Shown here in pieces: positions 1 to 64,000 of a stretch of DNA of 64,000 nucleotides (positions within the stretch are counted from its first letter, which is position 1; every line of letters begins with the position of its first letter). The DNA is taken from contig NC_092679.1 in NCBI RefSeq assembly GCF_964355755.1, positions 17,095,432-17,159,431 on the forward strand. The letters run 5' to 3'. The notes under the pieces are model-generated. The model made no database searches. It was given only the letters and a program-made list of their open reading frames with translations, and was not told the origin of the DNA. This stretch comes from Antedon mediterranea (taxonomy: Eukaryota; Animalia; Echinodermata). Both the position numbers and the translations under genes were made by a program.

Positions 1-3000
1 CTTCTGAAACTTCGCAACCTTTGTCCATTCCAAACATGTCAATCACCTAAAAAAAATGTAACAATTTGTTAATCCAAAGAATGTAGTTTCTACCAATGTC
101 AAGCTTTACACATTTATAAGAATTTTCAGTTGAATGTCATTTTTGTCTGTTAACCTCTCTGAAAAGCAACACAGTACTGGAAAGTCGAGTTGGTGCTCTC
201 TATATTTTTCACCCGATGCTTACCTGGATGGGAAAATTTCAAAACTATTTTAATGAGAATTTACAGGACACCAGATTGTTCAGATGACCTAAAATGTGTC
301 ATTTATGGACTAGGCATTGACACATTTTCCATTCATTGTTCTTATCGTAAAGATAATACATAATGTCTGCTCATTTTGAAATCATATGTTAAAAATAATA
401 ATCATAAAATTCCATACCTGTTTGGCTTTCCGAAACTTTCCGTTCACCATGCAAATTCTAACTAACATCTCCTGAGTTGAAAGCATGTATGAAATTATTC
501 CATCAGAAGTCGCTGGTTTGGATACAGCAGATGATTTTGCATAGTGGCTAATCTTTCTTTTACGTCTATCACTGCTGGTTGATAAACCTGAAGAGAGTTT
601 GTGAAACCATATGTTAGTTTACAGTAACTAGTGGAAGTAGCACGGGATCTACAGTGGTATGAAATAAAAAATAGGTCACTCTAAATAATAAGAAAGTGGA
701 ATGACATAACAATGGTAAGTGTGTTAGACTAGCATGTTACATCTGTGACATGTTTCTTGTATTCCTGGGTTGACGTAAAGCTGTTGGTCCCATTGCACAT
801 GTTCACAATAAAGAACTTGGCACACAACTTAAAAGAATAGGGGAATGTGATCTTTCTTGTACTAAGAGGTCAAGACAAATATATATATAATTAATTCTGA
901 CAAAATGTTGAAAAAACTAAAAAAATCCTACTATATGGACTGCCAGGTTGAACATTCTTCTTCTGCCTGGTTAGTTCTTCCTTTTCTTTCTGTACCTCCT
1001 CATCAATGAGCCTTCCAAGTTCATCATCTACATGACTGCTGTATCTATCCTGCCCTTTGACCTTTTCAGATACTAACTGGAAACGCCAGAGAGCTTCGTT
1101 TGTGCATTTCTCAAGTCTGGCAATTCTTTGTTTCAATTCAGATTGAGAGATTGAACACTTCAAATGTTTGTGAAGCTCTTTGCTGTCTCCAAGACTGCTT
1201 CCATCTGACTTCTGAAGACATGTGTCACTCAAGTCATTCAGACACTCTTTAAAAACCTTCAGAAAGATATCAATGACCGCTGGTGACGCTAAAAATCCAT
1301 GAGAGGTCATCTGGTTTGACAGACCCGATAGACTGCTGCTGGAACCACCAGATTCAAGTTTTTCTGAATTGTACAGGTCAGAGCTACTAGTATTCTTACG
1401 TCCTTGTCGTACAAACCCAAAACTGCCGTCTCCTAAAGGTTCGTCGCAATCACTTCCAGATCTTGACGACCTCTGATCGTCAAACCTTACAAACAAGAGC
1501 GAGAAAATGTTCTCCAGGGTTTCCACACGAAAGGTCAGAGGGTAAATGTTGCGGAGGTTTTCTTTTGCATATATCAAAGATCTCTGGAACACAGTAGTTT
1601 GTTGAGTTAAGGTGGGTGTTATATTCGGTCTAGCAACTGCTTTGGCGAATTCCATCGTTGCAATAAAACTCATGTACACCGACAAATCCCTTGCTTGTTC
1701 AATGGACCGTACTTTATCTGCAGTTTGTTTATTCTTCGCAATTGATATCATTTCATCTGAGAAAAAAAATGGAAAGGGAAAAAAATTAGTGATTCAATTT
1801 AGTGTAGATGCAGATGGTAATTCCATTCCAACTTCAACACCATTTAAGACAGCATATAACTTTAAAACAACAGAAAGATAATATAACTAGTGCAACTTAA
1901 CTTAACCCATATAATCTTCTATTGTCTTGCTATGTGAGGCAACGGTACTGGCACTCTTTTGCCAATGAAAACAAGTCTTTTACCAGGATTTTTTATTTGT
2001 TTGAATTGTAGTGTTTTGGCAAATATACATAGTCTAAAGCTCTGTCTACATTATCAAACTTTATGTGACAAAAAAAATATCACTACCATATTTGAGCACA
2101 TCACTACCATATTTGGGCATATCACTACCATATTTGGGCACATCACACTTTTTTTGCAAACAAGTTTGATAGTGTAGACCGATCTTAATATAATTCTGCT
2201 ATGAGGGAGTTTGGAATGGTGTATAATGTTAAACTTGCTAACCTTCTGTAAAAGTTCCACTAAGTGCATCAATCACATCTGCAGGCTCTAGACTGAAGCA
2301 GCAGCCACAGTGATGAATGACACTCAATGCTGACTGGCCACTTAGAAGGTTAACCTCAACATCTCTCCTTTCACCATCTTCATCCACAGTACTAGACGTA
2401 ACATAAAAACCACTATGATTATGTACAATCCTCTCGATTACAAACATTAAAATATTTGGCATACTATCTGGAATCAGAATCTTATAAACAAGATTCATCT
2501 CTCATTGCATCATCCTTTAGATGGAATTTTAAGAAGTTGATTTTTACAAGTATTTAGCTCTGTCGACACTTTCAAACAAGTTTGACAGGAAAAGTGTGAT
2601 GTGGCCAAATATGGTAGTAAGGCCAAATAAAAAAACATACTTGTTAAGCGTCACCGCCCGCTCCTGATTATCCAGCCGCCTCTCTTTTTATTTTTATTTT
2701 TTTTTTACCGATATACAACGGAAAGTTCAGCGGCCCGGCCCAGCTCCAGAGTAGGGCTCGAAATTCACGCTAGCAAACTAGGATTTTGCTAGTAGATTCT
2801 TCATAATTGCTATTTGAAAATTTCAAAACTAGCAAATATTTGTTAGGCTAGTGTAATTTTTGAAAAATACGTACTTTTTAGCTTAGACAACGCTAGCCGC
2901 CGATCGCTCTATGTCGACAACGGCAATTTGGTGAAAACAATTGTTTCATTTACACGCCGCCGATTTACGTCAAGGAAACGCGAATAGCACCGTGAATCAT

Positions 3001-6000
3001 GTAATGTGGTAAACAGCATGCTTTTTCCCCAACACATTAAATCATGTGCATTTAGTACGTCGCTGAGGATTACATCATCAGTCACGTGATTACAGAATAC
3101 GCGATTATCAATTTAGGGATTTAACGAAATAAATATTTTGCCTACACAGTGGTCGAAGCGCGTTTTTTTATAGGTTCGTAAATAGGAAACACCCCATACA
3201 TAATGGACTCTACCAATTTTGTTTACGATGATCTCGCGCTCGAGATCGGCACACCACGAGGTCCTGTTGGGCGATGGGTTTCCTTATGCCTGGTTTACCT
3301 GTGGAATAATTACATACACTTTTTGCATCACAACTTTAAATACTGATTTACACAGCAATTGGCAAAGGATTCATCAAAGAAGAATGAATACGTTGAATAA
3401 AAATTCACTTAAGAAATGCCGTAATAAGCTGTTTTCAAACTATAGTATAAATCAGCCCACTATTTAGTATTATTGAGACCAAATCATGCTTCTCGCGATA
3501 GGGAATTTCCTGGATAGATGAGTCGAGCGAGAGACGGCGGATGGCCGATGAGTGAGGTGGGGGTAGCAGCTTGGACGGATTAGTTAGCCTAGGGCCTACA
3601 ATTTTGCTTGGTGGCAATTAAATTTAATGTTTTAATTACGTCTGGATATAAACAATACAAAACTCAATTTTGTCATAAGCAATAATATTTCATACATAGT
3701 CAATTTTGTTCTGTTTCGCATTTTTAAAGTTTGACGTTTCGTCCTAAAAAAAGTGGGGCAAAACGTCCACCGCGCAAAAATATACCTCTATAAAAAGTAA
3801 AAAAAAAAAAAAAAAACCGTCCCCCCGCCCCTGAAAATTTATGAGGGTGTGACGCTTAACAAGTATATTTTTTTATTTGGCCTAATAATGACATTATTGT
3901 GTCCATATATGAGCACATCACATTTTTGGTCACATAAAGTTTGTGTAGACAGAGCTTTAACAGCCTATGTAACATTCCTATACCTTGTTTTATCCATACA
4001 CCACTTGATTAGTTCAATGCTCTGTGATAACCTTTGACATGCTCCACTCAGAAGAGAATCGTTGCTCTGTCAACAAAAAAACAGTAAATTTAATGAAAAA
4101 TCAGTTATCGTGGAAGGCATTCAACAGTCAGTATAATTGGTAATTAAATTAACTAAAATTCTTTTTAAACCAAGTCGCAGATTTGAACCATCACCCTGTG
4201 ATTTGTAAGAAAGAACCAAGCTACAGTGTCATTTTTACCTTAAAATCAACAGCTTGTAGAAGACGGCTAGCAGATGAAGATGTTGTGACAATACCCAGAC
4301 CAAGCAAGACAACCAATACCCTGAGATTTGACAGCTCTTGTGGGGCTAGCAGATCAGCTAATTCCCCAAACATTTCTTCTTTGATAAATGATAAACTTGA
4401 TAGCTGAGGAAGAATACATATAAAGCTGTCTACCCTATCAAACTAGTTTGACAAAAAGTGTGATGTGCCCAAATATGGTACAGTACTGTAGCGATGACTT
4501 CATCATGTCCATATATGGGCACATCACATATTTTGTCAGACAAAGTTTGATAGTGTAGCCGGAGCTTTTAATAAATGGTTGACATGACTTCTTAACAATT
4601 TGACTTCAGCCATTGGACCTTTTTCAGAAAAGTGTCTTAATGCCTTAATTAAAGTCTTTGGTGGCAACATTTGGAGAAAGCAAAGTGTTATTAAAAGAGA
4701 GAACATAAAAACAAGAGTTAAGACAACTTATTATAAGTAAAAGTTAATATATCAAGAGTTTTTATACAGTAATTACAACTAGAGGGTAAACTCTATCAAA
4801 AGCATTTGACCATGGGATGGGAACATATAATATGGTTGTGGCTATCTCCTAGTTGACTCTCTAGTTATATATTAATGCATCAATACATCTTACCACAATC
4901 TGTTCAAGCACATGCTGCTTGTGATTCCATGACTGGAAGTAAAGTCGTTTCCAAACGGATTCACGATTCATACTGTTCATTCCCAACATGGCGTACCCGT
5001 TGGCGATATCCTCTCCAGATTCCAACTTGTCTTTTGGTATCAACCTTCTTCTGTATTCCATCATGAATTCATTGTTAATTCTAGAGCATAGTTGTACAAA
5101 CTTGTCCTCCTTGTACACGATACATGAATACAGAGTGTGTAGCTCAAGACAAGGCTGACTGACTGCGAGGTTTAAAAGTTCTCTACCCATGTTCTTCACG
5201 CTCTCTGTTGTCTCATCTAGCGGCCACTGAGTTTTTGCGATTAGATCGTATATCTTAAGGTACAGTGACTTATCGATAGCTTTAGAACTCTTTACCATAT
5301 TTATAAGTGTGGTTATTGTTGAAAGGACAATGGCTTTAGAGGAAGTCTGGGACGAAAAGCTATTTAGAAAGTTGATGATTGTACATCCTAGAATGGGATC
5401 TTTTATAAGAATATCCTGAAGGAGTCGTTGACAACTTTTAGACATCTGTGAATTTTGACTCCTTGTTGAGGATTCATCCTTTCTTTCGAAGAAGTAGAAG
5501 TACTGATAGAGTTCCTGAAAAATAAATCAAATAAAAATTCAATTCATATTCAGGACACCCTACTTAAGGGACACTTTGTTGAGTTCTAAAGGTGTCCCCT
5601 TAATAGAGGTTCTACTGTATGACCATTGCTTTGTTGTGTGTACAGTACAGTGGGCTAAATTATTCTCGGCCCCTAGAACCAAGCTCACTAGAAGAAGACA
5701 ATATATACGGTAGGCCTAGGTAGTAAAAATCATGAAGTTTTGTAAATGCTACAGTAGTTTGTGTTAGAAAATGATTGACCACTGTTAAATGACTATGAGG
5801 CCTACTGCAATTACCTTTAAGGTGGATTTGTTAAAACCAATATTCTTGCACATTAACAGAAGTATGCTAAATTGAAGGTGATGTAAAAAGCTGGATGTCT
5901 AGAAAAGAAAAAAAAAGTTTATATTAATTGTACAGTGTGTGGCCAGATAAGAATTGAAGTATCTTTTACCCCTTTTGTAATTGTATAACCCGAGTTATAC

Positions 6001-7159
6001 CCGGGATGCAAAAATGAGGAAATGTAGGCCGGTGTAAACGACGTAAAAAGTTACCCGGGTCACTGAACCACCCAGGTAAGTGATGCTGAATGTATTTAGC
6101 ATCAAGTCAATCCGGGACACACCCGGGATGAATTTGTGTTTGCAGTGTAAAACGCTCAGCGTATCTTTACCCATTTGTTTAATATCCTTGCTCACTATAG
6201 TATTTAATTTACATACAATTAAGATAAGATTGATTTTGTTTATTCGCTAATTTGATAAATAAAACTTATGGTTACTTGTTATTCATTTTTATTTCAAGAT
6301 TCAATTTTTGTGTGTATTGCATTAACATTTACACGGGTTGGTATTTTGCAGTGTAAATTCCAGGGTTAATAAATCAGGTGTGAAAAGGAAATTTATCGAG
6401 ACACGACACATGTTTGTTATAAGCTCGGCGGTGTAAAAGGGGTATATGTCAAACGCTTACTTGAGTGTGAACACTTTTGTCCTGTAGAAATTGGCAACAT
6501 AGTAAGGAAAGATGCTCTGGTGACACAACACTCTGTGAACCAAAACTGTAAAGAAATACATATATGATAAATATGTTAATATTTAATTCTTTAAGTACTA
6601 TAAATGAAAAGGAAAACAAATAGTTATAACACTGTATAATTTGTTATATTTTATCAACAAAGAATAAAAAATTATAGTGATAATTTGTGAACAACTAAAA
6701 CTTAATTATTTTTTCTAATACATTATTAGCCAATAAAAGTTAGCTTAGTACTTAGACATACCTGTATTTTTCTGGATTTTGTATTGCCCAAAACATCATT
6801 TTTTCAATCATCAACCTCTCTTCGTTATCAAAATTCTCAAATGCATAGCCATCAACTAATTCATCAAGCCCTAGATTTGGATTTTTATGCACGTCACCAT
6901 CTTGAAATTTGACTTTACCACAGCAGGAATTCTCTACCCCACCTCCTAGATTCCAAAAAGTCAAAGCGCATGCCCTAGCTAGCTCCCACTGCCCAAGTTG
7001 AAAATACTTCCTGAACGACAGCATTGAGTGCCTGAGTAAAACGCTGCGACCACTGCGACAAATGGGTGCTGGCCTAGGCCTAGCATTATATGGCGTCAGC
7101 TCATTTTCTGAGATAAGATTAGCTTCTCTTGAGGTTAATTCTGATAGTACCGTAGTCAT
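1..7159 (-). CDS. ZFYVE26: ZFYVE26/spastizin (SPG15)-like gene, 5' part; continues beyond the left edge
   Basis: Exons read manually with GT-AG borders and consistent phases: 7159-6762, 6545-6461, 5514-4894, 4403-4239, 4066-3984, 2391-2243, 1756-~932 (donor uncertain), 587-418, 46-1. Motifs FRKYFQLGQWELARAC, LVVLLGL..SASRLLQ, GACQRLSQSIELIKWC, FRVETLENIFSLLF and MLSTQEMLVRICMVNGKFRKAKQV resemble the spastizin N-terminus as I recall it (e.g. GEWELAQAC). Confidence 0.85.
2036..2180. mobile_element. ~150-bp MITE family (TIR AAGCTCTGTCTACACTATCAAAC)
   Basis: Related copies at ~2555-2620 plus 3883-3959 (split), 4421-4570, 13431-13570, 15950-16070, 18034-18179 and 40824-40910. Internal GTGATGTGCCCAAATATGGTAGT motifs; TA flanks. 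Confidence 0.75.
2621..3882. mobile_element. PIF/Harbinger-like non-autonomous element nested in a small MITE
   Basis: ~34-bp TIRs GGCCAAATAAAAAAA(C/T)ATACTTGTTAAGCGTCAC with TAA duplicated on both sides. The host MITE resumes at 3883. Confidence 0.75.
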
Positions 7160-8469
7160 TATTGACTGATATATGCTCCGATTTCCAATTACTATATTAT
7201 TATGATCATTTTGGGTCTTTTTTTCGTTCCTAATTCCTCAGTCTGCCACATTTCTGATGACAATTTCTCAGCTGATGCATGTTTTTATAGTGCGCCCTCT
7301 GTAGTCGTAAAACTTTTCGCGGATATTGACCTCGATATGGATAAAAAAAAAGATTTTTTATTGAATATGAATAGCGCCGCCGTTATTATTATTTGTCAGA
7401 GCCATATATATAAAGAGTTACGACATTGAAGATTAGAAGCCATGTTTGTGTCAAAGAATTCGCACGCTGAGGGCACGCGCGTCTATTTTGTATAGCGTTT
7501 TCCTGTAGTTCATGCATTATTTTTAGATTTTTTTGTCTATGAAATAACGCTTATATTCCGTTTTTATTTTAGTAATTAATTTTATTAATGGTATTAATTT
7601 TGTAACATATATATATTGTGTCTATAATAACAAAATAATAAATTTTAGGGCCTACATGCAAGTCAGAATACATCAAAGCATGAACCAATACAAATTCACC
7701 CCTCTTTTTATACAGTATGCTCTCCGTGTGTTTTTGATACAAACTTTCCGAGACTCGTTCATCATTTCATTTGTAATAATTTGCCTTTATTATTTTAATA
7801 TTGTTCATACCCTATTCAATATATTAACAAATATATCCACGACACTTTATTATTTTATTTAGTCATCAAAGCATGCATTATGAATTGAAAATATTACATA
7901 TTAATTGTTATAGGACGTAGTTATGGGATGTTTCGTTCCAAAATCAATCAATCGAACTTTATAATGTACTAGCGCACGCGCGCGCAATATTCTTTGCCGC
8001 AAGTACTTCTGTACGCTGTGCACATCGATATTACCGTAAAATGTGCAATTACATTTTTTTAAATATAAGAAAAAGTTTAAAGTATTTTCTTGCTCCTATA
8101 CTTTACATCAGACAAGTTTGACACAAATTGATATGCATATCACGTGACTATAATCCAATGTCGTAACTCTTTATATATATGGCTCTGTTATTTGTTTTAA
8201 TAGTGCGCCCTCTGTACTTTAAAAACTTTCCGCGCGGATAACATTTTTTTTTTTTCATATTGAATGTGAATAGCGCCGCCGCCCCGTTATTAAATTCCGC
8301 ATATATCCGGGTCACGTGTAAATCATTGTTTACGTTACAAACAAATCGAGTTTCTGATAATAATATTTATTGTTGATGCATGATCCTGACCTGACCACAC
8401 ACTGACCACACACTGCTCTGAAAGTGTGTAAATTGTTATATTGTAATAAAACAAATCACTGAAAGAAAG
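7160..8469. promoter_or_regulatory. Putative bidirectional promoter for ZFYVE26/LGMN with CLEAR-like E-boxes
   Basis: Divergent start codons about 1.3 kb apart. TCACGTGAC at 8140-8148 and GTCACGTG at 8311-8318; CpG-rich patches; a duplicated block starting TAGTGCGCCCTCTGTA at ~7288 and ~8201. Confidence 0.55.
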
Positions 8470-11400
8470 ATGCTGTTTGTTTCTCTCCTGCTTGTTTCTT
8501 TAGCGTCAGTAAACTGCCGAATATTTCCAGAAATTCAGGACGATTTTGAAGGCAAAAATTGGGCTCTCATCGTAGCAGGATCGAACGGATGGGACAACTA
8601 TCGGCATCAGGTACGATCACCTTGTAACCGAGTTAGCCGGCCTCAGGCACAATTAGCCTAATTATAGTAATTCAAGGCTAAGATACAGTAAAAAGTATTC
8701 AATTAAAAGTATTCAATTAAAAGTATTCTGAATAATACTGGATTTAATCATGTATTTTCAAATAACATACCTATAAGATTCAGCATGGTTTAAATCTTTT
8801 AAGTGTGTTAATCGTCAAATGTATGAATTGGATTGGTTTAATAAAAGCTGTACCAAACCATCATTATCACTTTATGTTAAATTTAAAAAAATGCCTGAGT
8901 TAGAAAATTATCTTACTGTTAAAACTGATTTTCATGGTGCTCAATTGAAATTTAAGGCAAGGTCAAATACTCTTCAACTTGAAAGTAGATTAAGTAAATG
9001 GGATATGAATAATACTGGTAATTGTATGTTATGTAAGGATGAACCTGAAGATTTATATCATTTTATGTTAAATTGTAAAGTACTACAAGAAGTGCGAATT
9101 TCAGAATTTGAATGCTTGGAACAAAACCTTAATGATTCTGGTCTTTCAGATCTATGGAATTCACTCCAGTTAAATAATTCAGAGGTTATCTTAATGATTA
9201 TGTTATGCGCGATTTGCGCAATTTGAAATTGCGCAAAAAAATCCTTGCGCAATTTGAAATTGCGCAAAGAATTCTTGCGCAATTTAAAATTGCGCAAGGA
9301 TTTTTTTGCGCAATTTCAAATTGCGCAAGAAAATCTTTGCGCAATTTTAAATTGCGCAAGAATTCTTTGCGCAATTTGAAAACGAACTGTAAATTTTCAA
9401 ATTGCGCAACAAAATTCTACCAGACAATCGGTATTATAATAATTTATTGGAAACTAAATAACTCAAAATAAAACATAATAAATGCGAAGATAACATGTGT
9501 ATAATAAATACATAACATTTATTATTACAATTAAATAATACTATCACTGTATTACTTGAAATAAATCAAAATAAATGTAAAAATTAAGTTTTTAATATTA
9601 GTTTAAGCTAGGCCATGTAACCTAGTCAGTATCAGTAGTCCAGACCCTAGCTAGGCTAGAGTAGTATAGCCGGCCGCCCGCGCCGCGCCCGCCTGGTGGA
9701 ACACCACCGCTTCGTTTTCCTTCGTCGGTTCTTCGACGGTATGCTAACTTATAACAATATTTGCACTACTAAAATAAGGAAATGCGATATTTATCTTTAA
9801 TTTTGAATCATTAGAAATTACTATAAAAATATGGGTGTGCATGATTTCACAATCTGTCGAAAAACCTTGCGCAATTTGCAGATTACTTGCGCAATTTAAT
9901 ACGTTGCTTGCGCAATTTGAAACACATGTTTCAATTCAAATTGCGCAAGGATTTTTTTTGCGCAATTTCAAATTGCGCAAATCGTTCAAATCGCGCATAA
10001 CAATTATACTTGGTGGTGATTGTTCTGTTCTCATTCCAACAATGTCGATTAATATGGTAAAAAGCCCATGACATTCTTGATAAATTCTGCAAATCATATC
10101 TTAAGAAAGCATGGGCCTTTAGACAACGTATAAAGTCTAACATTATCGAATGATTTTTTATTTTATGTAATTTGGTTTAGTTATCTTACTTTGTTCTTTT
10201 TCTTTTTTTTTTATATCAATTCTGTTTACAGTCATCAAATAATTCACCACAGCTGAAATAATTTAATCTATGCTTTCCTGTTTATTGATGTCCCTAATTT
10301 GGGTTCCTATTGTTCCTTATCATTTTTGCTGGTAGACACTGTGTTTCAAGAGTGTGTATATCTTAACATAGATTCTAAGTACTGTATATTCCTTTGTTCA
10401 TATACGGTACTAATTATTATGCTAATTTAGTGTCCAAGCTTATGTATGTGGGTTGCATTTAATTGGTATAGTATTACAGTTTATTTTTAATTTGGTTTTA
10501 TCGAACTTCCGTTTTATCTGAGCATTATCTGTTTTAATCTAGTCTATCTTTATTTTTATACTCTTATATTTTTATATTGTATGTTTAATTGTTTTAAGGA
10601 TGCACCATTATTATGTGTGCCGCTGTTCAAAAAGCGTTTTCCAAATAAATTATTATTATTATTATTATTAGTAGAAATAATAATGGTCAGTTTTAAGTGT
10701 GAATTAACGTGACCATGCTTTGTGGTGGAACAATTCAGGGAAAAATTTCATTTGAAAATTTTGTTTAGCAAAATTGCTAATCAAACTGATTTTTTAGGGT
10801 ATTGCTAAACTGCGCAAACACTGCGCAAACAACAACAAAAGCTGCGCAAACCTCCTTCAAACCAATTAATATTTATTAGAACACAACTAGAACTATATAG
10901 GGAGACAATTTATGAGAAAAAAAATTTGAAATTCCTTTAAGTTTGCCTTTTTTTGGGTTAAAAACTTCCATTTTTGGGAAAATTACTGATTTCACAGCGC
11001 AAACAACAACAAAAAGCTGCGCAAACCTCCTTTAAATCAATTAATATTGATTAAAACACAACTAGACCTATATAGGGAGACAATTTATGGGGAAACACAT
11101 TTGAAATTCCTTTAAGTTTGCCTTTTTTTTGGGTGAAAAACTTCAATTTTGGGAAAATTACTGATTTCACAGCTCAAAAAAAAAAAAAAAGCTGCGCAAA
11201 CCTCCTTTAAATCAATTAATATTGATTAAAACACAACTAGACCTATATAGGGAGACAATTTATGGGAAAACAAATTTGAAATTCCTTTAAGTTTGCCTTT
11301 TTTTTAGTGAAAAACTTCAAAACTGTAATACTAATACTGTACCAATTAAATGCAACCCACATACATAAGCTTGGACACTAAATTAGCATAACAATTAGTA

Positions 11401-14400
11401 TATGAACAAAGGAATATACAGTACTTAATCTATGTTAATATATACACACTCTTGATACACAGTGTCTACCAGCAAAAATAATAAGGAACAATAGGAACCC
11501 AAATTAGGGACATCAATAAACAGGAAAGCATAGATTAAATTATTTCAGCTGTGGTGTTACATTAAAATGGAATATTCAACAAAAAATTGTTTCCCCTTCC
11601 CTGCAATTTTGGACGTTTTTTGGAAAATAATACATATATATCACTTTAAAAACATTAAACCATGTCATTCCTTGTCTTAAATGTACGTTTTATGGTAAAT
11701 TATGATAAAAAGTGAGAAACAATGCACTACCTAAGTAGCTCGCGGCGATCGACCTCTCGTGGACGGTCTTAGGCCTAGCCTGGCTAGGCTTAGTTTTGTA
11801 GGCCTAGCTGGTAAACATCGGTAACGTGCGAACATCGTACGCTAGCTATATACCTAGCCTGACGTTGTATAGTTGCTGCATTAATTGTCTTTCTATTTTT
11901 GCCAGACTCCGTTGATACAAATTGGGGAAAACCCGGTATTTTCGCTGAAAAGTTAGGAGTCTTCCATTTGTTTTGGCCTCACGATCGATCGAAAAGTGGG
12001 CGAATTACAGGTGAAAAACAAAAATATCAATCCGCGCGCAATGCATTTTGGAATTTATAGCGGGCCACTATAATTATTAAAATCGACTTATTTTTCACAT
12101 TTTTAACCGTTTAAAGACGAAAAAAGTTATCGCAATAGGACCATATAGTATTATTTTTACATTAAATATAGTTTGTGATCTTAAATTAGATCTAAAAAAC
12201 GTAGGGAATGGGGCTTTAAGAATTATTTTTTCAGGGGGACAATACATATACGTATAAGCTCCATGGTTTTAAAATCATCAATTTTGCTCAGTCATCAACA
12301 TGTGACTCTGTATCTGACACTTTTAGATTAGTATCCTATTATATCTTGTGTAAATATATCGAAGCATTATAAAACCATAAAGTAGTTACATAAGGTAACA
12401 TAAGATAACCGAATGCATTTTTTATCAGTTTATTAACTATACTAACTGGCATTTTATAGTATCAGGAATGAGTAATAGTGTACTTCCTTTGTTATTATGA
12501 AATGAATCGCTACATTTGTTCAGTTCAAGCAGCAAATATGTTTGCTTATTTCTGACCTTATACTCATGACTTTGGTACTGTATACAAAGACAGGCTCAAA
12601 CAATAAGTATACCACATGACATAATAATGGTATCCACATTTCACCATTTTGTTTATTTTGGTGCTTTTCTGACTTTTTAAGTTTTCTGACTTTGAATTTT
12701 GTGTACAGTTGAGTCCGGGATTACCTTAAGTAAAGCACAAGACATACATCTGATTTCCACATACTTATTATTTAAAACCATGTGACATTCAGTTAGTTTT
12801 ATGATGCAATTAAGACCTATGATGACTCATACATTTATCTTTTCAGTAGTTATTCTTAGTTTTGGATAAATTTTGCAGACAAATTTAGGTTTAGTACGGC
12901 CTTGTTTCCTGGTATTTTTATTTTAAGTCTGGCATTTTTTATTTCAGGTGTACGTTTTGGCAACCTAAATTATAACTGTATTATTATGATTAAATATTCA
13001 ATAAAAAGTCTGTCACTATCCACAATAATCAATGAATGAATTATAAGTTTTATTTTTATTTATTAAATCATGTTTTTATTTTCTAAATAGGCTGACGTTT
13101 GCCATGCCTACCAGATACTGCATCGTAATGGCATTCCTGATAAACAAATTGTTGTGATGATGTATGATGATATAGCAAATAATGAAGAGTAGGTTTACAG
13201 TCTTTTGTTCAGCCACGCTAAAGCAGATTATTATAAGTTATTCATTTACGTTAATTTTAAATTTTATTACCATTTTAAAATATTGTAATGTATAATCGTG
13301 TATTGTTTTTTTTTTTAAAGAAATAAAAGGCCGGGCGTGATCATCAATCATCCAGCTGGTGATGACGTTTACCATGGTGTTCCTAAAGATTACAATGGAG
13401 AGGTATAATAATAATTTCCATAATTGACTGAAGCTCTGTCTACACTACCAAATATAATACTTAATAGGGATATGCCCACATATGGTAGTGATATGACATC
13501 ACCGTGTCCATATATGGGCACATAACATTTTTTGGTCACATAAAGTTTGATTTAATCAGTATAGGGCTTGACGTGTCACTATAAGGTTGAGTGGTTAAGT
13601 ATGTTTTGCGATGGTTTTCTAATCGCACGATCAGGACTTTTCTTCCAATTGCTTGCGTCCTAAGGCAAGGGATTTTCCTTATGTTTGCCTCTCTACACAC
13701 CACTCAGGGGTACAAATGAGTAGGCCAACCTGGTCCATACATGTTTGAACCAAAAGGAACCGGGCAATAAAACATTCAAGCAAGAACAACATATTATTAT
13801 CATTACCATTATAATTATTACCGTATAATCTAGGAAGGTGGGATTATACCAGAGGATATACGGTAATGTAAGCACAGCTGCACCCTCTATATTTATTATA
13901 TATTTTTTCCAATTTGTTTTGGCAATAATTCATATTTATGTCATAACAAAATAAAGATAAAGTGACCAGTTTTTTATTTTATTTTTTTATATAGAAGGTT
14001 GTTTCCTTATCCTTAAAATAAAAATATTTCCTGAACCAAAAGGAAATAACTAACAGCCAGTAGAAATTGAAAGTCTCATAATATCTGAAGTTATAAGATC
14101 TATTGTGTGTTCCAACAAAGACCTATGATATAGATCAGTAAAGTTCACATGACTGAACAAACAAGTGTCTACTAAAGACAGTCCAGAAAAAAATTCTTTG
14201 ATATTGTTTGAAGATTACTGCTGGATATTGCTTTGTGTCTGAACAAGATATCTTTAAAAAAGATTACGTTTTAAACCATCCTGCATAAAAAATAAAGCCT
14301 TTCATATTCATTTGTTTTCCAGAAAACATAATTAACACAAAAATTATACATGATGGATAACAATACAAAAACCCAGGACACCATTCTGGCAGATAGTCAA

Positions 14401-17400
14401 AAAGCAATAAAAATATTGCTATAAACAGACTCTCTTATAGTGCTGGTTGACGAAAAAATAATTATAAGCTTTCGATTTGAAAGAAAATGTGTGAAAATCA
14501 GGGAGAGAGAAGGGGCTCAGCTTTAATCAGGTGTCACCTTCCACCACCTAAATTTGCTTTACCACAGGTCCCACCATGGGGGTCTGTGGCTCAATTAGTT
14601 AGTGTCTCTCTCCCCCCACCCACCTCCAATTTCAAAATTCTGGATCCACGCTAGCCCTGTACCAAATTTTTCATACATGCCCCTGTTATGCGCGATTTGC
14701 GCAATTTAAAATTGCGCAAAGAATTCTTGCGCAAGGATTTTCTTGCGCAATATTAAATTGCGCAAGACTTGCGCAATTTCAAATTGCGCAAGAAAATCCG
14801 TGCGCAATTTTAAATTGCGCTGCACAATTTGTAAATTGCGCAAGATAGTTCTTGCGCAATATGACACCTTTGCGCAATTTGAAAACGAACTGTTTGTTAT
14901 TTTTATTATTGTACTCATTTGTTGTTGAGAATGGTACCGAAAGGTCAATCTTTTTTGTCATTAAATTAAATTTTTAAGTTAAATAGTAAATGTCTAATAA
15001 TTCGTAATAATTATTGTTTCTAAAAAAAAATCCAATCATTATTAGTCTTATTAATCGTCATTAGTACTGATATTTGAATTGAAATTATTATATTACTATT
15101 GGTATTTATTTATGCCTTCTCCTCATATTATGTGTGAATATGGTATTTTATAGAACCATTGGGAATTCGAGATTTTTTTTATTCGGAAAAAAAATTCGGG
15201 AGGGAGGCTCCCGGGAGGGTAAGGAAATGCGATATTTTAAATTTTGAATCATTCTTAAAAATTACTAAAAAAATATGGGTGTGCATGATTTCACAATCTG
15301 TCGAAAAACCTTGCGCAATTTGCAGATTACTTGCGCAATTTGAAACACATGTTTCAAATCAAATTGCGCAAGAAATTTTTCAAATCGCGCATAACACCTA
15401 CACTCCCATTTTGGCCGTATTTTAAACTCATCTCCACTTGTGACGTCACACACCTCTCGATAATAGATAGAGGGCGCTGTTGACTGAAAAAAGGAGCACC
15501 TCCTGTTTTGCTTCTCCTGCTTCAGATGTTGCATGTATGGTTTCTTTATAGTGTACTTTTCGTGCAATGTATACAGCTTTACATTACATCCAAAGGATGA
15601 GGCAATGAATGCATCTTGTTTTAAAGATACAAAGCAATTATATGCCAACTTATAATATCAGGTCTTAATTATTTAAAAACTTTCTGTAGTGTTTAAATAG
15701 TAATATACATTTGTGGTTTCTTTTTTTTTTGTTTAGGACGTGACTCCAAAAAATTTTCTGAATATTCTTCAAGGGAAAAAATCAGCAATGGCTGGTATAG
15801 GGAGTGGCAAAGTTATAGAAAGGTAAACCATGGAGTAAAGACAATTTTTAAATTGAGATTGTTGTGAAGAACAAAGGGAATTAAAACAATTTAGGAAGCA
15901 TTTGATTTTTCACAATAAAGCAGGAAACATAAACTCCTCAGGCATTAATCTCTCTCTACACTATCAAAATGTATGGGACAAAAACATATGATGTGCCCAA
16001 ATATGGAAGTGATATGCACAAATATGGTAGTGATGACATCATGTCCATATATGGGCACATCACATGTTTTAGTATCCTCTAAAAATTACATCAGTAAAAG
16101 GTAGCAAATGCAAAAAGTTAGTAATTATGATTGTTGCAGAATAATTGTGCTACTGTATTAATATTTTAAAATGGTTTTGAAAAAAAATTATAAAAGCATA
16201 CCGTACATAAGAATATTATATTAGTCAAAAGAAATTAATTATGATGATATAGAATTAATTGAAATATATACTTTTTGTGTTTTTCAATTCAAAACATTTA
16301 TTCAATAATAATAATAATAATAATAGTAAGACAAATAATACAAGAATAATAAACAATAAGAAATAGTAATACAATACAAAAACAAGAAAAGGTAAACAAT
16401 AGAAAGGAATGCCATCATTGGGGTCATGATTCAGAAGTAACAAACTTGTCTCACCATGACATTATATAATTGAAATGAATGTTGGATAAATAACCTTTGG
16501 TCAACGCACAAAAAAATTAACATTTTGGTCTATTGGTTGGGCTCAATGCGGACATGCATAATAATTGAGGAATTATACATTACAATAATTTAATAACAAG
16601 TGCATTTTCTTTTTGTGGGTTTTTTTGTAATCACATTACCATTCCTAAACTTCAGTTTATGCAAAAAACTATTAAAATGAATGTTGGATAAATGACCTTT
16701 GGCCAACGCACAAGAAAATTAACATTTTGGTCTATTGGTTGGGCTCAATGCGGACATGCATAATAATTGAGGAATTAAATATTACAATAATTTAATAACA
16801 AGTGCATTTTCTTTTTGTGGGTTTTTTTGTAATCACATTACCATTCCTAAACTTCAGTTTATGCGAAAAACTATTAAAATGAATAAAATCAAGATCAAAT
16901 AAGTTAAAACTGCCTCAATATAGATTTATTTTAACGACATGTTTCGGGCATAGCCCATCATCAGGTGAAAAGAATTGTAACAAAGGATAACATATATAAG
17001 TCACAAAATTACATAATAAAACAAATCAACCAATCAAAGATGTTAACAAACAAAAGGCATAGTTATAAAGGCACGCCTCCAAAAGCTATGGGGTACAAAG
17101 CAGGAATGGTTGCTTATAAAGCAGGAAATTTAAAACAAAGACAAAAGCTTCTATGCCTTTTGTTTGTTAACATCTTTGATTGGCTGATTTGTTTTATTAT
17201 GTAATTTTGTGACTTATATATGTTATCCTTTGTTACAATTCTTTTCACCTGATGATGGGCTATGCCCGAAACATGTCGTTAAAATAAATCTATATTGAGG
17301 CAGTTTTAACTTGTTTGATCTTGATTTTTTTCTATATCCTGCCTATGCAGCTCTTTGATTTATATTAAAATGAATGTTGGATAAATGACCTTTGGCCAAC

Positions 17401-20400
17401 GCACAAGAAAATTAACATTTTGGTCTATTGGTTGGGCTCAATGCGGACATGCATAATAATTGAGGAATTAAATATTACAATAATTTAATAACAAGTGCAT
17501 TTTCTTTTTGTGGTTTTTTTTGTAATCACATTACCATTCCTAAACTTCAATTTATGTGAAAAACTACTTGAATATTGTGCAAGATTTTCCACATTAAACA
17601 TTAAACATGCACGTTTCAGTTTCAAATTAATTTAAATTAATGTTTTTATTTATGTGAGTTTTTATTATTCTGTTTAGTGGACCCAATGATAATGTGTTTG
17701 TGTATTTTACGGACCATGGTGCACCTGGCCTCATTGCCTTTCCATCTGAAGAGGTGAGTCTTGACAAGTAAAATAAATTATACGTTATATAAATAGTTTA
17801 TGTATAAAAGTAGACACTATTTTTCTGGGGGAGGAGAGGAGGGTGGTGTAATACAGTAGAGCCCATTCTTTGTTGAGACACCCCTATTAAAGGGACACCA
17901 TGGTACCCAACAAAGTATACCCTTAATAGGGGTTCATACAATAATAAAATCAGATTTGATGGTAAAATCAAAAGTCACATTTATAGAAGGGCATGCAGGG
18001 TATCCGTATATGTCTGTATAGAAAATGTTTTTTAAGCTTTGTCCACACTATCAAACCAGTGTGATGTGCCCAAATATGGTAGTGATATTTCCAAATATGG
18101 TAGTGATATCATCATGTCCATATATGGGTACATCACATTTTTTTGTCACATAAAGTTTGATAGTGTAGACAAGGCTTTAGATATACTGCAATTGCAACTG
18201 CAAGGACAGTTAATATTGTTTTTTGTGTTTTTCTTTTTAGCTACATGCAAAAGACCTAATCACAGCATTGAATTCTATGTACAATGCGAAGCAGTATGCA
18301 AAGGTACAACAACTTTACATTATTTTCAGTAACACAGAAGCTACCATTCAAAGACCCTCAGTACAACAAAACTTTGGCAAAAAATTATTCAAATGGAAAA
18401 TTATATATTATTATAATTCTAAAAATGTTAAAAAGAAAAGAGTACATAACTTGTTGGTATGAAGAATAAAAAGGATTAACAAAACAACATTTTTTCCTTG
18501 ACGATATTACAATAATTACAATTTGTTGTTTCTTCAGCTGGTATTTTATCTGGAAGCGTGCGAATCTGGTTCAATGTTTAAAGACCTTTCATCCACAATC
18601 AACATCTATGCCACTTCTGCTGCCAACGGCAAGGAGTCTTCATATGCCTGCTACTTTGACAAAACCCTGGAAGTGTACTTGGGTGATCTGTACAGCGTCA
18701 AGTGGATGGAAGACTCTGATACGGTTAGCAAATGAATGAATAATAGCCTTTTCACATTAAACACTGGGAATAAAATTTGAAGGTACACTCATGTACCCAG
18801 AGTCCTAGTAGTACCATTCACATTGCCTAGTATTGAAGGTACACTCATGTACCCAGAGTCCTAGTAGTACCATTCACATTGCCTAGTATTGAAGGTACAC
18901 TCATGTACCCAGAGTCCTAGTAGTACCATTCACATTGCCTAGTATTGAAGGTACACTCATGTACCCAGATTCCTAGTAGTACCATTCACATTGCCTAGTA
19001 TTGAAGGTACACTCATGTACCCAGAGTCCTAGTAGTACCATTCACATTGCCTAGTATTGAAGGTACACTCATGTACCCAGAGTCCTAGTAGTACCATTCA
19101 CATTGCCTAGTATTGAAGGTACACTCATGTACCCAGAGTCCTAGTAGTACCATTCACATTGCCTAGTATTGAAGGTACACTCATGTACCCAGAGTCCTAG
19201 TAGTACCATTCACATTGCCTAGTATTGAAGGTACACTCATGTACCCAGAGTCCTAGTAGTACCATTCACATTGCCTAGTTAGTATTGAAGGTACACTCAT
19301 GTACCCAGAGTCCTAGTAGTACCATTCACATTGCCTAGTATTGAAGGTACACTCATGTACCCAGAGTCCTAGTAGTACCATTCACATTGCCTAGTATTGG
19401 AGGTACACTCATGTACCCAGAGTCCTAGTAGTACCATTCACATTGCCTAGTATTGAAGGTACACTCATGTACCCAGAGTCCTAGTAGTACCATTCACATT
19501 GCCTAGTATTGGAGGTACACTCATGTACCCAGAGTCCTAGTAGTACCATTCACATTGCCTAGTATTGAAGGTACACTCATGTACCCAGAGTCCTAGTAGT
19601 ACCATTCACATTGCCTAGTATTGGAGGTACACTCATGTACCCAGAGTCCTAGTAGTACCATTCACATTGCCTAGTATTGAAGGTACACTCATGTACCCAG
19701 AGTCCTAGTAGTACCATTCACATTGCCTAGTATTGAAGGTACACTCATGTACCCAGAGTCCTAGTAGTACCATTCACATTGCCTAGTATTGGAGGTACAC
19801 TCATGTACCCAGAGTCCTAGTAGTACCATTCACATTGCCTAGTAGAAACTCCAGAAAGACCTCATTCAAATCAATCATGAAATACCAGAATTGTATTTAT
19901 TATTTAATAAATGTTCGGCTGAGGGTGAACATCTGACCATGTATAACAACACCAGCGTTTAGTCAGTCAGTTTAGTCAGTACCTTTCACATTGAATCCCT
20001 AATATGTTCTTGGTGCATTTGTAGAGTTTGAAGAGTTGTTGTATTGTACTGTTTAGTTGGTTTCTTAATTTACACCAAACAAAACGCCAGTATTGGCTCC
20101 AGAGTCTTAAGATAAGATAAGATAACTTTTATTGATCCTCAAAAAGGAAATTCATTGCTCATCATAATAACAAAGAAAACACAATAAAAACAAATATAGC
20201 ATAAAACCATTCATATAAAAACATCTAAAAAATTACAAGATAAAATAATATTCTTGACTTCCTGTTGTACTGGATGATACCGGAGGGAATAAAGGATTTA
20301 CCAAATCGATTTGTTTTCACACTGAGGAGCCTCAATCTACCACTTGGATTAAGTTGGTCTATGATCACTTTGTGGAGAGGATGAGAGGCATCCGACTCAA

Positions 20401-22170
20401 TGCGTTCAAAATCTTTCTGGAGGTGTTCTAGGTGCACATCGGTAAAGGAAGGCAGTTCCAGACCAATCATTTTACCAGCCCGACGGATGAAAGTTTCAAA
20501 GCGTCCTTTATTCCCTCCGGTAACATTACCAGACCAACAGGAGAGGCAGTACGTCCAAACACTACATATAACGGATCTATAGAACGAAAGTAACATCAAA
20601 TCACAGGAGTTAAATTTATATAAAGTTCTCATACAATACATTCTGGGATTTAATTTTTTGCTGATGAAGTCTATATGGTCTACTGCTTGCTGACCAATGC
20701 AAATAATGAATAGTTCACAGTTCAATACATTATTAGACAACATATGAATGAGTTAATGTTCTAAGTGTTCTAATTATTTATGCTGTTAAGTGTTATCCTT
20801 TTTGTAGGAAAACCTTGGCAAAGAATCTTTACACAAACAGTATAAGATTGTGCGAACAGAGACGAACCTTAGCCACGTACAAGAGTTTGGTGACATGAAG
20901 ATGAGCAAGTGTAAAGTTGGAGATTTCCAAGGAGACGAGGCTAAGCCACTAAATCCGTTACCTTTTGCTCCTGTAAGTGAATCCAACCACTCTTCTAAAG
21001 TTCTTCTTTAAAGACTTCAACCTTGAATGTCATAGACTCTATTTATAACCTGTACAGCCACCAGTATGGTTGTTCAGATTTCAATCTGAATAATCTTCCA
21101 ATCACAAATTAGTTATGAAAATATCAAACATGAATATCATTCTATAGAATACCAATAATAGCTAATTTAATTTAGAGGGGATGGGATAGGTGTTCAACAT
21201 ATTCCACAGGACCTTAACCACTTGCCCCACTCCACCCCCTTTATGTACATAGGAGATTTATTTTTTCAGCATTGACCCACTGGAATTATTTATTGTTAAA
21301 AGCATAAACAAGTTGTGGTATGATTATTAAAACTATGTCATTCCACAATACTGTAATTACTATACTATAATTCAACAATACTGAATCTATGGTTAAAGAT
21401 ATAGAAAACTGAAAAAAAGCAATGAAGATTGTTTAATGGTTTGTTCTCTTTCAGTTGAATGCCATACCGTCTCCTGAAGTACCTATGGCAATCCTCTATC
21501 ACAAGTTGGAAAAAGCAAGCTCTCTGGAGGAAATGCAGAAGATCAGGCACAAGATCGAGGACATGAAACGGGTACAAAAAAAACAATATGACTACTGTAT
21601 GAGATTCAAAGTCTGGCAAAAAGGCACTTATCCTCATTCCATCAGCCTGTGCCATCAAAATCTATAAACCCTAAAAGTTTAATACAGTATGATCATTGAA
21701 TTGGTTATTACTAAGCCTGTGTGCATGTAACCCCAACATATCCTTGATTTGCCCACTGATAAAAGACACAGTATCTTAAAGTGATGTTATAATATGTACT
21801 GTACTACAATACTGCACTGTACTAATCTGTGGAATCGGTTACCTTTACACATTCGTTCAAGCAAGTCTACTGATGTTTTCAAGAGTGCGCTTAAGACACA
21901 TCTGCTGTCGGCTGCTTTCAGCAATTTGTAAGATTTAATTTGTTTAGCTAGATACCCACATCACTGAGAACACCTGTGAGTTATGTACTGGCTGGTCTAT
22001 GCACCTTAAATTGCTGGTAAACGGAAGCAGCGATGTGGGTTTGATTGGTCTTGTTTATTTTTTTCGGTTTTTGTCAAATTTATCAATTGTATTTAGGTTT
22101 AAGGTTTATATGTTTCATGGTTTTTCACAAGCGCCTTGAGCACTTTTGTGATATGTGCGCTGTATAAATC

Positions 22171-22201
<31 letters not shown>

Positions 22202-23484
22202 AGGGTCTTTCACTTTCCGTGCCGGAAAAAGGTGTGAAAGACCCTTTAAGCAGTTAAATTGTACTAACTGTCAACCAGGTCATGCTATACACTCCCAGTA
22301 CATTACATTTACAATTGTTTTTTTCTCTTGTGTAGTTAAACGGCAATATCCATAAAACAATTGAGACGATTGTAAGTCAGTCAGTTAAGAGTGAGGAGGA
22401 TGCAGACAGAATTATGCAAGCAGAAACTAAAGATATAACTGATTGGAACTGTTACAAGCAGGCTACTACCAAATTCTCTAAACAGTGTTATACACTGGGC
22501 CAGGTAATTGTTAATCAAGTTGGACCTTAATTACTGATTCGTTCCTCCCTTGTTTCTCCTACGTTATGTTTCCACTCTTTCTTTGATCTCTCATAAATTT
22601 TTTTCTTTCCTCCCTGAAAACATCTACAGTGTAGCTCAAATAAGTAAAGTAATTGATAAAATTGATGTTATTTATCTGTATTATATATAGTACTTAGTAG
22701 TATAATATACAGTACATTATTATATATAATATACATAATATTAATTTAAATATAGTACTATAAAAATCAAAATACCTATAAATTTGTAGCAAGATTTTAA
22801 TCCTGTTTTCCAGGTGGCATAACGCTTTTTTCAAATCATTGAATTTGAAAATAAATAACGACAATGATGCATTTATTTGTACGCCTTTTCTTATAAAATC
22901 GTTGAATTTTGGTCATTTCGCCGCAACTCAATTTCGACTGGAAAACAGGCTTCAGACCTGATGTGAAAAAAACATAATGTAAAATTTGTTTTATTCTTTA
23001 GCATGACTATGCCATGACACTGATGGGCGTGTTGGTCAATTTGTGTGAAGAGCCAATCGAAACCAGCATGTAAGTATTTTATACAACTGATTGTTTAAAA
23101 TACAAATTACCATTCACTATTTATTATATAACACCTACATAAATTCCTGTCATTTGATTGGACAATTGTGGGTCACATGGTGTGCAATAGTATGCACTAT
23201 TTGATTCAAATGACAGGAATCTATTTAGATGTTATATAAAACAAATAATGAATGTTTTATATTCATATAATGGTACAAATAATGGCATTTGGTGAATGAT
23301 GAAAGGTTATATCAACTCGGTTCACATCGTGCCATTATTTGTAAAAAATCAACTATAATAACACTTTTAGTATACATTTTTTAAAATAATACCGTACTGT
23401 ATTATTATTTCTTTTCCTTGTTTTATTTCTAGTGTTCTGCAAACAATTGACAAGGTTTGTAAACTTGAGACAAACAAAGTTTAA
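8470..23484 (+). CDS. LGMN: Legumain / asparaginyl endopeptidase (peptidase C13), intact copy 1, 433 aa
   Basis: 12 exons: 8470-8610, 13091-13188, 13321-13402, 15737-15822, 17678-17753, 18241-18303, 18538-18723, 20808-20972, 21455-21571, 22336-22503, 23002-23069, 23433-23484 (1302 nt, in frame, all GT-AG). Contains a signal peptide, [25 protein letters not shown], catalytic FTDHG and [24 protein letters not shown], and a C-terminal activation peptide/LSAM ending [12 protein letters not shown]. Confidence 0.96.
8730..10670 (+). mobile_element. Non-LTR retrotransposon 3' fragment (C-terminal CCHC-type region) with (ATT)n tail
   Basis: [13 protein letters not shown]...[18 protein letters not shown]. 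The reading frame resumes (IILGGDCS) after removing the 9201-10002 insert. Ends AATAAATTATTATT. Confidence 0.7.
9201..10002. mobile_element. TGT...ACA MITE with TTGCGCAA subterminal repeats (Ginger-like), copy A
   Basis: TIR TGTTATGCGCGATTTG, 4-bp TSD ATTA, and arrays of palindromic GCGCAATTT.AAATTGCGC units. Confidence 0.8.
10810..11320. repeat. ~177-bp tandem repeat, about 3 copies
   Basis: The unit GCTGCGCAAACCTCC...TATAGGGAGACAATTTATG...GAAATTCCTTTAAGTTTGCC is repeated. Confidence 0.8.
11593..12215 (-). mobile_element. ~625-bp TTAA-flanked MITE (Kolobok-like), copy 1
   Basis: Near-identical reverse complement of 35229-35854 and 36053-36678; one end slightly truncated. Confidence 0.8.
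14684..15396. mobile_element. Same TTGCGCAA MITE family, copy B
   Basis: Same TIRs and shared right-end sequence, with a different internal segment. No perfect TSD. Confidence 0.78.
16929..16971 (-). ncRNA. Mirror-copy hammerhead ribozyme
   Basis: Exact reverse complement of the 17242-17284 motif, lying within the left arm of the inverted repeat. Confidence 0.78.
17242..17284 (+). ncRNA. Minimal type I hammerhead ribozyme (Penelope-type)
   Basis: Sequence TTTTCAC-CTGATGA-T-GGGC-TAT-GCCC-GAAAC-AT-GTC-GTTAAAA. It has the conserved CUGANGA/GAAA/GUC core, a GC stem II, a palindromic ACATGT stem III and a stem I with one mismatch. Confidence 0.8.
18778..19844. repeat. 56-bp minisatellite, about 19 copies, in LGMN intron 7
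   Basis: Unit TGAAGGTACACTCATGTACCCAGAGTCCTAGTAGTACCATTCACATTGCCTAGTAT; near-identical units with no spacers. Confidence 0.95.
20108..20700 (-). mobile_element. 5'-truncated LINE 3' end (Rex1/L2-like RT C-terminus)
   Basis: ORF 20225-20743 ([20 protein letters not shown]...[11 protein letters not shown]) with a (TTATC)n tail. The same tail also occurs at ~40075-40140. Confidence 0.8.
21825..22200 (+). mobile_element. L2/CR1-type LINE 3' end
   Basis: [26 protein letters not shown] motif, 3' stem AGCGCCTTGAGCA...GTGCGCT, and an (ATT)n tail. Confidence 0.7.
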
Positions 23485-24778
23485 ACTGGACAGTAAATGT
23501 TTTCTGGACAAGAAATTACGATGACTATTAATTATAAACATAGCATTTTATATTGAAGGTTTTAAAGATATTTATACACAGACTTTCATTTTAAAACTTT
23601 ATTTTAACAAAATAATTCTACAGTACTTTGTTTTGATTTGTTACTGAAATTGTTTTATTAAAACGTTTTTTAGTTATCAAAAACATACACTGGGGCAATT
23701 AGTACCTTAAATCAGCCAAATATTTGTAATTAAAAAATATTTTAATGAAATTTAATACTCGCTGTATTATTAATTGTTTATAGATTTTTTTGTTATGCCA
23801 AAATATGTGCTTCTCAAAATGGAAAGTAGTGATTTTTAATTATCAATCATTTTGAAAAAATAATTTAGTTTTTTCCAGACAAATAAGCTGCAATCTCAGT
23901 GTTAATGAGCATACAATTAGTATATAATTATAATATTATAGCATCATTATTAAATTATTTTAATATGTAAATGCGATAATGTAAATTTTACTCAGTGTTT
24001 AAAAATTTTATAGCAATAAAATAATCTCATCTATTAAATTGCCTGTTTTTATGTTGAGTACCTATACAGCTGTTTTTATATATTAAATATTTTTATAGTA
24101 AGGGTGTAGTAGAATATGTGAAAGTGCAACCACTGAGTCTCAAACTTCACTAGGGGTAGTCACGATCCAATTCATGTCTAAAATGTTAATGAAGCCTAGG
24201 TTCAAGAATCCTGTGTAGTGAGTGTGTAAATTTTCCTTATTGGATGGCTGGTCGAAAAAGCTGGCTACTGATTCACAAATTAGGTCACCAGGTCAAGATC
24301 AACATTGGATCTTAAATGTTGTCACACGAGTTTACTAAATTGGCATTGAATGTTTGTTTTGAATACAGTGCAATGCAGTAGATGTGGTAAGTGGTTACTT
24401 ATTCATTGCAGAGGGATTTCAAGCAAATTAGGTCACTAGGTCATGGTCAACATGACCTAGTTGATGGTAATTATTATTATATCATATATTATTATTATTT
24501 AAAAAAAAGTTGTAACTGTCCCTTTAATTGAATTTGAATAAGGAACTAGGGACTTGGCAACAGCCAGTTACTTTTCATCTCCTTTGTTTTAGTGTTTGGA
24601 AATTATGGGATCAGCCAATGAATGCATGCCAGATTCTTTTATTCCTCCAATAATTCCAAACTGGGCTCTTATCGTAGCGGGATCAACAGGATGGGATAAC
24701 TTTCGGCACCAGGTAAAAATAAATGCAATTTATTTGGTTCTGTGGGTGTGGCCTTTGTTGATTTTACCATTTTATAAA

Positions 24779-27272
24779 GTGAAGCTGTAGCTTGGTGGTT
24801 AATGTGCTTGCTGTAGTGAAGCTGTAGCTTGGTGGTTAATGTGCTTGCTGTAGTGAAGCTGTAGCTTGGTGGTTAACATGCTTGCTGTAGTGAAGCTGTA
24901 GCTTGGTGGTTAATGTGCTTGCTGTAGTGAAGCTGTAGCTTGGTGGTTAACATGCTTGCTGTAGTGAAGCTGTAGCATGGTGGTTAACATGCTTTAGTGA
25001 GTGAGTGGCCGAGCGGTTAAGACAGTGGAACCGTAATCACGTAGCCATAACATCGGCAGGGGTTCGAGGCTCACTCACTCTATGGTTCTGGTGGTAGAAC
25101 GAGTCTTCTCGGATAAGGACTATAAACCGTAGGTCCAGTGTACACAACTTGCTCGTGTGCACTTTAAAGAACCTAGTACATCTTTCGAGACGAGTAGGGG
25201 GTTACCCCGGTGTATTAGTACATCACAGCCACTGATCACCAACTGGGCCCTCTGGGAGATCAGTCTTTGACTGAAGAGGTCACCCAGTATAAAGATAAAG
25301 ATAAAACAAACTGTAGTGAAGCTGTAGCTTGGTGGTTAATGTGCTTGCTGTAGTGAAGCTGTAGCTTGGTGGTTAACATGCTTGCTGTAGTGAAGCTGTA
25401 GCTTGGTGGTTAACATGCTTGCTGTAGTGAAGCTGTAGCTTGGTGGTTAATGTGCTTGCTGTAGTGAAGCTGTAGCTTGGTGGTTAACATGCTTGCTGTA
25501 GTGAAGCTGTAGCTTGGTGGTTAATGTGCTTGCTGTAGTGAAGCTGTAGCATGGTGGTTAACATGCTTGCTGTAGTGAAGCTGTAGCTTGGTGGTTAATG
25601 TGCTTGCTGTAGTGAAGCTGTAGCTTGGTGGTTAATGTGCTTGCTGTAGTGAAGCTGTAGCTTGGTGGTTAACATGCTTGCTGTAGTGAAGCTGTAGCTT
25701 GGTGGTTAATGTGCTTGCTGTAGTGAAGCTGTAGCTTGGAGGTTAACATGCTTGCTGTAGTGAAGCTGTAGCTTGGTGGTTAACATGCTTGCTGTAGTGA
25801 AGCTGTAGCTTGGTGGTTAACATGCTTGCTGTAGTGAAGCTGTAGCTTGGTGGTTAACATGCTTGCTGTAGTGAAGCTGTAGCTTGGTGGTTAATGTGCT
25901 TGCTGTAGTGAAGCTGTAGCTTGGTGGTTAACATGCTTGCTGTAGTGAAGCTGTAGCTTGGTGGTTAACATGCTTGCTGTAGTGAAGCTGTAGCTTGGTG
26001 GTTAACATGCTTGCTGTAGTGAAGCTGTAGCTTGGTGGTTAACATGCTTGCTGTAGTGAAGCTGTAGCTTGGTGGTTAACATGCTTGCTGTAGTGAAGCT
26101 GTAGCTTGGTGGTTAACATGCTTGCTGTAGTGAAGCTGTAGCTTGGTGGTTAATGTGCTTGCTGTAGTGAAGCTGTAGCTTGGTGGTTAACATGCTTGCT
26201 GTAGTGAAGCTGTAGCTTGGTGGTTAATGTGCTTGCTGTAGTGAAGCTGTAGCTTGGTGGTTAACGTGCTTGCTGTAGTGAAGCTGTAGCTTGGTGGTTA
26301 ACATGCTTGCTGTAGTGAAGCTGTAGCTTGGTGGTTAACATGCTTGCTGTAGTGAAGCTGTAGCTTGGTGGTTAATGTGCTTGCTGTAGTGAAGCTGTAG
26401 CTTGGTGGTTAACATGCTTGCTGTAGTGAAGCTGTAGCTTGGTGGTTAATGTGCTTGCTGTAGTGAAGCTGTAGCTTGGTGGTTAACATGCTTGCTGTAG
26501 TGAAGCTGTAGCTTGGTGGTTAATGTGCTTGCTGTAGTGAAGCTGTAGCTTGGTGGTTAATGTGCTTGCTGTAGTGAAGCTGTAGCTTGGTGGTTAACAT
26601 GCTTGCTGTAGTGAAGCTGTAGCTTGGTGGTTAATGTGCTTGCTGTAGTGAAGCTGTAGCTTGGTGGTTAATGTGCTTGCTGTAGTGAAGCTGTAGCTTG
26701 GTGGTTAATGTGCTTGCTGTAGTGAAGCTGTAGCTTGGTGGTTAACATGCTTGCTGTAGTGAAGCTGTAGCTTGGTGGTTAATGTGCTTGCTGTAGTGAA
26801 GCTGTAGCTTGGTGGTTTACGTGCTTGCTGTAGTGAAGCTGTAGCTTGGTGGTTAATGTGCTTGCTGTAGTGAAGCTGTAGCTTGGTGGTTAACATGCTT
26901 GCTGTAGTGAAGCTGTAGCTTGGTGGTTAATGTGCTTGCTGTAGTGAAGCTGTAGCTTGGTGGTTAACATGCTTGCTGTAGTGAAGCTGTAGCTTGGTGG
27001 TTAATGTGCTTGCTGTAGTGAAGCTGTAGCTTGGTGGTTAACATGCTTGCTGTAGTGAAGCTGTAGCTTGGTGGTTAATGTGCTTGCTGTAGTGAAGCTG
27101 TAGCATGGTGGTTAATGTGCTTGCTGTAGTGAAGCTGTAGCTTGGTGGTTAATGTGCTTGCTGTAGTGAAGCTGTAGCTTGGTGGTTAATGTGCTTGCTG
27201 TAGTGAAGCTGTAGCTTGGTGGTTAATGTGCTTGCTGTAGTGAAGCTGTAGCTTGGTGGTTAACATGCTTGC
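24779..27272 (+). repeat. 37-bp minisatellite (~59 units) derived from a tRNA-SINE 5' end
   Basis: Unit GTGAAGCTGTAGCTTGGTGGTTAA(TG/CA)TGCTTGCTGTA. The last unit continues as GCCTTCCAATCCCAAGGTCCAGGGTTCAATTC (anticodon-arm and B-box-like). Confidence 0.92.
24996..25310 (+). mobile_element. tRNA-derived SINE with Deu/Nin-like core, inserted in the minisatellite
   Basis: A box TGGCCGAGCGG, B box GGTTCGAGGC, core TCGGATAAGGACTATAAACCG...GCACTTTAAAGAACC...GAGTAGGGGGTTACCCCGGTGT, and an A-rich tail. Confidence 0.8.
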
Positions 27273-27797
27273 CTTCCAATCCCAAGGTCCAGGGTTCAAT
27301 TCTGACCTAGTCCCAGGGTTGTAACTTACGACTCTTTCAACTCCACTCCTTAAGCCTCAAATGATGATAATGAAATGACGATAAATTAAAATTATAAAAT
27401 AGTTTATACATCCTGTAATTGGCGAGTTTGTGCTCTTTCAATGCGTATGAAATTAAAAAAAAAAAATATTTCCTACAGTATTTTAACTGGACTCATTACC
27501 TAAAACCTATTTAAACAAGCTTCATCGTTGGCTATTTTTAAGATGAAATATAAACTTTCTTTTATTAATTTATACTAAGCTAATGTCTATATATATTATG
27601 GCATGATTACATGCATGCATGTGTATGTATAATGTAATGTTTCGAACCTCATCTGGTATTTGGTTGTCCTGGCAATGGTATTCCCTAACATTCCCTATAA
27701 TTAATGGTCTATTCGTCTATTTATTTATTTGTTTATATATATACAGTATATTCTTTTTACGGTATCTTAATTAATGTAACTAGTTTTTAGTGGGCCT

Positions 27798-28852
27798 TGT
27801 GGAGCCGTGAAATGTGCAAAAAGTCACATTTGTGCAAACAACCACATTTGTGCAAACATTTTACCTTCAAATGTGCAAACAACCACATTTGTGCAGACAT
27901 TTTACCTTTAAATGTGCAAATTTGTTAAAATCCATTACCCACAAATGTGCAAACATCTTGCCGTTAAATGTAAAAACGGTCAGTTTTGACGTTAAATGTG
28001 CAAAAGGTATTCTACAAATGTGCAAATCATTTATTCAGTCAAATTCCTATTACATTTGATATTTTTGGTTCGTAGGTCTTTCAGAGTATAAATAACAATA
28101 GAGTATAATAAATTTAAAATGCTCAATATCATAATAACTAATTATACTGTTGTATTTTATTATGATCAAAGGCTTTAACCCGTCTCAGTCAAATTCAAGT
28201 CGACCCCAAGTCAACTCGCCCACAAGTCAACTCGCCCTGAAGTCAACTCGGCCTCACGTCAACTAGGCCACCTTAAAGTATGAAACGCAAAAAGTGCAAA
28301 TGAATGGGACAAAATAAAATGAACAGAAGAAAATAATAAAAACGAAGTACGCATGTTATAGGGATGAATATTAGAATGAATGTGAATGTTAGTTGACCGA
28401 TTAGTTTTTGGCCGAGTTGACGTGAGGCCGAGTTGACTTGAGGCCGAATTGAATTTAGCCGAGGCGATTTAGAGCCTTTGATTATAGTAAAATACAACAG
28501 TATAATTAGTTATGATATTGAACATTTTAAATTTATTATACTCTTTTTCCTATTGTTATTTCTACTCTGAAAGACCTACGAACCAAAAATATAAAATGGA
28601 ATAGGAGTTTGGTTGAAGAAATGCTTTGCACATTTGTAGAATCCTTTTGCACATTTAACGTCAAAACTGATCGTTTTTACATTTAATGGCGTGATGTTTG
28701 CACATTTGCAGGTTATGAATTTTAACAGATTTGCACATTTAAAGGTAAAATGTTTGCACAAATGTGGTTGTTTGCACATTTGAAGGTAAAATGTTTACAC
28801 AAATGTGGTTGTTTGCACAAATGTGACTCTTTGCACATTTCACAGCTCCACA
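27798..28852. mobile_element. Foldback TGT...ACA element (Ginger2-like MITE) with ~380-bp inverted arms
   Basis: TGTGGAGCCGTGAAATGTGC ... GCACATTTCACAGCTCCACA, with the flanking 5-bp direct repeat GGCCT. The centre carries AAGTCAACTCG repeats. Confidence 0.8.
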
Positions 28853-29499
28853 GGCCTCCTATCACAAGCCCCTTTGGGGTTTCTTGGAGGTCCCTTTCAT
28901 CGTATAAAATATGTTTTACTCTACCTTGCTTGTTTTTGTTTGTTTATGAGATGAATAAAGAGATTTATGTTATGTTATTTTAAGGTTTTTTCATTTTTTA
29001 GTTCCATTTTCATCAGTGTCAGTGAAATGAATTAAATACTGTAAGTGTATACGAGGGATTTAGACATAGAATAGAACTAGAGGAATAATATACTGTATAC
29101 TGTATATACATATTCAAAATAAACACTCAATCGACATGAAAAACTACAACATTAATATCAAGAAGTTAAAAATACAGTAGACCCTATAAATTGTATCAAA
29201 ACTCTTTGTAAATTGTCTTCAGTCAAAAAAAAATCTGTGTGTTTAGTATTGTGTGTGTTTGTATATGATGTGGCTGCATTTATTCAAAGTGAGGCGTTTA
29301 TTAAAATAAATATGGTTTTTTTATGTATTATTGTAAACCAATAGGTTGATGTCTGCCATGCCTACCACCAGATACTGCATCGTAATATGGCCTCCCTGAT
29401 GAACAAATTGTTGTGATGATGTATGATGATATAGCATATAATAAAGAGTAAGTTTTGCAAATCACAGGTACTGTAGTTCTCAATTTTGTTAGGGAACAT

Positions 29500-29682
29500 G
29501 TGTCAAAATTAGTTCAGGACTACTGCAGTTACTGCAGTAACTACATTTTGTAATTATTTACCAAGTTTTGTGGATAATCATAAATAAATTAAAGACATGT
29601 TATTGCAGTGAAAAAATGTAGTTACTGCAGTAACTGCAGTAGAAAAATATTTGAACTCTTGAACCAGATTTTTAAAACACAT
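29500..29682. mobile_element. Small palindromic MITE
   Basis: CTACTGCAGTTACTGCAGTAACTACATTT and its inverse lie about 70 bp apart. Confidence 0.55.
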
Positions 29683-31230
29683 CCAATGATGTCCTCTATT
29701 TATCAGATACCAAGCGATGAGCGCAGTGATGACTAGCGGTGAGGGGAATAAGCAATCAATAAATTATGACCATTGATATAAAAATTCAGAGTTATCCTTG
29801 TAAAAATGTGAAAATGTTTTTATGTTGTTTTTTTTTAGAAATAAAAGGCCGGGCGATAAATAAACAAAAGTAATCTACTGGGACTTAAATACACCATCAC
29901 AAGACAACGTTTTATCTATTGCGCCACGCAACTTGCTTGAAGAAATTAATCAACTAAACTATTTAAACTATGCATACATAGTGCCCTCATTTGTTATTAG
30001 TCTAGTCCTCCCTAGATGATGTGATGACAGACCATTTGTGATTGTTCAATACGCACGGTAGTAACCTGGTACTCGCAACGCGCTGAACATCCGGTGATTC
30101 GGCTCCTCGAAGAAGACAAATTATTATTTATTCGGCCTACCTGATAATAATATTATTATCATTAATGTAGGCTTATTGATGGAAATTCTTCTGTTAATTT
30201 AAATGACTTAGGCCTAAGCGAATATATTATTGCCAAGGAATCATTAATTAGTAATTATCTGTATATTATTCTTGCTAGGTAAGGTGTCGAATGCAACACC
30301 TAACTAGACAGGCTTATTACAAAGGATGAGGCCTAGCTACACCTGACCCAGCAGTAGATATTCAACTTGTTGTTGGCTATGTAATATAACAGATATCGCC
30401 TTAGATAGCTACTCTTTATTCATTTTCCTATAACCCACATCCTTAATCAATCACTGTTTCCTCATCATCAAGGAAAGTCCCCTCCCAGTACATGCATATT
30501 AATTAGGACACATATCACATATTATAGAAATAAATTTTGAATCAACTTTGGATAATCCAAATCATCCAAAATCTATATCAACACCCTTTTGAATAACATT
30601 GATGACAAAGTGATTTAGCAGATTTATTATTTACGGCAGGAGTGCGTTGAATCCACCACTCAAGTAACGTACAACAACCCCATCCAACACAACGCTACAC
30701 AACAATACAGGTAGACCTGCTGTATCTGTATACACTACTATAAAAATAAAGCTGGTGCTCAACTGAACAAATTTCCTATCTTTTGCATTAAAAATCATAC
30801 AATTTGGATTCTCCTGCATCATATACAGTGCTGTACTTTTTTGACTCAATACAAAATATTCCCTGTATGGTTAATTACTTTCCTATAACCTTATTTTATC
30901 ATGCTTCAATGTTATTTGCATTTTGCTGTTCAAATTACATATTTTTTCCAAAGGAAGACAATGTTTCCTCATATTTTAAAAGGACAATACACCTAGACCA
31001 AAAGGAAATAACCTTGAATATCTAAAACAAAATTGAAAGTCTTGTGATTTCTCTGAAGAAGGTACAAAATCTATTGTGAACAGTTCCTTATTTAACCATT
31101 AATAAAAATAGATAACAACAATATATAAATTCTGAACACAAAATAATCCTCAAAACTCAGTGTCAGGTTACGAGTAAGTGAGCAATTCCGAATGCCACAA
31201 TGAAGTATAACATTATACAGTAGTAGTAGT

Positions 31231-31945
31231 AGGAATGAAGGGCAAAACACTATGGGAACTTTGTTGGGTTCCAAGGGGATTGATTCTTTAAAGCTCCCTA
31301 TTGTATGTGCCATGATTTATTGATGTTCTATGTGGGGGCATAGACAGACTTCTAGTCAGGCTTTAAAAACATGTTATTTTTTAATATACTGTACAGAACT
31401 ATGATGATTTTTCTTTTTATGATGCGAGTACTCCACAAAAAAGGGAAAAAAAAATCAGCAATAGCTGGCATAGGGAGTGGCAAAGTAATAGAAAGGTACT
31501 TAACACAATTCAATGAGGAGCCTAGTATGAATTTTATGTGCGAGAGTTATTTTCTAGGGGCGTCATTTAACTAAATTTACTTTGTACAAATAATCAGTGT
31601 GACATGCCTTGCCTGGAGCTCCTCTATTGAAGTGGCTTGGTGGTTCATGATGCTCCGCTACCAATCAAAGGGTCCTGTCCTTGGCAATTTGCCTAAAATA
31701 TATATTCTAAAATCCTGGATCCTCATACATTGTAAACCCTGAAATTCCTCTGTAGTCAAGTTTCCCAGAAAGTCTATCCAGGAGTTATAAAAATCTGTTA
31801 TTCTCTAGGTGTTCTTTGTTCATATAACAATACTCAGAAAATAACAACATTTAGAACACTTTTAAGTTATTAACTTTTTTAAAAGCTTAGGATTTAAGAT
31901 TTCTATAGTTTATTTATAAATAAAAACCTTTGCTTATTAACAATA
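31231..31945 (+). repeat. Segmental duplicate A containing the pseudo-exon 4 of legumain copy 2
   Basis: Aligns nearly base for base with 41102-42116. Confidence 0.85.
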
Positions 31946-33350
31946 ACCAAAGCTGAATGCCTTCGCTTACCATTCACAAAGCTTTCGAATGCTACTCCTG
32001 GAATGCTATTATTGGCATTCGAAGGGCTATATCTTAGCATTCAATGACTAATTAGCATTCGAATGCTTCTTAGCATTCGCTAAGGCTTCGCTAAGGCTTC
32101 GCTAAGCCTTCCAGATTTAGCATTCGCTAAGGCTTCGCTAAGCCTTCACTAAGCCTTCCAGGGAGCCGAATTATTCGAATGCTAGTGGATGAATGCTATA
32201 CCAGCATTCGAATGCTAGTGGGTGAATGCTACACTAGCATTCGAATGCTAGTGGGTGAATGCTACACTAGCATTCGAATGCTAGCGGGTGAATGCTACAC
32301 TAGCATTGGAATGCTAGCGGGTGAATGCTACACTAGCATTCGAATGCTAGTGGGTGAATGCTACACTATCATTCGAATGCTAGTGGGTGAATGCTACACT
32401 AGCATTCGAATGTTAGTGGGTGAATGCTACACTAGTGAGCAAATTACATGTTAGCAGGGAAATGCTACATAGCATTAAATACACTACAGTATTGTAATAG
32501 GAATTCAGGGTTGCAACAAAACAAGTTAAAACTCTCATCAGACTACAGTATGTTATGATGTTAAACTAGGACCTAAAATAAAAGGCAATTCAACACAATA
32601 TTCGGACATGAATAGTACAAGGCCTTAATTTTTACTTTTATTGTTTTGATATACTGTATAAATAAGATGCTTCATTTATCAGTCTAATGGGTTAAGGATG
32701 TTAACCTGCTAAGGTCTTATGTCCCACATATAGTACCGTGTTTAATTAATTGTTTAGAAGTACATCTATTCAAACTTTTATTTATTTTTTTTGTGTTGTT
32801 CAAGCAACTCGCTTCTACTTTAGCATTCTTCTCCGACAATCATTCTGAAAGATAAAAATCAATTATTTGCAAAGGAGACCTGTTCCTTTATGTACAGTCA
32901 CTATTAGCAGATAAAACTGAATTATGCACTACATTCTCTAGTCTGTAGAAGGACTATTATATTAGTATCATTCAGGTTTAATAAAAAGGATTTTATTTAA
33001 TATTTACCCTTTTTAAAATAAATACTTGTTGTGTTACTGTTTTTATTCATTTCAAATGTTGGAATTAAGGAAATATTCTGCCATGGCATAAAAATGCCTC
33101 CACCATCCCATTGTCTTATAATAAAATAAACGATAGAGTGAAAACTGCTTTAATTTATAGTTTAGTTAGCCCTTCTTTTTGATCAGTGATACAATGTGGT
33201 TAGCTAGGCCCAGAGTATACTATAACTAGCCTAGGCCAGCTACACAATATAACCAGGGAGTGACTTAGGGGATTCGACTTTTGATAGGACTTTTTGATAG
33301 TACCACCACAACTGAATCCCAAACCACTCACTATCTACTGCAGCCTAGCC

Positions 33351-34477
33351 GGTAGCCGATCACTCCGGCCGCGCTTCACTCCGGCCGCCGTATCAGTTTA
33401 GCGCGATGTTGCACTTCGGCCGCTATTCAATTTGACTTCCTGTGCAAAGGGGTCGTTAGTATGGAGCGCCCATATCTACGTTTTCTATACTGTTCAGTGT
33501 TATAACAAATTCTTGGTGAATTTAAATGGATCAACTAGTTGAATATTTATTAGCAACAATTTTACTTTTTTCATTAACAATAACATTCAAAGAAGTTGGA
33601 ACTGCTTTTTCTTTCAAACTAAACTTAACTTAATTAAATTCAATAATAAAATAATAATCAAATACCCGTCTAATTAATGCTTGAATAACAATATTTAATT
33701 TCTTTCTATGTACATTTATTTTTATAACTTTACATTTATTAACATTAAAAATTAGTTAAAAACCTTTTTTTTTATAACACTTTATCTTGCCAGTACCCAT
33801 ACTTACTAATTATAGTTAATAACAATATGTAAAATATTTTAATTTATTTATTTCAAATAATCAATTATTATTGATGTTTGTTATAGTTAATAACAATATT
33901 TACAATATTAATTAATTTATTTCAAATAATCAAATATCCGTCTAATTAATGTTACCTGGAATTGTATCAAGAATTAATATATTATTTTTGTACAGTCCAA
34001 TTTACAATGATTTTATATTTTAATTTATATATGATAAAAATAATATGACATATAGGGTACATTGCAATAAATTACATTAATTAATCACATTATAAAATAA
34101 AATAAAAATAAAATTATAATTAATATACTAGCCTATTACATTGGATAAAACACATAAATTATTTTGTTTTAGCATTATACCTAATTTAAAACACTTGCGA
34201 TGTTGTTGTGATCCTGAAAGAGAAAAAATATACTGTATGATTACAAATGTTTATTTTGATTCTCTACAAAAAAACGTGTCTCGGTTGTAAAAGACTCATT
34301 GGGCGCTCCATAGCTGTGGCCGGAATGAATCGCGGCCGGAATGAATCGCGGCCGGATTGAAGCGCGGCCGGATTGAAGCGCGGCCGGATTATTGAAGCGC
34401 GGCCGGATTATTGAAGCGCGGCCGGATTATTGAAGCGCGGCCGGATTATTGAAGCGCGGCCGGAGTGATCTGTATTC
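33351..34477. mobile_element. Non-autonomous TIR element with 8-bp TSD
   Basis: TIR core GATCACTCCGGCCGCGCTTCA; TSD GCCTAGCC (33343-33350, 34478-34485); GCGCGGCCGGATT tandem repeats at the right end. Confidence 0.75.
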
Positions 34478-34745
34478 GCCTAGCCCTGGTCCCTCTCTGC
34501 TGAACTCAACTTAGTAGGCTGTGTGTGGCTATAATACTCCTCCTATTATTATTAGGCCTAGCTAGTTAGTAGCCAAATACAGAATGATAAAAGAACAAGT
34601 ATAGCTACTAGCTACAATACCTTTTATATCAGCAAAATCTGTGTCACGGTTGCCAGCAGGTAAGCTGTAAAAAAAAGGAAGGCTGCAGTCTATTGTAGGC
34701 ATCCTCACTCTCACTCAACTCAGCCTTTCTCTAGCCATTGGTCCT

Positions 34746-35156
34746 TTGAATTTGATGTGTTATGTTAAAGAAATTGTATCCAAAGCCAGCAGACGTCTGC
34801 ATATATTGTGTAGATTAAGAAAGTTCAATCTTCCGAAATTTGATCTTGTAGATGTATTTAAGAGTTACATAAGACCAAGTGTTGAATATGCTGTCCCAGT
34901 ATGGCATTCTAGTCTCACTAAGAAACAAAGTGATATGATAGAATCTGTCCAAAAAAGGGCTTGCAGAATAATATTGTGTAATGACTACATATGTTATGAC
35001 CAAGCACTCAATGATCTTTCTCTAGACACCTTTTCTGATAGAAGGCGTAATCTATGCTATAAGTTTGCTCTGAACTGTTCAAAAAGTATTCATTTTGGAA
35101 AATGGTTTCCAGTGAAGAATGTAAACAATACCATACCTTATCTCGCTTCTAAATGA
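34746..35156 (+). mobile_element. LINE RT C-terminal fragment (L2/Daphne-like)
   Basis: KASRRLHILCRL...FKSYIRPSVEYAVPVWH...IESVQKRACRII. Confidence 0.8.
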
Positions 35157-35228
35157 ATAATCAGTATATATAACCCAGTACAGCTATGCGTTTTTTTTGT
35201 TGTTTTTTTTTCTATTTTAATATTTTAA

Positions 35229-35854
35229 AGCCCCATTCCCTACGTTTTTTAGATCTAATTTAAGATCACAAACTATATTTAATGTAAAAATAATACTATA
35301 TGGTCCTAATGCGATAACTGTTTTCGTCTTTAAACGGTTAAAAATGTGAAAAATAAATCGATTTTAATAATTATAGCGGCCCGCTATAAATCCCAAAATG
35401 CATTGCGCGCGGATTGATATTTTTGTTTTTCACCTGTAATTCGCCCACTTTTCGATCGATCGTGAAGCCAAAACAAATGGAAGACTCCTAACTTTTCAGC
35501 GAAAATACCGGGTGTTCCCCAATTTGTATCAACGGAGTCTGGCAAAAATAGAAAGACAATTAATGCAGCAACTATACAACGTCAGGCTAGGTATATAGCT
35601 AGCGTACGATGTTCGTACGTTACCGATGTTTACCAGCTAGGCCTACAAAAATAAGCCTAGCTAGGCTAGGCCTGAGACCGTCCACGAGAGTTCGATCGCC
35701 GCGAGCTACTTAGGTAGTGCATTGTTTCTCACTTTTTATCATAATTTACCATAAAACGTACATTTAAGACAAGGAATGACATGGTTTAATGTTTTTAAAG
35801 TGATATATATGTATTATTTTCCAAAAAACGTCCAAAATTGCAGGGAAGGGGTCT
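35229..35854 (+). mobile_element. TTAA-flanked MITE (Kolobok-like), copy 2
   Basis: TTAA|AGCCCCATTCCCTAC ... GCAGGGAAGGGGTCT|TTAA; imperfect 15-bp TIRs. Confidence 0.85.
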
Positions 35855-36052
35855 TTAAGCTAAACTTTTTGAATGTTCCTGTATTGTATTTCTTGTGTAA
35901 ATTGCCTCCTTTTTATATATAACTAGCAATTATACCCGCCCCAGGGAGGGTTTCAAAATTAGTTTAACAGCCTTCTCAGTACATAACATAATGGTCGAAG
36001 TACACTTATAATATAGATTATCATTGGTTTTATACTTTTATACAAATTTTAA

Positions 36053-36678
36053 AGCCCCATTCCCTACGTTTTTGAGATCTAATTTAAGATCACAAACTAT
36101 ATTTAATGTAAAAATAATACTACATGGTCCTATTGCGATAACTTTTTTCGTCTTTAAACGGTTAAAAATGTGAAAAATAAATCGATTCTAATAATTATAG
36201 CGGCCCGCTATAAATCCCAAAATGCATTGCGCGCGGATTGATATTTTTGTTTTTCACCTGTAATTCGCCCACTTTTCGATCGATCGTGAAGCCAAAACAA
36301 ATGGAAGACTCCTAACTTTTCAGCGAAAATACCGGGTTTTCCCCAATTTGTATCAACGGAGTCTGGCAAAAATAGAAAGACAATTAATGCAGCAACTATA
36401 CAACGTCAGGCTAGGTATATAGCTAGCGTACGATGTTCGTACGTTATCGATGTTTACCAGCTAGGCCTACAAAACTAAGCCTAGCTAGGCTAGGCCTAAG
36501 ACCGTCCACGAGAGGTCGATCGCCGTGAGCTACTTAGGTAGTGCATTGTTTCTCACTTTTTATCATAATTTACCATAAAACGTACATTTAAGACAAGGAA
36601 TGACATGGTTTAATGTTTTTAAAGTGATATATATGTATTATTTTCCAAAAAACGTCCAAAATTGCAGGGAAGGGGTCT
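36053..36678 (+). mobile_element. TTAA-flanked MITE (Kolobok-like), copy 3
   Basis: Same termini and TTAA flanks, about 200 bp downstream of copy 2. A degenerate partial relative lies at ~60505-60680. Confidence 0.85.
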
Positions 36679-37011
36679 TTAATATTGAGAAAATGTAAAT
36701 ATCTTTGTATTTCAGCTAAGGCTGCGATGATGATATTGAAATAAATGAAATGAAATGAAAAAAAAAAAAAAATTAGCATTCGAATGCCTAGCGAATGGTT
36801 AGCGAAGGCTATTTAAGCATTCTCCTTTGGTAAGGAGGCTTTACTAATATTTAGGAGTATCAGAGGTATTTATATTTGTCCTCAAGCTTAACTGGAAACT
36901 GAGGAAATTCGGATTATAGGCCCTCCACGGACCCACGGCAGCCAGCAGTGTAGCGCCTACCAGATCAGCACACCGGGAGACGATCCCCTACTCTTTTCGA
37001 ATATTGTACAA

Positions 37012-39840
37012 ATTTTATTTATTTATTTATTTAATCTTTCTTTATTCTGAAATACACTTTCATTTCAATACAATGTACTGATTTCCAAAGTAGTTCTTAA
37101 CTACATAAATGTAAACAAAATACAGTATATAAATGGACAAAAGAAAATATAAAAATAAACCTAAAATTATCAAAATCAAATCTATATATAAATTTACGTA
37201 AGGGCAAAATTCGGTAAATCGCGCCTTACTTCTAGAATTTTTACTCGATGGTATATAAAGTTAGTTCGTACTTTCGGTACTGATTTTAACCACCTGATGT
37301 AACCCTGTTTACTAATTAAATTAAGTTAGATAATTAGTTATTGACGATTAGAACGAATTTAGGTTCAAAGATTTGCCCCAAATAGGGGTGTTTTCCGATC
37401 GTGGTATACACTGTCTAATGGATGTCCATCTTGAAAAATACCCGCCACAAAAATGCGAGGAGGCTTCGCATTTTCCTATCTCCTCCTACGAAAATTGTTT
37501 TTAATAGCTGAAAACCGGTTGAACAGCTAGAGTACACCATCATAATGTTGAAGACAGGCCGATTTTCTTTAAAAAATACTATTTTTATAGATTTAATATA
37601 CGATTATACAAATGTATTGATTTGCGATGAATGGAACATCCCAATCTCTCAGTCTGCCAGAGTTTGGTTTAACACAAGTACTGTAGGTAAATTTATGAGC
37701 CCTTGGTTTAACACATACGGTAGGTAAATATATGGGCCCTTTGAGAATAAACTTGCAATACTTTGACAATACTGTAAATAACTATTTTTGGAACTCATTT
37801 GAATCGAACATTTCTTACTGTGAATGTTCGTCCTGTTAGATAATAATAAACTGTATTACTGACATTGTGGATAGGCTCTACTGTTAGATATATAAACACA
37901 TTATTATATACAAATACACTTTATACTGACAGTTCCTTCTCAACGTTTGTATTAATTAATAATTACCAAAAATATAAACGTCGTAGTGGTGTATCGTGAC
38001 ATGTACTTTAATATTTCAATCGATTATGACAGTGACAGTTTTAACAAAGTATTAAATCGCAAATGTTTTACTGTATTTAGAGGTATATTATGTATAGGCT
38101 TATAAAACATGAACAAAATATTTCGTTACTGAGTGGATAAAGAATATATTTAAAAATTGTTCCTCTTTGTACCTATCCGCTTTCCCATCCCTCAACCCTA
38201 ATGTTACATACAAAACACAAATTGGGTTTCTTTAAATGAGTCCAAATCAAAAATTTGGACTCATTTTGTGAAAAGTTTCTCCTTCGGAAGTAATTCCCAG
38301 GGTGCTAATTTTAGTTGACTACATAAATCATCGTGTCTATTTATTCGTTTCTGTAAACGACAATGTATTATAGTCCTGCGTTACGTAGATTTGAAATCGC
38401 CAGTTTTGTTACGCTGAAATTACTGTAGGCCTATATTCGAGAACCATCTGTGGGCACGACCTAGATGGTACGCGAGCGAAGCGAGCGTACCATCTAGTTA
38501 ACACAATTAAAGTAAGCACATTTAAAGGTAACAACAGAAATAATTGAGATTTTTAAACAAGATAAAAGAAGTTTTAATCATTGAGCATTAATTAGATTTA
38601 GTTTTGAATTAAAATTAAAGTTTTAAAATGTGTGATATGAAAGTTTATACTGTCATATCATAAAGATCATTTTTTATTTTGTTAGGTAGAAAGTTTCATA
38701 ATTTTGTAATTAAAAGTTCTTTTACCTCGAGTATTATTCCATTTAGGTATTATCAAAGTGTTGTTACTTTGACTTCGTGTACCTTTATTGTGACTATCTT
38801 CAGTAAATATAAATTGAGTTGATAAATAGGGTGGTGCATGTCCATTTAGGCACTTGAAAAGTAATATTAAAATATGTTCATTCCATTTGTCCTTTAGTGT
38901 ATTCCAACCAAGTGAGTTTAGGATATCACTAACATGAGTTTTGATATCTACTGATAATAATATTCTACCTAATCTATTAAAATTTGAAGAGAATCTCAAA
39001 AGTTTACTTTACAATTTGACCAGACACAACTACAATAATCAAATAAAGGAATAACTAGTGCATTGGCTAACATTTTCAGAGTGTTTGATGGAATAAAATA
39101 TTTTATACGACGTATAACACCAATGCGCTTGGCAACTTTTGATGAAAGGCTATCAATATGATCCGCCCATATTAGTTAAGTGTCAAAAGTTACACCTAAA
39201 TATTTAAAAGAATTACTCTCTCAATAAGAAACATAGATATTTTTAAACTTACTATACATGTGATTGTGAGTAGTACTAAAAACCATAAGCTTTGTCTTTT
39301 TAATATTTAATGTATAGTTGGTTATCATTATTAAACCATTTAGTAACTTGATTAAAATTTACATCTATTTCATTTTTAAGCCTAAGTGAACTACATAAAA
39401 GTGTGGTATCATCAGCATACATGACACATTTACATGATAAAAAATTAGGAAGTGAGTTAACCTATAAAATAAAAAGCAATGGTCCTAATATTGAACCTTG
39501 AGGAACTCCGATATTTACATTCAGTGATTCAGATTTACATGAATTATTACTAACAATTTGAGATCTTTGACTAAGATATGATTTAAACCATTTAAGCTCG
39601 GTACTACAGTATTTATTCCAAAACTCCTTAATTTATTAAGCAAGATTTGATGATTTGATGGCCTTTTTTAGGTCCAGGAATAATATAGCAGCTATTGAGA
39701 TACCTTTATCAAAATTATTTAAAATATAGTCTGTAACATCTAAGAGAGTGGTTTGGGTAGAGTGATTTTTTCTGAAACCTGATTGAGAAGGATTTAGAAG
39801 GTAATGCGATTTTAAATAATGATATAATTGGTTCTTTAAC
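37012..39840 (-). mobile_element. Degenerate 5'-truncated CR1/L2-group LINE (RT domain to (TAAA)n tail)
   Basis: [40 protein letters not shown] and GHAPPYL motifs with frameshifts. Tail at ~37012-37055. Confidence 0.85.
37181..38497 (+). mobile_element. Non-autonomous Helitron inserted in a LINE 3' UTR
   Basis: 5' end A|TCTATATATA; 3' hairpin GGTACGC-GAGCGAAGCGA-GCGTACC followed by CTAG|T; no TSD. Confidence 0.8.
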
Positions 39841-40037
39841 ATGCACTGTTAAGTACACGGGACCAACAGCTTTACATCCCATCCGAAGGACTAGGCAATG
39901 AGAGTAAAGCATCTTGCCTAAGGATGCAATTAGTATGGTACAGATAACCTCGAACCCATGCCTACCGGGGCCCAACGTTGCTTAACTTCGGTGATCTGAC
40001 GAGAACCTGTGTTTCACAACGCAGTATGGCCGTATAC
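39830..40037 (-). mobile_element. 5S rRNA-derived SINE head plus core, fused to the LINE
   Basis: Minus strand reads TACGGCCATACTGCGTTG...GGTTCTCGTCAGATCACCGAAGTTAAGCAACG (5S 5' part), then GGGTTCGAGG, TCCTTAGGCAAG, and CGGATGGGATGTAAAGCTGTTGGTCCC...GCATGTTAAAGAACC. Confidence 0.75.
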
Positions 40038-41101
40038 ATAATACATTAAAGTTACTATTACAAAATAAGTATATGACAAGATAAGATAAGATAAGATAAC
40101 TTTTATTGATCCTCAAAAAGGAAATTCATTGCTCGTCATAATGACACCTAATCCTGTCATTTGATTGTACATTTGTGGATCACTTGATAAAATCTAAATA
40201 CCCTATATTTACGCTCGCAAGCACGTCCTCCAGCATGGTTAAAGCTTGGTTCTTCTACTACAAAACAACGGAGCGACACAAAAAAGTGCTGCATTGCATA
40301 ATCACAAGTGGGAACTGATGACAACGCAGCATTGCTGCAAACATCGCTACGGGAAATCAAATCAGTTTGATTTCACGCAACAACGCAAGGCAAAACACAC
40401 TGAAAAACAGAGTACAGCGCATACTCAAAAGTACGCCGGGTGAATCAGGTCAAAGGCTATAAATACCAGAATGCATCGCACACGGATTAATATTTTTGAG
40501 ATGTGATGCTCCCTTTACGTATATTTGGGGTCTCCCTTTTCATATATTTGGGGGCTCCCTTTTCGTATAGTGGGGTCTCCCTTTTCGTATAGTGGGGTCT
40601 CCATTTTCGTATAGGGTCACTGGTATCTGGTCTCGGGTCTCTAGTTTCGAAACACCCTATAGACTATCTACAAGAGAACATTCGACAGGAGCTATTTTGT
40701 GGTAGTGCATTGTTTTTCTCTTTTTATCGTAATTAATTATGTATGCCCAGGCCTATATGTCATATTTGAAACAATAGGCCTACTGTGTTTGCTGGTGCAG
40801 GTTTATTGTCATTTATGTATTACTATAGACTAGATGATGTCATATTATCACTACCATATTTGGGTACATGACACTTTTCGTCTAGTTTAATAGTGTATAA
40901 GACAGAGCAGATAAGGCATATGTTTACCACTACAGCAGTTAAAACATTTCTTCTGTTAATTGTCAGTTGGACCATAATTGTTAATTGGCTTTTATCCAAT
41001 AAATATAAAGTATTCCAAATCATTTGGTCAGTACTCACGAACCTGCCCAGAACAGGTCCGGCCAAACCAATTTTGGGACACTGCATTCACTTTCCTGTGA
41101 A

Positions 41102-42116
41102 AGGAATGAAGGACAAAACACTATGGGAACTTATTTGGTTCCAAGGGGATTGATTCCTTAAAGCTCCCTAAAGCCTGGTTTCCATAAAATTGCTACATCT
41201 ATGGAAACGCTAGAATTTATCGGGGATCTAGTACGCGAGCGGTAAATATTCTTTGGTACGCGTATACGATTCATCGCAGACACAATCGGCAAAGTTGAAC
41301 ATGGTTAAACTTTGCCGATTTGACTGCGATGAATCGGGGAGCCTTCCCGATTGCGTCGGCGACATCTGCGCGTGTAGCGATTTTAATGGAAACGCTGTAG
41401 CGATTTTAATGGAAACCAAGCTTTTTTGTGTGTGCCATGATTGATGATGATGATGATGTTCTGTATGGGGGGATTACAGACTTCTCCTAGTCTTTAAAAA
41501 CATGTTATTTTTTTATTATACTGTACAGAACTATGATGATTTTTCATTTTATGATGTGACTCCACAAAAAAGAAAAAAAATCAGCAATAGCTGGTATAGG
41601 GAGTGGCAAAGTAAATAGAAAGGTATTAAAGTAGGCTTTACAAAAAAACAAAACTTAACACAATTCAATGAGGGGCCCAGTATGAATTTTATGTGTGAGA
41701 GTTATTTTCGACTATCTAGGGGCGGCATTTAACTAAATTTACTTTGTTCAAATAATCAGTGTGACATGCCTGGCCTGGAGCTCCTGTATTGAAGTGGCTT
41801 GGTGGTTCATGATGCTCGGCTACCAATCAAAGGGTCCTGTCCTTGGCAATTTGCCTAAAATATATATTCTAAAATCCTGGATCCTCTATACATTGTAAAC
41901 CCTGAAATTCCTCTGTAGTCAAGTTTCCCAGAAAGTCTATCCAGGAGTTATAAAAATCTTTTATTCTCTAGGTGTTCTTTGTTCATATAACAATACTCAG
42001 AAAATAACAACATTTAGAACACTTTTAAGTTATTAACTTTTTTAAAAGCTTAGGATTTAAGATTTCTATAGTTTATTTATAAATTTATAAATAAAAACCT
42101 TTGCTTATTAACAATA
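41102..42116 (+). repeat. Segmental duplicate B, with an extra MITE at ~41171-41423
   Basis: Same sequence as A. The MITE, with TIR AAGC(C/T)TGGTTTCCAT, fills a site that is empty in A. Confidence 0.85.
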
Positions 42117-42748
42117 GGGACTTTACAAAACACGACGGAAGCCACGGGACGGTGCTCATGAATAATTTATGCATGAGCTTTAACAAAGTAGGCGGAGCTT
42201 GCATGAAATTTTTTAGGACGATTAGATAACGTTGCCATTTTCCCGTTTACGTAGAATGACTAGAAATAATATACCCTTAAACATACAGTTCAAATTACAC
42301 TTAAACATGGAATTTTCAAAACTCTAATAAATAATATTTGAACTTCTAATTTAATTGTTTAATGAAATAACATTTTTGTTGGGTTAAAATGGCTGGTGTT
42401 AAAAGCTTATGCTATATCACCATAGCCAAGCGATTCAGAAGGCGCCACGAGACAGGGGATCAGAGACAGATACTGCCTGTCGTCGTCCTCGCGCAGGGTG
42501 CGTAACTAATAAAACGGCTATGTTGACTCTATATGATTTTAAAAAGTGATGCAACATGATGATTTTTTTTTGTTTTTAAATAAAATAGAAAATTCACAAA
42601 AATGACGGAAAAGTTATTTTTCTCAGGGAAAAAAGTAAAAAAGAACAATCAATTTTACACAGGAAAATACAATTTTCATTACAAATAGTTAAATTCAGTG
42701 ATCAAATGTTTTAATTTTTTATACTATTCATTTTTTTGCCAATTCTGA

Positions 42749-43197
42749 GTGCCATACTGGCATTCAATTATTGTAGGATCGCTAATTGACACAGATAACG
42801 ATATGAAACACCGAAAACAACTCGCAATATCAGCCTTCAACAACTACAAAGAAATTCTGACGAGCAAAAACTTATCACTAGAAGTAAAAATGAGACTATT
42901 CAATGTATATGTCAGAAACATATTCATGTACAACTCAGAATTATGGACGATAACCAAAAAACATGGATGGATACCCCAGCCAAATTAGCGTTGACAGAAT
43001 TCCATTAGAAAAGTTAACGACCAGTTGGCAGACCAAAAACTACCTGGATAGGAAACATAAACAAAGAACTCAAAAAAGTAAATACATCGATCGCAAAGTT
43101 AATGACAGACCATCAGACCACCGAAAGAGAGTCATGGAAACGATTAGCGTACGCAATGTCTACCCAAGAGGAATAGCGTAACGGATGATGATGATGT
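42749..43197 (+). mobile_element. RTE-like LINE 3' fragments
   Basis: KMRLFNVYVRNIFMYNSELWT motif and a (GAT)n tail. Confidence 0.6.
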
Positions 43198-44056
43198 GAA
43201 AACATATGGCATTAGATCTGACCCTACGGGGATACATTGTATTAGAACTGTTACAGATTAACCCTAAAAATGGCCGTCCTCCTCCAAGATAAATCATTTA
43301 AAAACATAGATGCCTAAATGATTTAATATGTCGAATAATAACTAAAATATCATCGTCTTCTTCTTGTCCCATCATCTTACATAATCTATGATATACTTCA
43401 TAACTATCTGTATCAGAATCAAAATTCGACTACTAGGCCACATTATTCAAATTTGCTTCATATAAGTTATCAGTATCACATCAAATATAACGTTTCCCGG
43501 CTCTTATTCTCCTGTCAATATTTAGTGGTAGCGATGGCCTTCGAGGCACTTAGTGACCATCCCATTGTTATATATCCCACATTCAGTGGATGCGGATTCT
43601 GAGGTGTGTACTCATAGGGGGCAGTGAAATAGATTTTGTGTGGAATTATGGAATTGTGTGATAGAGGCAAGCAAGTGCATATAGTAAAAGCACTATTTTT
43701 GTTAGGCCTATGCATGTTAAACCTGGGCACTGACTAAACTCAAGATCAGTACTTTTGAGTTATGATACACTATCATAATTGACATATGCCAAGCCCGTAG
43801 CCAGGGGGGTTCGTAGGGTTCGAACGAACCCCCTTTTTCCTGAAGTGCCCTTTTAAACCGTAGATGGGCAGCCGTCGAGAGCGGACGTATTATTTTCTAC
43901 TCTCTCCTCATCGGAGTGTATTTACACAATACGATCCCTTAAAATGCCTGGATTGTTGAAGTGTTGAAAGGAGGTGAGGTTTAGATACCATATTTATGTT
44001 TACTGTGGTGTTTAATAATTATTTTAACGACATTATCACGATATATTTGAGAGAAA

Positions 44057-45535
44057 ATGTCTAAACAACATAAGAAATCTACAGTGAGCCATGAGCCGGT
44101 CACTAGTGAAAATTTGCATACAGCGGGAGACAATGGTGCGGGTTATCAAATACAATGAAGATATTAATGTCTTCAAAGTCTATAGCTGATATGAAGAGTT
44201 GCATATGCGATGTGCTCACTAAAATGGTAGCAATGGAGAAAGATATCGCAATACTCAATAAGGAAAATAGCGGTTTACAGAAGGAAATTCGTGACTTAAA
44301 AACTGATATGCAGGAAAACGCAGACTTTCTCGAGACGCAAATGATTGATGTAACTGAGGAGAAAACACAATCCATAGCTCAAGAAATGGAAGATATTAAG
44401 GACAAGATTGATAACATCGAGGGACGGAAAAGGAGAAATAATCTGAGATTTGTAAATATTCCCGAACAAGCCGAAGACGGCGAAGGTTCCACAGGTAAAT
44501 TTCTACAATCTTTCATAAGTAAAACTATTGGTGTTGACTTAATGACCGATGATATACAGTGTGCTCATAGAGTGCGAATCAAAACAAAGTCAGGCAGGCC
44601 ACGACCCATCGTTGCTTTTTTCCTTAGGTATATTCAACTAAAGAAAAAATAAGGAGGGCTGCCAGAATATCTAAGCCAAAGTTTAAGGGGACTAACGTGT
44701 ATGTTAACGATAACTATACCAGTAGGGTACAGCTCAAGCGGAAAGAATTGAATGTCGTACTAAGATCACTTGGGGAAATTAATGTTAAATGCTGGCTCCA
44801 TTTTGATAAACTTCGTTTTGCTGACAAGGATGGTCACCTGCGAACCTATATGTTTCTGATTCTCAACTACATGAATACTTTCCCGAGCCACCTGCTGCTA
44901 CCGGCACGACTCCTCAAGGGGAAAACCAGCCCACTACAGATGACTAGAACCTACGGGATAGAGTAATCTCATCAATTCCAAAGAAGTGAACATTATTACA
45001 TTATAGAGAAACTAACATTCTTTTTTATTTTATTTATGGTATTCTGAACTTCAAACCTCTTTTCCATTAACATTCAGAAGCAATCGTATACTTAATTTCA
45101 TCTGCAATTTTGTTTCCATATAATATTATACATTGTATTTTGATGTTCATATTGTATTGTATACTTAAATTCATTTACAATTTGGTTTTCATTTATATCA
45201 TATTATATTATATTTTGATGTTAAACATTTTTTTTAATTGTCTTTTATTTTTTCTTTTCGTTGCAATTTTATTATAATGTATTCTAATTAATGATTATAT
45301 TGACGGTCACTTTAACAATGGTTATTTTTATCAAGTACAGTTCTATTGACAAATCAACAGATTATTTTATGTATGATGGCTGATGAACAAAGTGAAGACA
45401 ATGTACCAGTAAGAAATTGTAAACCTTATTCTTTTAGTGAATTTTGTAATTTTATCTGTAATAAGCTGATTCAGTTTTTTCTATATCTCATTTCAATATC
45501 AGATCTCTCAACAAAAACTTCCGACGAATATTCAT
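44057..45535 (+). mobile_element. LINE 5' part: degenerate ORF1 (coiled coil plus RRM) and the start of the ORF2 endonuclease
   Basis: IDNIEGRKRRNNLRFVNIPE...IQCAHRV...RPRPIVAFF, then YVNDNYT; at ~45475 FSISHFNIRSLNKNF. Confidence 0.75.
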
Positions 45536-45563
45536 TTTAGAATATCGAAACAAATACTAAATA

Positions 45564-46149
45564 CAGGCCCGTATGCAGCATTTATAATGGGGGGGGGGGG
45601 GAGGGTGGGAGCGAAGCGAGCAACAATGGCTGGGGGCCAGGGGCAAATTTTGCGTTATTTGACGTTCTAAAGACTGATTTAAGACTCTCTGTTGTGGCTT
45701 GGGCTAGTTGAACGATGGACACCAGAACTTAACGCTTTCATGATGAGGCCAACTCAGACAGCGTCGTACGACGCTGTCTGAGTTGGCCTTCCCTTGTTTA
45801 GGCGCCGTATTCGATAGTGTCTGTATTTCCAGCAAACACTTTACCGCGTACCGCGTACATGAAGCGCTAAGCTATTGCTTGTCGTCACATGATTGACTGC
45901 GCATGTTTTACATCGAGTTTGTAGTCAGTTCAGATTCCGTAATTTAATTACCGGTATTTTTTCATTTTATATTAGCATATTTTTGTTTGTATACCATTGA
46001 TAATGTAAATTTTGTATATATATAATGATATTGTCCTTAGTTAAACAAGACAAGAAAAAATACCAACCGAGGAAATAGTGGACCTTTTGGGACTTGAGGG
46101 GGGGGGGGGTGCGTCTGCACCCAACGCACCCCCCCTGGATACGGGCCTG
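45564..46149. mobile_element. hAT-like MITE
   Basis: CAGGCCCGTAT ... ATACGGGCCTG termini, a 6-bp flanking repeat TAAATA, and a central 44-bp perfect palindrome. Confidence 0.65.
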
Positions 46150-47010
46150 TAAATAGTCATTTTTGTTTGAAGATATTCTAATTACTATGGTTTTGTAGAA
46201 AACTTTAAAGTTCTTCACTTTTAAAGTGGGAGGAGGAGGAGTCTACATCCCTTCAGGGGGATGCCTAGTGCCCGGATTCATTTTGACCGATTGCTTTTCT
46301 AGGTTGGTTATTCATTTTGTTTGACAGACTCCAAGGTTGATTGAACTCCCCATTGCTTCAAGGTGGGGATGGGATCAAATGTCTGTAAATTTCCCGGGTA
46401 TCTTTAATAGAACATAAGAACAATTAAATGAATGTTTATGAGTGTGTGGTATATATAATTTTATTCGGTGAAAAATGAAGGTTATGTTTCATGAGGCGAC
46501 AGGCCAAGTGAAATAATTATGATCTTTCATCTTTTCCGAATTAAATTATTTATACAAAAACTAATTATATAAAAACATTAATTCCGGTCTTCAGCTGGTT
46601 GCTATATTCTCCACGCTCTCTCTGGAGCATGTGGAGCGATTGATAGGGCATTTCATTTTTATCATGTGACCCACAATCGTCCAATCAAATGACAGGAATC
46701 TATTTAGGTGTTATATAAAATAGATTATTGAAAAAGTGTGTCTAGAAAATTCTTTTATCTTTTGCAATTGGGGGACTCAGTATTGTGTGGTTTCTCTGAA
46801 CTTGCACAATCTATACGATTGTCTACAATATGGACAACAAAAAAAACAATTGATAAACACACCTGAACATAGACAAGAGAAGATGGGCTGTTCGGTTGCC
46901 TTGCACAAAACGTACACGTGAAAAAGTATTTATTTCTAACCAATCAAATTCTTTGCAAGGTCCTGATTGGCTGAGGATATACTCTATTTTTTGTATAAAT
47001 TTGTCCGTTT

Positions 47011-47145
47011 ATGAGGCAGGGTCACTTAGTTTGTTTGCTGTTGTTTGGTTTGTTATTAGTTTGCGTTGTTGTGTTGGTGCCCTCATTGTCCGTAAAACTA
47101 CATCAAGCCCAGATATTCTACATGCCGATTGGTGCAGACGCTTGA
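47011..47145 (+). CDS. 44-codon signal-anchor-like ORF upstream of legumain copy 3, probably its detached N-terminus
   Basis: Translates as MRQGHLVCLLLFGLLLVCVVVLVPSLSVKLHQAQIFYMPIGADA*. It has a long hydrophobic stretch and stops 31 nt before the out-of-frame ATG of [10 protein letters not shown]. Confidence 0.5.
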   Translation: MRQGHLVCLLLFGLLLVCVVVLVPSLSVKLHQAQIFYMPIGADA

Positions 47146-47176
47146 AAAAATTTGATCTCTCCAAAAAATCGAAACG

Positions 47177-50100
47177 ATGAAGAATTGGGCTCTTCTTGTA
47201 GCAGGGACAAGAGAATGGCATAACTATCGGCATCAGGTATTCAATCTTATAATTTTATATTTTCTTAAATGTTTAAATTTTTTATTAGGTGATCATTTAG
47301 AATAAAATGATCACCTATTGTTATTTTACAAAATCTTTATTGTTGTTTTTTAGTTATCCGCATTCAGCGGATAACTCCTTGTAACTGTCCTGTTTCATCA
47401 TCTTTTTTTTTCTTTTCTGTATTATTAGTTATCCGCATTCACGGATAACTCCTTGTAACTGTCCTGTTTCATCATCTTTTTAGTTATCCGCTTAGTAGCG
47501 GATAACTCCTTGTGATTGTAGTGGATCAATATTTTTTTTTTTCTGTATTATTCTTCTTTCTTTCCCGTTTTTTTGTGGCTCACGTATCTCTAAAATGTGT
47601 AAACATAATATTTCATAACTTTGACAACATGTGGGCATTTACGTAAAGTTGTGCACCTGCATTTTGTACAAGTGCTAAAAATGGTAAAAAATAAGGCCTT
47701 TTTAAAATGAATATAACTCTTCAGAATGGCAGGTGACCCCCGATTTTTTTAACATATTATGGAAGCCAATAAGTTGTAGATACAAATGTATATACACATT
47801 AGACGTACAAAATGGTATGATGTCATCAAATGGCCACTTGAATTAAAAAATTAGTAATTTTTATCTTTTTGTGTGGGTTATCACATTCAATAGAGCGCAT
47901 CTCCGTTATTTAAGCCCGATTTTTGCACAAATTTTAGTATGTGCTTGCTCAATTAATTATCTTTCTCATGAGTTGTCAACATTTTTATTTTGATGACGTC
48001 ATCATGCGTAAAAACTTGAATAACCTAGGTCGTGTAATTTCAGCTACACCATACATTTGAATATCTTATAGCTCTTCAGAATTAAAGGTGACCTTGAAGA
48101 TTATAACTTATTATGAAAGCTGATGAAATGTAGATATGAATTCATATCAAAATTAAGCCTATCGGATGTTGTGATGTTATCATATGGCCAGTTGAAGTTA
48201 AAAAGTAGTTTTTTAATTTCTTTAGTCGAAGTTATACAAATTTCAAAGAGCGCGCATTGCGCTTCTACGTGTCAAATTCTCTTCCAATCCTTATATTTAT
48301 CTGCTCAAAATTCATTATCTTTCGAAATTGTCATCTTCGAGTTTATTTTGATAATTTCATCATACCAAAAATTTAGAACACGATGTGGGTCCCGTAATTT
48401 CACCTATGCTACACTGTATATAGATATACAGTATACTGTACATTATTGTATATGTCACATAATAGGTACAACTCAGCGCTATAAGCGTATATGCATCATG
48501 TCATAGGATGGCGTACATCAACTTTTTACGATGGTGTGTTAACGTACGTGCATGTTTAAAAAATGTTAATTTCATTAAAATGATAAAAATGATCACCTAT
48601 AATTCGTCAAAGTGACGAATTAAATTCTAGTTTATGTATAATATTGCACAAGACCAAAATTACAGCTTACAATACTTTGGCAGCATATAGGCCTGATCAT
48701 TTTTGTTGATCAAACAAAGTTATTTGATCAGTCTCCACGATTTTATTAATTTTATATTATTAAACAAGGTATGTCTTTTAAAAAACAAGCAATACGTGAA
48801 CCACAGGTATGTGTTACTTTCAGTGCTAAAGGCACAATCAGTAACTATTAACATCTAGGAGTACCTAGTCTAGGTATTCCAGATGGAGTTTTGGCTTAAA
48901 TATTAGTAAAAAGAAAAACATTTTGGCACATATTTTTATACATACTACTTGAGCTTGTAAACTCTGTTTGGTGAAACACATACAAGTCGCATGGTTTGAG
49001 ACCAAGAATTCTTGGTGCATATAATTATCCGGTTGACTAGTTTCAGCTGCATGCCATTGGCTACTCACTCATATTTTAATATGCATTTTTGGAAATTTCG
49101 AAGATTCAACAACTAAGATGATGTGCATCATGGATTAAAGAATAGAAGGATATGCATCGACGTGAGATCAATGGTTCCTTGACTCTCGCCGACAGACCGC
49201 GGACCGCCCACAATGTTACAGTTTAATTAACCGCATGGTAACAACGAAACGGTCGCGTGCCCAATATATTGTTTACTGCACATGTGCAACGACATTTAAC
49301 CTTGTTGGCTACGCTTCTTTCGCGCGTTCTTTGGTGGCATGATGTTTGTAGATGGTCTGTCACGCCAAAATCAGTCCGGGCCAAAATCGGTCCGGCGGAC
49401 CAGTTTTGGCTGCCAAAATCAATCCGGGGGACCATTTATGGCTGCCAAAACCTGTCCGGCCGGACCAATTTTGGCCGCCAAAACTGGTCCGGCCTGGATA
49501 AAATCGGTCCGGGCAGTAGGACTGTTTTTGGCCGCCAAATATGGTCCGGTCTTACAAATATATGGTGCGCAATATGAGTCATAATGTATATATCATTAAA
49601 AAAAAAAGGCCATGATTAGTCATTATATTGAAAACTATGGGGTTTTATTTGTTATTTTAATATTATAAATTAAGCCTGTTTTTTTTATTATCATTATTAG
49701 TAGTAACTCATCAATAATAAGTACTAATTGTTAGGCTTTTTGTATACAATATGTATCTCTGCCTGTTTTTAATCCATTTTGTTCTTTTTTAACATCTTCG
49801 TTTCCCCATGATGTTAAAAACAATTTAATTTATTAATTATTTATGGTTAATCAATCAATATATCAATTCAATACAATTATTAGAAAAAAATTATCCAATA
49901 TTGATTAGGCTGAGGAAGGAAAAAGGCCTCAATCATAAATCAAATCTAGCTGGCAATATCAGCGTCTCATACCCGTTCATGTGAGTGTGTGGCAGGCCGT
50001 AATATGAGTGAACACCTAAGTCATGTTTTTAGATAAAATACATTTATTTATAGTATTTATCCGACAAGATAACTTACTAATATATATCATGGGATATTTT

Positions 50101-53100
50101 TATAGCCATAAACAATTTAAAACAGCATCATAGGCCTAGTAATTCAATTAAAATCGACAGAAGAAAAGCCCGGACCGATTTTGGCAGTGGCGGACTGCTT
50201 TTGGCCACAATTTTAGAGCCAAAACTGGTCCGGCCGGACCGATTTTGGCCCCGGACCATATTTATCGTGACAGGTCAACTATTGACTATGTTGTAGGCCT
50301 AATTTAGTAATTAGTATAGGTTTCTGCCGCGATTGATCTACGCTAATGATTTTTTATGATTAAAGTAGCATTTTATGACCGTAAATATATCAGTCATATA
50401 TTCGGGAGTCATTTTATAGTATGCATTTTAAAATAAGCCTTGCAGCTCGTTTTAGACACTTATTAAGTGTTTTATTATGAGAAGCATACCTGCCACCCCA
50501 TACTGTACAACAATAGTCTAATGACGGCCTTACTAGACTAGTGAATAGTTTGTTCATGCAGCCTTGTGGGATACAGTCGCGAATCCGATTTAGCATGCCT
50601 AGTTTAGAAGAAACTGTTTTGTTCACGTACTCGACATGCGGTGACCAACTTAACGTTTCGTCAATTATGACACCTAAGCATTTAAAGGATTTTACCCTTT
50701 CAACTGAATTGTTTGCAATTTTTAGATTAAGGTTGTTAGTAGATGTTTTCTTTTTCGATCCAATGATTTGATTTAGTTTTGTTTGCATTTATGGTGAGTT
50801 TGTTTCTGTTTGCCCAATTGTGTACTATATCTAATACTATATTTAAATTTGTTTCAATTTCGTCTATGGTTGGTAAACTACATGTCAAGGTTGAATCGTC
50901 AGCGTACATGAACAACTTACAGTTTTTAAGAATACAATTTTGTAAATCACTTGTGTAAATGATAAAAAGCAGTGGCCCCAAAATCGAACCCTGTGGCACA
51001 CCAATGTCGTCGCGACTTCGATTTTGTGCCACCAATGTTTACATATTGACTGCGATCACTTAAATATGATTTAAACCACTCCATTACGGATGGTGACATG
51101 CACATACATTTGAGTTTTTTCATTAACTGAGTCAAATGCCTTGCTCAGGTCTATGAAAACAGTACCAGTCATTTTACCCTGTTCCATGGCATGTAAACAC
51201 TCGTTGGTTAAGTCATGTAGTGTTGTTTCAGTTGAATGAAACGGTCTAAACCCTGATTGACAAGATGGGATCAGCTTGTTCACATCAAGGTACGAGTAGA
51301 CGGCCGAATGTACCCACCTTTCAAAAATTTTTGAAACAATTGGTAGAATGGAAATTGGCCTATAATTATTAGTGTTACTTTTGTCTCCTCCTTTGTGAAT
51401 AGGTGTAACAGAAGCCTTTTTCCACTCTGTAGTGTAATGTCCGCATCGTATTGATAGGTTTAGGACATGGGTTAATGACTTTGTCACGTGTGGGTAAGCT
51501 AGTTTTAGCATTTTTACACTGACGTCGTCAGGACCTGTTGCTACCAGCAGACATTACTAATATTTGACTTTGAACAAATTCTTCTGTGATGTCTGGCAAT
51601 GTACATTGTTCGAGTGAATTTGACTCAGACGTTTTGGTTTGATTCAAATGTACTACTGGCTGTAGCATTCGCCATACGTTCACCGATTGTGGAGAAATGT
51701 TCATTCAATATATCAGCAATGTCGTCAGGATTGTTGATAGTAATTCCAGTATTGGAAATAATACAATTTGGGGCTGATTTTGTATTGCTTGGAAGGACCT
51801 CTTTAAGTTTCTTCCATAGCATTGACGAATCACCTTTGTTCTTTTCGATGGTTGTTTTAAAATATTCACTTTTTTTGGTCCGGATTTTATCAGTAACGTT
51901 ATTCCGTAGCGTTTTGTAGGTGTTCCAATCTATTTCTAAACCAGATTGTTTAGCCTTTTTATGCGTGCAATCACGTTGTCGCATAAGTTGCATTATTTCA
52001 CCATCAAGCCATGGCAGCGATGCGTTTCGGACGCGTTTACATTTGGTTGGTGCGTGATAGTTAAAAATACCCATAAACAACGAGGACCACACTTTCTTAA
52101 CGCAAATACAGTTAAGTACATTATTCCATGGTGCACACATTAGGTCGTATTGGAGGGCATCATGGTTTATATCTTTGAAACGTCTAAAGTGTAATGAACG
52201 AACGTTTCCGTTTTTAGGAGTTTTCCAATTTTGGATACCGTACACAACATAATGGTCACTAATTAGAGCAGGCAATACACCACTTTCGCTAACAAGTTCA
52301 GGATTTGAGCTAAATATTAGATCGATTGTGGTGTGTGTTGATTTAGTGACTCGAGTTGGCTCATTAATTAATTGGGTCATTTGGAATTGGTCAAAACATG
52401 AGGTTAAAGGATTGGTACTGTTTTTTTCATTAGACATGTCAATTTGAGGCACTGAGTTTTAGTCCCCTATTATCGTTTCTCTTTTTGGCGCTCCATAGAA
52501 ACAAAAATATTGAACATTGAATAAGTGAAATTTGCAAAAAACACACATGTAAAACATTAATTTAAGGATTTATTTGTTACTTTTTTATGTGATTCTTTCA
52601 TTGAAGTACTCATGAGGTATACTTCTAAGGTGTGGTATTCACACGATAAAGTTAGTTATCAAATTTGGAGTCATGTTTAATTAAAACATTCTTTTAAAGT
52701 AATTAGAAAGTAAAAGAAATTATTTGTCTTTCTGTACTTTACATGCACAAAACTGCCCTCAATTTCCAATACCTGGCACAAAGAGCTGTAGTAGAGATAC
52801 AGTTCTACACTGCAGGGCAAGGAACAACAACTAGAAGAAGAAAAATAATGTAATTTTTTATTTATGTAAGTTTTATTTGTAATTTAATAGGCCAATGTTT
52901 GCCACGCCTACCAGATACTGCATCGTAATTGCATCCCTGATGAACAAATTGTTGTGATGATGTTTGATGATATAGCAGATAATGTAGAGTAAGTTCACTG
53001 TCTTTGTTTATGACTTACCTACACTGCTTACAATGAGTTGAGTCTCACCATTTTCCTAGAGGGGCGTCGGCCTGATCTTGTAATAGGGAAGATCGTCATA

Positions 53101-56100
53101 AGTATAGCTTATTCATACAACACGTCGTATAAAGCAAAGCCATGACAAAAACCCGCTATTACTCTGTAATTTAGTTAGTGCCCTTTAGTTTCTTTTCTTT
53201 GCTTTGTTGATTCCTCACACTGCATTAGTTTGTTTTTAAATTGTTTTATTACAAACACAAATACCATGGTGGTGGTGGTGGTGGTGGGGGGTATATTCAG
53301 GAAGGCAATGGGATCAAACAACCTCTATAATATTAAAGTATCAAAAAGTATTGTATGATCATTCTGATGGATTTTGTTTATTTTTACTGGTTGTTTTTTA
53401 AATTAGTAGAATACTGTATGGTCAGTTATTCAGTTCCAGATTCAGTTATAAAATTTGTTTTTAGAAATAAGTATGACGGAGTGATTATCAATCATCCTGA
53501 TGGAACGAATCTTTACAAAGGCGTTCCTAAAGACTATACTGGCTTGGTATGTATTTAATTATTTTCTTTTATTACATTAATTTAATCTTTTTAAATTAAG
53601 ATTTGTTTACATGTACTGTATAAAAACAGGGGTCCAGATATGGCTTGTGCACACTGTAAAGAACGCATACTGTAGCATCATTTGTGATGAGGTTTTCTGA
53701 TTCAAATTCAGCCCCTGATGATTACAGCAGTGGTAAGGAATTTTTGGCGTTTACCTGGGGACGGTTAAGCTTGTATTTACATTTTTTTGACGACGATTAC
53801 TATTTGTACACGCATTTAAAATTCATTGTGATTTCTCCGACGACACAAAATCTTGAGTCTAGTTAGCTGGGGCAACATTTTTCATTTTGGCATAGTCCTA
53901 CTTTCTCCTCTACTGCTTACACATATTTTTAACTTTTAGTATGGGCAGTTCATTACAATTTGTTTTGTTTTTTTTGCCTATTTAATTTTAGTGCGTCGGG
54001 CTCTTATCAGTTGATCTCAATCTGCTCCCTAACACAGTGGTGAACCATGTTGGGTCGTTCCACTTTACTAGGAGGTAACTTTCAGACAGTTAACAAAAGC
54101 TTTTAATAAAAGAAAACAAAACAATACAATAGGTACAAAAGAACAATGTTAGAGAACTATTTATTAGGAGACTACTCCCATTAAAATAACTATGGTACAT
54201 TAACAATAAGTATTGTGTAGAAAAAAAAAGCCCAAAAGGGCGGAGGCTGATACAGAAGGTAATAATAGAATATCATACTGAACTACGCCCGATAGGTAAT
54301 CTGTTCCATAGGCATAGTGCGTACACTTAATCTGTTAAATATTAAATTATTTCTATTTTTGTAGCAATCTTCAAATATTGCACAAACAAATAAAAGTAAT
54401 AATAATTTTAGTAGTATACAATTCATTGAAAAATCACCAAAACAAATTTAAAGTGCAGTATAACGGTATGTAAATGCTAACTAGTACAATATGAATATAT
54501 TATATATATTACATAGAGATACTAATAATATAATATTAATTTGACATTAGAAAACAGAAAGGGAAACCATATAGGTCAAATTCAACGTTTTGTGCTACAA
54601 TCCTTTTCCTATTAGTAAAATGGACGAGTCCGCCAATACGGCAAAAGCACGCTGGTGGTTTTCAAATAAACCAAGTGTTTTAAAACTACTTATATAAAAA
54701 AATCTGTTGCCTTATCTTAAATACATTACATTACAAATAAGGGATAATAAACTCTTAACTTTCGTGAAAAAATAAAGCGTTTTGGATAAGTAGTTTTTCA
54801 GCAACTGTAATTCTAGTTGTAACGTTACGTTCTGACTGCTCAGGAAAGGTTGGACGACTTCGAACATTTTCGCCTATCCTTTAACACTAGCCGGTCACTG
54901 ACAAACCAAAACACTGCTTCAAAAAAGGGGCTGTGCCGACGAAGTATCTGAACCAATCACATTTTACTTTAGGTCATTAGAAAGCTTGATTGATTAGCTT
55001 TTGCATGGTGGAACAGCCAATATCATTGGATAACTAGGTCAAACGTTATGAACGTTTTTGTAAAGATCTCAACAAATTGGCAAAACAAGCCTATTCTTTA
55101 ACACAGGGCAATTTTCAAATCGTCTAACTTTAAAAATCAATGCCGACGACGTTTTAAGTTTTTTTAAATTAAAAATAACATGACATCGTAGGTACTTAAT
55201 TAGGCATTACAATGTCGAAACAGCCATAAAAATCGGTCAATTAATAACAAAGTTACATTGAAAAAACCTAAAAAAAATAGCTGTTTTTCGGTGATTTCGT
55301 GCCGTTTAGCGGAAATCGCCCGGATTTTTGGGTACATAAAACAAATTGTAATGCTCTCTTTTCATATTAATATTATTATTATAGTAGCATTGATTTTGTT
55401 TAGGATGTGACTCCAACAAACTTTCTGAATATTCTTCAAGGGAAAAAATCAGAAATGGCATGTATAGGTAGTGGCAAAGTTATAGACAGGTAATATCACA
55501 CGATTTTTATATTTCAGATTTTTTTTCCCAATTGGAAAAGTTACAGTACATGGATTGAGCTTTTGATTTTCAATGAGCATGAAACAAAAATTATGAATAT
55601 TCTCGCATTTATGTTATTAATATTTATAACACACCTGAGTAGATTCTTTCTTTTTTTATTTGATTGGCGGAGTGGGTATGGCATAATATTCAACAGAATA
55701 CTCCAATGAATTCATACGTCACCAATTTTGTTATATGTAAATGCAATTTTGTTAAATTAAATACAAGTTGAATTCTGTTATGTACTATCATTTGTTACTT
55801 ACAATCAGGCTGAGCAACCACGCAAGACACAAAGATCAATTTCGAAAAAGAATGGGAAAATAATATGTGGAGGTGCAGCATTTATGGAGTATATTTACAT
55901 CCCGTGTCAAAATGTCACAACTTATCGCAGTTTTAGCGGGTATTTTAACTATACTGGATGCTAAGCTCATCGCTAAAGGGGATCCCTACAGTACTGTACC
56001 TTAGTTTGATGACAAATAAAAATCCTATTTTCACCTCATGAAATATATTGCTTGCAGTCGTAAATATACATTATTTGTATACTACTGCACAGTGAGTCAA

Positions 56101-59100
56101 CTTTCTGAAACTACAGAGCCAGCTTCTTTTACTAATCACTAATAAATAACACTACTATACTATTACTGTTATTATATCATGATGGTATAGTACTCCTAAA
56201 TGTAATGTTAAGTGTGATTAAAATGATTTTATTTTTATTATTTCATGTTTAGTGGACCCGAAGATAACGTTTTTGTGTATTATACGGGGGACGGGGAAAG
56301 CGGATCCATTTCCTTTCCATATCAGGAATGGGTAAGCATTGCTTAATACATTATCTGGAAATATAAACAATGAAAACTAATTAGTAATAGTCAAATTGGA
56401 TGAAACAATTTTCCTGAATCCTTGGATTTGTTAAATAATTTATCATTGGGCTATGCGATGCAATTTATCGCAATCTACTGGTTGCCAGAAGACAAATTGA
56501 AGTGGATGAATTTGAGAGTTTCAAAGAGTTAGAGTAGACTAGAAGCCTAAAACTAATATCCAATATTATTAGTAATATAGTACTACTAAAATAATTGTTA
56601 CCAAATTAAATTATTATTATTACAGAAAATATAATTATCACTATAATAAAATATTATTTTTACTTGTTAACTGCTGTTAGTGTTAGCTTGGCCGCGGCCA
56701 TTCCGGAGTCCACATTTCAAACTTATTGTCACAAAAGTAATTTTTATTCAGCCTCTGTGTACAGGATCGCAACGAAGGTCATTCAATTACTGAAGCAGGC
56801 AGTCAGAGATAAGCTATGGACTAGTCCATTTCCAGAGGGGGTTAATTAATGCGATGTGCATTTTTCATAGAAAGTGAACATACAAAACATACTATGTATT
56901 ATAAAGTATTCCCTCTAAATTAAACATTTTACAGTATTATTAGAGCATTGCTATAATTTAAATTCATTTAACACAACCACCACTTTACGCTAGCTGCACA
57001 TCCCCGCTCCGGTCTATCCGGTCAACATGGACTGTTCCAAACCTCATAAAAACCCCGATGAACGCTACACAACAGCAGAGGGCTTTGATTGACTAGCATT
57101 TTTAACATACGATTATACAAACAATATACAAGTACACTCAACGATACTTTATCTACAAGTTAATGAAAGCTATATTATACCTACTTAAAATCCAAAAAAG
57201 TAGAAAGAAAACGAAGTATAAATAAGGATAATCAAGTGATAATGTCAGCATAAATACGGACGTAAAACGAGGATTTCAAAATAGCGCGTGTATAAAAGGA
57301 TACAACCAGAATCTTTTGAGAAATCTGACGAGCGAATTCGACGAATCAGAGGCGGTTTCTTAGATATGTTAATCAGAATTAAATAAGGAATCGTTTGCAG
57401 GAACTCCGGTGAAATTCGTAGCCCAATAACGTATTCTACTGAGTTGATTTTGTGAACAAAATTCGCTATAATATCCATACGATGTTTCCGGTTTCACGCA
57501 GTGAAAATGGGCGATAGGCACTCGCGTTCTTTCGTTGTCCGGAAAAATTACTATCATATTTGTAAAAAAATATATATCATTTAAAAGAATATTAAATTTC
57601 CAAACAAATGGAGCAAACTCTGGTGAAAATCGGACCATAGTAAGTGGGTCAAATAATACGAAATATGCTCCAAAACGCTGATTCTCTGTGTTTTCGGTAG
57701 CGGTTGGGGCGTATTGAGCGAATTTTGACACCAAAATAAGTTTGTAATGATTGAATTACTTGGGAGCATACTGTAGTGCCATAGGATAGGAGCTTAGCAA
57801 CATGCAGATCTGCAGTATCTTGCGCAGAGTAGATTATGCGCTATATATCTTTGCTTGACAGTGTAAACAATTTACTGCGGGTCAATTTTATGTGGGTTTT
57901 TTTTTTTAGCTAAAGAAATCTGAATTGAATGAAGCATTGACTTATATGCACAAGGCAATGAAGTATGCAAAGGTATCTGTATTTTAATATATTTCTGAAA
58001 TGTATAATTATTATATTAATATTTGAAGTTTCAATAGCTTATTCAATAAATCTAACATCAAGAAACTTCATCAGGAATAAAAAAATTAAAATAAAATTTA
58101 CACTAGTACAGTGTATACTGTATAGAAAAATGGAAACCATGTAATTGTGCAGACATTACACCCTTAGCAACTTCCTTCCACAACAATATTTTCGAACACC
58201 TGGGAACGCCTAATTGCATAATATAATATCCTCTGTACATATTTTATTGTTCTGTGTATTTTACTTCATGTTTTAACATTTTACTGATTATAATATATTT
58301 TTATATTATGTTGCCATGAGAAAAACCAATTTCAGATCTTTCGTTGACAAACTATTTGACAATAAAAATAATTATCTTGTATCTTGTATAGAAAACCTAA
58401 ACAATTATACTTTTTTTTCACCATATTGACACCACTAAGTTTTTGCTCTTTCAGATGCTATTTTATTTGGATGCAGATTTTGGTGATTCAATGTTTGCCA
58501 ATCTTTCATCTTCAATAAATGTCTTTGCCACTGCTCCTACTGTACGTCAATATGCCTTTTACTACAACAGCACCCTACACGCGTACTTGGGTACTCTGTA
58601 TGGTGTCAGTTGGATGGAAGACTCTGATACGGTTAGTGAAATGAATGAATACATCATGAAAAAAAATATTAAAGGGAAGGATAATTTGTTATCATTGTCA
58701 TATTATTATTTAGAACGACCTTGGTCAAGAAACCTTAGACCATCAATTTGATATAATGCGTAAAAGAATGTATAACCGCCGCGCAAAGAAGTTTCGGACC
58801 GAGAAGTTTGGGGACGAGAAGATGGGTCACCTTAAAGTTGGAGATTTCCAAGGACATGCTGGTAAATCATTACCTTGTGTGGTTTCTACTGACGTAAGTA
58901 AAAGTATCAATATCAATGTTATAAATCACAGTGAACCTACAGTAGCCCATCATACCATTCTCATTGACAATTACCCAAAGGGTCTGTTGAATCGGTGACG
59001 ATTCGACCTGGAGACGATTCAGCCCATTCAACCAACAATGATTGTTAAATTACATTTTTTAGGTATTTATCAAGTTATTATTTAGGTGTTTAAACTACTC

Positions 59101-60353
59101 TTTAATAACATATGATATTGCCAATTTATGTTGATATACAGTATATAATAAGATATATAAAATAAATTACTAAAAAAACTTAATTTTTTATGCAAATATT
59201 ATTTCTTTTTGTGCACTTGCTAAACGGCCAAGAGAGGGTGTAATTTGTTTACATCATTCACGTAGCTAAAAAATGATAATTTTCGGCCATGTTTTAGGCA
59301 TATTTAAAAAATATTTTATTGCATCATTATCCCTAGTACCCGTGTAGTAATACTATCCTATAGTCTCTCTGAGAAAAAGTCTTATAAAATACATATCAAA
59401 GCCGATAAATATAAGTGGGCCGAATTGACCTGTGCATAAGTATAGCTCGTTGTGATTTCATTTTAAAACTTGCAAAAGGCATATTGTTGCTTACAAATTC
59501 CGCAGGAATACCATGTCTCGCGAATTCAAGATTGGAGCATCAACAGTATGATATTCTATTATTGTAAATCTGGCCAATATCAATGACATACTGATTAATG
59601 CACAGACATTATACTGTTTCTGACTTTCAATTGATTAGGCAAATTTTAAAATACATCCTAACAAAAAAAAGAAACATGTTCAGGCCTCTGCTTAAAACAC
59701 CATTTAGAATGCACACATAGTATCTACCAGCACATTTGTACAGTACCTATGGTTTGTTCTATTTCAGCATGAAGTCATGCCATCTCATGAAATACCAATG
59801 GCAATCCTCTATCGTAAGTTGAGCAAAGCAACCTCTGTAGAGCAATCGGAGGGAATCCAGGAGGAAATCCAGAAGAAGTTTGCAGCCATGAAACAAGTAA
59901 GCAACATACACTTTAGCAGAGAGAACAGGTCGCCATTTATGCAATTACTGTATTCTTATCACAGTATTTAACAAGTACATTTTATCATGCTATTGTAGTT
60001 ACACAGCGATATCTATAAAACATTGAAGATGTATTAGGTGGGGGTTGGGAAAGAACTATTAAGAATTATATTTACAGTATCATTACTTACTAGGTCATAC
60101 ACGTATAATTAATTCTCAATAAAAATTTCAATTTTAAATTTTAACTGTTCTTCATACTATACTACTGTATTACATGTAGTAGTATTATAGTTGTTACATG
60201 TTTTGATTTTATACACAAGGTATGCCCTACCAAATTCATAATTTACGGTTACAGTACTTGTGTAACAGTTTATAATGGTGTATACTAAATTTGATTTTCT
60301 TTTTTTCTATTTTCAGAATGCTAAGAGCAATTAACAACGTTTGCAAGAAGTAA
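47177..60353 (+). CDS. Legumain-like copy 3, predicted catalytically dead paralog (~340 aa from MKNWALL); could alternatively be a recent pseudogene
   Basis: Exons 47177-47236, 52891-52988, 53465-53546, 55404-55489, 56253-56331, 57910-57972, 58455-58631, 58714-58893, 59768-59896, 59999-60030, 60317-60353 (1023 nt, open frame, same intron phases as copy 1). FTDHG is changed to YTGDG, EACES to DADFG, and LGDLYS to LGTLYG. Confidence 0.75.
47284..48630 (+). mobile_element. Helentron/HINE-like non-autonomous element in intron 1 of legumain copy 3
   Basis: 5' hairpin TAGGTGATCATTT..AAATGATCACCTA, 3' subterminal AAATGATCACCTA, hairpin AATTCGTCA-AAG-TGACGAATT, CTAG end, and T-rich target. Confidence 0.7.
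49358..50272. mobile_element. TGT...ACA MITE with GGTCCGG subterminal repeats (Ginger-like)
   Basis: TGTCACG ... CGTGACA termini and 4-bp TSD GGTC. Confidence 0.8.
50400..52480 (-). mobile_element. Degenerate CR1/L2-group LINE ORF2 (endonuclease end, linker, RT)
   Basis: [47 protein letters not shown] and MYADDS across several frames. Confidence 0.9.
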
Positions 60354-62355
60354 ATAAGTAAAGTGTTACTGGATTGGAGGAAAATACCTCTTTCTAGACA
60401 CAGGACTATTTCTTAAAATAGCAGCAAACTAATAGCATTTTTTGGGTAATTAGAGGTTTATGTAGTATAGTATATACACAGAAGTTAATATCATTAAACT
60501 AAATTAAAGACCCATTCCCTACAATTTGTGACATTTTGTAAAAATAATGCATATATATTACTTTAAAAACATTAAAACAGGTCATTCATTGTCTTAAATG
60601 TACATTTTGTGGTAAATTATGATAAAAAGAGAGAATGCACTACCTAAGTACTGTAGCTCGCGGTGAATGTACCTCATGTTTTATACACAGAAGTTAATTA
60701 ACTGTTCATTAATAACTTTGATATAAATAACTAAATAATGTTAGTTTAACTTTTAGAGGTTCATTTACAGTATTATACACAGAAGTTAACTAACTAAATT
60801 AATCACAGGAATTATTGCTAAAGCATAGTTTACTGATGAGATGAACCAATAGGGAATAACTCCCATACAATTCCTAATAAGTTTTTCATATGATAAATAA
60901 TATTATATTTGTTTTAATCAGATGTTTAGTATTATACAGTACATGGAATTTAAAATAAAATTAATCATGAATCAAAACACGAATTTAGATTGTTTAAAAC
61001 AATAGGAATTCCATAGGTTCCCTAAGTGTGATGATAATATAAAACTCAGAAACAAGTAAAAAGGGACTATTTGGTTTTGCTTCTGAACTTTTACCAATAA
61101 AGTAATAATCATTAGTAACTACACTAAGGTAATTATTAGTGAATTAAAGGATCAGCCAATATTTGATTGAAATATTAAAATATACTTTAATAAGTACAGT
61201 AAGAGTAACTTCCACCATGTATTTACATGATTTATATCATCATAACAGTATAGCTTTATATCACCATAGAGGAATTATCTTGAAATAATTCCATTTGGAT
61301 CCTAATATTAGTATAGAATAGAAGAGAAATTTTTCTTTTTTGTTGATCCAATAGATTGAAAGTACCAAGTCGTTGTAAGTACCATTTTCAGTACTTTCGA
61401 TCTATTGGATCAATAAAAAGATAAAGATTTCTCTTTTCTATGGAGGAATTACTTGCTTAATTTAAATGCTAAAAAAGATTAAATAAACCATACACTAGAG
61501 ACAATAAATTTTTACTTCTATACTTACAGTATCAAACCATCTAAAAAAAGATCTCATTTCTGGTAATAAGTCACATTTAAGGTTGAATTTAATTTAAATG
61601 AGGATAAAATGATGTATTAGCATTATTATCAACATTTATTTTCCTACCTGAAAATAACAATATAATGCATAATATTTTAACCCAGTGTTTTCGCATTTTA
61701 TATGGATTTATTACATCAATAAAGTTTTTTCATACTATTAAAATTGTTTTTATTTTTATTTATTAAACTTTACAAGCACTAGAGTACTTTGACTTGCAAC
61801 ATAGGCAGAAGTCACTGTATCCCAGGGTCTTAACTAACAGGACACAGATAACAAGCAGTTATACAGACCTGCCCGCCAGCTTACTCAGCAACTCGGTTTT
61901 CGGGGTTTCTTAAAAAAAGGACTCATCAATTCTTCTCCCGATTTAATTTTATATACTATTCAATCCACACATTATACTCCAATGATTTATGAATATATTT
62001 AATTCAGATCTTTGCTAACTACCTTCATGCGCGGTCCGAAAATAAACAAAAAAAGCTAAAATGGCTATCGCAACGAATTTAGTTGAAACCAGGAAGTCGC
62101 AATGTGATGACTCACCAAAGCCGGAACTAAGTTTACCATGCCAATGTTTAAAAATCTACGGATGAAATCCAACATTTTGTTTTAAAATCCTTCATGATAT
62201 CTACCTATTAAAGAGAGAAGAATGGAACAACATCTGCTAAACTGTTGTAGAATACCTATCACGGTACACACAGAACAGCTTGGGTAAGTAACCGACAAGA
62301 GTTGGTGACAAGCGTTTTACATTGTGTCTACCTATTCCAGAAATAAGCACAATTT

Positions 62356-63013
62356 AGAGTGTTGACAAAGTGCGAGGCAGCGAGGCATGCCAAATATTTG
62401 TGCGAGGCATCATTTTATCATTTCCAAAAGTGCAAGGCATGCGAGGCATATAGTTTACAATTTCAAAAAGGTGCAAGGCATATCTTAACGTGCTATTATG
62501 CTATATTATAGGCATAATAATCAATTATTTATATTTGTATAATAATAGGCCTAGCGTATCTAAATAAATTTGTGTATACACTCCACCAAATAATACGTTA
62601 AATACATATAGATTCCACAGAGTTTTTAGCCCTCTAATTAATTTTTCTCTTTTGGCGTTCCATAAACCAAAATATTGAACATTGAGTGTACAGTATGCGA
62701 GAAAAACGTCTGTAAAATCACCAATTTAACGGATTTATTCTTCAATAAAGTAGGCCTACTAATTCTAAGGTGTGGTATTCAGGATAAAGCATGGTTAACA
62801 AATTTTGAAATAAAATACAATGCAGGTGCAAAAGGGAACTAGCCTAATAGCGGGCCTAGGCCTAAGCTACTTCAATTTCGGTGATTTCCTGCCTCGCAAT
62901 TTTGAGAAATGATAAAATGATGCCTTGCATTTTTTGATGATGGTAAAACGATGCCTCGCATAAATGTGTGACTTGCCACGCATGTCTCGCCGACTCGCAC
63001 TTTGTTACTACCC
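62356..63013. mobile_element. hAT-like MITE with GCGAGGCA subterminal repeats
   Basis: ACAAAGTGCGAG inverted ends and an 8-bp flanking repeat CACAATTT. Confidence 0.55.
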
Positions 63014-63912
63014 CACAATTTATATATACAAGAAAAAAAAATAGAGGCTAAACGCCAATGGACACTAACAGGTGAATTGACACTTCTAACTAGCTCAGTT
63101 GATCATCAACAACTGTTTTTGTTTCCAAGCAAATCTTTTAAAATAGTAGGCCTACTATAGAAATATTTTAAACTGCATTCATAAATAAAATAAAAATGTC
63201 ACTGTAATAACCATTCAATTGCAAATTTATAATTTATTAACCAAACACAATGTTTGAAATGTTTTACATACAGAACTTTAATAAATATAACTTTTTTTTT
63301 TGTTTTTAGCAAAAATTTCTTTTCCAAACTTCTATAAATATATACTTCATATTGACAATAAATATCTAACATCAACTTACTTTAAATACTAAACATGGAA
63401 ACAACATTATCTTCAGTACAGTGCATTTGCTTTGAATGGACATGTGAATGAAACTACCGCCTTTTGCAACAAATATGAAATTCCAACAATCCTAAAAATG
63501 TTATTCCATTGTATACATATCGCCAAGACAACGGAAGGAATAGGTTCACGATATTTAAATCAAAATGTTCAAATTTGTGTGTATAGGCAAATTCTTGCTT
63601 TTTGGTGCAGCAAAGTGACATCAAGGCTTATTATTACAAACCGTTATTTAAATATTTTTGAAAATACATTCTAAATTCAAACTACATCATTTAATCAGGG
63701 AGATCTCACTGAATTAATGCCAATTATTAATATATTTTTTAAAGTTATATATTTGATTTTGAACAGTTGTGATATGTAAATCTAAGACCTGAATGTATTT
63801 TTTTAATTAATAAAAAATATTTAGCACAAATATTTCAAATAGCACTGTAGGTACAAAATAATACTTTGGATTTAATTCTATTATCACAGTAGTGTGACAA
63901 TTATTGCATAGT

Positions 63913-63999
63913 TCATTCTTCGCTTTGATACCAGTTTGGCACCAACTGTTCCTCCTCCTCTCTTGCTGTACATCTACGACGTTCAACCTCCATTCCAGG
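63913..63999 (-). CDS. Probable terminal coding exon of an unidentified convergent gene
   Basis: Open frame PGMEVERRRCTAREEEEQLVPNWYQSEE* at the window edge. It is more GC-rich than the AT-rich, 3'UTR-like sequence that follows on the minus strand. Identity unknown. Confidence 0.45.
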   Translation of the reverse strand, partial: PGMEVERRRCTAREEEEQLVPNWYQSEE

Positions 64000-64000
64000 G

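Follow-up and report, generated by a model that had tools for sequence, protein, structure and literature searches.

The 64,000-nucleotide stretch of Antedon mediterranea DNA analysed here, referred to as the window, carries three legumain copies in tandem, all on the + strand. Copy 3 has Asp codons where a legumain has its catalytic His and Cys, and the question raised by the locus is whether this copy encodes a protein that is still in use and, if so, of what kind. The explanation that we put forward, with about as much confidence as doubt, is that copy 3 encodes a live, non-proteolytic, cytosolic or nuclear pseudo-legumain of ~320-340 aa, whose rebuilt cleft binds a new partner.

The two neighbouring copies provide the setting. 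Copy 1 (8470-23484, + strand) is an intact legumain of 433 aa with 12 coding exons, a signal peptide, a full LSAM prodomain and the catalytic dyad His149/Cys190 (copy-1 numbering). Our gene model is identical to its NCBI protein record, both the Pfam C13 and Legum_prodom domains were matched, and run X5, presumed to be RNA, contained a spliced contig with copy-1 letters at a depth of 675. Copy 2 (24657-41625, + strand), lying between copies 1 and 3, is a broken relic consisting of part of exon 1, an exon 2 frameshifted by a 2-nt insertion, a 16-nt piece of exon 3 and, from exon 4, two fragments with deletions (31449-31498 and 41575-41625). A deletion of ~17 nt common to both exon 4 fragments implies a further internal duplication. 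Over the 48 nt of exon 4 that were compared with copy 1, copy 2 has 3 differences and copy 3 has 5. Copy 2 is thus nearer to copy 1 in this exon and is already frameshifted and deleted; it is an internal control for the speed and manner in which a dead copy decays at this locus.

Several repeats were also observed in the window. A tandem array with a 56-bp period and ~98-99% identical units (18777-19844) lies just 3′ of the copy-1 catalytic-Cys exon, and a long array with a 37-bp period and a strong G/T skew (24778-27272) directly follows exon 1 of copy 2. An element of ~630 bp is present at 11593-12224, 35225-35851 and 36045-36675; the three are 98% identical, with two inverted relative to the first, and the element is probably a recent transposon. 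An older fragment of it lies 3′ of copy 3 (60475-60666). Intron 1 of copy 3 holds, on the minus strand at ~50850-52450, a multi-copy sequence that by eye resembles a decayed LINE-type reverse-transcriptase fragment, and palindromic MITE-like elements occur in introns and flanks at 9200-9420, 14684-14893, 4418-4568 and 23111-23254.

Copy 3 (47177-60353, + strand) is represented at NCBI by a ‘legumain-like’ protein-coding model of 323 aa, XP_071963261.1, which has the same MKNW start as our model and no LSAM domain. Coding exon 1 (47177-47236) begins at the first strand of the catalytic domain and retains Asn42, Arg44 and His45 (human numbering). It is followed on the same strand by exons 2 (52891-52988), 3 (53465-53546) and 4 (55404-55489). 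Exon 5 (56253-56331), longer by 3 nt, has GAC in the His148 slot and Gly in the Asp147 slot. After exon 6 (57910-57972) comes exon 7 (58455-58631), shorter by 9 nt, with GAT in the Cys189 slot and with the equivalents of Glu190, Ser215, Ser216 and Asp231 all altered. Exon 8 (58714-58893), longer by 15 nt, encodes a new basic loop of 13 residues (58759-58797) in place of the conserved TNLSHV segment, and exon 9 (59768-59896), longer by 12 nt, encodes the end of the activation peptide and the first prodomain helix. Remnants of exon 10 (59999-60037, omitted from the NCBI model) and exon 12 (60317-60353) follow on the same strand; the latter contributes NAKSN-stop to the NCBI model and still has 11 open codons in the ancestral frame.

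GT-AG splicing of coding exons 1-9 gives an open frame, all 4 of the net changes in exon length are multiples of 3, and copies 1 and 3 have their exon structure in common. A sequence-only reading of this DNA had claimed that all 11 exons are open and all indels multiples of 3. This holds for coding exons 1-9 (+3, -9, +15 and +12 nt) and fails at both ends, where a TGA lies upstream, exon 10 is frameshifted and exon 11 is absent. The same reading had the intron flanks aligning with those of copy 1: the acceptor flank that it quoted is real, but the overall alignment is weak, with identities of 0.43 for acceptors (controls 0.38) and 0.38 for donors (controls 0.31).

The changes at the catalytic positions are as had been described. 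CAT 17715-17717 of copy 1 aligns with GAC 56290-56292 of copy 3 (FTDHG to YTGDG), TGC 18559-18561 aligns with GAT 58476-58478 (EACES to DADFG), and alignment to human legumain places the two Asp residues of copy 3 at His148 and Cys189. The pocket segments are likewise altered as claimed, ESSYACY to VRQYAFY and LGDLYS to LGTLYG. That CAT ‘became’ GAC and TGC ‘became’ GAT is, however, one reading only: Asp does stand in both slots, but direct replacement is not required to put it there. In the His slot, an inserted GGG together with deletion of CAT moves the old Asp147 codon into place; in the Cys slot, loss of the Cys codon with a later GAT insertion moves in the old Glu190 codon, now Asp. Such compensating pairs of 3-nt insertions and deletions need fewer substitutions than direct codon replacement. 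Since they fit the DNA, the Asp/Asp symmetry may be a by-product.

Among 120 aligned legumains, His is found in 119 and Cys in 119, the sole exception being copy 3. We also assembled 296 other legumain-like proteins, with 6 of 208 further hits excluded as non-legumain, and none of the 296 has Asp at both catalytic positions. The Cys slot holds Cys in 292. Asp occurs in none of the other 4, which are fragments of 85-112 aa showing Gly, Ala, Ser or, through misalignment, Val. At the His position, 258 carry His, a further 37 lack coverage and 1 is an exon-skipping artefact. The three short fragments with Gly, Ala or Ser at the Cys position, which come from other sources, are possibly independent dead legumains or pseudogene fragments.

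These results bear on whether copy 3 could be a new enzyme. The two Asp residues, with nearby acidic additions (Glu187 to Asp and Gly192 to Asp), might form an aspartic-type dyad or a metal-binding site on the clan CD fold; both catalytic-slot loops are unchanged in length and the fold is predicted to be intact. Against this, both Asp residues are explicable as shifted neighbours of lost codons and the motif occurs in no second lineage among the sequences searched. We know of no clan CD precedent for an aspartic-type or metal site, and we consider the proposal very unlikely. The same small chance attaches to its extended form, in which a clan CD cysteine protease would have become an Asp/Asp aspartic-type or metal-dependent cytosolic or nuclear hydrolase that discarded its cap and took a new specificity from the basic loop.

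The surroundings of the dyad have been remodelled as well. Arg44, His45, Ser216 and Asp231 are S1-pocket or regulatory residues of legumain, and the sequence-only reading had Ser216 and Asp231 shaping S1. In the accessible text of PMC8491156, catalysis and the oxyanion hole are attributed to Cys189, His148 and Gly149, and a regulatory role to Asp147, Glu190 and Ser215; these last three completed our S1/regulator set. Copy 3 retains 2 of these 7 residues (Arg44 and His45), and of the residues named in that text all are altered except Gly149. In the c341 loop, whose tyrosines are named in the accessible text of PMC9579014, Tyr217, Tyr220 and Tyr228 are retained and three residues are deleted.

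The main proposal of the sequence-only reading was that copy 3 is a secreted or lysosomal decoy for cystatins or Asn substrates, or a regulator of copy 1. Retention of the equivalents of Asn42, Arg44, His45, Gly149, Tyr217, Tyr220 and Tyr228 is in keeping with such a role, and an inactive cathepsin B paralogue that binds cystatin is a precedent (accessible text of PMC7054455). The equivalents of Asp147, Ser215, Ser216 and Asp231 are, however, altered; with these changes and the c341 deletion, a P1-Asn loop would probably not dock. A secreted decoy for Asn substrates or cystatins is unlikely on a pocket remodelled in this way, and the 5′ end of the gene adds to the difficulty.

An in-frame TGA (47153-47155, + strand) lies 8 codons 5′ of the copy-3 ATG, and there is no AG between the two at which an acceptor could lie; consequently, no in-frame signal peptide can be read. 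The 30 nt 5′ of KNW align with copy 1 and carry a 3-nt and a 5-nt deletion, which, judged from this alignment, appear to have given rise to the copy-3 ATG. This ATG coincides exactly with the beginning of the catalytic domain and has A at -3. Two out-of-frame ATGs lie 5′ of it. A hydrophobic upstream ORF of 44 codons (47011-47145, + strand) ends in TGA 47143-47145 and a second, of 7 codons (from 47122, + strand), ends at the same TGA; neither is joined to the legumain frame, and a multi-copy contig covers 47094. In 42001-47180, no counterpart of the copy-1 signal-peptide DNA was found (score 25 versus 28.8 ± 3.3 for shuffles). CCAAT, ATTGG and TATAAA-like motifs were seen 5′ of copy 3 at 46940-47120, beside the multi-copy contig, and possibly form a promoter that a repeat has supplied.

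The hydrophobic ORF just 5′ of copy 3 might be counted in favour of a secreted decoy, and we considered it as a signal peptide. It was rejected because it is out of frame, ends in a stop and has no Pfam match. With the signal peptide gone and Asp147, Ser216 and Asp231 altered, the decoy and copy-1-regulator roles fit poorly, and we regard them as distinctly unlikely.

The 3′ end of copy 3 is broken too. In exon 10, 1 nt is missing at about 60021-60023 and homology ends after ~27 nt; read through, the exon reaches a stop at 60035-60037. Exon 11 is absent, and exons 10 and 12 are 318 nt apart versus 1097 nt in copy 1. Three possible 3′ splice forms would give proteins of 323, 330 or 340 aa, and most of the LSAM prodomain is missing in all of them; Pfam PF20985 (Legum_prodom), matched by copy 1, has no match in copy 3. 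In the NCBI model exon 9 is spliced directly to exon 12, which is then read outside its ancestral frame; this join may reflect RNA support.

The broken ends might themselves be disabling lesions, in which case copy 3 would have spent most of its history under selection as a pseudoenzyme and would recently have died or be in the course of being lost. The frameshifts and deletions at both ends, the lack of signal-peptide DNA within 5 kb upstream and the example of copy 2, a neighbour in the same cluster that did die, all speak for this possibility. On the other side stand the ATG, which has A at -3 and coincides with the catalytic-domain start, and the protein-coding NCBI model. We consider recent death somewhat unlikely, but it is the main rival of the explanation that we prefer.

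Neither the Asp codons nor the lesions in the exon 10-12 region are likely to be assembly errors: where listed there, DNA contigs from runs X1, X2 and X4, which are from one sample and possibly from the assembly's own source, show no difference from the window. Run X5 had no listed cover on copy-3 exons, to which we attach no weight. The ratio of copy-3 to copy-1 exon contig depth in these three runs was 0.34-0.66, an uncalibrated measure that does not equal copy number; the depths were 148 versus 256, 5.6 versus 10.5 and, at 55453, 19 versus 29, again uncalibrated. About half depth, uncalibrated as it is, counts towards recent death or loss, and could reflect presence of copy 3 on one haplotype only. 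The runs, although from one sample, disagree on the contig at 57355-58256; this may be a second allele, which would count against recent death.

Searches for a counterpart of copy 3 in other organisms yielded none. With exon 7 as query against longer proteins, 1 of 13 candidates was confirmed, and this was copy 3 itself. The best 120 relatives found with the full protein all bear the dyad apart from copy 3. A search of 1.84 billion representative sequences returned 77 hits, all lacking the Asp motif; 0 of 84 candidates from metagenome contigs were confirmed as an orthologue, and the ESM Atlas returned ordinary C13 clusters only. The same searches that found no copy-3 orthologue gave no named legumain from another crinoid either.

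The duplicate had been described as young, which our estimates contradict. Over 307 codons, copy 3 is separated from copy 1 by a dS of 0.57 (Nei-Gojobori) or 0.61 (codon model) and a dN of 0.31-0.33; copy 3 is old. Pairwise omega is 0.53 overall (lnL -2030.4 versus -2036.5 at omega = 1). A uniform dN/dS near 1 was not found: exons 1-4 are constrained, with omega of 0.23-0.29, while exons 5-9, at 0.67-0.79, are not distinguishable from 1. Gene conversion as the cause of the conserved exons 1-4 is not supported, the maximum-likelihood dS being 0.60 there versus 0.58 in exons 5-9. Most of the change lies on the copy-3 side. In a 28-protein tree its protein branch is 1.59, a long branch with the broken tail included, versus 0.17 for copy 1. 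For the 127 differences between the two copies, the derived state was assigned to copy 3 in 77 cases and to copy 1 in 12, and was ambiguous in the other 38. With dS split equally, the copy-3 branch would average an omega near 0.9, a value that alone would look neutral.

Where the changes fall tells a different story from that average. The comparison used 112 alignment columns in which copy 1 and no fewer than 90% of 94 homologues have the conserved residue. Copy 3 is altered at 29 of them, 16 of the 28 in active-site loops versus 13 of the 84 elsewhere (p = 3.8e-5), the list of loops having been drawn after the changes were known. When loop 261-269 was counted as part of the site, the figures became 21 of 33 versus 8 of 79; at these 79 conserved non-site positions dN is 0.046 and dS 0.39, and 7 of the 8 changes score positive in BLOSUM62. 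A clustering test without any site list gave p = 5e-5. When only residues named in two papers were counted as site, 5 of 10 were altered versus 24 of 102 (p = 0.079), a weak enrichment, and addition of four further S1 residues gave p = 0.035. Positive selection at the active site is not demonstrated, because dS is elevated there as well (dN 0.69, dS 1.11).

Neutral simulation, with 1500 runs at each of d = 0.15-0.4, predicted 5.6-11.8 stops in the copy-3 core, where there are none (P(0) ≤ 0.002), and 24-49 changes at conserved non-site positions, where there are 13 among 84 (P ≤ 0.0007). Neutral decay since duplication is rejected for the copy-3 core. A history of active protease followed by neutral decay fares no better, as 16 of 28 site changes at the non-site rate of 13 in 84 has P = 5e-7. 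An ordinary pseudogene of either history could draw on the gene-wide branch omega, which would lie near 1, and on the broken ends. The absence of stops and a conserved core far below neutral expectation make it extremely improbable, and the lesions of copy 3 are at its termini only while its divergence is strongly non-uniform, which is not the pattern of a pseudogene.

The absence of stops and the scarcity of core changes, together with the clustering of the changes that did occur, indicate that the fold was under selection while the active site was dismantled. To this extent the sequence-only reading was right to prefer selection over neutral decay, but the duplicate to which it appealed is neither young nor frame-preserved at its ends. 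Purifying selection, as read from a coding sequence, is past selection and says nothing on present function. For recent death the constraint is one of time: with the core free of lesions, the stop rate suggests a dead interval of d < ~0.08, a quarter of the branch.

The fold itself appears well preserved. Copy 3 matches the whole Pfam Peptidase_C13 domain (E 2e-82, 276.9 bits, cut-off 22.8). An AlphaFold2 model built on a 96-sequence alignment had a pLDDT of 94.4 and a pTM of 0.93, a confidence that leans on an alignment of active legumains. The model has a TM score of 0.94 to 4nom, and up to 0.95 among legumain structures; with mammalian legumain structures it shows 43-48% identity at an rmsd of 0.9-1.7 Å. 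Copy 3 is a C13 homologue by fold and descent that lacks the dyad, S1, signal and LSAM features of an active legumain. Having the enzyme fold, as modelled, without the catalytic residues, it is classed as a predicted pseudoenzyme.

According to the accessible text of PMC8491156, a legumain catalytic domain that lacks LSAM is, owing to its acidic surface, not stable at neutral pH. The loop charge of copy 3 is +4 versus -3.6 ± 1.8 in 94 homologues. Neutral drift can account for the shift in loop charge from -5 to +2 (P 0.10-0.37), so that adaptation to neutral pH is not demonstrated, and adaptive neutralisation of the acidic surface was not taken as support. Basic loops would suit a cap-less cytosolic protein; drift alone can produce them.

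We believe that a pseudo-legumain outside the lysosome route would account for these observations as follows. Purifying selection maintained the reading frame and structural core of an old tandem duplicate from which the His/Cys dyad, the signal peptide, most of the LSAM cap and a number of S1 and regulatory residues have gone. The losses of dyad, signal peptide and cap may be read as a single move to another compartment: a protein that has no signal peptide would be shut out of the ER/lysosome route, where alone it would have needed its catalytic site and the disulfide-bonded LSAM cap. The caspase-like fold would then have been kept as a binding scaffold for a partner other than the usual Asn substrates of legumain, and the new basic loop might be a nuclear localisation signal or might bind an acidic partner.

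Dead protease paralogues are common, but the catalytic Cys was kept in 292 of the 296 other legumain-like proteins. A natural legumain without dyad, signal peptide and cap would reveal the uses of this fold without catalysis and outside the lysosome. Human legumain occurs in the cytosol and nucleus in disease (accessible text of PMC9579014), and the question of such uses arises for the human protein as well. The reach of the present case is limited to one gene, in one species, with a predicted protein. A literature search, mostly without subscription papers, found no described animal pseudo-legumain of this kind.

Compared with legumain itself (asparaginyl endopeptidase; MEROPS C13, clan CD; PDB 4nom, 4fgu, 4aw9), copy 3 has the domain and fold in common. 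It differs in having no His148/Cys189, signal peptide or Legum_prodom match, in the alteration of Asp147, Glu190, Ser215, Ser216 and Asp231, and in a basic insertion in the loop after the last catalytic-domain helix. A variant of Schistosoma mansoni Sm32 with Asn in place of the catalytic Cys is full-length and secreted. Like copy 3, it is a natural legumain without the nucleophile, but it is a single substitution whereas copy 3 is a remodelled, truncated paralogue. The accessible parts of PMC6107103, PMC9209485 and PMC2867827 contained no fluke inactive-legumain cases.

Outside the legumains, cFLIP is cytosolic, conserved across vertebrates and heterodimerises with caspase-8 to regulate it. 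The pseudo-caspase cFLIP(L) (accessible text of PMC7586951) is, like copy 3, a catalytically dead paralogue with a clan CD fold. Copy 3, in contrast, is known from one species, and the compartment proposed for it is not shared with copy 1. The inactive cathepsin B1 paralogues TrCB1.5/1.6 of Trichobilharzia regenti are, like copy 3, lineage-specific dead lysosomal cysteine peptidase paralogues beside active forms, and are described in the accessible text of PMC7054455 as highly expressed and cystatin-binding. These clan CA proteins, as far as that text describes them, have one catalytic change, apparently intact pockets and a retained pro-form, whereas copy 3 has a rebuilt pocket and has lost both ends.
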